The notes below the pieces were generated by a model. That model worked only from the letters and a program-made list of their open reading frames with translations. It did no database searches and was not told where the DNA came from. A DNA stretch of 63,148 nucleotides, filler included, from Salisapilia sapeloensis CBS 127946 (lineage: Eukaryota; Protista; Oomycota): NCBI GenBank assembly GCA_023334545.1. It is 10 parts of 10 records of this genome, joined end to end, with 100 filler letters (N's around TTAATTAATTAA, not from the genome) between each part and the next. Parts side by side here need not be neighbours in the genome. Positions count along the whole stretch, not along the records: positions 1 to 20,078 come from JAADVB010000303.1; 9 more parts are not named here. One strand, given 5' to 3'. Below are positions 1 to 63,148 of this stretch, piece after piece. The number at the start of each line of letters is the position of its first letter. Position 1 is the stretch's first letter. The position numbers were made by a program, and so were the translations under genes.

Positions 1-1671
1 AGTTCGATCATTAACTATGCAGCCATTCAGATGAAGACAAGCGCTAACAACATGCTTGCTTTACACTTCCGGCGCCGGCTTCGGCAGTATATCCACTTTC
101 GGTATGCTACGAATGATGTGATAAAATTGAACAGAAAGGAAGAAACACGCCTTGTTGAAAGCTGCTATCCGATTCAAAAGGTTCCAATTCTAGACAATGA
201 TGGTCAACCTACCCAAGACACCAGGCCACTTTGGACCGAGTGGGATCATACAAACAATTCCTTAAAGCTAGAACTGCGTCATTGACTTGCTATGGTGCCA
301 TGGCCACTTACGATTTGACGCAACACAGGACATTTTATCCGTAAGTTACATGATATGCTAAGATGGATGGAGATGTTTGTGGCCAAACACCCGCGTACGA
401 AGGGATCAAAACTCTACTCTTTATTACCAGTCTCTACGTCGTATCAGCCACTCTTCATTACCATCTCTTCTCACAGTTTATACAACATCTTTGCCCAGCT
501 CAAACAAAGCAATAGCTTCAAGAAGTACCTGCGCAGTAAGCTAGATATTGAGTTGGATCGGCGTCTTAAATCAGATTCGCAGCTACCTTTTAGTAAAACA
601 ACTTTTGCTGTGCACGGTAAAAACTCCTAAGGAAAGTCTTCAATGTGGCACCCTTCGAAACTAAGCATCGGACATTTGGTAACCAAATGACTACGAACGG
701 ATATTCGGTGTCAATTTCGATGCATTGTCTACAAGAAGCGACTACTGACGTCACGCTAGATGCCCAAACAAGAAACTTAGACAGCACGATGGAAAGACAG
801 TGTCCATGCATCAAAACAAAACCACCTGAATTACTTTAGAGACGCACTCTCTAAGCTCGGTCCCGAATATGAACCAGCTGTGCTTATCGGGATAGACCCG
901 GGGATGCGGACACTTGTAACCGCCGCAACGGTGGGTCACCTGCACCGAAGGCGTCGGAAAAAACCTCCCTATACAGATGTTGAGACCGATACGTCGGAGG
1001 ATATTCAAAAGCAAGGCTTCAAGAAATTTATATCGGTTGACGCGCAAGAATGTCGCCATCTAGCTAAGTTCGGTGACTATGCACAATGGCATGAAGACTT
1101 AAAGTCTCGTGAGCCGTGGTATCGCTCAATCCTTAGCGCCGTACCTTCACACAAGGTATCCAGCTACGAAGACTACGTCATCCGCCTCCCATTCTTTTGG
1201 AAGCACCTTAGCTTCATGTTGACATTCACAGCAGTAGAAGGCTTTCGGAGGTGGCGATTCACGCGCAGGAGAGCGAGCATGAAGGCTCTTGAAACCATTG
1301 CAATCCCATCGATGAATACCGAACGAGGAAGACGTATTCGTCTTGTCACCAGCGTCTCCATCAAGCTCGCCTTTTTACAAAAATAACAGGCGAATGAGGA
1401 CATCAGAACCAAAACACGTCGATCAAAAAAGAAGCTGAAGGAGATTGGTGAGATGCACAAATTTAAAAAAGCACGCCTGGCGGATAAAACGATTAGGCTA
1501 ACATGTACCGGAAACGTTCTACACTGTGCGAACAGTAAATGCACGGCAAACTTCTGGAACCGAGACGTCAACTCGGCTCTGAGCATCCTTGAGCAACTTA
1601 GATATGGTTTAAAGGAAAAGCATGGGGCCATTAAAATTCGAGTTATGCGGCGTGGACTACCAAAGATGTAG
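1..1671 (+). pseudogene. Fragmented Fanzor1 (eukaryotic TnpB-like RNA-guided RuvC nuclease); 5' part extends beyond the window start
   Basis: The + ORFs 31-285, 355-630, 645-839, 880-1386 and 1453-1671 stitch into one protein. RuvC-I GIDPG (Asp codon 895-897). RuvC-II IDEYRTRKT..C in a shifted frame (Glu codon 1314-1316, absent from the ORF track). Zn-ribbon C-x4-C then RuvC-III WNRDVNSA (Asp codon 1564-1566). Premature stops at 283, 316, 628 and 1384, plus several frameshifts. Confidence 0.85.
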
Positions 1672-1680
1672 AAAGGATTC

Positions 1681-1736
1681 ATGTAGGCGGAAAGCTATGC
1701 AGCACATGTGCTGCGGAAACGCGTAGCCGTCTACAT
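1681..1736 (+). ncRNA. Candidate Fanzor omegaRNA scaffold / transposon right end (nested stem-loop)
   Basis: Begins 10 nt after the Fanzor stop. ATGTAGGCG (1681-1689) pairs with CGTCTACAT (1728-1736). GCTATGC (1694-1700) pairs with GCGTAGC (1721-1727). Perfect 16-bp palindrome GCAGCACATGTGCTGC (1699-1714). GCG-GAAA-CGC tetraloop hairpin (1713-1722). Transcription is not shown. Confidence 0.45.
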
Positions 1737-2954
1737 CCATATATTGCTGAGCACATACGGAAGACTAGTACGGATGCCAGTGACCTTTCGTTCTCGCATA
1801 GAATAGCCGGTAAGAACAATAGAAAATGAGAGCTCAACCCATTGCTTACTCGGACCATTTCATCGCTCTAGCATCATGAACGGTGTTCAAGCTCACGCTT
1901 TATCGTTTATAATAGCAAGTCCAAGATTTGTCATGTACAATTTGAAGTCTGGGATGGTCTAGGAAGGTAGCTTTGGAGTTTGCATAGCAGTAAGTCGCAG
2001 CAAATGATGTCTAGACAGTTTAGTTCATGTAGTTGCAACAATCTCTCTGCTGATATCGTCATAATGTCATGGAAACTGTCAGACTGACCACTTCTGCTGT
2101 CATGAATCGTCTCGCTCCATGCTCAGACTCGTAGTACATTGAGAGCTTTTGACTATTAGGACATGATGGAGCTGCACAGTCTGCTTACCAGTATACACCA
2201 GAAGCTTAATTCCCCTTCTCAGCATGTGCCAACATAAACATGCATATTCATGAGAGCCCTTCCTACCCTACGATGCTAAGCGAAAGGCTAAGATAGACAT
2301 TAAGACTATGTTCGCGCTGAATACAGATTCAGCAATATTGGGGATTCACATTTTGTATTTCGATTTATCACTTGTCATTAAGAGCCTAACGTGACAATTC
2401 AATACAAAATTTCCGACTAACGAGGAATGCAAGAAGAAGTGATCGTTCGCCTTCGATGCGATCAGGAGGAAACCATCTTCGAGAATACTTCAAGTCGCGT
2501 CTGGTGCTCGACATATGCACATTTGAAAAAGCGCGCGAACGACTTGGTAAGCTCTTCGCTTTACTTGCGCTAGTGAGTTCTTCGCCATGTCATTGGGACG
2601 AAGTACAGCATGGATCGCAAATATCGCTCAATCATTTCATCCAACACGGTACTATATCTGTTCCGAAAGATAAGCGAAGAGCTCACTAGCGCAATTAAAT
2701 CGAATGACAGTTCAACCTGAAGGGCTTCGAGGATACACCACGATATACCCAACACTATGCCCCGCCAAGGTTTGGCTGAGGAGCGGACAATATACATGGA
2801 TAGAAAGGTAAATGTGGATAGCGATGTAAGAGTAGGACGAACTAATCAAAGAGTTTGACATCGGTTCCTGCTACAGTTTTAGCGTTTTTGTTCACATAAT
2901 GCGTAACGCTCCTTGCTTAATGCCCGAATTTCTGTTCAGCGAATACGGTCTTAA

Positions 2955-3229
2955 CAAATGCAAGGATCAGTCTACACGCAAGCTAAGAGTAAGCGGTATA
3001 CATCTTTGTGTCCAAAATGAAGGCAGACGAAAAGGAACGAAGGTATCAGATCTGCGAAGGAGACCTTGATGGGCCGTTGATTCATGAAGGAAACTTGATC
3101 GGTGTATCCTCATGGACTTTTGCCTATTGCAAAAAAAGAATAAGAATGATTTTCACCAAGGTCAGTGCTGTTTGTGATCTTATTAATGAAGCAGCAAAAC
3201 TTGGTCTGGACAGCCGCAGCGAGAACTGA
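2955..3229 (+). pseudogene. Decayed trypsin-like (S1) serine protease C-terminal fragment
   Basis: CEGDLDGPL..EGNLIGVSSW...C......FTKVS resembles C.GDSGGPL....LIGVVSWG..C.....YTRVS. The catalytic Ser position is Leu. An upstream C..LC segment lies in another frame. Confidence 0.55.
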
Positions 3230-4721
3230 ACTTCTTAATCGAAAATGACTTTAATTTAAGATTGCTGTTCATGCTATAACCTCAGTAGAGCGTTATGTTT
3301 GTGTTCTTTTGAAGGTTTCGTAAGTTCTATCTCACCCATTGACAGACGAGGAACGTATCGAGCATTGTCTAGTGTTCCTCATTCTCCTTTGTGGTGCTCA
3401 GAGAAATTCCTTTGTTTTTCTCGCGCATACTGTGCAAAGTGCTTGCTCGGACATAGGTAGATGACTAAACACATAAATTCAATTCAATGTGTAAATTGCT
3501 TGCTGATCCTACTAGTGATAGCGAGCGCTAGGCGAGTAGCATCCAATGAACATGATAGTATCCGACAGATTTATACGGAGAATTAACTAGAAGAGCTGAA
3601 CAACATCATAATGCGTACTCAGTCAAAGCAAATTGAACCAATTTGCGCTTGGAGATGTATGCTATGAAACCGACAGCTGGTAAACACGAGCAGTCAATAT
3701 TGGTCTTAGCAAGAAAGTAGGCAATCACATGCTGAGATTAGAATTTAAATGAGAAATGGATTGGTACATCAAGTGTAGCAAAACATTACTAGATTCGACA
3801 TTCTGCTATACCTGGTCTATGACTAGTAGATGCTGGATGCGTTTCAGATGCCATTGTTTGCAAGGCCTGATCCTCAACGGCGTTCACACCTTTTGCTCTG
3901 GCATTCAGACAGACACGATACCACACTGCTCTCACACTCATCGATTTTTCGCGGCTATCTACGTTTTCTTCCTATATCACGATATGGACACGGCAATCTA
4001 CAATAACACATGCTAGTCTGCTATCTCAACACTAAAAATCTCCCTCCATCTACATTTATATAACTAGCTACCACCAGGAACGCAAAGCAAAGCATTGTGA
4101 ATCGGTCAAGAAAGCATGGAAAAAGGTTTTATTCCATGTGGTCAAGTTATTCGACTAACTCGATGAAATTGATTGAAAAGTGGTAAATGCACAAAGCTGC
4201 TGGGTGCACCGGGACTTGAAAGCTCTCGCTAGTATATAAACCTGCGATGAAAATGTTCGTGCATACCTTATGTAAGTCTTTTCTAGTCGCTCATGACCTC
4301 GCCGACTTCCAGTCATACTTGGACGTTCAATAGATACAGACACCCGGCCATATCATTACACAAGATCCGCCGGTCCTTCAGACATCGCTACCATCTTTAA
4401 AATGCAATTGACTTTTCTTCGTTGACAAAAGGACGTATGACCAAGTCTATAAAACCCTAGATACTTTAAATTCCCTCAAGCAGAGTTCAGAAACCGAGAC
4501 TCGATATTCCACAACTTCATGTTTATCATCGTATCCATTCTACGCATATGACACCGTCTCACAGTAGAATCTAATCTCTACCTTTTACAGTCGTAAATTC
4601 TACCGTTTAGTCTAAAACCATGACAAAAGTCCACGTGGACCATATCTGAGGCGTCAAAGGAGCTGTAGGGAGAGGTCCAAGGGATCGCACGCTGAGCGCA
4701 CGAGATTCATCGTTCGAGAGC

Positions 4722-7283
4722 ATGTACAACCAGAATCAAAACTACGGTCAGAACCCAAACTACGGCCAGGCCGGCGGTCAAGACCAATACGCTCAGCAGC
4801 AGTATGCGCAGCAGCAGCAATACGCGCAGCAGCCTGGATACCAGGATTATCAGCAGCAAGGGTATGCTCAACAGGGGTACCAGCAAGATTATAGCCAGCA
4901 GCAAGACTACAGCCAGCAGCAGTACAACCAGTACGACCAGTACAATGGCCAGGGGTACGAGCCGGAGCCATCGATGCCAGGTCAGCAGCCTGGCGAGTGG
5001 GACTTTGCCGGCATGGAGGCCAAGGACGGCATCCGCTTTTCGTGGAACAGTTGGCCTAGCACCAAGCTGGAGCAGACGCGCAGTGTCGTGCCACTTGGGT
5101 GCCTGTACCAGCCTCTGAAGCCGATCGAAGGCATGCCTCCTGCGCTCGAGTACGATCCGATTCAGTGCAAGTCGTGCGCTTCGGTCTTGAATCCGTTCTG
5201 CCAAGTGGACTTTGTCAGTAAGCTCTGGGTCTGTCCGTTCTGCGTCACGCGCAACCAGTTCCCGCCGCACTATGCCGAGAATATTACGCAGGAGAACCTC
5301 CCAGCGGAGCTCATTCCGCAGTACTCGACGCTCGAGTACGAGCTGCAGGATCGTCAGGCCGGCCCACCTGTGTTCGTCTTTTGTATCGACACCTGTGTGC
5401 ATGAAGAGGAGCTGGAGCAGCTCAAGGACTCGATCCAGCAGACGCTCAACCAGCTCCCGCCCGACGCGCTCGTGGGGCTCGTCACCTTCGGCACGATGGT
5501 CCACGTGCATGAGCTAGGCTTCACGGACGTCCCCAAGTCCCACGTCTTCCGCGGGAACAAGGACTTTACGGCGCAGCAGATCCACGACATGCTCGGCCTG
5601 GCAGTCGTGAACCGAGGACCGCAGCAGCAGCAGCAGCAGCATACGAATAACGCCAGTCGCTTCCTCTTGCCGGTGCTTGACTGCGGCTTCCACGTCGAGT
5701 CCATTCTCGAGGACTTGCAACGAGACCCGTGGCCCGTGGCAGCCGACCAGCGCGCGCAGAGATGCACTGGTGTCGCTCTGAGCGTCTGCGTCGGTCTGCT
5801 CGAATCGACGTATCGTGGCCAAGGCGCTCGGATCATGGCGTTTGTCGGCGGCCCACCGACCGTCGGGCCTGGCAGCATCGTCAACCGCGACCGGAAGGAG
5901 GACATCCGGTCGCACACAGACCTCCAGAAGGACCGCGCGCCTCTGACCAAGACGGCCGTGGAGCACTATGCGCACTTGGCGGATCGATGCGTCAAGTCAC
6001 ATCACGTCCTCGACATCTTTGCCTGCTCTTTAGACCAGAGTGGCGTGATGGAGATGAAGCCTTGCGTCCAGCGCACGGGAGGCGTCGTCGTCCTTGCGGA
6101 TTCGTTCGGCCAGTCTGTCTTCCGCGAGTCCTTCAGTCGTATGTTCGCCAAGTTTTCGGACGAAGCCGCCGAGTGCGATCGAGACCACTTGACGATGGCG
6201 TTCGCAGGGAGTCTCGAAGTGCTCACGAGTCGAGAGTTCAAGGTCGCAGGTGCCATCGGTCCCTGTGCTGCCTCCCACCGCCAAGGCGCAGCGCCCAAGA
6301 ACGTGGCCGAGACACAGATCGGCGTCGGCGGCACGAACACATGGTCTATGGGTGGCCTCGACCCGAACACGACGCTTGCGCTCTACTTTGACGTGTCGAA
6401 CCAAGGCTCACTGGCGCCTGGCAAAGGCCGCTACCTGCAGCTCATCACGCGCTATCAGCATGCCAGCGGACGCTATCGCACGCGCGTGACGACCATCTGC
6501 GGTCCGTGGACGACGGATCCGAACGATACGCACTCGCTCGCTCGCAGCTTTGACCAGGAAGCCGCGGCCGTGCTCTTGGCACGCATCGCCGTGCACCGGT
6601 CGGAGCAAGGGGAGGAGCAGCTGGACATCATGCGCTGGATCGACCGGTCGCTCATCCGCCTCGCGTCGAGGTTTGCCGACTACCGAGCCGACGACCCGTC
6701 GAGCTTCCGCCTTCCGCCCGAGTTTTCCATTTTCCCTCAGTTCATGTTCCACCTCCGTCGATCGCAGTTCCTGACGGTCTTTGGGTACTCTCCGGATGAA
6801 AGCGCTTACTATCGCCATTCGTTACTACGAGAGAACGCGACGAACTCGTTGGTCATGATCCAACCGTCGCTTTTATCCTACTCCTTCAATGGCCCGCCAG
6901 AGCCTGCGCTCTTGGACTCGACGAGCGTCCGACCAGATACGATCTTACTACTGGATTCCTTCTTCTACGTCGTCGTCTTCCACGGCGACACGATCGCTGC
7001 GTGGCGAGACCAAAAGTACCATGAGGATCCGGCACATGAGCACTTCAAGAACCTGCTGGAAGCTCCGCAGGCAGATGCGCAGTTGATCATGGACTCGCGG
7101 TTCCCAGTCCCGAGATACATTGTGTGCGACCAGCACAAGAGTCAATCTCGGTTCCTAATGGCCAAGCTGAATCCGTCGACGACGCACAACAGCATGGACG
7201 GCCAGGGTGAAGTCATCTTCACGGACGACGTGTCGCTCAAGGTCTTCATGGAGCACCTGATCAACCTCGCGGTCAAGTCGTAG
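4722..7283 (+). CDS. SEC23: COPII coat protein Sec23 with Q/Y/G/N-rich N-terminal extension
   Basis: 853-aa ORF containing [11 protein letters not shown], Zn finger C..C..LNPFC..WVCPFC, trunk [52 protein letters not shown] and [15 protein letters not shown]. Confidence 0.97.
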
Positions 7284-7299
7284 GAATACTCGTTCTTTC

Positions 7300-7374
7300 T
7301 CTTTTCTTTGGGTGATGTGTTCTTTTCTTTGGGTGACGTGCTCTTTTCTTTGGATGACACTTTCTTTTCTTTGG
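7300..7374. repeat. 21-bp tandem repeat (about 3.6 copies) downstream of Sec23
   Basis: Units TCTTTTCTTTGGGTGATGTGT / TCTTTTCTTTGGGTGACGTGC / TCTTTTCTTTGGATGACACTT / TCTTTTCTTTGG. Confidence 0.85.
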
Positions 7375-7534
7375 CCAAGTACCGTCCGTTACTAAAAGAG
7401 GGTGGAAGAGGCTATTTATACGCCAGCATACTCTAGCCAAGTGGATTTTTCCACCTTGGGTTCTATGCCACAGTCCAGTTTCCCAGTGAGAAGGCGGCGA
7501 CTAGTAGCTCGAGGCGTCTGCTGAGAGAAACTTC

Positions 7535-10500
7535 ATGACGGACAAGGAGCCGTATTTACGCGCTGAGAGCATGTCGACGGACGATGCGCATGTCGAGGCA
7601 GAGATCGTGCGTCCGAGTGCCTCCATACGCGTTACGCAGAGCCGACCGACGTTTAGTGACGCCGGCTCCGGCCGAGGGCTCGGGACGAACGACCATGGGC
7701 CTAACCAGCCGCCGATGAACGTCGGGTCGAGCGACGCAGGCGATCTGGACGATAACATCATCTCTGTCCACGGGTACATGCACAAGCAGGGCAAGCGGAC
7801 GATCAAAGGTCCGATCCACAAGAGCTGGAAGCGTCGGTACTTTGCGTTGGAGAAAGCCAAGATCTACTACTTCCACAGCCACTTGGACTGTCGACAGTAC
7901 TTCACCACTCGCAACGCAGATCTGGTGGTGGGCGCCGTGGAGCTTAAGGACGCGCTGCAGCTGCGTCCTTGTGCCCGACTCGACCTGCCGCATAAGGGCT
8001 TTGAGATCCACACGAAGCGCCGGGTGTGGGTCCTGTGTCCCGAGACGGATGACGAGTACCGCATGTGGTTCCAAGGCGTCGAACGCGCCATCGTCGGGAA
8101 CGGTGCTGGGAACATCATCGAGCGCAAGCTGCCCAACGTCCGCAAGTACCAGATGAAGGGCAACCAGACGTACCGTGTCTTTTACTTTATCTTCCTCCTG
8201 ACGGGTCTCATGGAGCTCCTGGGCCTGGCCTTCTGGTTTGTCGTGGGCGTCGAGCCATGCGACGCCGCTCGACCGACGATCGACTGCGGGAAGATCATGA
8301 GCAACACGCTCAACGTCCTCCGCTGTCGTCCGGAACCCATGAGCGGGGTCCTCACGCCTGCCGACTGGTACATGCAGATCGCCGGCGTGGACGACGTCAA
8401 GTGTTTCCACGACCCGCCGATCCTCCAGTGGATCTCGTTCTTTGCTCTGGGCTTTGCAGAGGTCCTGAGCTTCTTCCTCGGGACCTTGTACTACTTGGGC
8501 ATGTGGAAGCCAGTGCGTCGAGGAGCGCACTACTTTGACGAGTTCGAGCCTCGTGTCCCGGATGAGCTCTGGCCTCGTGTCGATGTGCTACTGTGCCACT
8601 ACTCAGAGCCGGCGGAGGAGACGATCGATACGCTCATGGCGTGTGTGAACCTGCAGTACCCTCCGCATCTGCTCCAGATCTACGTCCTGGACGACGGCTA
8701 CTGCAAGAGCAAGTGGACCAAGGGGAACCCGGTGCCGACGGTGGAACTCAACAAGGGCATTCTCGAGACGGCAGGAGACTTGCGTCAGGAAGTCGCGCAG
8801 TTCATGTACGATCGGGTGTGCGACCCGAATGAAGAGATGGAGGTGTATGCGTGGCGGAAGCTGCATTCGTCTGCGAACCTCCCGTCGGCTTCTCGTGTCA
8901 AGGTGGTGAATCGAGCGGACTGTGCTGCTGGATCCTTCCGAGACGACTATCGGTACCCTGGTCTACCCCATGTGACGTACATTGGTCGCGTCAAGCCAGA
9001 GGTGCACTACTCCAAGGCAGGCAACATCAACAATTGTCTCTACAACGAAGGTGCGAATGGCAAGTACCTCATGATCCTCGATACGGACATGCAGCCGCAC
9101 CCCAAGTTCATCTTAGCCACTCTTCCCTTCTTCTTTGACGACGAAGACAGACAGGACAAGAGCACGTACGCTTGCTGCTGCACTGGCTGTAGCAACGTCG
9201 CCAAGCTCTGCTGCGCCTCGTGCAAGATCGCAGGCGTGCCGGAGGAGAGCATGAGCTACTGCTCGAAAGAGTGCTTTGAGAACGCCATGCACGCGCGGAG
9301 CGACGTCCATCGACGACAGGTGAACGGGACGCTCAACGACAATACGGAGACCAAGGAGCTCCGGTGCATGAAGTGCGACACCAAGCTCGGGAAGCAGGGC
9401 TTCTGCCGCAAGTGCCAGAACACGGAGGGAGACGGGCAGACGGCGACGCTGTCGACGTACTCGGACGACGTGCAGCACAACTCGGTCGCCTTCGTCCAGA
9501 CGCCACAGTACTTTCGAGACTGCGTCCAGCTGCAGATCGGAGACCCGATGGGCCATCGTAACGCGACATTCTACGACGCCATCCAGACTGGACAAGATGG
9601 ATACGAGTGCGCTTCGTTCGCCGGCACGAACGCCATGTTCCGCCGAGAAGCGCTGGACTCGATCGCGGGCATTCAGTACGGCAGTCTGACGGAGGACTGC
9701 TACACCGGCCAGATGCTGTGCGGCATGGGCTGGAAGGCGCTGTACTTCCGGAAGGACTTTGAAGGCGAGGCGACGGAGCGCATTCGGCTTGCAGAAGGAC
9801 TCATCCCCGAGACGGTGGCCAACAGTCTGGCGCAGCGGAAGCGGTGGGCCAAGGGCAACTTCCAGATCGCTCTGATGAAGAAGGACAAGAAGCTCGTGGA
9901 TCCCGAGTGGAGGCAGCCGCACGTCGAGCTCCCGCCAGCGCGCAAGAGCAACAAGTTTATGCGCCGAGTCTTCTACCTGAACTCGACCTTGTACCCGCTC
10001 GGATCCATCTCGGCGCTCCTCTTTTGCTACATTACCATCTACTTTTTGTACACCGGCTACGCACCCATCTACATGAGTGGCCTGCGGCTATTGATCGCTC
10101 TCGTGCCCAAGCTCTTGGTCCAAGGACTCTTGTCTGCGCTGAGCAACCGGACGGTCGAGAACAACGACGTCATCCGGTCGCAGGAAGTCTGGTTCGCCTA
10201 TGCGTTCACCAACTGCACGGCCGTCGCGGAGGCCTTTTGGTGGAAGATCACGGGCAAGGAGCCGCGGTGGTTCAACACCGGAGGCGCGAACCGAGGATCG
10301 CTCGCGGAAGTCCCGAACGTCATTGTCTTTATGGGCACGTGCGTCGGCATCGCCTGGGCGATTGTGCGCTTCTTGGCAGGGTACAATGTGGAGCAAACGT
10401 CGCATGGCGCGTCGTTGCTGTTCGCAAGTCTGCTGATGGGCCTGTTCATCGCCGTCAAGCTCGGCCCGAGCGTCCGCATGAGCATCCAGGAGTACTTTGG

Positions 10501-10621
10501 CTGGAGCTACCAGAGCATGATGGACCAGGGCAACTTTTTCGGGAGCGTCTCGATGGCCGTGGGCTTCGCCTTCATCGTCCTGTGGGTGTACATCGAAAAG
10601 CCCTCGAGCAATCCGTTTTAA
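7535..10621 (+). CDS. CesA: Cellulose synthase with N-terminal PH domain (oomycete CesA1/CesA2 type), copy A
   Basis: 1028 aa, intronless. PH domain (GYMHKQG..WKRRYF..W), GT2 motifs LDDG, KAGNINN, DTD, QTPQYF, TED, QRKRW, and multiple TM helices. Confidence 0.96.
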   Translation: MTDKEPYLRAESMSTDDAHVEAEIVRPSASIRVTQSRPTFSDAGSGRGLGTNDHGPNQPPMNVGSSDAGDLDDNIISVHGYMHKQGKRTIKGPIHKSWKRRYFALEKAKIYYFHSHLDCRQYFTTRNADLVVGAVELKDALQLRPCARLDLPHKGFEIHTKRRVWVLCPETDDEYRMWFQGVERAIVGNGAGNIIERKLPNVRKYQMKGNQTYRVFYFIFLLTGLMELLGLAFWFVVGVEPCDAARPTIDCGKIMSNTLNVLRCRPEPMSGVLTPADWYMQIAGVDDVKCFHDPPILQWISFFALGFAEVLSFFLGTLYYLGMWKPVRRGAHYFDEFEPRVPDELWPRVDVLLCHYSEPAEETIDTLMACVNLQYPPHLLQIYVLDDGYCKSKWTKGNPVPTVELNKGILETAGDLRQEVAQFMYDRVCDPNEEMEVYAWRKLHSSANLPSASRVKVVNRADCAAGSFRDDYRYPGLPHVTYIGRVKPEVHYSKAGNINNCLYNEGANGKYLMILDTDMQPHPKFILATLPFFFDDEDRQDKSTYACCCTGCSNVAKLCCASCKIAGVPEESMSYCSKECFENAMHARSDVHRRQVNGTLNDNTETKELRCMKCDTKLGKQGFCRKCQNTEGDGQTATLSTYSDDVQHNSVAFVQTPQYFRDCVQLQIGDPMGHRNATFYDAIQTGQDGYECASFAGTNAMFRREALDSIAGIQYGSLTEDCYTGQMLCGMGWKALYFRKDFEGEATERIRLAEGLIPETVANSLAQRKRWAKGNFQIALMKKDKKLVDPEWRQPHVELPPARKSNKFMRRVFYLNSTLYPLGSISALLFCYITIYFLYTGYAPIYMSGLRLLIALVPKLLVQGLLSALSNRTVENNDVIRSQEVWFAYAFTNCTAVAEAFWWKITGKEPRWFNTGGANRGSLAEVPNVIVFMGTCVGIAWAIVRFLAGYNVEQTSHGASLLFASLLMGLFIAVKLGPSVRMSIQEYFGWSYQSMMDQGNFFGSVSMAVGFAFIVLWVYIEKPSSNPF

Positions 10622-10920
10622 TCTTTCTTTTTCTTTTCTTTCGCAATACACATCCTCTCTTTTCTTTTTCTTTTTCGTAGAAGTGGTGCTGCCACGAGCA
10701 TGTCCTGCGTCTTCTCCCCTCTTTCCAAGCACCTTGACAATCGTTTCACATGCCGCTGTGCCTATAACGGGCGTCGTCTCCACTCTCCAAAGTGCCTCGA
10801 GGTGCCTCGTAGGTGAGAATCCAGTTCCGACCGGTCTTTGACTTGGCGTTTGTATGTAGACGGTAGAGACCGGCCGAAAAGAGGTGGTTTCGTCATTTCT
10901 CTAACTTGGACCAAGTACAG

Positions 10921-13900
10921 ATGGACCGCTCGTCCTCTCTCCAGGACGACGCCGACTACGAGCGATACGACACGCCGTCGGCGGCCGACGTACAGGTCTC
11001 GCGCCCTGGTGTCGCCCCCACAGCCACGCAGCCGCATGGATTCGCCGAGCCGCCAGCGCCCTTCGAGCCGGCCATGGACGTGACGCCCACGCCAGACGCA
11101 GACGTCCACGCCGACAACGTCATCTCTGTCCACGGGTACATGCACAAGCAGGGCAAGCGGACGATCAAGGGTCCGATCCACAAGAGCTGGAAACGCCGCT
11201 ACTTTGCGTTGGAGAAGACCAAAATCTTCTACTTCCACAGCCACCTCGAGTGTCGACAGTACTTTACGACGCGGAATCCGGATCTAGTGGTGGGTGCGAT
11301 TGAGCTCAAGGACGCGCTGCAGCTACGCCCGTGTGCTCGGTTGGATCTGCCGCATAAGGGCTTTGAGGTGCTGACGAAGCGCCGGGTGTGGGTCCTGTGT
11401 CCCGAGACGGACGACGAGTACAATCTGTGGTTTGACGGCGTCGAGAGTGCCATCGTCGCAGCAGGGTCGGGGAATATCGTCGAGCGCAAGTTGCCCAACG
11501 TCCGCAAGTACTATATGAAAGGCATTGCGACGTACCGTCTTCTCTACGTGCTCTTCGTCATCGTCGGTCTGCTCGAGCTCTTCGGCCTCTTGTTCTGGTT
11601 CAGCGTTGGCGTCGAGCCGTGCGATCCGTCCAACCGACTCTACGAGTGTGAGCGCGTGTACGCGAACTCTCCGAACGCGCTCAACTGTCGAGAGGAGCCA
11701 ATGGGCGGTGTCTTCCAGCCGCCGGAGTGGTACATGGAGCTCGCAGGCGTCGATGACGTTGCTTGTTTCCACGATCCGCCTGTGGCGCAGTGGATTTCGT
11801 ACATCGCCATGATCGTCGCAGAGCTCGTGGCGTGGGTCATGGGAAGTCTCTACTACTTGGGCATGTGGAAGCCAGTGCGTCGAGGAGCGCACTACTTTGA
11901 CGAGTTCGAGCCTCGTGTCCCGGATGAGCTCTGGCCGATGGTCGACGTCCTCTTGTGCCACTACTCGGAGCCGGCGGAGGAGACGATCGATACGCTCATG
12001 GCGTGCATGAACCTCCACTACCCTCCCCACCTGCTGCACATCTACATCCTAGACGACGGCTACTGCACTGCGACGTGGACCAAGGGCAGTCCGACGCCGG
12101 ATATTGAGCTGAATAAAGAGGTACTGGAGAAGTCGGGGGACTTAAGGCAGGAGCTGGCGCAGTTCATGTACGACCGAGTGTGCGACCCGAATGAAGAGAT
12201 GGAGGTGTATGCGTGGCGGAAGCTGCATTCGTCTGCGAACCTCCCGTCTCCGTCGCGTCCAAAGGTCGTGAATCGATCGGACTGTGCCGTCGGATCCTTC
12301 CGAGACGACTATCGATACACAGACCTTCCGCACGTGACGTACATTGGTCGCGTGAAGCCTCAAGTGCACTACTCGAAAGCAGGGAACATCAACAATTGTC
12401 TCTACAACGAAGGCGCCAGCGGTCGATACATGCTGGTGCTGGATTCAGACATGCAGCCGCACCCCAAGTTCATCCTAGCGACGCTTCCCTTCTTCTTTGA
12501 CGATGAAGATAGGAAGCTCAAGCACAAGTACACTTGCTGCGGCACGGGGTGCAACAATGTCGCGCGCATGTGCTGCGCCTCGTGTAAGATCGCAGGCGTG
12601 CCCGAGGAACGCATCAGCTACTGCTCGAAAGAGTGCTTTGAGAACGCCATGCACGTGGCGAGTGACATTCATCGTCGACAGGTGAACGGCACTGTGAGCG
12701 ACACGACGACCAAGAAGAAGGAGCTCCGGTGCTCTTCGTGCGGCGCCAAAGTGAACAAGAAGGGCGTCTGTCGCAAGTGCCACTCGACGACCGACGGAGG
12801 AGACGTCTCGGTCCTGCACACCTACTCGGACGACGTGCGAGACAACGCCGTGGCGTTCGTCCAGACACCGCAGTACTTTCGAGACTGCGTCCAGCTGCAG
12901 ATCGGAGACCCGCTCGGACATCGCAACGGAACGTTCTACGACGCCATCCAGACCGGGCAGGATGGGTACGACTGCGCGTCCTTTGCCGGCACGAACGCCC
13001 TCGTGCGCCGAGAAGCGCTGGACTCGATCGGAGGCATTCAGTACGGCGTCTTGACGGAAGACTGCTTCACTGGCCAGCGACTGGTCCAGCAGGGGTGGAA
13101 GGCCTTGTTCTTCCGGAAGGACTTTGAAGGAGACGTGTCGGAGCGCATTCGGCTGGCGGAAGGCATCATCCCGGACTCGGTGGCGGCGTCCTTGGCGCAG
13201 CGGAAGCGATGGGCCAAGGGCAACTTCCAGACATTCTTAATGCGAAAGAACAAGGTCGGGAGCCCCGACCCCGAGTGGAGGCAGCCCGAGGTCGCGACGC
13301 CCAAGTACCGCAAGCCCAACCGCCTCATGCGCCGCATCTTCTACATGAACTCGACCTTGTATCCGCTCTCGTCGCTCTCGGTCCTCCTCTTCTACTACAT
13401 CACCATCTGCTTCCTCTACACAGGCTACGCGCCCATCTACCTCAACGGCCTGCGGTTGCTTATCGCCATGATCCCGCGCATCCTCGTCCAAGGCATGCTG
13501 GCGGCGCTGGCCAACCGGACGGTCGACAGCAACGACGTCGCGCGGTCGCAGGAAGCGTGGTTCATCTACGCCTTCACCAACTGCACCGCCATGTTCGGCG
13601 CCATCGTGTGGAAGCTGACGGGCAAGAAGTCGCGCTGGCTGAACAAGCGAGACGCCACGCGCGGATCCATGGCCGAGCTCCCGAACATCCTCGTTTTCTT
13701 CGGCGCCGTCTTTGGCATCATTTGGGCTGTCGTGAGGTACATGGTCGGCTATTACAATCGCATTGAGAGCCATGGTGACTCGATGCTGACGGCGAGTGTC
13801 CTCATGGGCTTTTTCATCGTGTTCAAGCTCGGCCCGAGCGTCCGTATGAGCATCCAGGAGTACTTTGGCTGGAGCTACCAGAGTCTGATGGACCAGGGCA

Positions 13901-13986
13901 ACTTTATGGGCTCCACGTCCATCGCCTTTGGACTCATCTTCATCGTCCTGTGGGTGTACGTGGAGCGCCCGGCATCCTCCGCCTAG
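10921..13986 (+). CDS. CesA: Cellulose synthase with N-terminal PH domain (oomycete CesA1/CesA2 type), copy B
   Basis: Tandem paralog with the same PH domain and D,D,D,QxxRW set (LDDG, DSD, TED, QRKRW). First ATG is at 10921; the ORF track starts at an upstream TTG. INR-like TCATTTC at 10893. Confidence 0.96.
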   Translation: MDRSSSLQDDADYERYDTPSAADVQVSRPGVAPTATQPHGFAEPPAPFEPAMDVTPTPDADVHADNVISVHGYMHKQGKRTIKGPIHKSWKRRYFALEKTKIFYFHSHLECRQYFTTRNPDLVVGAIELKDALQLRPCARLDLPHKGFEVLTKRRVWVLCPETDDEYNLWFDGVESAIVAAGSGNIVERKLPNVRKYYMKGIATYRLLYVLFVIVGLLELFGLLFWFSVGVEPCDPSNRLYECERVYANSPNALNCREEPMGGVFQPPEWYMELAGVDDVACFHDPPVAQWISYIAMIVAELVAWVMGSLYYLGMWKPVRRGAHYFDEFEPRVPDELWPMVDVLLCHYSEPAEETIDTLMACMNLHYPPHLLHIYILDDGYCTATWTKGSPTPDIELNKEVLEKSGDLRQELAQFMYDRVCDPNEEMEVYAWRKLHSSANLPSPSRPKVVNRSDCAVGSFRDDYRYTDLPHVTYIGRVKPQVHYSKAGNINNCLYNEGASGRYMLVLDSDMQPHPKFILATLPFFFDDEDRKLKHKYTCCGTGCNNVARMCCASCKIAGVPEERISYCSKECFENAMHVASDIHRRQVNGTVSDTTTKKKELRCSSCGAKVNKKGVCRKCHSTTDGGDVSVLHTYSDDVRDNAVAFVQTPQYFRDCVQLQIGDPLGHRNGTFYDAIQTGQDGYDCASFAGTNALVRREALDSIGGIQYGVLTEDCFTGQRLVQQGWKALFFRKDFEGDVSERIRLAEGIIPDSVAASLAQRKRWAKGNFQTFLMRKNKVGSPDPEWRQPEVATPKYRKPNRLMRRIFYMNSTLYPLSSLSVLLFYYITICFLYTGYAPIYLNGLRLLIAMIPRILVQGMLAALANRTVDSNDVARSQEAWFIYAFTNCTAMFGAIVWKLTGKKSRWLNKRDATRGSMAELPNILVFFGAVFGIIWAVVRYMVGYYNRIESHGDSMLTASVLMGFFIVFKLGPSVRMSIQEYFGWSYQSLMDQGNFMGSTSIAFGLIFIVLWVYVERPASSA

Positions 13987-14162
13987 CTCTGGCGACGGAT
14001 AGTTTGGTATTCTCTTTCTGCTCTACTAGTTTTTAGATGGAGTAGAGGTTCCTTTTTCTTGCTTTTAACCTCCCTCGTACCACTTGCACCTTGTAAGACG
14101 CAACACGGGATGTATACTTTTCTACGACACATTCGTTGGTTGCTATTCCTTGTCGATTGAAT

Positions 14163-14634
14163 ATGGCCCAAGAGCTCTTTACGACGTATAAGCAGCTCAT
14201 TGACTCTTGTGTGTGTGTCCGAGGACAGGATGCGACGGCGGCGACGGGGATGCTGTATAGTATCGACCCGGTGAGCGGGAACGTTGCGCTGCTCGATGTG
14301 AGTGAAGAGGAGACGAGACTCACGGTGCTCCTGGGACACACGATCGTGAGCATCGAGAGCGCCGAAGAGGAGAGTGAACCGACATTGATGGAGCAGATGA
14401 CGGCCACTACGACCAACCTGGCGCAGGTACGACACTCTAGTAAATAGCACTACGCTTCGTCTAATAGGACTATGCGACGCATAGCATGACATTCCATTCA
14501 CCGTAAAAGAAGCGAATGGCGAGCTCTACCTCGACCTATACGACGGCGCTGCTCAGCTGCGTCCGCCATTCACCTCCGACGCACTCGAATGCAATGAAGA
14601 AGAGATGACATGCCGGATACGAGAGCTCTTGTAA
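14163..14634 (+). CDS. GEMIN6: Gemin6-like Sm-fold protein (2 exons: 14163-14426, 14485-14634)
   Basis: Exon 1 SIDPVSGNVALL...LGHTIVSIE resembles Gemin6 TTDPVSANIVL...MGHAVQTVE. A 58-bp GT-AG intron restores the frame to HDIPF...LRPPFTSDALECNEEEMTCRIRELL*, like the Gemin6 C-terminal domain. Confidence 0.7.
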
Positions 14635-14736
14635 CTCCAAGAGGAACACGAAGGCATTTACATGAACGAAAGCTATCTTGACTTGTCTGAACTACTACGA
14701 AATGAATGAGAACGAAATATAAAGCTGTGGTACGAC

Positions 14737-15711
14737 CTACGCTTGCACCGGACCATGCTGGTTCTTTTCCATCTCCTTCACCATGTACGGGTTGACGCCA
14801 GTATTTTGGTTCAAATCCGCGAACGTGTGGTTCACGTCGCGGTGGTTGGCTTCATCGGCACGAATGCACTTGATCATGTCCACGATCTTGGCGTCGTCCG
14901 GCAGCTTATAGTACGTTCGAGCAATCTTGGGCGCCACCTCATCGTTCCATTCGGGCAAGTTTCCGTCGTGAATGTCCTGCAAAAGACCAGTGTACGTGTG
15001 CACGGCCTCTTCCTCCAAGTACCCGACGAAGCGATGGCACGTTTTCGGGGATACGAGGTATGTGAGGAAGAAGGCATTGAAGAAGATGCCTTGTGCCGCG
15101 AGCACATTGAGCCGGAAAAGATAGCCTGGCTGACGCATGTTCATAAAGATGAGCAAGTGCATGCGCTCGTTCTCGGCTTCCTCGAGCAACGTGTGGATCC
15201 AGCCATAGTCACGGCGGAAAGCTCGCAGCGATCGAAGGTGGCGCAGCATCCCGCCCACCATTCCAGGCACACCAGCGATCGTTTCGAGGAAGAGGCATCG
15301 GCGTAGCCAGTCTTCTTTCTTCATCTCGCCACCAGGACCCTTGTACCTGGTGAAGAAGTCGAAACCTGAACGAGCCGTCCAAGTGGCAGCACGAGCGATG
15401 CGCTCATGCATCTTCTTCGGCTTACGGTGGGACTCGTCGATCTTTTCAATCTTGTCCAAGTCGTACACGGGGTGGTGCACCGGATTATCCCACACGATCT
15501 CATCGTCCCGCAGTCCGGCGATCGAGAGTGCGTGTCGGTTCGACGACTGTTTAAAATGCGTCGGCGTCGTGTCTTCGAGGCAGATGTCCTCTTGCTTGGG
15601 GTTGGTTGCATTGGAAAAGTAGTTCACCAGAGGCGGGGCGATGGTGTTTTGGTGGTGCAATGCGGATCGAGCGGCTACTGCCATGCGTTTTGATGCCATG
15701 GATGCGATCAT
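14737..15711 (-). CDS. AOX: Mitochondrial alternative oxidase
   Basis: LETIAGVPGMVGGM, EEAENERMHL, LEEEAVHTY and RADEANH di-iron motifs. R/S-rich N-terminal presequence. Confidence 0.97.
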   Translation of the reverse strand: MIASMASKRMAVAARSALHHQNTIAPPLVNYFSNATNPKQEDICLEDTTPTHFKQSSNRHALSIAGLRDDEIVWDNPVHHPVYDLDKIEKIDESHRKPKKMHERIARAATWTARSGFDFFTRYKGPGGEMKKEDWLRRCLFLETIAGVPGMVGGMLRHLRSLRAFRRDYGWIHTLLEEAENERMHLLIFMNMRQPGYLFRLNVLAAQGIFFNAFFLTYLVSPKTCHRFVGYLEEEAVHTYTGLLQDIHDGNLPEWNDEVAPKIARTYYKLPDDAKIVDMIKCIRADEANHRDVNHTFADLNQNTGVNPYMVKEMEKNQHGPVQA

Positions 15712-15749
15712 GGTTGTTTAGGAGTTGTTGTTGTTGTTGTTGTTCTTGT

Positions 15750-15764
15750 GAAATGGAAGAATGA
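15750..15764 (-). promoter_or_regulatory. Oomycete INR+FPR-like core promoter of AOX
   Basis: TCATTCTTCCATTTC on the minus strand, about 40 nt upstream of the ATG, followed by a (CAA)7 run in the 5' UTR. Confidence 0.6.
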
Positions 15765-15879
15765 ATTGCTGAGGCATTAAGTCGCTCAAGGTCAGACGAG
15801 AGGTGAGCTGTCTTACCATTGCGAAGCTTCGTATGACCTGTGAGTCTCAGCTCCTTATCATGAGACGTGGCAGAAATCT

Positions 15880-16685
15880 TCATCGAAGCAACGCCCCGTC
15901 ACATGCAAAGCGTCGTGGCGTAGTGTCGAGATGGAGTTTTAGCCAATTAAATGTTCGATCTTCGTGCAGTGAAAAAATTCTCGTGGCGTACGAAGAGGTC
16001 AGGCGGTATGTCTGACTGGATGCCTTATTGTTGAAAAGTAATGTCGGGTCAGGCAGAGAGGTCAGGCAAGGTGGACGGTACGACGGTGCTAGATCGTCAT
16101 ATTTGCGTCCACCGAGATTGCAACGGGTGTCCCTGTCTGACGGGGCGAATACTACCGCAGATAGAAGACTAGGAGCGGGTTTAGATAGGTAGAAGCGGGC
16201 AATGCGAGTAAATTTAGTCGAAATTGTCTCATTAAGAGCAGTGAAATGGAAGAAGATAGCGACCTTGCGCTCTATCTGAATATCGATGGAGGTAATGGGC
16301 GTTGTGTAGATGCAGTTGCAACCATCTTTCTCTTCGAGGTATAGAGAGCTGGTGGTAGATGGATAGAATCCAAGAAACATATCTATCATTGCAAATGCGT
16401 CGAGCACAAGTCTTTGGTGATAGGATAAGATGGATGGCTATGTAAATTTTCAATGCAGCTCTTGCATGTATAGATAGGATGCTGTAAAAAGGAAAAATTC
16501 CGACGGATGATCAAGTATATTCGACAGGAAGCAAACTCATTATCACGAAGTAAGTCGAAGAATCGATAGCTACTTGCATCTGAGACAGCTCGGAGGTCTT
16601 CGCATACAGTCCAAATCTTCCGTGAGTACTCTTGTGGTGATCTACATGATTTTCTTACCGTTTCAACACCACCTCCGGCATCTCT
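15880..16685 (-). CDS. Possible spliced hypothetical protein, divergent from HELLS
   Basis: Overlapping ORFs 16386-16751 and 15880-16407, a GTAAG donor and a pyrimidine-rich TTTTTACAG acceptor. No recognisable motif; the exon model is unresolved. Confidence 0.3.
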
Positions 16686-16888
16686 GCGCTCGATGATGGA
16701 TGGGAGTCGCATGCAGCGCAGTCTCCATGGTCGATCAGACGCCATCAACATGCATTCCGAAGGAGTGCATGTATCTTTTTCTATTGGCTATAAAAGATGA
16801 ATTTCCACCAATCCTAGACAACTATGAACCTCGAAAGCGCGGGAAATTCCGATCACCAGTCGCGACCGGCAGCTCCTCTTCCTTCGTC

Positions 16889-18961
16889 ATGGACGAACAG
16901 GAAACGACGACGCGTCTCGCCAAGCTAGATAACTTATTAGAAAAAGCAGGAATTTACTCTAGTTTCCTTTTTTCCAATCTATCTTCTGCCGCCACCGTCG
17001 CGGATGAAGCGCCTGAAGAGACTTCAGCTCGAGGCAAACGGAAGCGAGGTCGAGTACGCTCGAGCGGTACCAAGAAGCTCAAGCAGATGCAGTCCGATGG
17101 AAAGCTAGATACGCATAAACCGTCTGTCAATGGCTTTCAACAGCCAAAGCTGCTCACTGGCGGTGACTTGCGCGACTATCAGCTCGAGGGCATCCGTTGG
17201 CTATGCAACCTCTTTGAGAATGGACTTAACGGCATTCTCGCAGACGAGATGGGTCTCGGCAAAACCATCCAGGTGATCGGCATGATCGCTCACTTGAGGG
17301 CGCTAGGTGTCCGTGGTCCGTACCTGATCGTCGCGCCGCTTTCGACACTCACGAACTGGGAGCAAGAGTTCCACAAGTGGACGCCGTCCATGCCTTGTCT
17401 CATCTACCACGGCACAAAAGCCGATCGGAAGAGCATTCGTCAAAAGCAGCTCCAAGCGTCCAAGATGCAGGATGAAAAGTTTCCTATCGTGATCACGTCC
17501 TACGAAATGATTTTGCAGGATCGATCGGTCTTTGATCGCATGGGCTTCGTGTGGAAGTACATGGTCGTCGATGAAGGTCATCGACTGAAGAATCTTAACT
17601 GTCGTCTCGTGCGAGAACTCAAGACGTGCAAGACGGAGAATCGACTCTTGCTCACCGGCACTCCGCTCCAGAACGACCTGACGGAGCTCTGGTCGCTGTT
17701 GAACTTTATCTTGCCAGACGTCTTCGATGACCTCGCGCTCTTCGAGAGTTGGTTTTCTCTTTCAGATACTTCTAGTACGTCTCCTTCTTCTCCTAGTGCC
17801 ACCGACCAGGTCGACGTCTTGTCTGGAGACAAACGCGCCGAAGTGATATCGAAACTCCACGAGATCCTCCGTCCGTTCCTCCTTCGACGCCTCAAGACCG
17901 ACGTGGTGCAGGAGCTTCCTAGTAAGACCGAGATCTTTGTCTACTGCCCCATGTCTCGCGTCCAGAAGGACTACTATCAGATGATCATCGACGGAACACT
18001 CGCGAGGTACATTCAGGACCGACAGGGTAAATCGAAAGCATCGGCGTACAAGTCCACTTCGCTACGTAATAAAGCGATGCAGCTGCGCAAGTGTTGCAAC
18101 CACCCTTTTCTCTTTGATGAACCTACAGACGCGGATGGAGAAATGCTGACGGACGAGTCTCTTGTCCAAGCATCCGGGAAGCTGGTGGTTTTAGACCAGA
18201 TGCTGCGAGAGCTGAAGCGAAGAGGACATAAGGTGTTGATTTTTAGCCAAATGACGAGCGTCTTGGACATTTTAGAGGACTTTGTCCTCTTGCGACGGTG
18301 GAAATACTGTCGCCTAGACGGATCGACGGACTTGGCATCGAGGAAAGAGCAGATGGAGACGTTCAATGCGTCTCTAGATGGGGCGGACGACGACATGTTC
18401 TGCTTCCTCTTGTCGACTCGAGCTGGAGGTCTTGGTATCAACCTCATGGCTGCTGATACCGTCATCTTCTTTGACAGTGATTGGAATCCGCAGCAGGATA
18501 ACCAAGCGCAGGATCGAGCGCATCGGATTGGGCAGAAGAAGGATGTGCTCGTGTATCGTCTCGTGACGGAGAACTCGTTCGAGAATCGGATGCTCGCACG
18601 TGCGCTCGAGAAGAGGAAGTTGGATCGCGTGGTGATTCAGCGAGGACACTTTCGACATCAGAATCAGGACGCGGAGGCAAGGCGAGACACATCGATGGAG
18701 ACGAGTGATGGGGTGACGAGAGTGTCCAAGGCGCTGACGACGGAAGAGCTGCAGGAGCTACTGCGAGACGACGTGCTCATTCGCGATGGCGTCGAGAACG
18801 GAGGTATCTCGAAAAAGGAGTTGATGCAGATTTGTAATCGGAAGCTAGTAGTGGATAGTTTTATAGCGAAAGAGACCAAGGGCAAGGTGCTTGCGTCCAA
18901 GGGAGACGGGTATGAGATCGTCGAGAACGCACGTGCGACGCTTATCGATCGCGTCCAGTAG
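16889..18961 (+). CDS. HELLS: SNF2-family chromatin remodeller, HELLS/Lsh/DDM1 subfamily
   Basis: LDNLLEKAGIYSSFL N-terminal motif, QPKLLTGGDLRDYQLEG, GILADEMGLGKT, VDEGHRLKN, LTGTPLQNDLTELWSLL, HKVLIFSQM, LSTRAGGLGINL, SDWNPQQD.QAQDRAHRIGQ. Probable start MDEQ at 16889. Confidence 0.9.
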   Translation: MDEQETTTRLAKLDNLLEKAGIYSSFLFSNLSSAATVADEAPEETSARGKRKRGRVRSSGTKKLKQMQSDGKLDTHKPSVNGFQQPKLLTGGDLRDYQLEGIRWLCNLFENGLNGILADEMGLGKTIQVIGMIAHLRALGVRGPYLIVAPLSTLTNWEQEFHKWTPSMPCLIYHGTKADRKSIRQKQLQASKMQDEKFPIVITSYEMILQDRSVFDRMGFVWKYMVVDEGHRLKNLNCRLVRELKTCKTENRLLLTGTPLQNDLTELWSLLNFILPDVFDDLALFESWFSLSDTSSTSPSSPSATDQVDVLSGDKRAEVISKLHEILRPFLLRRLKTDVVQELPSKTEIFVYCPMSRVQKDYYQMIIDGTLARYIQDRQGKSKASAYKSTSLRNKAMQLRKCCNHPFLFDEPTDADGEMLTDESLVQASGKLVVLDQMLRELKRRGHKVLIFSQMTSVLDILEDFVLLRRWKYCRLDGSTDLASRKEQMETFNASLDGADDDMFCFLLSTRAGGLGINLMAADTVIFFDSDWNPQQDNQAQDRAHRIGQKKDVLVYRLVTENSFENRMLARALEKRKLDRVVIQRGHFRHQNQDAEARRDTSMETSDGVTRVSKALTTEELQELLRDDVLIRDGVENGGISKKELMQICNRKLVVDSFIAKETKGKVLASKGDGYEIVENARATLIDRVQ

Positions 18962-19009
18962 CTACGAGACAGAAAGAATACAAGTTCTAGGTTGATCTTT
19001 ACGACTTGT

Positions 19010-19279
19010 CTATTGAATACAAAAGACGATGAGGGTAATGATGCCGACGAGGAACGTAATGGAGCACGTGGTGGCTAACACGGGATAGCGGTGCTTCTTG
19101 TCGGTGACTTTGACGAGCTGTTCCGGGACCTGGTCGGCACTGTTCACCTCCATCCGTCCTAGGTCGACCCATCCATCACGATCTTCTGAATCGTACGTAC
19201 TAATGCCATTCGAACGAGATGGACGAGGACTTAAGCAGAGAAAGACCGTCGAGAGCAGGAGGAGACCGAGGAAGCGCAT
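19010..19279 (-). CDS. Small hypothetical membrane protein (signal peptide + C-terminal TM)
   Basis: 89 aa with hydrophobic N-terminus MRFLGLLLLSTVFLCLS and C-terminal VLATTCSITFLVGIITLIVFC. Confidence 0.5.
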   Translation of the reverse strand: MRFLGLLLLSTVFLCLSPRPSRSNGISTYDSEDRDGWVDLGRMEVNSADQVPEQLVKVTDKKHRYPVLATTCSITFLVGIITLIVFCIQ

Positions 19280-19468
19280 CTTGAAGCGTCGCGCGCGGTC
19301 GCGTTTCTACCCATCTGTTCGTCATTTGGCATCGATGACACCACCTCGTCACAAGTCTGATCTTGGCAAGGCGACGGAGCTTTCTATGCTACGTCCTTCC
19401 TTCGGCCGGATGCGAACCGCAGTATCGAATTTGCCACCAACGGAGCAAATCAACTTATCGACGTCAAT

Positions 19469-20078
19469 ATGACCCACTCGACCACGACTTCGAAACTGCA
19501 TCTGCACAACCTTGGCATCCAGAATGACTGCAAGGTGTATCATAACCTGCCGTATGACCAGATCGCAGCGCACGAGCAAGAGTACAAGGAAGGAACGTTC
19601 ACAGCAAATGGAACCTTTGCTGTTGATACGGGCAAGTTCACCGGACGATCGCCCAAGGACAAATTCATTGTCAAGCAAGCGCCGTCGGACCAGCACATTG
19701 GCTGGGGTGATGTGAACCAGCCGACAACACCCGAAGTGTTCGATGAGCTGTATGCGAAAGCGACGGAGCACTACTGCCAAGTCGACCGGATGTACGTCTT
19801 CGACGGCTACTGCGGCGTGAACGAGCAGTCTCGCCTCAAGGTCCGGATTGTGACGGAACTGGCGTGGCAGCACCACTTTGTCACGAACATGTTCGTCCGA
19901 CCGGACTTCCAGGAGCTAGTGTCCAAACCGTTTAGCGCTGACTTTACGATCATCAACGCCTGCAACATTGTCGATGAGGATTGGCAGAAGCACGGTCTCA
20001 ACAGCGAAGTGTTCGTGATTTTCAACTTGGAGAAGCATGTCGCTGTCATCGGCGGCACGTTCTACGGAGGAGAGATGA
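19469..20078 (+). CDS. PCK1: Phosphoenolpyruvate carboxykinase (ATP), N-terminal part, cut by contig end
   Basis: GTFAVDTGKFTGRSPKDKFIV, FDGYCG, VRIVTELAWQHHFVTNMF, GGTFYGGEM. Confidence 0.95.
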
Positions 20079-20178
20079 NNNNNNNNNNNNNNNNNNNNNN
20101 NNNNNNNNNNNNNNNNNNNNNNTTAATTAATTAANNNNNNNNNNNNNNNNNNNNNNNNNNNNNNNNNNNNNNNNNNNN
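20079..20178. other. Artificial contig linker
   Basis: 44 N + TTAATTAATTAA (stops in all six frames) + 44 N. Confidence 0.97.
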
Positions 20179-20340
20179 AGATCAATGTCGTGACGACTGT
20201 AGAACCCAAGCTTGAACAATAAGCACGTCGTCTTTGGGTGTCTGCTTGGAAAGTCAAGCTTTGAAGCACTGGTAAAGATCCACGAACTCGCCTCTGTAAC
20301 CGGAACCTCGTCCAAGCCAATTACAATCAGAGACTGTGGA
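20179..20340 (-). repeat. Left arm of inverted repeat bounding contig 20179-38242
   Basis: Reverse complement of 38081-38242: 141 bp perfect, 1 mismatch (20320/38101), then 20 bp perfect. Confidence 0.95.
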
Positions 20341-20976
20341 CAAATCCTGCTAGAATAGCTTTTGAAAATTTATCTCGGGTACGAGCAAATACACTTTTCG
20401 TGAGTAAAATCGCAAATAGATGCTCTAATCGATAAAAATCGTATCTATTTATCTCAGTAGACGTGTTGATATCTTCAGCTAGTCTGAACATGAGTGTACG
20501 ACGCACTTGAAAAGCAATGTTCTACCCACTTTTGCTTGGACCTGTACTCGATCCTCATTGTGTCGTCTCTACATTGTACAAATCAAACCAGAAGCATGAT
20601 TTGACACTGTCTCTATCTGGCAAGTCATTTCGATGATCTAGTACCAAGCCACCCGACAAAGTATTCGATCTGGACGATACCGCTACGCTGCATGAAGGTT
20701 GCCATCATCTGATAATTTCCATGTTTCGTTTTCGAGACCGGTTTCAATGCCGCATACAATTTGACGAGTTCAAGTCCACTGAAGACAATCCAGAGGATCT
20801 TGTCCGACTGTGATTACATCCGATGGATCGCCCAGGCATCGTGTACAAGCAAAGTCGATGAAAAAAAGTAGTCTTGCTTTCATTGCATATTTATACGATG
20901 AAAATGCTTGCTAGCTGTACAGTGAATAAATAGGACGTGCTGCTCTATCCTGCCCTCTGTTGTGCATCTCTGTGGT

Positions 20977-21264
20977 TCACCATTGGGGCTCTCGCCATTT
21001 GGATGACAGAGCGTTGGTGGAACCCAGCACTCTTCTCGTAGCCGACTCGAGCGCTACTTTCTGTCGACCATACGAGGCAGTGCAGTCCATAGCATTCTGT
21101 CGAAAGAGCTTAGGAGGACTCGATGGTGGCGGTCCGAGTGATAAGTCCTCGTCACTATCGTCGGATAGAGGGGTCTGATCGGCCGTCCACGCCTGGTCTT
21201 CCCGAATGCTAAATCCCGAGCGCTTGGGCGTGGACGCAGAGCGGTGTTTTACGAGCGTGCTCAT
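20977..21264 (-). CDS. Small low-complexity hypothetical protein
   Basis: 95-aa ATG-started ORF with an acidic/Pro-rich core (SDDSDEDLSLGPPPSSPPKLFRQNA). No family recognised. Confidence 0.45.
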   Translation of the reverse strand: MSTLVKHRSASTPKRSGFSIREDQAWTADQTPLSDDSDEDLSLGPPPSSPPKLFRQNAMDCTASYGRQKVALESATRRVLGSTNALSSKWREPQW

Positions 21265-21813
21265 GGAGGTATGTGTTCTTTAGCGTGCAGATACTGTAAT
21301 GCCGGGCGAATCGACCAAATGCCGTTCGGTGGAAGGGCGAGATAGACGCTACTTTTTGATGAATGCTTTTTTGTCTCGCGTTCTCGCTTTTTTGACTCAG
21401 ATACAGCATTTCAGGACGGATATTCACTACACCTTTTTTTTGTATGCTGTATCTAGCCATTTTTTCGAGACGCGACAGCCAGCTGGCAACTCAGAAAAAT
21501 GATGGTCGGACGTACCGACATTCTGCTCTAGATCACCATTAGCTACGTACAATGAAGGAAGCGTGAAATAGATATCGGAAGCAAAGATCATTTCGCAATC
21601 GTATACGCATACGAAGATTAGACGAAGAGAGCATTTGCATGTACATGCCGATGCTTTCGACGCCCTCCAGCACTTCCTAAATATGTTAAAAGATTTGCAC
21701 TTGAAGGTGTGCACGAAGCGTCAGCGAGTGTACCATAAAAGCGTCCACCTTGTCTTTTCCCAATTTTTACAAAGAAAAGAAAAGTTCGCGTATAGCTACA
21801 TGCGTGTTGCCAT

Positions 21814-23340
21814 TTATTCTAGAATGCGAAAGCGGCCGCTGTCCTCCGGGTAACGAATCAACCGTTGCTTCATGGCGTAGTCCGCCACAGCGTCTGCTAC
21901 ACGCGTATCAGTCGTTTCAAGGACCTTGCCGTTCATCCAAGCGTCGCACCCGTCGCCACCTTTCGTGACGAATTGCGTCGTGGCCACCTTGATCACACGT
22001 TCATCCTCCATCTCTTCTCCTGCTTCATCCAGCATTGTAATGACATCATTTTGAAGTGTCACTTGAATGCCGGAAACGTGTGGGTACCCTCCAGACGGAC
22101 GCGGGTAGTGCCTCGCGTGCTGCTTTAACGCTTGCTTCAAGTCCGACACTTTCATCTCTATTAATACACAGCATCGGGGAAACGGCATCTCTTGCTTGAG
22201 CATCGCCAGCGTCAGCTGTGTCTTGGCAGGGTACGTCGAGTCGCCACGAATGAAACCTCCATTAATCACACCAACCTCGGCATGCAGCTCATTCCGCAAT
22301 GCGTCCGCGACAAAGTCTCCTGAATTACAGCTCCCAGTCCTCAAAGCGTTCGTCTTGGTGGACAGTGGCGTCGCCAACGTCGCCACAACTCGTCCATCCT
22401 CTTCACTATTCTCCTCTTTCTCCTTCTTCTCTTGCATTTCCTTGACATACTTCATCAAAACGTCGTACACGTGTGGGTCGGGGGCATATCCCTTGTTTAA
22501 AATCATTTCCCACCCGATACTCGTACTCACTTGTCCATTCTCTTTTTTACAAATGTCCATTTGGATTTTGCCTAACCAAAAGGCGTTCTGCCCACTCTTG
22601 TGGATGAACGTATGGCCCTCGTACAATGTAAAAGGATCATGGTCATGTCCACCGACAATCGCAGAGATGGCACCTCCAGTCGCTCGCGCGAGCTTCTGGT
22701 CCGTGTCGATGCTCAGGTGGGTAATACCGACAATACAGTCGGCTCCTTGCTCCTGCAGCTTGCTAATGGACTCTTTACTGCTCTCAATCGCGTCCTTGAA
22801 GACGATGCTTTCGCCTGGATATGACAATGTCGGCGTCTCCTCTGTACAGACGCCAAAGACTCCGAGTTGGAGCGATCCGACTGGCAGGATGAGACTGTCA
22901 CGTACTTGTGGCAACAGTTCATCCGACTCTGCATCACGGACGTTTCCTCCGAGCCATGTGAATTGCGACGCTGCGACCTGCTTTTCTAAAAGTTCTCTTC
23001 CAAAGTCGCACTCGTGGTTGCCAATGACAACGTAGTCAATCTCGAGAGTGTTTAACAAATCGATCATATGCGAGCCTTGCGTGTATTGACTGAGTTCAGA
23101 GCCAGAGAGAAAGTCTCCGTTGAGCGTGACGATTAGAGTCGCATCGGATGGAACCTTTGCTTTCTCCTGAGCGAGGAGCGTGGCGAACTCTGCGATGCCA
23201 CCTACGCCTTGACTGTCCGGAAAGAGGTCGTAGACGTCGTTGATAGTTAAGATAACGAGTTTGGCCGTGACGTCACCGGACGTAGCTGTGTCCGTGGACT
23301 GATCAGGTGATTGATCAATAGCATCCGCGTTATTTGTCAT
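21814..23340 (-). CDS. 5'-nucleotidase/apyrase family metallophosphoesterase, no signal peptide
   Basis: ILTINDVYD, NGDFLSGS, GNHECDFG, ITHL, GGHDH; C-terminal domain GDFVADA, INGGFIRGD, PFP, PHVSG, KGGDG. Confidence 0.92.
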   Translation of the reverse strand: MTNNADAIDQSPDQSTDTATSGDVTAKLVILTINDVYDLFPDSQGVGGIAEFATLLAQEKAKVPSDATLIVTLNGDFLSGSELSQYTQGSHMIDLLNTLEIDYVVIGNHECDFGRELLEKQVAASQFTWLGGNVRDAESDELLPQVRDSLILPVGSLQLGVFGVCTEETPTLSYPGESIVFKDAIESSKESISKLQEQGADCIVGITHLSIDTDQKLARATGGAISAIVGGHDHDPFTLYEGHTFIHKSGQNAFWLGKIQMDICKKENGQVSTSIGWEMILNKGYAPDPHVYDVLMKYVKEMQEKKEKEENSEEDGRVVATLATPLSTKTNALRTGSCNSGDFVADALRNELHAEVGVINGGFIRGDSTYPAKTQLTLAMLKQEMPFPRCCVLIEMKVSDLKQALKQHARHYPRPSGGYPHVSGIQVTLQNDVITMLDEAGEEMEDERVIKVATTQFVTKGGDGCDAWMNGKVLETTDTRVADAVADYAMKQRLIRYPEDSGRFRILE

Positions 23341-23747
23341 CTTGTAATGAAACTACGTAGTAGGGTGTTAGATAAAATGGACTATAGCAGGTATAAGAAG
23401 AATATAGGAAAAGGGCAGATAAGATTCGAATGCAGTCGACTGAATAGGTCGAATGCACCGCCGAAATGCTCCTTCAGTATCACCGAAAGAAGGTCTTCGA
23501 CCACAGTAAAAGGTCGCGTAAGACATACAATCTCGGGGTATACATGCATGTGAGTATACACAGAGGTAAGTACTTACAAGTGAGAGTTCCGTTCGATACT
23601 ACGTGCACTCGAAGCTTCCAAGCAGATCGAGCTTTGAAAAACTCGATGCTTGTCAAAATCATTTCACCAATCAAAACATCGTATTCTGCAAACATTTAAT
23701 TTATTTCATCACAACTATCCAGTCACAGAAGCCATCGAAGTAATCTT

Positions 23748-24683
23748 TTAGATCTGATTCTCTTTTTCAGCCGAGGCCACGTCGATACGACGCACCTTGT
23801 GACGTTCACTATACCTTTCGTACTCGGCAATCTTATCTTGCAACTGCCGGTTAATACGCTCTTGCTCGTTCTTGGCGTACATGGCGGCACTAAGACGATC
23901 TCTTGTCGTTTCCAAACTCCGCTTGAGCGCGAGGTATTTCTTCTCATTCGACACTTTCTTTCGTCTTTGTACTTGATGCCGCAGTTGCTTGTTTTCTTCT
24001 TCCACTTGCTTCACGTACATATCCGTTTCGCTTGTATCGTTTGAGTGGAAAATCTGAGTTTCCAACTGATCGAATGCAGTCTGTTCCTCCACTTGCTTTT
24101 TCCTGAATGAAGACATGAGAGCGATCTGTGAAGACAAGTGGGAGTCGAAAGAAATCTGAAAGTCGAGATGATCAGAAGACTCTTGATGCAAGGCAATCGA
24201 CTCGACTTTCGAGATTAAGTCTTCCATGACACCTCTAACCTGTGCTTGCTCTGACTGTACATATATACTATCCAAGCGACCACGATTTGCATCTTGGTGT
24301 TCCTTTAAACCTTCCTGTTGTGACGTCTGCTGTGTCGACCGGGGTACAGGCTGTACCATTCCTCCAGGTCGAGGTCGAATTGGGACCAGCTCTTTCTTTC
24401 TTTGGCCCTGACTCATCTGCAGACGTCGGACGCGACTACGCAAGCGTTCATTCTCTTCTGATAGACCCTGCACTTGATGCGTCAGTTCAGTGCGTGACGA
24501 ACGTGTTTGGTGGTCAGACATCTTGACTTTTTGTCGTTTGGATGGGACAAATGAAACACCATTGTGACCAGGAAGCTTATTACATTCCACATTGGAAGAA
24601 GGGTGGAGTGGCGAGGTCTTTCGCCGCCGCTTATATCCATCAACGCGAACCATATTGATAGCCTTATTCGGCGGGTTTTTCAA
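23748..24683 (-). CDS. Hypothetical coiled-coil protein
   Basis: 311-aa ORF with basic KRRRK and two Q/E/K/R-rich heptad-like segments. Confidence 0.7.
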   Translation of the reverse strand: MKNPPNKAINMVRVDGYKRRRKTSPLHPSSNVECNKLPGHNGVSFVPSKRQKVKMSDHQTRSSRTELTHQVQGLSEENERLRSRVRRLQMSQGQRKKELVPIRPRPGGMVQPVPRSTQQTSQQEGLKEHQDANRGRLDSIYVQSEQAQVRGVMEDLISKVESIALHQESSDHLDFQISFDSHLSSQIALMSSFRKKQVEEQTAFDQLETQIFHSNDTSETDMYVKQVEEENKQLRHQVQRRKKVSNEKKYLALKRSLETTRDRLSAAMYAKNEQERINRQLQDKIAEYERYSERHKVRRIDVASAEKENQI

Positions 24684-24860
24684 ATTCGTTGCAAGACATT
24701 GTGTTCACTACAATATGATTGGTACAAATATAATATTGAACGCTCTGATTTGCTGTTAATTTACTTCATCGTCTCATATGAATACACTTAATTTAACAGT
24801 CATGTCGTATGTGAAGAGGTCGTCTCAAAAAGTGACTTCAACCACAAAAGTGCGAGGAGC

Positions 24861-27800
24861 ATGACCGAGCTTTTCGATGCGGCTGCCGCCGGCGCCTTGA
24901 ACGACCTCCTGGACTTCTCAACGATCCAACAAGATGTTGATATGGAAGGCAGCAACGGAGAAAACTCAAAAACGTCATTTTCGGCGTTTTTACCCATGCT
25001 CTCACGCCTCCATGAGCAATCTAACACGACGTCTCCTAGTCCCCACTCTTCATTAGCTCAATTTTCTAAATTGTCGGCTGCTTTACTCCCGCACAAGAGC
25101 TCCAACAGCTACAGAAGCTATGCTAGACTGATTAAGTCTCTTGAACCTACTTCGATCTATCAGTATTTGGAAGAGTATCGGTATAAACTATCTTCGGATG
25201 CCGATACAATGGCGCATCTAGCTCATTTCCGTACATTTGAAAACGGCGACAGCTCCAAACAAGTTTATACGATCCTTGAAGCGCTATATGCTTTCCAATT
25301 CACTGAATTACGAAGTGAAGTGACGACGAAAGAGCTATTCAACAATCCGATTTACAGTGACAGCATCGGTGCGATCCTAGTGAACCTCTTAGGGCACTTG
25401 GATCACCACAAAGCTTCTTTGGATGGGCTAGAATGCCTCAGCATAGAACACATTCTCGACTTTTGTTTCTACGTCCCACAAGGCGCATCCTACTGCCACA
25501 TGCTCATAACAAGCGACCCGTCTCTCCAGGGCAAGATACTGGACCAGCTCCTTCGCCACTTGGACCAGCCGTTGGGAACTCACGACCCGTCTGGTGTATG
25601 GCTGAAGAAGGCATATCTGAACGCACTCCTGTTTTTGCTACATAGCAGTGCCTTGTCCGCTTTCACAGCCATGCAGAACCAAAGGAGACTACTTGAGCGT
25701 CTGGAGACGCAGCCAGAAGTCGTTAAAGCCAACAGCATTACATCTGGTGGATTGATCGTGAGCTTATTGTTGTCAATGTCGTTGGAAACATCTAGTCTCC
25801 AAACGTCTCTACCGACTTGTATCTGCCGACTACTCAAGCATGAGAGCTGTGTGTCTGCTTTGCAAAACTTTTTACAGCTCTCTACTTCGTACGAGTCTCT
25901 ATCTCCATTCATGAGTAAAGTGGAGAATCAGATACGTCAAGAGCGGCTACAGACCGTACTGTCATCGATCAGTAGTCACGTCCGAGTGCAAATTGAGGCG
26001 CAGTTAATCTCTCAGCTACACACGTCTTCATCCAACGTCACCATCACTCGAACTCTCCAGTCGCTTCTTGCTTTCAATTTACTTCATGACCCCCAAGTCG
26101 ATTCCATCGCATCGTCCTCCTTGTCCCTACTCCAGGCTCTCGATACGCTTTCCAAACGCTCTTTAGACCGTTGCACTCCCCTCGCCTTCCTCCTGCTCTT
26201 ACTCACGTGCAGCCAGTATGCGCCTGTGCTGTCTCAAAGCAACGTCCAAGACGCCAATCGGTCTTCTTTCGTTCAAAGCGCACAGACTTGCCTGCAATCC
26301 ATGACATCTCACTCGAGCCACACTTTCGGTGCGCTTATCGTTGGCGCCGTATGGCTATACACCAAGTCTCGTCGCTTACCAGAGTGGATCACGCAGCTAC
26401 TCGACGCTCCCGGCATCTCCATCTCTAAGTGTGCTAGTCTCAAAGCTGACTATTGCTACTACATTGCCGATGTGCTCTTTAAACCAGTGTTTACAGAAGC
26501 ATTTATGGCCGAGAAACTCGTGTCGTCAAGTTTTATGCATATCGAGTGGCGAGATCATGCGTTACTAGAGCTGTTACGGCAGCACTCGTTCGTGCGACAT
26601 CCACACTTGTCCCATCCACTGGAAGCGTTGATAAGTAAAGACGTGTTGGGACGAAAGGAAGTGTCGACGTCGTCCGTGGCTGTCGTGAATGAGTTTATTG
26701 AGAATTACATCATTTCGTTTGAGTATGTGGCTCAGGAGACTGGGCTTGCCATTATACCTGTAGCTTCCCATACTGTCCGTAGGTTGCTCCGGTCAAAGGA
26801 GCTGACTTGTGCCGCCTTGACGCTTCTCTACGCGATGAAGCTAAACGCTAGAGTCAAGGCTGTCGCCATGCACCAGCCGTCCTCCAAGCTAGCAACATTC
26901 TTAAAGCACCGACAGGACGTTCCGAAGCATGTGGACAACGTCATGGTGCGTGCATACGACTTGGATGAGACACAAGTCGCAAGTCTCTTGACTACTATTC
27001 ATCAAGACACTTCTCTACAGGAGATATCGAGTACGTTACAAGACTTGTCGAAGCAGCTCTTCCCATCCGTACAGGTCGACACAACGTCTTTTACCGCTCA
27101 AGGTTTAAACCTACGTCGGCAGGAACTCTTCCACTCCCGAGATGTCGTCCGAGCTTTAGACGAAAGTAGATTCATGACACGTACGGACGCTGTAGCAGTC
27201 TTTATATCAAGTCTACGTCAAACACTTGGGTCCTGTCTATCCTCTGATGCATATGCCACATCAGTACAAGTGTCCATTCGCAACAAGTACTTTGGAGAGG
27301 CAGTGAAGTCGTCTCCAAAGCTTCGTTCGATCCAACATACGCTCGTCTATATCTTCACCCAGTCTCCTCGACGTCTTGACATGAAAAAAGCCAAGCGTCA
27401 GTATCTGTCGTACACGACCGAGCCCTTTGCATTCGTACAAGACGTACAGGAGTGTGTATGGCACTCGAGTCTAGTAGATATTGTCATGGATCTATGTCAT
27501 CTCTTTGTGCAAGAGTTCCGAGAGAAATTGCAGGTACAGGAAGCTAGAGCTCGAGACGCATCGAGTGAACAGACGCAGCAATTGGAGCAGTTGTACATTG
27601 TTCAGACGTGTCTGATCTTACATGGACTCTTCGAACGTATGTCTACCCTTTTGTCCTCCAGCCTACGGCAGCAAGCTCAGGACGAACGTGTCATGTCCAT
27701 TTGCAATGGACTGAACAAGATCCTTTTGGCAGATGAGAAAGTCGAGACGCAAGTACTAAGTCTACTTCACACGCAGACGTACGATAGACCGCTCGTACCT

Positions 27801-28307
27801 ATCCTATCTGCCTACGTTCCTCAGATGCGAGAGCTCTTGACGCATTGGGCGACACCGGAGAAGAACCCGAGGCTGTTGACACTCTTACCCCCCGCTGGCA
27901 AACCATCCACTAGTGTTAGCGTCAAGTGGAGATTCCAACTGCATGCCTTCATCCACTTGCTGACGACGTACCCAGACGATGTCCATACGAACGGGTCTCT
28001 AGCAGCATTGATGGGCGGCCTCCAGCAGGTCAAGGCCGACTGCCAGAACTCATTACTGAGCTCGAGTGTCCACGCGCAGGATCGAATGGCGTTTTGTGAC
28101 TTTTTCGAAGAACTAGTGTCTGTATTGGCGGAACTAGGCAAAGTATGTGATTCGGAAATGCGAGCGGAAGTGGTAACTTGGCTGGGCAAGATGAAACGGG
28201 TGCTGAACAACAGTAGTGACACGCGGAAGAAAGGAAGAGAGGAAAAGTGGGAGCGAGTGGGACAGATTGAATCTCTCGTGGCAACTGCCGTGGAAGCGAT
28301 GACGTAA
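24861..28307 (+). CDS. INTS2: Large helical protein, Integrator complex subunit 2-like
   Basis: 1148-aa intronless ORF. LFNNPIYSDSIGAIL and LLHTQTYDRPLVPILSAYVPQM resemble, from memory, INTS2 LF.S.VYL.EV..VL and LVHFQGYP.ELLP.TV..IPSM. Identity is by recall only. Confidence 0.55.
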   Translation: MTELFDAAAAGALNDLLDFSTIQQDVDMEGSNGENSKTSFSAFLPMLSRLHEQSNTTSPSPHSSLAQFSKLSAALLPHKSSNSYRSYARLIKSLEPTSIYQYLEEYRYKLSSDADTMAHLAHFRTFENGDSSKQVYTILEALYAFQFTELRSEVTTKELFNNPIYSDSIGAILVNLLGHLDHHKASLDGLECLSIEHILDFCFYVPQGASYCHMLITSDPSLQGKILDQLLRHLDQPLGTHDPSGVWLKKAYLNALLFLLHSSALSAFTAMQNQRRLLERLETQPEVVKANSITSGGLIVSLLLSMSLETSSLQTSLPTCICRLLKHESCVSALQNFLQLSTSYESLSPFMSKVENQIRQERLQTVLSSISSHVRVQIEAQLISQLHTSSSNVTITRTLQSLLAFNLLHDPQVDSIASSSLSLLQALDTLSKRSLDRCTPLAFLLLLLTCSQYAPVLSQSNVQDANRSSFVQSAQTCLQSMTSHSSHTFGALIVGAVWLYTKSRRLPEWITQLLDAPGISISKCASLKADYCYYIADVLFKPVFTEAFMAEKLVSSSFMHIEWRDHALLELLRQHSFVRHPHLSHPLEALISKDVLGRKEVSTSSVAVVNEFIENYIISFEYVAQETGLAIIPVASHTVRRLLRSKELTCAALTLLYAMKLNARVKAVAMHQPSSKLATFLKHRQDVPKHVDNVMVRAYDLDETQVASLLTTIHQDTSLQEISSTLQDLSKQLFPSVQVDTTSFTAQGLNLRRQELFHSRDVVRALDESRFMTRTDAVAVFISSLRQTLGSCLSSDAYATSVQVSIRNKYFGEAVKSSPKLRSIQHTLVYIFTQSPRRLDMKKAKRQYLSYTTEPFAFVQDVQECVWHSSLVDIVMDLCHLFVQEFREKLQVQEARARDASSEQTQQLEQLYIVQTCLILHGLFERMSTLLSSSLRQQAQDERVMSICNGLNKILLADEKVETQVLSLLHTQTYDRPLVPILSAYVPQMRELLTHWATPEKNPRLLTLLPPAGKPSTSVSVKWRFQLHAFIHLLTTYPDDVHTNGSLAALMGGLQQVKADCQNSLLSSSVHAQDRMAFCDFFEELVSVLAELGKVCDSEMRAEVVTWLGKMKRVLNNSSDTRKKGREEKWERVGQIESLVATAVEAMT

Positions 28308-28611
28308 ATAAAAGTTGACTTTTGTATAACTGCATTCGGTTTCTCCTAGAAGCGAGAAGCTTAGAGAGCACGAAAGTGTACCTTGGCGAAAATGGAATAT
28401 ATGAGCAGGTACAAAATTTAATCCCACAAGTGTATCCAAATCAAGAGTTATTAAACAAAGAAGACAGACGTCGGACTGCCAGTGATACATATCGGATGGT
28501 GGAACTGTATCAGTCCAGAGAGGTGGCGGAGATCTCCCAAATCCATTTGTGCACCCATGTCACCATGAAATGGATATCGAAAGGGTTGTCTGCAAGATGC
28601 GCTTCGTGATA

Positions 28612-28629
28612 GCTCATTCTCCCTTTTGC
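28612..28629 (+). promoter_or_regulatory. Oomycete INR+FPR core promoter of the tyrosinase
   Basis: GCTCATTCTCCCTTTTGC about 44 nt upstream of ATG 28673. Confidence 0.6.
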
Positions 28630-28672
28630 CGTCGAGCGCCTTAGACCGAGACCTCCTACTTCGCCCATCGCC

Positions 28673-30724
28673 ATGGCACGCCTCGGTTTTATCACCGCTT
28701 TGGCTGCAACCGCCACCGCAGTCGTCTATGCTGATTGCGACTGTGACATCGATGACTCGCCTAACTTTTCATCATGGACTCCTGATTCGGATGACTCGTG
28801 GGATTCGATGGAAGACTCCTGGATACCCTACGAATCAGCGGCGTCGTTTGGTCCCACTGATGGCAAGCATTCGAACAATGACCTACTGTCTAAATCTTTC
28901 CAAGATATGGAAACCTCGGATCATGATGGCGGTGAATGGGAACAAATGATTCCAGAGTCAAGTAGGGACAAGGACACTTCTCCAAAGATCGACTCTGATG
29001 CTCCACCCAGCTCCATGCGAGTGCGCAAGTCGTGGTACAAGATGACCGAGGAAGAGCAAAACCTCTACCTTGGCGCGGTCCAGAAAGCGATGGAGGCTGG
29101 GTTACACTTCCGATTCACCAAGATACACAGCGAAAAACCGACATTCGATCACGCTCACAATAACTGTGGCTTCCTCCTGTGGCACCGCCGGTTCCTACTC
29201 GGATACGAGAACATGCTTCGTGACCAAGGACCAGAGTACGCAGACGTGACGATTCCGTATTGGAACTACTTTGAAGACAGCGACAAGCAATTGAGTCCCG
29301 GAGAGACGTGCAACAGCCTTCTCACTTGCTCTCGTTTCCTTCAAGACTTTGGTGGTAGTGGGAACCCAGGCGACGAATGGAACACGAGACAAACAGTAGC
29401 TAATCGGGATGTCGAAGGGATTTGTGTCTCTAGCGGTGTAGCCGGATACGCTTGTAACGATCCCGATGGCGAGAATTGTGACCAAAGGTGCATCATTCGA
29501 GGTGACTGGGATTTTAATGGCAACTTTATCAGAATTTCTCGGTCGAGTATCACGGGCATGGTTCGAGAGGTCTTTCACGAGTCCACAACAAGTGAGCGTG
29601 ACGCCCACGAGATTCTAAGTGACAAGTTGGAGGGTAACTTCCATTTGGAAGTGCACCTGGCATTGGGTGGAATCATGATGACGGCGGCTAGTCCGTACGA
29701 TCCTGTCTTCTACAGCCACCACGCCGTCGTGGATGCTATTGACTATCTCCACAACCGTTGCTCGTACGACTTCTCCGAAGTCTTCATGGACGATACAACC
29801 ATGAGCGAGTTCAAAATGTTTTCCCAATGCCAGATCGAGACGGATGATGGTATGGTTACCATCACACCGGACTCAGACATTGTGATGATGTACGAAGACC
29901 ATGCCGTCGACGACGATCCGGTGCTGGGCAAGTACTTCCAGTCGCTCGGAACCAAGTACAATGACTTTGGAGATGCGCACGGAATCGTTGATCAGTCCGG
30001 TTCCGTCAGTGACGACATGAGCTTCCGGTACGAGATGGACGACTACTTTGAATCGCTCTTGACGCAAAAGGGTGTGACGTGTCCAACCTGGTTGTTCTCC
30101 AGTGGTGGCACCATGGCCCACAAGATGCGACAGAAGAAGCACAAGATGGCACGCAAGATGCACAAGAAGTTTGCCCCGACAAAGGAAGAAGAGGAGTGTC
30201 CATGCAAGAAGAAGGAGAGGGACTGTTCCGAGATGTATGCCAAGGCCAAAGACGACGCGAACCCTCAGTCGGTCGAGTCGATGGTCGCGACCTTAACAGC
30301 ATGTGGACAGGAGCTGACACAGTCCAGTTCTAAGCATGTGACGGCCGTAGACATTGACTTTCAAGAATCTCTTCTCGAGTGCGAGACGATTCGACAGAAG
30401 GCAGGTGTCGAGTTCGAAGACTACAGTCAGTACTTCCGAGAGCAATTCAAGATCGCTGAGCACAAGAAACCCTATTGCTACGAAGCTCTGCGAGCGGTAG
30501 GAAAGGGCGAGGTCCAGATAGAGTTCAGTGAGCAGTGCTGTGCCGCCTATTCGAATGTGACCGACACGCACTTGGATCATGAGAGCTTTGGCAAGGACTT
30601 GGCGCAGCTGCCATTACCGCCGTATAGACAGAGCACGACCAATGATGTCGACTGTGATATGCCCAAGACAAGTCACAAGCTACGTATCTCGGTCCACCAC
30701 GTCTCCAAGGATGAAGAGCACTAG
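28673..30724 (+). CDS. Secreted tyrosinase (type-3 copper protein)
   Basis: Signal peptide. CuA IHS...AHNNCGFLLWHRRFLLGYENML; CuB FHLEVH..LGG.M...ASPYDPVFYSHHAVVD; DVTIPYWNY. Confidence 0.92.
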   Translation: MARLGFITALAATATAVVYADCDCDIDDSPNFSSWTPDSDDSWDSMEDSWIPYESAASFGPTDGKHSNNDLLSKSFQDMETSDHDGGEWEQMIPESSRDKDTSPKIDSDAPPSSMRVRKSWYKMTEEEQNLYLGAVQKAMEAGLHFRFTKIHSEKPTFDHAHNNCGFLLWHRRFLLGYENMLRDQGPEYADVTIPYWNYFEDSDKQLSPGETCNSLLTCSRFLQDFGGSGNPGDEWNTRQTVANRDVEGICVSSGVAGYACNDPDGENCDQRCIIRGDWDFNGNFIRISRSSITGMVREVFHESTTSERDAHEILSDKLEGNFHLEVHLALGGIMMTAASPYDPVFYSHHAVVDAIDYLHNRCSYDFSEVFMDDTTMSEFKMFSQCQIETDDGMVTITPDSDIVMMYEDHAVDDDPVLGKYFQSLGTKYNDFGDAHGIVDQSGSVSDDMSFRYEMDDYFESLLTQKGVTCPTWLFSSGGTMAHKMRQKKHKMARKMHKKFAPTKEEEECPCKKKERDCSEMYAKAKDDANPQSVESMVATLTACGQELTQSSSKHVTAVDIDFQESLLECETIRQKAGVEFEDYSQYFREQFKIAEHKKPYCYEALRAVGKGEVQIEFSEQCCAAYSNVTDTHLDHESFGKDLAQLPLPPYRQSTTNDVDCDMPKTSHKLRISVHHVSKDEEH

Positions 30725-30801
30725 TTTCTTTTCCATTTGCATTGCGTGACGAGAAAATATGAATGAATTGAAGAACTAGAGTATGTATACTAGACGCCAG
30801 C

Positions 30802-31964
30802 TTAGCCACGATGGCCGACAAGAGGTTCACGTTCGCCTTGGAGCATGGCCAGTTGCTCCCACTGCTCCGGCGTGATGCTCACGATGCTTTGGGTCGATGC
30901 TGGCCAGTTCTCTTCCTTTCGCCCTTCGTGGTTTTCTATCGTTGCTATTTAATTCAAATTCCACGATTTATCGCTTGTTCTTTCCTACCAATATAAGGAA
31001 TGCCCGTGTCATTGTCTACGCCAATTTCCACTGCGCCATTTCGGACGAGGAAACTGACGTCAAACATGTTCTCGACCGTCTATTGTATCCTTAGTACAGA
31101 AGAGAGTTGGAATAAAGGTATAAAAGGTTTTACCTGTGTGAAACTATCAGGGTCAATGACCACGTCAAAGAGATCACTCCGACGCTTTTTCTCCATGACA
31201 TTCTGCAGCACCTCCAGTCTTCTCGCCTGCGCATCCTTCCGATCGCTCTAAAGTAGGTTATTAGTACAAATGCTATTGCAATGAATATGGAGGAGGGGAT
31301 ACCTTGGCGCTATATTGAGACGGTTGAGACAATTTGCTTGTTTCCTCCTTGCTCACACGCTGGCGTCTCGGCTTCTTTTTCTCCTTTTCGACCACTTCCA
31401 TCTCCATAAGGCCGAATCTATTGTCGATTTAAGTACTTTTAAAACAGCTTATGAAGAGAAAGACGAACAGGAAATTGGTTTCTGGAACTGATCGAAAGCA
31501 AGCGCCGGCAGCTTCACCAATGATACCCCAGTCAAAGACACCGCCTTGGCTTTCGGACACACAAGTTTCTCGGCTGGCTCGAATTAAATCGGCGGCGTCG
31601 TACTTGGTCATATCGGACGAACCGAGGACTTGAGACTGCTTGACGACAGCGGCGTTGAGTTCATCTAAGTTGGTAGCATCCAAGTTGGCTTCTCGTGGGT
31701 AGCACACACGCTTGTAGATATCCTGTTATGCGGAATCAGTCTCACGTAGCGTCATACTGATATAAATGCACGTACATCAAGCTTGGACGTCGTCCGATGA
31801 AAACGGTCGGACGAGAGTTTCGCCAAGTCCGCAGCATGCTCTTTCATGCTCACATGGAGCGCACGCTCATCGCTCCGTATCCTACGACGGTCCTCGATGG
31901 ATTGTCCCGAGTGCGCCAGATACGCTCGGCGCTTCTTGCGCGGTCGCTCCGATTGTGACGCCAT
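30802..31964 (-). CDS. NSE4: SMC5/6 complex kleisin Nse4 (multi-exon)
   Basis: Spliced pieces read REANLDA...FDW..IG....F..VP..NFL, GLMEMEVVEKEKKKPRRQR, VIDPDSFTQ|TVENMFDVSFLVRNG (Nse4_C signature) and SIVSITPEQWEQL, joined by short GT-AG introns. Confidence 0.88.
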
Positions 31965-32358
31965 CTCTTCAGCTCTTGTCTTCCTACTTGGTCATCTCAC
32001 ACAACCTATGCTTTGCCAATTCGTTTCAATTTTAAAACGTATCTTATACCAGTCTTTAATTGGATACACAATGTGCAACTTTTTATCCACTTCAGTGTTT
32101 CTGCATTATTTTTCCCGCCATAAAACACCCAAACAGATCGAAAAGGGAGGGAAAGGATGGTAGCTCAGATACTTTTGAAAGTGGTCGAGTCGAGGTCTTG
32201 ATAGATCTCCTCCCGCATGAAACACACGAACAGCACTGATCCCTCGTACATCCACAAGAACGAAAGAAAGCTCTAATTTTTTTCGTATGAATTTTCCTCT
32301 TGAATTCAAACTACAAAATTCCTAAAAGAAATATATCCAAAACAAAAGAGAACAATAG

Positions 32359-32802
32359 CTACAGATCCACGGACAGTCGATGATCCCGACCGTAGCTCCC
32401 ACTATGCTGCTGCATATACGTCGGTGACTCGCGCTTCGGAACTGCAGCCGCGGGGGCTGTCATGAACGGAGGATTATTAATCGGTGGCTCTTGCTTCAAC
32501 CCGCCACTGCCGTTCCAACCGTTGTAGTTGGGCGCACTACTAGGATGTCCTTCCATAATACGGCCACTCTGCATTCTGACTGAACCGTTCGACGGTGGAC
32601 CGTACCCGCCGCTCTGAGCGCGATTCGCACGGACCATGTGATCTGCATACGTCTGCTGGTAGTACGCATTGTCGTCCTCGGCGTTCTCTTCTTCATTGAG
32701 TCGCCTCCGAGCTTTGCAGTAGCAACTCAGCAACGCAATAATCGCGACACTAAAGACAACCACCGCAGAGCAAATGATCAATATAATCTGCCACGTCGCC
32801 AT
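32359..32802 (-). CDS. Single-pass membrane hypothetical protein
   Basis: N-terminal TM (WQIILIICSAVVVFSVAIIALLSCYC), basic stop-transfer KARRR, and a P/G/S-rich tail. Confidence 0.75.
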   Translation of the reverse strand: MATWQIILIICSAVVVFSVAIIALLSCYCKARRRLNEEENAEDDNAYYQQTYADHMVRANRAQSGGYGPPSNGSVRMQSGRIMEGHPSSAPNYNGWNGSGGLKQEPPINNPPFMTAPAAAVPKRESPTYMQQHSGSYGRDHRLSVDL

Positions 32803-32831
32803 GCCGTCCGATACAGCACTTGTATTCGCAT

Positions 32832-56161: not shown

Positions 56162-56884
56162 ATGGGAGCTCGCGAGTCGCGCTTACTTGCTGCTGCATAC
56201 AATGGTCGGATATCCGAAGTTAAACGATTACTAAAGCATGTTCCGGTCAATACGGCGGATAAAGTTGGCGACACCGCATTACATGCCGCTTGTGCCAACG
56301 GTCAAGTGGAGACGGTCATCCATCTCCTTTTATCAGGAGCAAATTCGGACGTGGTCAACTATCGAGGGAGGACACCACTGATGATGGCCGCCCAGTGCAA
56401 CTACCCCCAGATAGCGGAAGCCTTGATTACCAGTGGTGCTCAGGTGGACGCTGTTGATAATCAAGGACGTAGCGCGTTGATGCTAGCAGTCGAGCGAAGC
56501 CGTGGAGACATGATTGAGTTTCTGCTGACTGTGGATGCTCAATTGGACATGTGTGACAACAGTGGGTGGACACCACTCATGCTTGCCGTGCGCCATAGCT
56601 ACTTGGATATCATCGTGCTCTTACTGACCAGCGGTGCCGACCTCGAGGCTAAAAATGAGGACGGACATACTGCTTTGGACATTGCGAGAATGTGTGGTCG
56701 ATTGGACGTAGCTAGTCTTCTTTTAGACAACGGAGCCGAAAACGACGAACGAGCAAGTCTCAACTGGCGGATGTTCATGGACACCGCTCACAAGGGTAGT
56801 CTAGAAGCTGCAAGGAGATTCATCGACCAGGGACCTATGACTTCAATGCAGTCATCATCTATGCAACATGTCCAGGCGACCTAA
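56162..56884 (+). CDS. Ankyrin-repeat protein with N-myristoylation motif; C-terminus possibly frameshifted
   Basis: GDTALHAAC, GRTPLMMAA, GRSALMLAV, GWTPLMLAV, GHTALDIA. MGxxxS start (MGARES). Confidence 0.88.
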   Translation: MGARESRLLAAAYNGRISEVKRLLKHVPVNTADKVGDTALHAACANGQVETVIHLLLSGANSDVVNYRGRTPLMMAAQCNYPQIAEALITSGAQVDAVDNQGRSALMLAVERSRGDMIEFLLTVDAQLDMCDNSGWTPLMLAVRHSYLDIIVLLLTSGADLEAKNEDGHTALDIARMCGRLDVASLLLDNGAENDERASLNWRMFMDTAHKGSLEAARRFIDQGPMTSMQSSSMQHVQAT

Positions 56885-58140
56885 AGGACGTCATCTCTGC
56901 TAGACCAGATATACTTTAAACATTGCGATTGCCGTGAGGTAGCAAGCGCTACAGCGATATAAACTGAAGATCCAATGCATGAACAGAGTTAATTCACCTA
57001 ATTCTGTAAAAACCCTTGAACAATACTCGATTGCTTCACGCTTCGCCACAAAAAGCATATGCTAAATCATTATGTACTCGGTTATACCCGCTTCCAGTCC
57101 TTTCAAAGCATCCCATGACTATATCAGTGGACTGTGTGCTCCGCTATACCTGCTCAAACTTCCAAATTGTTTAAATATGGATAATTACACGTATCCTTCC
57201 TTCAAAGTCTGGTATAAAGACGCTTTCTATCGTGACAGTCGATAACGCGGCGTCATGTTCCACTCTACGCATGTTTACTGACACTTTCGTATGCGTAAAT
57301 CGCTACTTGGGAAGATCAGTAATTTAAAGCTTCACTAAACTATTACAAGCGAGGTAAATGAAAGCCTTGAATACTGGTAGATCATCTCGAACGCAGTACC
57401 AATAGATATTGAAGTTGTCAGCGTAATGCATGAGTATTTGCTAGATGGGGTTTTGCATAGACTACAGTTTGTGTCTCCCAGGTCGCAAGTAGTGATATAC
57501 TTGTAGTCCCACCTCTAGTTTGTCTTTTATACATGAAGAGGGAATTTCTTATTAACGAAACCTGCCTCGTCTGAGAGCTACACACAGCTTACTACAATCT
57601 TTATAAATCTTTCAAAGTTCGTGAATCTTTCTTGGTTAAAGGTAAATTAATCTAAAATGTGTTTTGATTCGCGAGCAGTAGCGCGCGCCAACAAAATTTA
57701 CGTCTTTAAGCGCTACTTTCCAAATAAATACTCGTCTCAATTTGAATCTAGAGATAGCTCACAGTGTTGGTTGTTACTAGATGACAATGTCACATTACAA
57801 CAATTCGAAAGAGACTGTACGGAACAGTCACAGACGCACGAACTTTTAAATTGTCAATTGTACATTCACCTACGAGCTGTTCCCATCTGACGACGGTAAA
57901 CCGATAATCACCCATCGATCTGCCAAACTGGAGGTTGCCTCACAGAGTAGTATCAACCGCTCTAACATTTTCCTCATCATTCGTAACTCCCTCACTATGC
58001 TTTTACGCGTCTCGCGCTGATGGCTCTCTCGGCGACCGTACGTGGCTAACTTCAACGATACTTCAAGTCAACTTCAGCATCATATGCCCTCAAGCGGCAC
58101 GCAGCGACATCTCCAGCGCTGGTGAATGGTAACCTAGCGG

Positions 58141-58240
58141 NNNNNNNNNNNNNNNNNNNNNNNNNNNNNNNNNNNNNNNNNNNNTTAATTAATTAANNNN
58201 NNNNNNNNNNNNNNNNNNNNNNNNNNNNNNNNNNNNNNNN
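58141..58240. other. Artificial contig linker
   Basis: 44 N + TTAATTAATTAA + 44 N. Confidence 0.97.
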
Positions 58241-58242
58241 CT

Positions 58243-58560
58243 GACCACCAGTTCAACCACCCTGGCCCATGTGAGATCTGGTGTGATGACACTCTCGCAC
58301 TTCCGTACACGGACAACTGCCGCGAGGCCTTCCCGAACGGTGAGGTCACGTATGATAAGGCTGCTTGTGAAGGTAAGAGCGAGCTCTCGATCTACTGGCT
58401 TGCGGTGCACATGCCGCCATGGCAGGTGTACGGTGACTGTGCCAAGATCGGTGGTGGACGACGACTTGATGAAGCGGACTGGGAGGCCGCGAACACGACG
58501 ACGTCTACTCCGGTCGCCTACCAAGATGGTTACGACTTTGCCGACACTGGAAGCGCTTAA
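58243..58560 (+). CDS. AA17 lytic polysaccharide monooxygenase, C-terminal half (5' end lost at gap; not in the ORF track)
   Basis: Hand translation: DHQFNHPGPCEIWCDDTLALPYTDNCREAFPNGEVTYDKAACEGKSELSIYWLAVHMPPWQVYGDCAKIGGGRRL...*. This matches the AA17 pattern H.GPCE.W.D...C...YWLA.H..WQ.Y..C. Confidence 0.85.
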   Translation, partial: DHQFNHPGPCEIWCDDTLALPYTDNCREAFPNGEVTYDKAACEGKSELSIYWLAVHMPPWQVYGDCAKIGGGRRLDEADWEAANTTTSTPVAYQDGYDFADTGSA

Positions 58561-58730
58561 GCTACGTCAGTTAATTGCAAGACATGAGAAAAGGAAGATG
58601 TTTTGATATTTCAGCTAAACGAGTTGAATGAAATTTTGTGAACTCTACGCTTGGTTTACTGTCATTTTTATATTTTCAGCTAGGCAGCTTCTCGTTGCGT
58701 TTGGCAGAGGAGCGAACGTAAACTGATAGC

Positions 58731-58768
58731 TTGCTACTTTGCATCCATATTGCTACTTTGCATCCATA
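58731..58768. repeat. 19-bp exact tandem duplication
   Basis: TTGCTACTTTGCATCCATA x2. Confidence 0.85.
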
Positions 58769-59905
58769 GACAGGAGGTCGAGATTGATTTCGTGGTAGTT
58801 TCTCAACAGTCGCGTGCTTGTTCATATAAGACCTTCTTAAATGCTGTCAGGAGGAACCGAGCATTTACATTACCGTATTTCGGAATGGTGGAACCCACTC
58901 CGGTGGGCTCCAACGGTAGACGTATTGTAACGTACTATTTATATACAAACATCTTTGCGAAAACAAAAACTTCGCTTTAGCAACGAAGTTATCTCGTTCG
59001 TTTTGCTTTAACTCATAACAACTGAAGAGATGGTGATGCTTGCGAGAGTAGATTGCTTACAGTTTGTTTTTTGAATTACCTCGGGACTCACCAACCAACA
59101 TAGTTAATTATCTATTTCTCTCAAGATAACACTTTGCTGTTTGCTTCTCCAGGAAACAGCAACAGCTGGAGACGAAATAGGATCAAATGATACAGCCATA
59201 CTTGATGACATCTCCGAGTTGTCTGCTATCAATAGCAACTTCTGGTAGCTTCCCCCTCAGAATGTGTACATAACTTAATAGTGCAACATATCCAGGTCTC
59301 TTGGCTTTAAATTGATAAGTTATACCAGCCAAATCGTGCGACTAAGTCCAAATTTCCATACCCCAGGTTACTGGTGATTTTTGAAGTAGTCTTCAATCCA
59401 CTTGACCTTCCATAATAATTCAGCCTCTTAAGCGTTATTAAACAAAAGCAGCAAGTGTAAATTCATATTAGTTTACATGCAAGGTCACACCAAAAATAGA
59501 CGTCCAGAGACACATCGCATGGACGGGTTATTGTCAGATGGCAAAGTCGGCGAAAGATAAATACCGGAAGCTCTAAGGATGTATGCCAGACTTTTCGCTT
59601 TTGGCCGGCGCCACTTGATCAGGACTCGACATAGCAGATACAGCATAAGGTTGCAATTAGACAGTCACAAGCATCCAAATGTTTAAGTTCAGTGTCCGCT
59701 TTCTGTCAGAAGTATGTTAGAATATCTCGCAGGAAACCAACCAACCGCGATTAAAAGCGGTATGTGAAGCACGCCAGACATGCTTCCCGCAGTATCGTCT
59801 CCATATTGAGAATTGAACGAGCATTTAGACCTCATTCATAGATTTGCACATCGACACTACATCAAAGACATGACGACACAGTGGACAGCGGACGCATACC
59901 AAGGC

Positions 59906-60005
59906 NNNNNNNNNNNNNNNNNNNNNNNNNNNNNNNNNNNNNNNNNNNNTTAATTAATTAANNNNNNNNNNNNNNNNNNNNNNNNNNNNNNNNNNNNNNN
60001 NNNNN
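59906..60005. other. Artificial contig linker
   Basis: 44 N + TTAATTAATTAA + 44 N. Confidence 0.97.
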
Positions 60006-60225
60006 CGACATTCGCCAAGCGGCCAACGCCTCCAACTGCACCGTCGACGCTGTGGGTCAAGCCATCGACATTCGCCAAGCGGCCAACGCCTCCGGCTGTA
60101 CCGTCGAGTCCAGCGTGAGCTTGCTCTTGGCCGTACGCGTCACCTCGAAGGTTGGAAGTAGCAGTAGCATCTTGAATCGCCAGAGCCGCCACAGCAAGGG
60201 TGATAGCAGTAGTAAGTTGAACCAT
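60006..60225 (-). CDS. Secreted protein with 20-aa Gly/Val/Asp tandem repeats, cut by gap
   Basis: MVQLTTAITLAVAALAIQDATA signal, SNLRG, then LDGTAGGVGRLANVDGLTHSVDGAVGGVGRLANV. A 60-bp DNA repeat unit is visible at 60006 and 60066. Confidence 0.8.
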
Positions 60226-60280
60226 GTTGATAAGAAGTTGAAAGGTAACCGGGAAGAGGCTGGTCTTGAGCTCGGATTCG

Positions 60281-60297
60281 AAGATTGGAAAATGAGC
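60281..60297 (-). promoter_or_regulatory. Oomycete INR+FPR core promoter of the repeat protein
   Basis: GCTCATTTTCCAATCTT about 56 nt upstream of ATG 60225. Confidence 0.7.
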
Positions 60298-61073
60298 ACA
60301 CTGGAGACGTTCGGACAAGCATGAGAGCAGGCACGTTCAGCACGCGATATACCGTACTGACCAACGCCTTGCAGATGGCCTGCGCTCTGCCCGGCGCTTA
60401 CTCCTGATCCGTGCTACGTTGATTGCTACATGAATCGGCTCAGTAGTAATATCGCATGCAGATGTGCCCTTTCATGTGACGCTGGAGATACACGAACGCA
60501 CGACGCGACAGGAATGATATGCTTTTCACTAGGCACTTTCACCCTGTTTTTAAGCTTCGTGACCTATAGATGGAGAACGAAAACGACATTGGGGAAGACT
60601 GCAATCTTATTTTATTCCTGCTTATGATACTCGTATAGATATTCGGTATTTCTGAACTTGTTCGGGCTGGTCATGCACTACAAGAAGCACCGTCTACATC
60701 ACTGTGGTCTGTTTGGCCGCCAGACGCATCAGCCTGCTCGTTGAAGGTATCGTACTATTCGTTCGACAGTTTTTCGTATCGGATGTTATCTATGACCTTT
60801 GCAGACAGCTCCCTTCGGATAAACTTAAGACCTTACTGTCCGTACGGATCTGTGCCCAACATCTACAGAAACGACGTCGTTACGAGTCGCTCAGATCTGG
60901 TCGTGTTCCGACAGCTATTTCAAATACGGCGAACTGTCGCTATCCCCACCCTGCGCACTAGCAGCGACGTCGTTCAGCTTGGAGAGTCGGTCCTGGATGC
61001 GCTTCGACAGGTTGCTCGATGCGCCAACGCTGTCCACGGACGCCATCGCAGCCGAAGCGCTTCCGTTATCCTC

Positions 61074-61173
61074 NNNNNNNNNNNNNNNNNNNNNNNNNNN
61101 NNNNNNNNNNNNNNNNNTTAATTAATTAANNNNNNNNNNNNNNNNNNNNNNNNNNNNNNNNNNNNNNNNNNNN
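61074..61173. other. Artificial contig linker
   Basis: 44 N + TTAATTAATTAA + 44 N. Confidence 0.97.
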
Positions 61174-61485
61174 AAACTTGCTGATAAGGATGAGCTGAAG
61201 GAAGAGATGGAGAAAAAAGAGATGGAGAAAAAGAAGAAGGAGGAGGCCAAGCGACTGAGGCTAGAGGAAGAGGCGAGGAAGAAGGCGGAGCTCGAGGCCA
61301 AGGCGCAGATCCACCCGAGGGAAATGTTCAAGTCTCAGACGGACAAGTACTCGGCGTTCGATGAGCAGGGTTTGCCGACGCACAATGTGGAAGGAGAGCC
61401 GCTGAGCAAAGGACAGATGAAGAAGCTAGCGAAGGAGCAGGGCAAGCAGAAGGCGCTGTACGACAAGTTCCATCCGTCTAGCTAG
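61174..61485 (+). CDS. CARS1: Cytosolic cysteinyl-tRNA synthetase, C-terminal fragment
   Basis: E/K-rich helix then [44 protein letters not shown], typical of the eukaryotic CysRS C-terminus. Confidence 0.85.
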
Positions 61486-62081
61486 CTAGGATAAGGATCA
61501 GACGCGGCAATAGCAACGTCGATTGGATTGATCGTGGAAGTTTGTTGAGTTTGCTTGGGTTTCGGATGGTGCGTTGGTGGTAGATGTGTACTGGTAGCTC
61601 TTCTTTCTTCGTGCGAGGTAGTTGGAGTCTTGAAGCAGCACTGAGTTTGTTCATCTTTACGCCATCGGAAGGCATGGCGTCGTGTATGGGGTTCACTCAG
61701 ACGACTGATCGTAGGTGGAATCTGTAGTAGGTTTCAAGCACAAAGACTCGCTAGCTCCGTCTTGGGCGATGGATGCTGCTGGACAGAAGCAGTAGATGCA
61801 ACTTCAAGGTAGTTGACACAGCAATGTCAAGTGAATCGATCTCTTTCTGTGTCAAGTACGTTCATCGATTGGAAGAGCATGAACCCAGCGTATGTGCGTC
61901 ACTAGATGCACATCCACATAACGTACCACCACCTGAAGTCAGCTTGATGCAGACACAAAGCCCGACAAAGGTAGATCGGACACTCCCATCGGAAGCTACG
62001 AGGACCAACTCTGATAATTTGCACGCAGCGCTAATCCGACGCCAAAGGACACGAAAATCGACAAGAAATCGCGGAGACGAG

Positions 62082-62924
62082 ATGGAGGGCTCGACGAAGC
62101 CCAAGCGAGCGAACGTGGAGCTGGCGCGCGGCATCTATGCTTTCTCTTCGAATAGTCAGGCTAGCTTGAACGGTCGAGTGCATCCCGCAGCGCCCAGGCG
62201 CGTCAAAAGCGACTCGATGGCAGCTGCCGACGACAAGAGCTCCAGCAGCTCGAAGCCGTACAGGAAGTGGTACCCTGCCGAAGACATTCCGAAGCCACTT
62301 GCTTCTGCCAAGACGAAGCGGAACAGCAAGAAAGTAGCCAAGCTGCGCGAGTCGATTACGCCGGGCACGGTCTTGATCCTGCTGTCGGGTCGGTTCCGAG
62401 GCAAGCGCGTGGTGTTCCTCCGACAAATGCCTTCTGGGACGCTTCTCGTCACTGGTATTCCGCTCTTGTATGGATTGATAGATAGGGCAGTCTAACGGTG
62501 ATTATATGGGATGCGCCTACAGGACCGTATAAAGTGAATGGCGTTCCTCTGCGGCGCGTGAACCAGGCGTACGTGATCGCCACGTCGACCAAGGTGGATC
62601 TGACGGGCGTGGTGTTGCCAGAGGTGGAAGACAGCATGTTTGAGAAGCCGAGACGGCGGAAGGACAAGGCGTCTCTGGAGCAGCAGTTCTTTGAGTCTTC
62701 TGCGCAGGTATCTTGGCGTCTGCTTTGTGCGTCGCATGGATAGATGCAGCTGACGGAGCGATCCTTGAGTGTAGACACAAGTACCGGACGACCGGAAGAA
62801 GCGGCAGCTGGCAGTCGACGAAGCTGTGATGCAAAAGGTGTCCAAGGAGCCGTACCTTCGGTCGTACCTGAACGCCAAATTCACGCTCACCAAGAACGAC
62901 CGCGTCCACGACATGCAGTTTTAA
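62082..62924 (+). CDS. RPL6: 60S ribosomal protein eL6 (3 exons: 62082-62454, 62523-62707, 62775-62924)
   Basis: [32 protein letters not shown]|[44 protein letters not shown]. The intron phases close exactly (235 aa). Confidence 0.95.
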
Positions 62925-63148
62925 AGCGATAGTGGCACCGACCGACAATCTCGGATGGTAGAATAGAAAGGTGGCGTGTGTGGTTCAAAAAGAGCTTTGT
63001 GCATTCGACTAGCTCTGCTTCTCGACCTCGACTACTCGACGCTTTGCAAGAACTATGGGCATCGTACACTAGTCAACAAGGAGTCTATACAGCATGCGCG
63101 GAAGTGCCCACTTACCTGAATACGGTTCGCCAATGCCTCCTTTGCCCA

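What the first reader, a model, noticed from the sequence alone, without database searches (positions are those of the whole stretch)
1..1671. Decayed Fanzor1 RNA-guided nuclease with all three RuvC catalytic codons still present
Seen: five ORF pieces plus an unlisted frame (1308-1395, IDEYRTRKTYSSCHQRL) give the order RuvC-I (GIDPG), RuvC-II (DEYRT), Zn-ribbon, RuvC-III (RDVNSA). Established: this is the TnpB/Fanzor architecture of transposon-encoded RNA-guided DNA endonucleases. Inference: this copy is dead (at least 4 stops, several frameshifts, and an apparent deletion just before RuvC-II at about 1302-1308). Motif decay is light, so intact relatives may exist elsewhere in this genome, i.e. 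a programmable nuclease family in this oomycete. The host transposon type cannot be seen because the left end is outside the window.
Basis: partly seen in the sequence, partly recalled or inferred. Interest (0 to 1): 0.8.

Follow-up and report, generated by a model that had tools for sequence, protein, structure and literature searches.

The report
Dead Fanzor1 nuclease gene with guide-RNA relic
The left end of this oomycete window holds a broken, non-functional copy of a Fanzor1 transposon nuclease, a family known in oomycetes since 2013, followed by a recognisable remnant of its probable guide-RNA scaffold; it is real but ordinary.

Summary
Window 4-1668 (+) is collinear with residues 138-755 of intact 705-755 aa proteins from Phytophthora and Nothophytophthora (phmmer E 4.7e-34 for one piece). 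A profile of these homologs hits only solved Fanzor1 structures: SpuFz1 5.7e-30, GtFz1 8.8e-27, PpFz1 5.9e-25.

The SpuFz1 active-site residues D383, E541 and D606 fall on the window codons 895-897 (GIDPG), 1314-1316 (IDEYRT) and 1564-1566 (NRDVN). All three catalytic codons are therefore present.

The copy is dead:
- two in-frame stops (283-285, 316-318);
- at least three frameshifts;
- an out-of-frame loss of about 45 codons at 1302/1303, which removes the conserved 'CIAYGDWS...PVKG' core segment;
- loss of one zinc-ribbon cysteine (Tyr at 1335-1337).

The N-terminal ~137 residues lie beyond the piece's edge.

New here: a conserved, covarying structured element sits directly after the stop codon of oomycete Fanzor1 genes and is probably the omegaRNA scaffold. 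A model built without the window finds it at 1672-1777 (52.6 bits, E 1.2e-11). RNA-run contigs cover 1254-1826 at low depth.

Other copies exist in this genome, but none is shown to be intact. Fanzor1 in Pythium, Phytophthora and Albugo was reported in 2013, so novelty is low.

The parts
1..282 (+). Pseudogene piece 1 (frame 1). It is N-terminal-half (REC/WED-side) sequence aligned to P0003 residues ~138-231. The protein's first ~137 residues lie off the left edge of the piece.
283..318 (+). Two in-frame nonsense codons (283-285 TGA, 316-318 TGA) inside aligned coding sequence ('H*LAMVPWPLTI*RNTGHF' against 'HKWLGMVPWEHVIRDNLGHF').
   Evidence: In DNA run X1 another copy reads TGG at 283-285 (A285G) but keeps 316-318.
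319..627 (+). Pseudogene piece 2 (frame 1), aligned to P0003 ~244-350. A frameshift at ~624 moves the reading to frame 3.
633..836 (+). Pseudogene piece 3 (frame 3), with the conserved 'VFxVxxxET..R.F....TNGY' block. The return to frame 1 lies somewhere in 730-845, in a variable basic linker.
841..1302 (+). Pseudogene piece 4 (frame 1). It holds RuvC-I (GIDPG, Asp codon 895-897) and the following helical insertion up to '...MKALETIA'.
   Evidence: E 4.7e-34, match ends at query residue 154. One search places SpuFz1 D383 on this column.
1302..1308 (+). Junction of an out-of-frame deletion of about 45 codons (~135 bp). Relatives have 'KRxVPxASxQVCIAYGDWSxxDxIKGHxxxPVKGxxxALKxRATVx' here. This is the strand at the canonical RuvC-II position, with Gly in place of Glu.
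   Evidence: A paralogous X1 contig aligns to 1305-1744 and stops at the junction with 188 further unaligned bases.
1308..1394 (+). Pseudogene piece 5 (frame 3), 'IDEYRTRKTYSSCHQRLHQARLFTK'. It holds the alternative RuvC-II Glu (1314-1316). TS has decayed to TR. The first zinc-ribbon Cys is replaced by Tyr (1335-1337); the second Cys is kept (1344-1346).
   Evidence: One search places SpuFz1 E541 on this column.
1390..1671 (+). Pseudogene piece 6 (frame 1). It holds the basic linker, the second zinc-ribbon pair (Cys 1525-1527 and 1540-1542), RuvC-III 'NRDVNSA' (Asp 1564-1566), the natural C-terminus and the stop at 1669-1671.
   Evidence: The only PDB hit of this piece is Guillardia theta Fanzor1. 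One search places SpuFz1 D606 on this column.
1672..1777 (+). Remnant of the conserved structured non-coding element that follows the stop codon of oomycete Fanzor1 genes, the candidate omegaRNA scaffold. The outer stem is 1682-1689 with 1728-1735 (5' arm GTAGGCGG, 3' arm CCGTCTAC) and the nested hairpin is ~1696-1718. The third hairpin, which carries the right TIR in relatives, is not recognisable.
   Evidence: Covariance model R2, built without the window, scores 52.6 bits (E 1.2e-11) and this is the only hit in 20 kb. Covariation is shown.
1254..1826 (.). Stretch covered by exact-match contigs in three RNA runs at low depth (4-9.5). Strand is unknown.
   Evidence: Neighbouring single-copy non-coding stretches (1921-2240, 2881-4480) have zero RNA depth, while Sec23 has 90-195.

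Best explanation
Window 1-1671 (+) is the C-terminal ~80% of a dead Fanzor1 gene. Fanzor1 is the eukaryotic TnpB-like, omegaRNA-guided RuvC DNA endonuclease carried by DNA transposons. This copy belongs to a lineage widespread in peronosporalean and pythialean oomycetes.

In intact relatives the protein is about 700-755 aa. It has a RuvC-I Asp in 'GIDPG' and a Gly at the canonical RuvC-II position ('GDWS'). The compensating Glu sits in 'DE[YF]RTSxxCxxC', followed by a C4 zinc ribbon and a RuvC-III Asp in 'RDVNAARN'.

The window copy keeps all three catalytic codons but cannot make a nuclease:
- two nonsense codons;
- at least three frameshifts;
- an out-of-frame ~135-bp deletion that removes a core RuvC strand;
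- loss of one zinc ligand.

Directly after the stop codon lies a decayed copy of a ~125-nt structured element conserved after the stop codon of Fanzor1 genes in several Phytophthora species and Pythium oligandrum. In Phytophthora cactorum this element runs into the right terminal inverted repeat of a ~3.4-kb TIR-bounded element flanked by TA. By analogy with SpuFz1, it is most likely the omegaRNA scaffold.

Shown here: homology, motif collinearity, the lesions, the conserved covarying RNA element, multicopy status and low-level RNA coverage. Inferred: that the element is an omegaRNA, that the host transposon is Tc1/mariner-like, and that the copy was inactivated before some of its duplications.
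For: Sequence homology:
- phmmer of 841-1383 gives 90 hits, best E 4.7e-34.
- The full collinear frameshift-aware alignment to P0003 is 220/595 identical.
- The homologs are Phytophthora, Nothophytophthora, Globisporangium and Pythium proteins.
- Several carry Pfam PF07282 Cas12f1-like_TNB above threshold.

Family assignment:
- A profile of 16 full-length homologs against the PDB hits SpuFz1 8gkh at 5.7e-30, GtFz1 9cer at 8.8e-27 and PpFz1 9cf0 at 5.9e-25. The next hit is at E 0.26.
- The SpuFz1 Mg-coordinating residues D383, E541 and D606 (PMC10432273) align to the three motif columns (chain offset 394 checked by counting).
- The C-terminal piece alone hits GtFz1 as its only PDB match.
- ESM Atlas neighbours carry DUF8286 and Cas12f1-like_TNB.

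Lesions. The exact sequence of 884-4800 is reproduced in DNA run X1.

RNA element:
- Shared stem seen by eye.
- The RNAalifold consensus has 26 pairs, 7 of them with compensatory changes.
- A window-free covariance model hits 1672-1777 at 52.6 bits.
- On the model-fitted alignment, 91.7% of cells are paired against 34-46% when partners are slid. Ten pairs have double changes against 4.2+-1.4 in shuffles, 0 of 500 reaching the observed value.

Transposon ends in a relative: P. cactorum TIRs at L003 676-700 and 4078-4102, with TA on both sides.
Against: - Pfam and NCBIfam-type profile scans of the window pieces themselves give nothing. Family assignment therefore rests on transitive homology through oomycete proteins.
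- The omegaRNA reading is by position, structure and analogy only. There is no small-RNA data, no strand information and no binding evidence.
- The covariation test used only 11 sequences from a few related lineages, on an alignment fitted to the model, and one row is a doubtful reverse-strand hit (E 0.74).
- The third hairpin and right TIR are not recognisable in the window, so the right boundary of the element here is uncertain.
- TA target-site duplication and TIRs were seen in one relative only.
Confidence: 0.93

Rival explanations
1. The gene is functional. The stops and frame changes lie in introns or are bypassed by splicing or recoding, so an active Fanzor1 is made from this locus.
For: RNA-run contigs cover 1254-1826. 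Some eukaryotic Fanzor genes have introns (PMC10530073, abstract).
Against: - Both nonsense codons sit inside codon-by-codon aligned conserved sequence, not in unaligned insertions.
- No extra sequence separates the frames, so there is no room for introns.
- 45 conserved residues, including the 'GDWS' core strand, are simply absent from the DNA.
- One zinc ligand is lost.
- RNA coverage starts only at ~1254 and is 10-40 times lower than on the neighbouring Sec23 gene.
Confidence: 0.01
2. The lesions are assembly or sequencing artefacts at a contig end inside a repeat, and the real locus is intact.
For: Positions 1-880 have no exact counterpart in DNA run X1, only 95-99% variants at 1.7-2.7 times baseline depth. 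One variant turns the stop at 283-285 into Trp. The left 880 bases may therefore be a blend of paralogs or come from another isolate.
Against: - 884-4800 is reproduced exactly by X1 contigs. This includes the deletion junction and the frameshift at 1387.
- X1 variants over 1-880 show no indels and keep the stop at 316-318.
- X1 may, however, be the same sample as the assembly.
Confidence: 0.03
3. The remnant has been retained for an RNA-level role. The transcribed 3' module (omegaRNA-like scaffold plus flank) of this dead copy, and of ORF-less derivatives, serves an intact Fanzor1 elsewhere in the genome in trans, or has another non-coding function.
For: - The scaffold's two main stems are still intact.
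- Exact-match RNA contigs cover it in three runs, while flanking unique non-coding DNA has zero depth.
- The stretch 1601-1760 is ~16 times baseline at >=80% similarity.
- A contig joins at 1675 with a different left flank. This resembles the ORF-less 'ghost' elements of Spizellomyces (PMC10432273).
Against: - No intact Fanzor1 has been shown in this genome.
- The third hairpin and TIR region are decayed.
- Expression is very low and its strand unknown.
- Retention of the stems can be explained by the young age of the copy.
Confidence: 0.1
4. It is not a cellular transposon copy but a fragment of an integrated giant-virus (Nucleocytoviricota) Fanzor.
For: The top ESM Atlas feature neighbours are clusters with Nucleocytoviricota members. 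The GC content of 1-4700 (0.41-0.46) is far below that of the host genes (~0.6).
Against: - All strong sequence hits are oomycete nuclear genes in ordinary host contexts.
- No viral genes lie nearby. The flank holds a protease pseudogene and a MITE-like repeat, followed by host housekeeping genes.
- Low GC is equally expected for decaying non-coding DNA.
Confidence: 0.03

Closest known systems
Oomycete Fanzor1 families of Bao & Jurka 2013 (PUl-1..6 of Pythium ultimum, PSo, PCa, PRa, Ala; PMC3627910), and the Phytophthora cactorum Fanzor1 modelled by Yoon et al. 2023 (PMC10711439)
   Same: Same host group and same motif string, D...[TS][TS]xxC4-zinc-finger...RD. The closest database proteins are from Phytophthora, Nothophytophthora, Globisporangium and Pythium. 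A relative has TIRs flanked by TA, as described for the Mariner-type PUl elements.
   Different: The window copy is at most 63% identical to any protein retrieved, so it comes from a different species or lineage. It is a pseudogene, and its transposon ends are not visible. I did not have the Repbase consensus sequences to compare directly.
Spizellomyces punctatus Fanzor1 (SpuFz1; PDB 8GKH; PMC10432273)
   Same: The profile match is E 5.7e-30, and D383, E541 and D606 fall on the window's three motifs. [quoted passage not shown]
   Different: - Sequence identity is low outside the RuvC and zinc-ribbon core.
- The oomycete proteins are longer, with a basic linker inserted between the two halves of the zinc ribbon.
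- The candidate scaffold is ~125 nt against 75 nt in SpuFz1.
- RNA binding and cleavage are untested for the oomycete lineage.
Guillardia theta Fanzor1 (PDB 9CER)
   Same: The profile match is E 8.8e-27 over nearly the whole length. It is the only PDB hit of the window's C-terminal piece ('NVLHCANSKCTANFWNRDVNSALSILEQL' against 'HLLRCTNDSCCSRWWNRNVAGAFNILTRL').
   Different: It comes from a distant host (a cryptophyte), and the match of the window piece alone is weak (E 0.5).
Bacterial TnpB (ISDra2) and Fanzor2
   Same: They share the RuvC plus zinc-ribbon architecture, with the guide RNA encoded at the 3' end of the element.
   Different: No TnpB or Fanzor2 structure was hit by the family profile at E<=1. 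Relatives of the window copy have Gly at the canonical RuvC-II position and use the shifted Glu, which is the Fanzor/TnpB2 arrangement (PMC10530073).

Membership tests
Fanzor1 | Sequence homology to experimentally characterised Fanzor1 proteins rather than to Fanzor2 or TnpB | tested here: met
   The window piece matches oomycete proteins at E 4.7e-34. The profile of those proteins matches SpuFz1, GtFz1 and PpFz1 at E 5.7e-30 to 5.9e-25, with no TnpB or Fanzor2 hit. The link is transitive, because direct Pfam scans of the pieces are negative.
Fanzor1 | RuvC-I aspartate (SpuFz1 D383) | tested here: met
   The codon GAC at 895-897 in GIDPG lies on the column aligned to D383.
Fanzor1 | Rearranged RuvC-II: inert residue (Gly or Pro) at the canonical position, on a core beta-strand | tested here: not met
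   Relatives have 'IAYGDWS'. The window lacks this whole segment because of the ~45-codon deletion at 1302/1303. Equating this strand with the canonical RuvC-II position is inferred from PMC10530073 and was not checked structurally.
Fanzor1 | Alternative catalytic glutamate (SpuFz1 E541) in the DExxTS motif | tested here: met
   The codon GAA at 1314-1316 in IDEYRT (frame 3) lies on the column aligned to E541.
Fanzor1 | C4 zinc ribbon (TNB / OrfB_Zn_ribbon) | tested here: not met
   Three of four Cys are kept (1344-1346, 1525-1527, 1540-1542). The first is Tyr (1335-1337), and the preceding TS is TR. Pfam PF07282 is found on relatives but not on the window pieces.
Fanzor1 | RuvC-III aspartate (SpuFz1 D606) in the RD motif | tested here: met
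   The codon GAC at 1564-1566 in NRDVN lies on the column aligned to D606.
Fanzor1 | Uninterrupted open reading frame | tested here: not met
   There are two nonsense codons, at least three frameshifts and an out-of-frame deletion, and the N-terminus is off the piece.
Fanzor1 | omegaRNA encoded at the 3' end of the ORF or at the right end of the element | tested here: inconclusive
   A conserved covarying structured element follows the stop codon in relatives and in the window, and low RNA coverage is seen. Identity as an omegaRNA (binding, guide) is not testable here, and the third hairpin is missing in the window.
Fanzor1 | Residence in a transposon (TIRs and target-site duplication) | tested here: inconclusive
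   The left end is outside the piece, and the right TIR motif is not found in the window. A relative in P. cactorum has 25-nt TIRs with flanking TA. Multicopy status in this genome is shown.
Fanzor1 | RNA-guided double-strand DNA cleavage | not testable with these tools
   This needs biochemistry. It is in any case excluded for this copy by the lesions.

The most novel reading that the evidence does not exclude
This oomycete still runs a live Fanzor1 system. An intact paralog exists elsewhere in the genome. The ~125-nt conserved structured element is its omegaRNA. The transcribed scaffold of this dead copy, together with ~15 ORF-less derivative copies, supplies additional guides in trans. A dead transposon gene would then persist as a guide-RNA donor.
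Probability: 0.1. Interest if true: 0.55.

Novelty: new member of a known kind. Interest (0 to 1): 0.27.

Why it matters
The pseudogene itself matters little, and it adds one more decayed copy to a family already catalogued in oomycetes.

Two by-products may be useful:
- Apparently intact single-ORF relatives (P0003 and P0005/P0091, 705-755 aa, from Phytophthora boehmeriae and Nothophytophthora) carry all catalytic motifs.

Together these define a candidate nuclease plus omegaRNA pair for the oomycete Fanzor1 lineage. They could be tested as a compact genome-editing tool native to oomycetes.

The work also shows that many database entries for this family are unannotated or misnamed, for example as 'DptG'.

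Tried and rejected
- Pfam scan of the six window pieces at E<=10 gave no relevant hit. The NCBIfam attempt failed on coordinates and was not repeated.
- PDB phmmer of the 181-aa piece gave only chance hits.
- Rfam on 1-4800 gave only a sub-threshold hairpin hit (MIR6234, 24.7 bits against a gathering score of 90) on the MITE-like repeat. Nothing matched the Fanzor 3' region.
- Folding 1560-1830 as one RNA is not better than shuffles (z -0.76). The structure signal comes only from comparison with relatives.
- BLASTN of the window against relatives' loci finds only coding similarity. The 3' element was found by eye and then by covariance model.
- The metagenome scan for more 3' flanks failed first on a gappy alignment and then returned a single locus.
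- Looking for same-genome or near-identical proteins found no protein more than 63% identical to the window. Intact paralogs in this genome therefore could not be assessed.
- A search for the right-TIR core CACTGAGAATGTC in the window found nothing above chance.
- Literature search was uninformative.
- I considered whether 'DEYRT' was merely the start of the zinc ribbon rather than RuvC-II. I rejected this after the SpuFz1 E541 alignment and the description of the shifted glutamate.
Full report
**What is in the sequence.** The first ~4.7 kb of the piece has low GC (0.41-0.46). The gene-dense remainder is at ~0.6. That remainder encodes Sec23, two tandem PH-domain cellulose synthases, alternative oxidase, an SNF2 ATPase and PEPCK. 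PH-domain cellulose synthases are, from general knowledge, typical of oomycetes.

- GIDPG at 889-903;
- IDEYRTRKTYSSC in frame 3 from 1308;
- CTGNVLHCANSKC...NRDVNSA in frame 1;
- a natural-looking C-terminus with its stop at 1669-1671.

**Is it more than chance?** Direct Pfam scans of the pieces are empty. An exhaustive phmmer of piece 841-1383 against 1.84 billion cluster representatives nevertheless gives 90 hits at E<=1e-3, 42 of them at <=1e-10. The best is P0001 at 4.7e-34. The match covers query residues ~5-154 and stops at window ~1302.

The named hits are hypothetical proteins of Phytophthora cactorum, P. boehmeriae, P. kernoviae, P. oleae, P. palmivora, P. nicotianae, P. ramorum, Nothophytophthora sp., Globisporangium ultimum, G. 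splendens and Pythium oligandrum. Several carry PF07282 (Cas12f1-like TNB) above Pfam's threshold. ESM Atlas neighbours point the same way, to DUF8286 and Cas12f1-like_TNB.

**Collinearity and lesions.** P0003 (755 aa, P. boehmeriae) and P0005 (705 aa, Nothophytophthora) are uninterrupted proteins with all motifs. A frameshift-aware dynamic-programming alignment of P0003 to window 1-1720 runs from residue 138 to 732 against window 4-1590, with 220/595 identities. It needs:
- two in-frame stops (283-285, 316-318);
- frame changes at ~624 (frame 1 to 3), somewhere in 730-845 (3 to 1, in a variable basic linker, modelled as two events), at ~1302-1308 (1 to 3) and at ~1387 (3 to 1);
- a 45-residue gap (P0003 589-633) exactly at window 1302/1303.

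Relatives have 'KRVVPVASPQVCIAYGDWSKRDGIKGHPSGPVKGFAKALKKRATVL' at that gap. The N-terminal ~137 residues lie beyond the piece's left edge.

DNA run X1 reproduces 884-4800 without any difference, so the deletion and the 1387 shift are in the reads. X1 may be the assembly's own sample.

**Family and catalytic residues.** A profile of 16 full-length homologs (A1) searched against all PDB sequences hits only Fanzor1 entries. These are Spizellomyces punctatus (8gkh, 5.7e-30), Guillardia theta (9cer, 8.8e-27) and Parasitella parasitica (9cf0, 5.9e-25). The next hit is at E 0.26.

Saito et al. report that SpuFz1 coordinates Mg through D383, N385, E541 and D606 (PMC10432273). Counting along the printed alignment, with the MBP fusion offset of 394, gives chain D777, E935 and D1000. 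These fall on the profile columns 'liGiDPG', 'kiDEyrTS' and 'WqRDvN'. In the window they correspond to codons 895-897, 1314-1316 and 1564-1566.

Jiang et al. (PMC10530073) describe Fanzors as having Gly or Pro at the canonical RuvC-II glutamate and a compensating glutamate some 45 residues downstream. The Glu of DEYRT is that shifted residue. The 'GDWS' strand, which I infer to be the canonical position, is what the deletion removed.

The zinc ribbon retains three of four cysteines (Tyr at 1335-1337), and TS has become TR. The C-terminal piece alone finds GtFz1 as its single PDB match.

**A conserved structured RNA after the stop codon.** The 3' flanks of the window and of relatives do not align by BLASTN. 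Printing them side by side showed a shared stem with covarying arms a few bases after the stop codon:

| Source | 5' arm | 3' arm |
|---|---|---|
| window | GTAGGCGG | CCGTCTAC |
| P. boehmeriae | GTGACTGG | CCAGTCAC |
| P. cactorum | GTGGTTGG | CCAACCAC |

Each 5' arm is followed by 'AAAG'. An inner hairpin follows, then 'TAGCC', 'CCATATATT', and a third hairpin containing 'GACATTCTCAGTGCC'.

RNAalifold on six sequences predicts 26 pairs in three helices, 7 of them with compensatory changes. To avoid circularity I built a covariance model from five relatives only (A7, R2). It finds window 1672-1777 at 52.6 bits, E 1.2e-11, as the only hit in the 20 kb. The two nested stems are intact and the third hairpin is replaced by 15 unrelated bases.

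The six-sequence model also recovers weaker matches at the expected place in P. aleatoria and P. boehmeriae loci (E 5.5e-4 to 0.048). On the model-fitted alignment:
- 91.7% of cells pair, against 34-46% when partners are slid;
- 10 pairs show double changes, against 4.2+-1.4 in shuffles (0/500);
- the covariation score is 0.298 against 0.180 (0/500).

The caveats are few sequences, related lineages, a fitted alignment and one doubtful row.

In P. cactorum the third hairpin overlaps the right arm of a 25-nt terminal inverted repeat (L003 676-700 and 4078-4102, 80% complementary). The repeat bounds a ~3.4-kb element with TA on both outer sides. This is consistent with the Mariner-type oomycete Fanzor1 elements of Bao & Jurka.

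[quoted passage not shown] I therefore read the element as the omegaRNA scaffold of this lineage. This is an inference, not a demonstration.

**Copies and expression in this genome.**
- At >=95% likeness, X1 shows extra, slightly different contigs over 1-880 (depth 64-106 against a baseline of 38-43).
- One variant restores Trp at 283-285, but the 316-318 stop is shared and no indels are reported. At least some duplication therefore followed inactivation.
- At >=80% likeness, depth is ~115-160 over 641-1600, 668 over 1601-1760 and 193 over 1761-1920. It then returns to near baseline.
- A 638-base paralogous contig (depth 83.6) aligns to 1305-1744 and stops at the deletion junction with 188 further bases unaligned. 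This suggests that the paralog keeps the segment lost here.
- A contig joins at 1675 with an unrelated left flank. Together with the depth peak, this suggests ORF-less copies of the 3' module, like the 'ghost' elements of Spizellomyces.
- Three RNA runs hold exact contigs over 1254-1826 at depth 4-9.5. Adjacent unique non-coding DNA has zero depth and Sec23 has 90-195.

The last point indicates low-level transcription of the 3' part, with strand unknown. No protein more than 63% identical to the window was found in the databases, so I could not tell whether any intact paralog exists in this species.

**Comparison with what is known, and verdict.** Bao & Jurka (2013, PMC3627910) already listed Fanzor1 in Pythium ultimum (6 families), Phytophthora sojae, P. 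capsici, P. ramorum and Albugo laibachii. Yoon et al. (PMC10711439) modelled a P. cactorum Fanzor1.

The window copy is a new, dead member of a known family in a known host group. It meets the homology test and three catalytic-residue tests. It fails the intact-ORF, zinc-ribbon and canonical-strand tests.

The mildly new items are the conserved covarying 3' RNA element of the oomycete lineage and its transcribed relic beside a dead gene.

Noticed in passing
window 3008-3226 (+): This is a C-terminal remnant of a trypsin-family serine protease (Pfam PF00089, E 1.1e-5, 25.8 bits against a cut-off of 20.6, profile positions 166-220 of 220). The catalytic 'GDSGGP' box reads GDLDGP, so the active-site Ser codon is gone. 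It is an isolated pseudogene fragment, and no upstream part was found as an ORF.
   Followed up: partly
window ~2400-2740: A very high-copy repeat in this genome: depth ~2000 at >=95% and ~6000 at >=80% similarity, against a baseline of ~40. It has an imperfect inverted repeat at 2555-2585 and 2674-2704 and many internal-deletion and strand-switch joints in other copies, so it looks like a MITE-like hairpin element. The sub-threshold Rfam MIR6234 hit is just this hairpin.
   Followed up: partly
window 1-880: There is no exact counterpart in DNA run X1, only 95-99% variants, whereas 884-4800 matches exactly. The left end of the contig may be a blend of paralogs or come from another isolate.
   Followed up: no
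window 7535-10621 and 10906-13986 (+): Two tandem paralogous cellulose synthases, each with an N-terminal PH domain. This is the oomycete-type CesA arrangement.
   Followed up: no
L003 (Phytophthora cactorum WXXK01003694.1) 1-6833 vs 7037-13873: A 6.8-kb inverted duplication at 98.2% identity carries two Fanzor1 copies. The second copy has a ~39-nt deletion inside the conserved 3' RNA stem.
   Followed up: no
L002 8947-9228 and L007 2480-2761 (Nothophytophthora sp. Chile5): Both Fanzor1 copies are followed ~157 bp downstream by the same 93-aa minus-strand gene call with a weak KARI_N hit. In L002 a full KARI gene lies just upstream. The element may carry or have captured a host gene fragment.
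   Followed up: no
database entries P0109, P0159, P0160, P0175: C-terminal Fanzor1 fragments of P. palmivora, P. megakarya and Globisporangium splendens are named 'DNA phosphorothioation-dependent restriction protein DptG' in their source records. This looks like a propagated misannotation.
   Followed up: no
alignment A2 (P0001, P0037, P0044, P0077): Several annotated Phytophthora homologs lack parts of the GDWS...DEYRTS...CxxC segment. Many oomycete copies are therefore degenerate themselves, or their gene models skip lesions.
   Followed up: no

What the first reader, a model, noticed from the sequence alone, without database searches (positions are those of the whole stretch)
1660..1765. 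Candidate omegaRNA scaffold and element right end directly after the Fanzor stop
Seen: within 56 nt there is a 9-bp outer stem, a GAAA bulge, a 7-bp inner stem with a G-U pair, a perfect 16-bp palindrome and an alternative GCG-GAAA-CGC GNRA hairpin. The mismatches in the stems are G-U type, as expected for selection at RNA level. GATGTAG (1665-1671, overlapping the stop codon) can also pair with CTACATC (1731-1737), allowing an alternative fold. Established: Fanzor/TnpB guide RNAs derive from the element's right end downstream of the ORF, with the spacer coming from flanking DNA. Inference: the element ends near ...CCGTCTACATCC (1738), and ATATATTGCTGAGCACATAC... would be the spacer. The structure looks better preserved than the ORF, which could mean the RNA is still used in trans.
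Basis: partly seen in the sequence, partly recalled or inferred. Interest (0 to 1): 0.75.

Follow-up and report, generated by a model that had tools for sequence, protein, structure and literature searches.

The report
Fanzor transposon right-end hairpin module
The hairpin after the stop codon of this dead Fanzor gene is real and is the conserved core of a 147-base non-coding end module, carried by about 33 transposon copies in this oomycete genome, that most likely encodes the nuclease's guide-RNA scaffold; the element ends at 1821, not 1738, and this kind of system is already known.

Summary
The 56-nt hairpin (1681-1736) folds better than shuffles (z about -4.4 alone; -2.4 for 1660-1765).

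Alignment of about 28 genomic copies shows similarity running from 1675, 3 nt after the stop, to 1821 (...AACAATA), not 1738.

This 147-nt module (about 167 nt in most copies) is the right end of a transposon family. Four copies carry a decayed Fanzor1 ORF. At least 25 copies are about 875-bp ORF-less elements that share only this module.

Within the genome there is no covariation above shuffles. However, a metagenomic contig with a near-intact Fanzor1 (43-57% amino-acid identity) has the same two-tier hairpin right after its stop, with compensatory changes. Only 0.8% of simulated neutrally drifted copies fold as well. The sense strand is the more stable one in 27 of 27 copies.

The module therefore fits the published Fanzor omegaRNA architecture, and I rate that reading about 0.55. 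It cannot be separated in silico from a cis-acting transposition signal.

The GNRA hairpin and the stop-codon pairing occur only in the window copy. No intact Fanzor was found in the assembly, so use in trans is unsupported.

Verdict: a new member of a known kind, of modest interest.

The parts
1..1671 (+). Decayed Fanzor1 (TnpB-like) ORF, missing its 5' part, which continues on contig C443. It has in-frame stops at 283-285, 313-315, 628-630 and 1384-1386 and a frame change between about 630 and 880. RuvC-I GIDPG has its D at 895-897. RuvC-III NRDVN has its D at 1564-1566. The stop codon TAG is at 1669-1671.
   Evidence: Translation. phmmer gave 86 relatives, the best being Phytophthora and Nothophytophthora proteins of 573-755 aa. 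Relatives carry PF07282. A profile of relatives hits SpuFz1 8gkh at 4e-31, plus GtFz1 and PpFz1. C443:1-120 reverse complement is 100% identical to window 1-120.
1675..1821 (+). Conserved non-coding 3' module, the right end of the transposon family. It is 147 nt here and about 167 nt in most copies; the window and L005 lack about 20 nt near the end.
   Evidence: 33 matches in the genome. There are sharp common boundaries at 1675 and at the terminal ...ACAATA. Upstream of 1675 there is no homology with the ORF-less elements.
1681..1736 (+). Two-tier hairpin. The outer stem is 1681-1689 with 1728-1736, and the apical palindromic stem lies within 1698-1715.
   Evidence: z -4.4. About 90% of cells are paired across 27 copies. 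The outer and apical stems are kept in L058 with compensatory changes. Drift simulation gives p about 0.008. The + strand is more stable in 27 of 27 copies.
1749..1785 (+). Second helix: GAGCAC at 1749-1754 with 1780-1785. It is intact in most copies but has two mismatches in the window copy.
   Evidence: RNAalifold columns 89-93 with 121-125, about 90% paired. By my own reading, a similar helix is possible in L058; this was not formally tested.
1815..1821 (+). Terminal heptamer AACAATA (GACAATA in other copies), the right terminus of the element.
   Evidence: Similarity among all copies is lost immediately after this heptamer.
1822..1842 (+). Unique flank. This is the position from which a guide would be read if the module is an omegaRNA gene.
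   Evidence: Flanks differ in every copy. The guide position is taken from the literature. This is inference only.

Best explanation
Window 1675-1821 is the conserved non-coding right-end module of a Fanzor1-carrying DNA transposon of an oomycete. Its core is a selected two-tier hairpin (1681-1736), followed by a second helix and a tail ending in ACAATA.

The module most likely encodes the scaffold of the Fanzor guide RNA (omegaRNA/fRNA). It would be transcribed in the same sense as the ORF. The hairpin would serve as the protein-binding stem-loop, and the guide would be read from the unique flank beyond 1821.

ORF-less elements of about 875 bp carry the same module. They would then hitch-hike on a Fanzor supplied in trans.

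Shown: the boundaries, the copy family, the structure, cross-lineage retention of the hairpin, and the strand bias.
Inferred: that the module is transcribed, bound by Fanzor, and supplies a guide.

The window copy itself is a dead relic. Its ORF is broken, its helix 2 has two mismatches, and its end carries a 20-nt deletion.
For: Position and extent:
- The module starts 3 nt after the Fanzor stop and runs to a sharp terminus shared by about 28 aligned copies.
- Published Fanzor RNAs derive from the 3' non-coding region abutting the right end, up to about 200 nt past the ORF, with the guide just beyond. C. reinhardtii has 20 extra ORF-less copies of its fRNA.

Structure:
- The hairpin has z -3.5 to -4.4.

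Cross-lineage retention:
- A covariance model built from the copies hits immediately after the stop of a Fanzor1 with 43-57% amino-acid identity in L058 (27 bits, E 2.5e-4; identity).
- L058 folds into the same architecture (-25.8 kcal/mol, z -3.35), with double changes that keep pairs.
- Only 0.8% of simulated neutrally mutated hairpins fold as well.
- The hairpin is 72% identical at nucleotide level. The coding 3' end (C983 against L058, about 340 nt) is 66% identical, with 82% only over the RDVN catalytic motif.

Strand bias:
- Wobble pairs all lie on the sense strand, and the + strand is more stable in 27 of 27 copies.

Modularity:
- ORF-bearing and ORF-less elements share this module and nothing else upstream of it.
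- A second Fanzor family in the genome has its own post-stop module of about 170 nt, which also occurs on ORF-less elements.

Lead only, not a test:
- Solved Fanzor1 complexes share a first stem-loop of 7 bp that binds RuvC/TNB. The apical stem here has 7 bp.
Against: - There is no transcript or RNP evidence.
- Within the genome there is no covariation above shuffles: 2 double changes against 2.0 expected. RNAalifold found no compensatory pairs.
- The cross-lineage support rests on a single outgroup sequence. The column-wise count on the MAFFT alignment is only modest: covariation score 0.149 against 0.133, reached by 5 of 500 shuffles.
- The right end is only slightly better conserved than the body of the ORF-less elements, 0.92 against 0.88.
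- By eye, the left end also carries small palindromes, so hairpins could be DNA-level transposition signals.
- No intact Fanzor was found in the assembly.
- No clear TAM-like motif was seen, only an A-rich left flank.
Confidence: 0.55

Rival explanations
1. The module is only a cis-acting transposon end. The hairpin would be a DNA or single-stranded-DNA signal recognised by the unidentified transposase that moves both the Fanzor-bearing and the ORF-less elements, as with the subterminal hairpins of IS200/IS605 or Helitron ends. It would have no guide-RNA role.
For: - The module is exactly what autonomous-looking and ORF-less elements share.
- The elements have no TSD and only a 7-nt imperfect TIR, which fits non-cut-and-paste or ssDNA mechanisms.
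- Conservation along the ORF-less element is nearly uniform.
- G-T wobbles are also tolerated in ssDNA, so the strand bias fits a top-strand hairpin equally well.
- Bao and Jurka describe hairpin-ended Helitron2 carriers of Fanzor1.
Against: - The hairpin lies 85-140 nt from the terminus, directly after the stop codon, rather than subterminally.
- It is retained next to a Fanzor1 with only 43-57% amino-acid identity. This ties it to the nuclease gene rather than to a particular carrier.
- The termini do not match Helitron (TC...CTRR) or other classified ends.
- The left ends of the Fanzor-bearing and ORF-less elements are far less alike than the right-end module.
Confidence: 0.25
2. The hairpin is a chance or neutral palindrome fixed in the founder copy and merely inherited by all copies. 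On this reading it has no function.
For: - All copies in the genome are 78-91% alike, and there is no covariation above shuffles.
- The most diverged copies (L018, L022-L024) have lost the fold.
Against: - L058 retains the fold despite 14 substitutions and indels in 56 nt, with p about 0.008 under simulated drift.
- L058 has its own z of -3.35.
- Double changes keep pairs.
Confidence: 0.1
3. The module is a 3' UTR element of the Fanzor mRNA, acting in stability, 3'-end processing or translation control rather than as a guide scaffold.
For: It lies on the sense strand immediately after the stop.
Against: - It is carried by at least 25 ORF-less elements that have no mRNA to regulate.
- It extends exactly to the transposon terminus.
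Confidence: 0.05

Closest known systems
Fanzor1 omegaRNA / fRNA (Saito et al. 2023, PMC10432273; Jiang et al. 2023, PMC10530073; Xu et al. 2024, PMC11423790)
   Same: - It is a sense-strand, structured, conserved non-coding region between the nuclease stop and the transposon right end, about 150-200 nt long.
- Extra ORF-less copies exist in the genome, as for the C. reinhardtii fRNA.
- The first structure is a stem-loop with a 7-bp apical stem.
- The associated protein family hits SpuFz1, GtFz1 and PpFz1.
   Different: - There is no RNA or RNP evidence here.
- There is no sequence similarity to any described omegaRNA, and no Rfam hit.
- The local nuclease genes are all broken.
- The TAM is unknown.
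Bacterial non-autonomous IS200/IS605 derivatives that keep the element ends without the genes (from my own knowledge, not tested here)
   Same: Short ORF-less elements share the ends of a TnpB-family element and outnumber the gene-bearing copies.
   Different: This is a eukaryotic host. The body of the ORF-less element is unrelated to the Fanzor element. The transposase is unknown.
Unclassified Fanzor1 elements that share one end with other repeat families (MCi-2 and CMe-1A/TE-N2_CMe in Bao and Jurka 2013, PMC3627910)
   Same: - Families share one end and differ elsewhere.
- They lack recognisable TIRs, and TSDs are unclear.
- Oomycetes (Phytophthora, Pythium, Albugo) are already listed as Fanzor1 hosts.
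   Different: Here the shared part is a short post-ORF module of about 150-170 nt. MCi-2 shares a 6-kb 3' region and CMe-1A shares a 635-bp 5' part.

Membership tests
Fanzor/TnpB omegaRNA (OMEGA guide RNA) | Encoded on the nuclease's strand between the 3' end of the ORF and the transposon right end | tested here: met
   The module spans 1675-1821, starting 3 nt after the stop and ending at the common terminus of about 28 copies.
Fanzor/TnpB omegaRNA (OMEGA guide RNA) | Conserved secondary structure supported by covariation | tested here: inconclusive
   There is no covariation among genomic copies. One outgroup, L058, keeps the hairpin with compensatory changes, with drift simulation p about 0.008. 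The column-wise count is modest.
Fanzor/TnpB omegaRNA (OMEGA guide RNA) | Transcribed and bound by the nuclease, with a guide read from the flank beyond the right end and a TAM at the left flank | not testable with these tools
   No expression data are available. The left flank is only A-rich.
Fanzor/TnpB omegaRNA (OMEGA guide RNA) | A cognate intact nuclease in the same genome | tested here: not met
   Every long Fanzor match in the 22.4-Mb assembly carries stops. The assembly is fragmented, so a missed copy is possible.
Fanzor1 protein | Homology to solved Fanzor1 structures and the RuvC/TNB motifs | tested here: met
   GIDPG and NRDVN are present. Relatives carry PF07282. The profile of relatives hits 8gkh at 4e-31 and 9cer at 3e-27. 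The window pieces alone give no Pfam or PDB hit.
Fanzor1 protein | Intact reading frame with the catalytic RuvC-II glutamate | tested here: not met
   There are four in-frame stops and a frame change. The DEYRTS region is degraded.
TIR DNA transposon / MITE | Terminal inverted repeats and target-site duplication | tested here: not met
   There is only GTTATTGT against the reverse complement of ACAATAC, about 7 nt and imperfect. No TSD of any length appears in 18 full copies.
Helitron | 5'-TC and CTRR-3' ends, with a hairpin about 10 nt from the 3' end | tested here: not met
   The ends are GTTATTG... and ...GACAATA. The hairpin lies 85-140 nt from the end.

The most novel reading that the evidence does not exclude
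The ORF-less elements would be eukaryotic guide-only hitch-hikers. They share a common body of about 700 bp that has been fitted with either of two exchangeable post-ORF modules, one matching each of two Fanzor1 lineages in this genome. On this reading the modules are swappable omegaRNA cassettes that let a non-coding element borrow whichever Fanzor is active. This would be cassette exchange of guide-RNA genes between eukaryotic transposons.
Probability: 0.2. Interest if true: 0.55.

Novelty: new member of a known kind. Interest (0 to 1): 0.35.

Why it matters
- It supplies a well-bounded candidate omegaRNA module for an oomycete Fanzor1 lineage. It also corrects the element end to 1821, which anyone testing a guide would need.
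- It shows that ORF-less elements carrying Fanzor-type 3' modules outnumber the nuclease genes in this genome by roughly ten to one.
- If the module-swap reading holds, it would be a tidy natural example of guide-RNA cassettes moving between transposon backbones in a eukaryote.
- Otherwise this is an ordinary, decayed Fanzor element.

Tried and rejected
- Pfam on the four ORF pieces of the window gave nothing, and phmmer of one piece against PDB gave nothing. Identity as Fanzor1 came only through relatives.
- Rfam at E up to 1 gave only a chance miRNA-like match on the other strand.
- My first pair count used a wrong register for the inner stem. I redid it.
- I looked for remote homology between the ORF 3' end and the ORF-less body upstream of 1675. 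There is none: the scores did not exceed those of shuffled sequences (the local score was reached by 83% of shuffles, the anchored global score by 96%).
- I looked for an empty paralogous site through the repeat downstream of the window (1867-2357, about 74% identical to C739). None was found.
- I looked for long TIRs or left-right complementarity. None was found.
- The profile of 16 Fanzors was too diverse for the metagenome scan. A 6-sequence profile worked.
- An 875-type left-end fragment in C983 first looked like the Fanzor element's own left end. Three copies with different upstream flanks then placed the true left boundary about 190 nt further in.
- The Phytophthora and Nothophytophthora loci therefore could not be fetched for covariation.
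Full report
**1. Observation**

- a 9-bp outer stem, 1681-1689 with 1728-1736;
- GAAA at 1690-1693;
- a 7-bp inner stem, 1694-1700 with 1721-1727, with one U-G pair;
- a perfect 16-nt palindrome at 1699-1714;
- GCG-GAAA-CGC at 1713-1722;
- GATGTAG (1665-1671) complementary to CTACATC (1731-1737).

As RNA, 1660-1765 folds at -30.3 kcal/mol with z -2.40, and 4 of 200 shuffles fold as well. The opposite strand gives z -1.73. The tighter stretch 1676-1741 gives -26.5 kcal/mol and z -3.46. The bare 56-nt hairpin gives z -4.4.

**2. The gene upstream**

Frame 1 of window 1-1671 reads as a TnpB-like protein with GIDPG (RuvC-I) and NRDVN (RuvC-III). It is broken by in-frame stops at 283-285, 313-315, 628-630 and 1384-1386 and by a frame change between about 630 and 880.

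The pieces alone hit nothing in Pfam or PDB. A full phmmer scan with the 168-aa piece found 86 relatives. The best are hypothetical proteins of Phytophthora cactorum, P. boehmeriae and Nothophytophthora, 573-755 aa long. Several relatives carry the Cas12f1-like TNB domain PF07282 above threshold. A profile of 16 relatives hits the solved Fanzor1 structures: SpuFz1 8gkh at 4e-31, GtFz1 9cer at 3e-27 and PpFz1 9cf0 at 2e-24. The gene is therefore a dead Fanzor1.

The other genes in the window are Sec24, two tandem PH-domain cellulose synthases, an alternative oxidase and an SNF2 helicase, all long uninterrupted ORFs. Together with the best hits, this points to an oomycete. That is an inference from established knowledge that PH-domain cellulose synthases are typical of oomycetes. 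Oomycetes are already listed as Fanzor1 hosts.

**3. Where the element really ends**

Searching the window's own genome (22.4 Mb, 1365 contigs) with 1400-2000 gave 33 matches. Nearly all cover window 1675-1812 only.

Aligning the copies with their flanks shows three things.
- (a) Similarity starts sharply at 1675, 3 nt after the TAG.
- (b) In 25 copies it continues about 29 nt beyond the equivalent of 1812, to a common terminus ...GGAAATGACAATA, after which every flank is different.
- (c) The window and one other copy (L005) share a variant with a deletion of about 20 nt that ends in the same heptamer. This places the window's terminus at 1821 (...GGTAAGAACAATA).

The proposed spacer ATATATTGCTGAGC... 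is among the well-conserved columns of the module. If there is a guide, it starts at 1822.

**4. What carries the module**

Only C983, C494 and C282 share the Fanzor ORF upstream of the module. These copies, like the window's, abut contig ends. C443:1-120 is the exact reverse complement of window 1-120, so it continues the window copy leftwards.

The other 25 or so copies belong to an ORF-less repeat of about 875 bp with sharp ends, GTTATTGTTGG... and ...GACAATA. About 30 left ends and 33 right ends are detectable in the assembly.

The ORF-less family shares with the Fanzor element only the last roughly 167 nt. Upstream of 1675 there is no detectable homology. Column identity along the ORF-less element is nearly uniform, at 0.80-0.94. 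The right end is only slightly higher, 0.92 against 0.88, as expected for copies decaying neutrally after insertion.

There is no target-site duplication and only a 7-nt imperfect terminal inverted repeat. The left flank is A-rich. Helitron and TIR/MITE definitions are not met, and I could not classify the carrier. Unclassified Fanzor1 carriers without TIRs are on record.

**5. Is the structure selected?**

Within the genome:
Because it was derived from one of these sequences, that figure is not independent evidence.
- Double changes are no more frequent than in shuffles: 2 against 2.0 expected.
- RNAalifold finds no compensatory pair.
- The GNRA hairpin and the stop-codon pairing are private to the window copy.
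- The high-frequency variants in stems are mostly A/G opposite U, so pairing is kept only on the sense strand. Accordingly the + strand hairpin is more stable than the - strand in 27 of 27 copies, with means of -20.7 and -13.9 kcal/mol. The copies are related, so this reflects a few events, not 27.

Across lineages:
- A metagenome scan with a 6-protein profile returned contig L058, which carries a Fanzor1 interrupted by one frameshift. It is 43% identical to the window in the RuvC-I region and 57% identical in the C-terminal region.
- A covariance model built from the 27 copies gave a single hit among 15 loci. It lies directly after the L058 stop, at 4273-4439, with 27 bits and E 2.5e-4.
- L058 folds into the same two-tier hairpin: an outer stem with one bulge, an internal loop, and a 9-bp apical stem closed by a UACG loop. 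Its MFE is -25.8 kcal/mol and its z is -3.35.
- Relative to the genomic family, the apical A-U pair becomes G-C. In the model alignment, two outer pairs change on both sides (G-U to C-G, and C-G to U-A).
- The conserved core is therefore the outer stem plus the apical palindromic stem, not the full 7-bp inner stem.
- I simulated neutral drift by applying the observed 14 substitutions and the indels at random positions to the family consensus or to the window hairpin. The mean was -15.5 ± 3.9 kcal/mol, and only 0.8% of 5000 simulated sequences folded as well as L058.
- The hairpin is 72% identical at nucleotide level. The coding 3' end (C983 against L058, about 340 nt) is 66% identical, rising to 82% only over the RDVN catalytic motif.
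- On a structure-blind MAFFT alignment the column-wise count is modest: covariation score 0.149 against 0.133, reached by 5 of 500 shuffles.
- This is one outgroup only. I treat it as real but limited evidence for selection on the fold.

**6. Mechanism**

Published work places Fanzor guide RNAs in the 3' non-coding region abutting the right end, up to about 200 nt past the ORF, with the guide read from the flank. It also reports extra ORF-less copies of the RNA gene in C. reinhardtii. Solved Fanzor1 complexes share a first stem-loop of seven base pairs, followed by a variable region.

The module here fits this anatomy. It has a hairpin right after the stop with a 7-bp apical stem, a second helix (1749-1754 with 1780-1785, degraded in the window), and a tail running to the terminus. 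I therefore rate the omegaRNA-scaffold reading at about 0.55.

The main rival is that the hairpin is a cis-acting DNA or ssDNA transposition signal. These tools cannot exclude it, and it is not mutually exclusive with the omegaRNA reading.

All Fanzor matches in the assembly carry stops, although the assembly is fragmented.

**7. A second family and module exchange (partly followed up)**

The profile search also found relics of a second, unrelated-in-DNA Fanzor1 lineage on C487 and C508. Their similarity also ends about 170 nt after the stop, at ...CAGGCCCTAA. That module has at least seven further copies. It contains a hairpin closed by UUCG in five of seven copies, one of which is lengthened but keeps the loop. 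RNAalifold support is weak.

The ORF-less carriers of this B-type module share several hundred bases of body with the 875-bp family that carries the A-type module. So one non-coding backbone occurs with either of two Fanzor-type 3' modules. This is the basis of the novel reading given in the report.

**8. Verdict**

The structured post-stop module is a good omegaRNA candidate. However, the right end, the spacer and the claim of better preservation within the genome are wrong, and the local system is dead. It is a new member of a known kind.

Noticed in passing
G000 contigs C845, C804, C545 and others (loci L005-L030); no full copy in the window: An ORF-less repeat family of about 875 bp, with about 30 copies at 78-91% identity and ends GTTATTGTTGG... 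and ...GACAATA. It has no TSD and no long TIR. It shares only its last roughly 167 nt with the Fanzor element.
   Followed up: yes
L038 (C487:17994-21575) and L042 (C508:25778-29161); copies L050-L057: Relics of a second Fanzor1 lineage. It has its own conserved post-stop module of about 170 nt ending ...CAGGCCCTAA, with at least 7 further copies. The module contains a UUCG-closed hairpin and a long palindrome.
   Followed up: partly
L050, L051, L053, L054 compared with L014:792-1667: ORF-less carriers of the B-type module share 180-450 nt of body with the 875-bp family that carries the A-type module. One backbone therefore occurs with two alternative Fanzor-type 3' modules. By eye, the 875-bp body also holds a short relic resembling the last codons of the B-type ORF.
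   Followed up: partly
window 1-120 and G000:C443:1-120: The two contig starts are exact reverse complements over 120 nt. C443 therefore continues the window's Fanzor copy leftwards, and the assembly broke inside the repeat. C1189, C494 and C282 also end inside Fanzor copies.
   Followed up: partly
L035 (C983) reverse strand, about 2046-2116: A fragment of the 875-type left end lies about 190 nt upstream of the left boundary of the C983 Fanzor copy. The true left boundary of the Fanzor element (...CTTGTTTGTTGTAGCG...) is defined by three copies with different upstream flanks.
   Followed up: partly
window 4722-18961: Sec24, two tandem PH-domain cellulose synthases (7535-10621 and 10906-13986), an alternative oxidase (14737-15711, - strand) and an SNF2 helicase. 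All are long uninterrupted ORFs, which indicates an oomycete host.
   Followed up: partly
window 1867-2357: The flank downstream of the element is itself about 74% similar to part of contig C739 (L025). This is either another repeat or a paralogous region. It gave no empty site.
   Followed up: partly
L058 (metagenome contig JACCDQ011571073.1) 1816-4268: A near-intact Fanzor1 read as two overlapping ORFs of 713 and 222 aa (1816-3957 and 3600-4268), so with one frameshift. It is followed by the same hairpin at about 4295-4348. It is the closest available outgroup.
   Followed up: yes
A1 columns 153-181; window 1812-1821 and L005: The 20-nt deletion variant of the right end is shared by a Fanzor-bearing copy (the window) and an ORF-less copy (L005). 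The long variant also occurs in both kinds. This suggests exchange of the module between the two kinds of element, or its repeated derivation.
   Followed up: no
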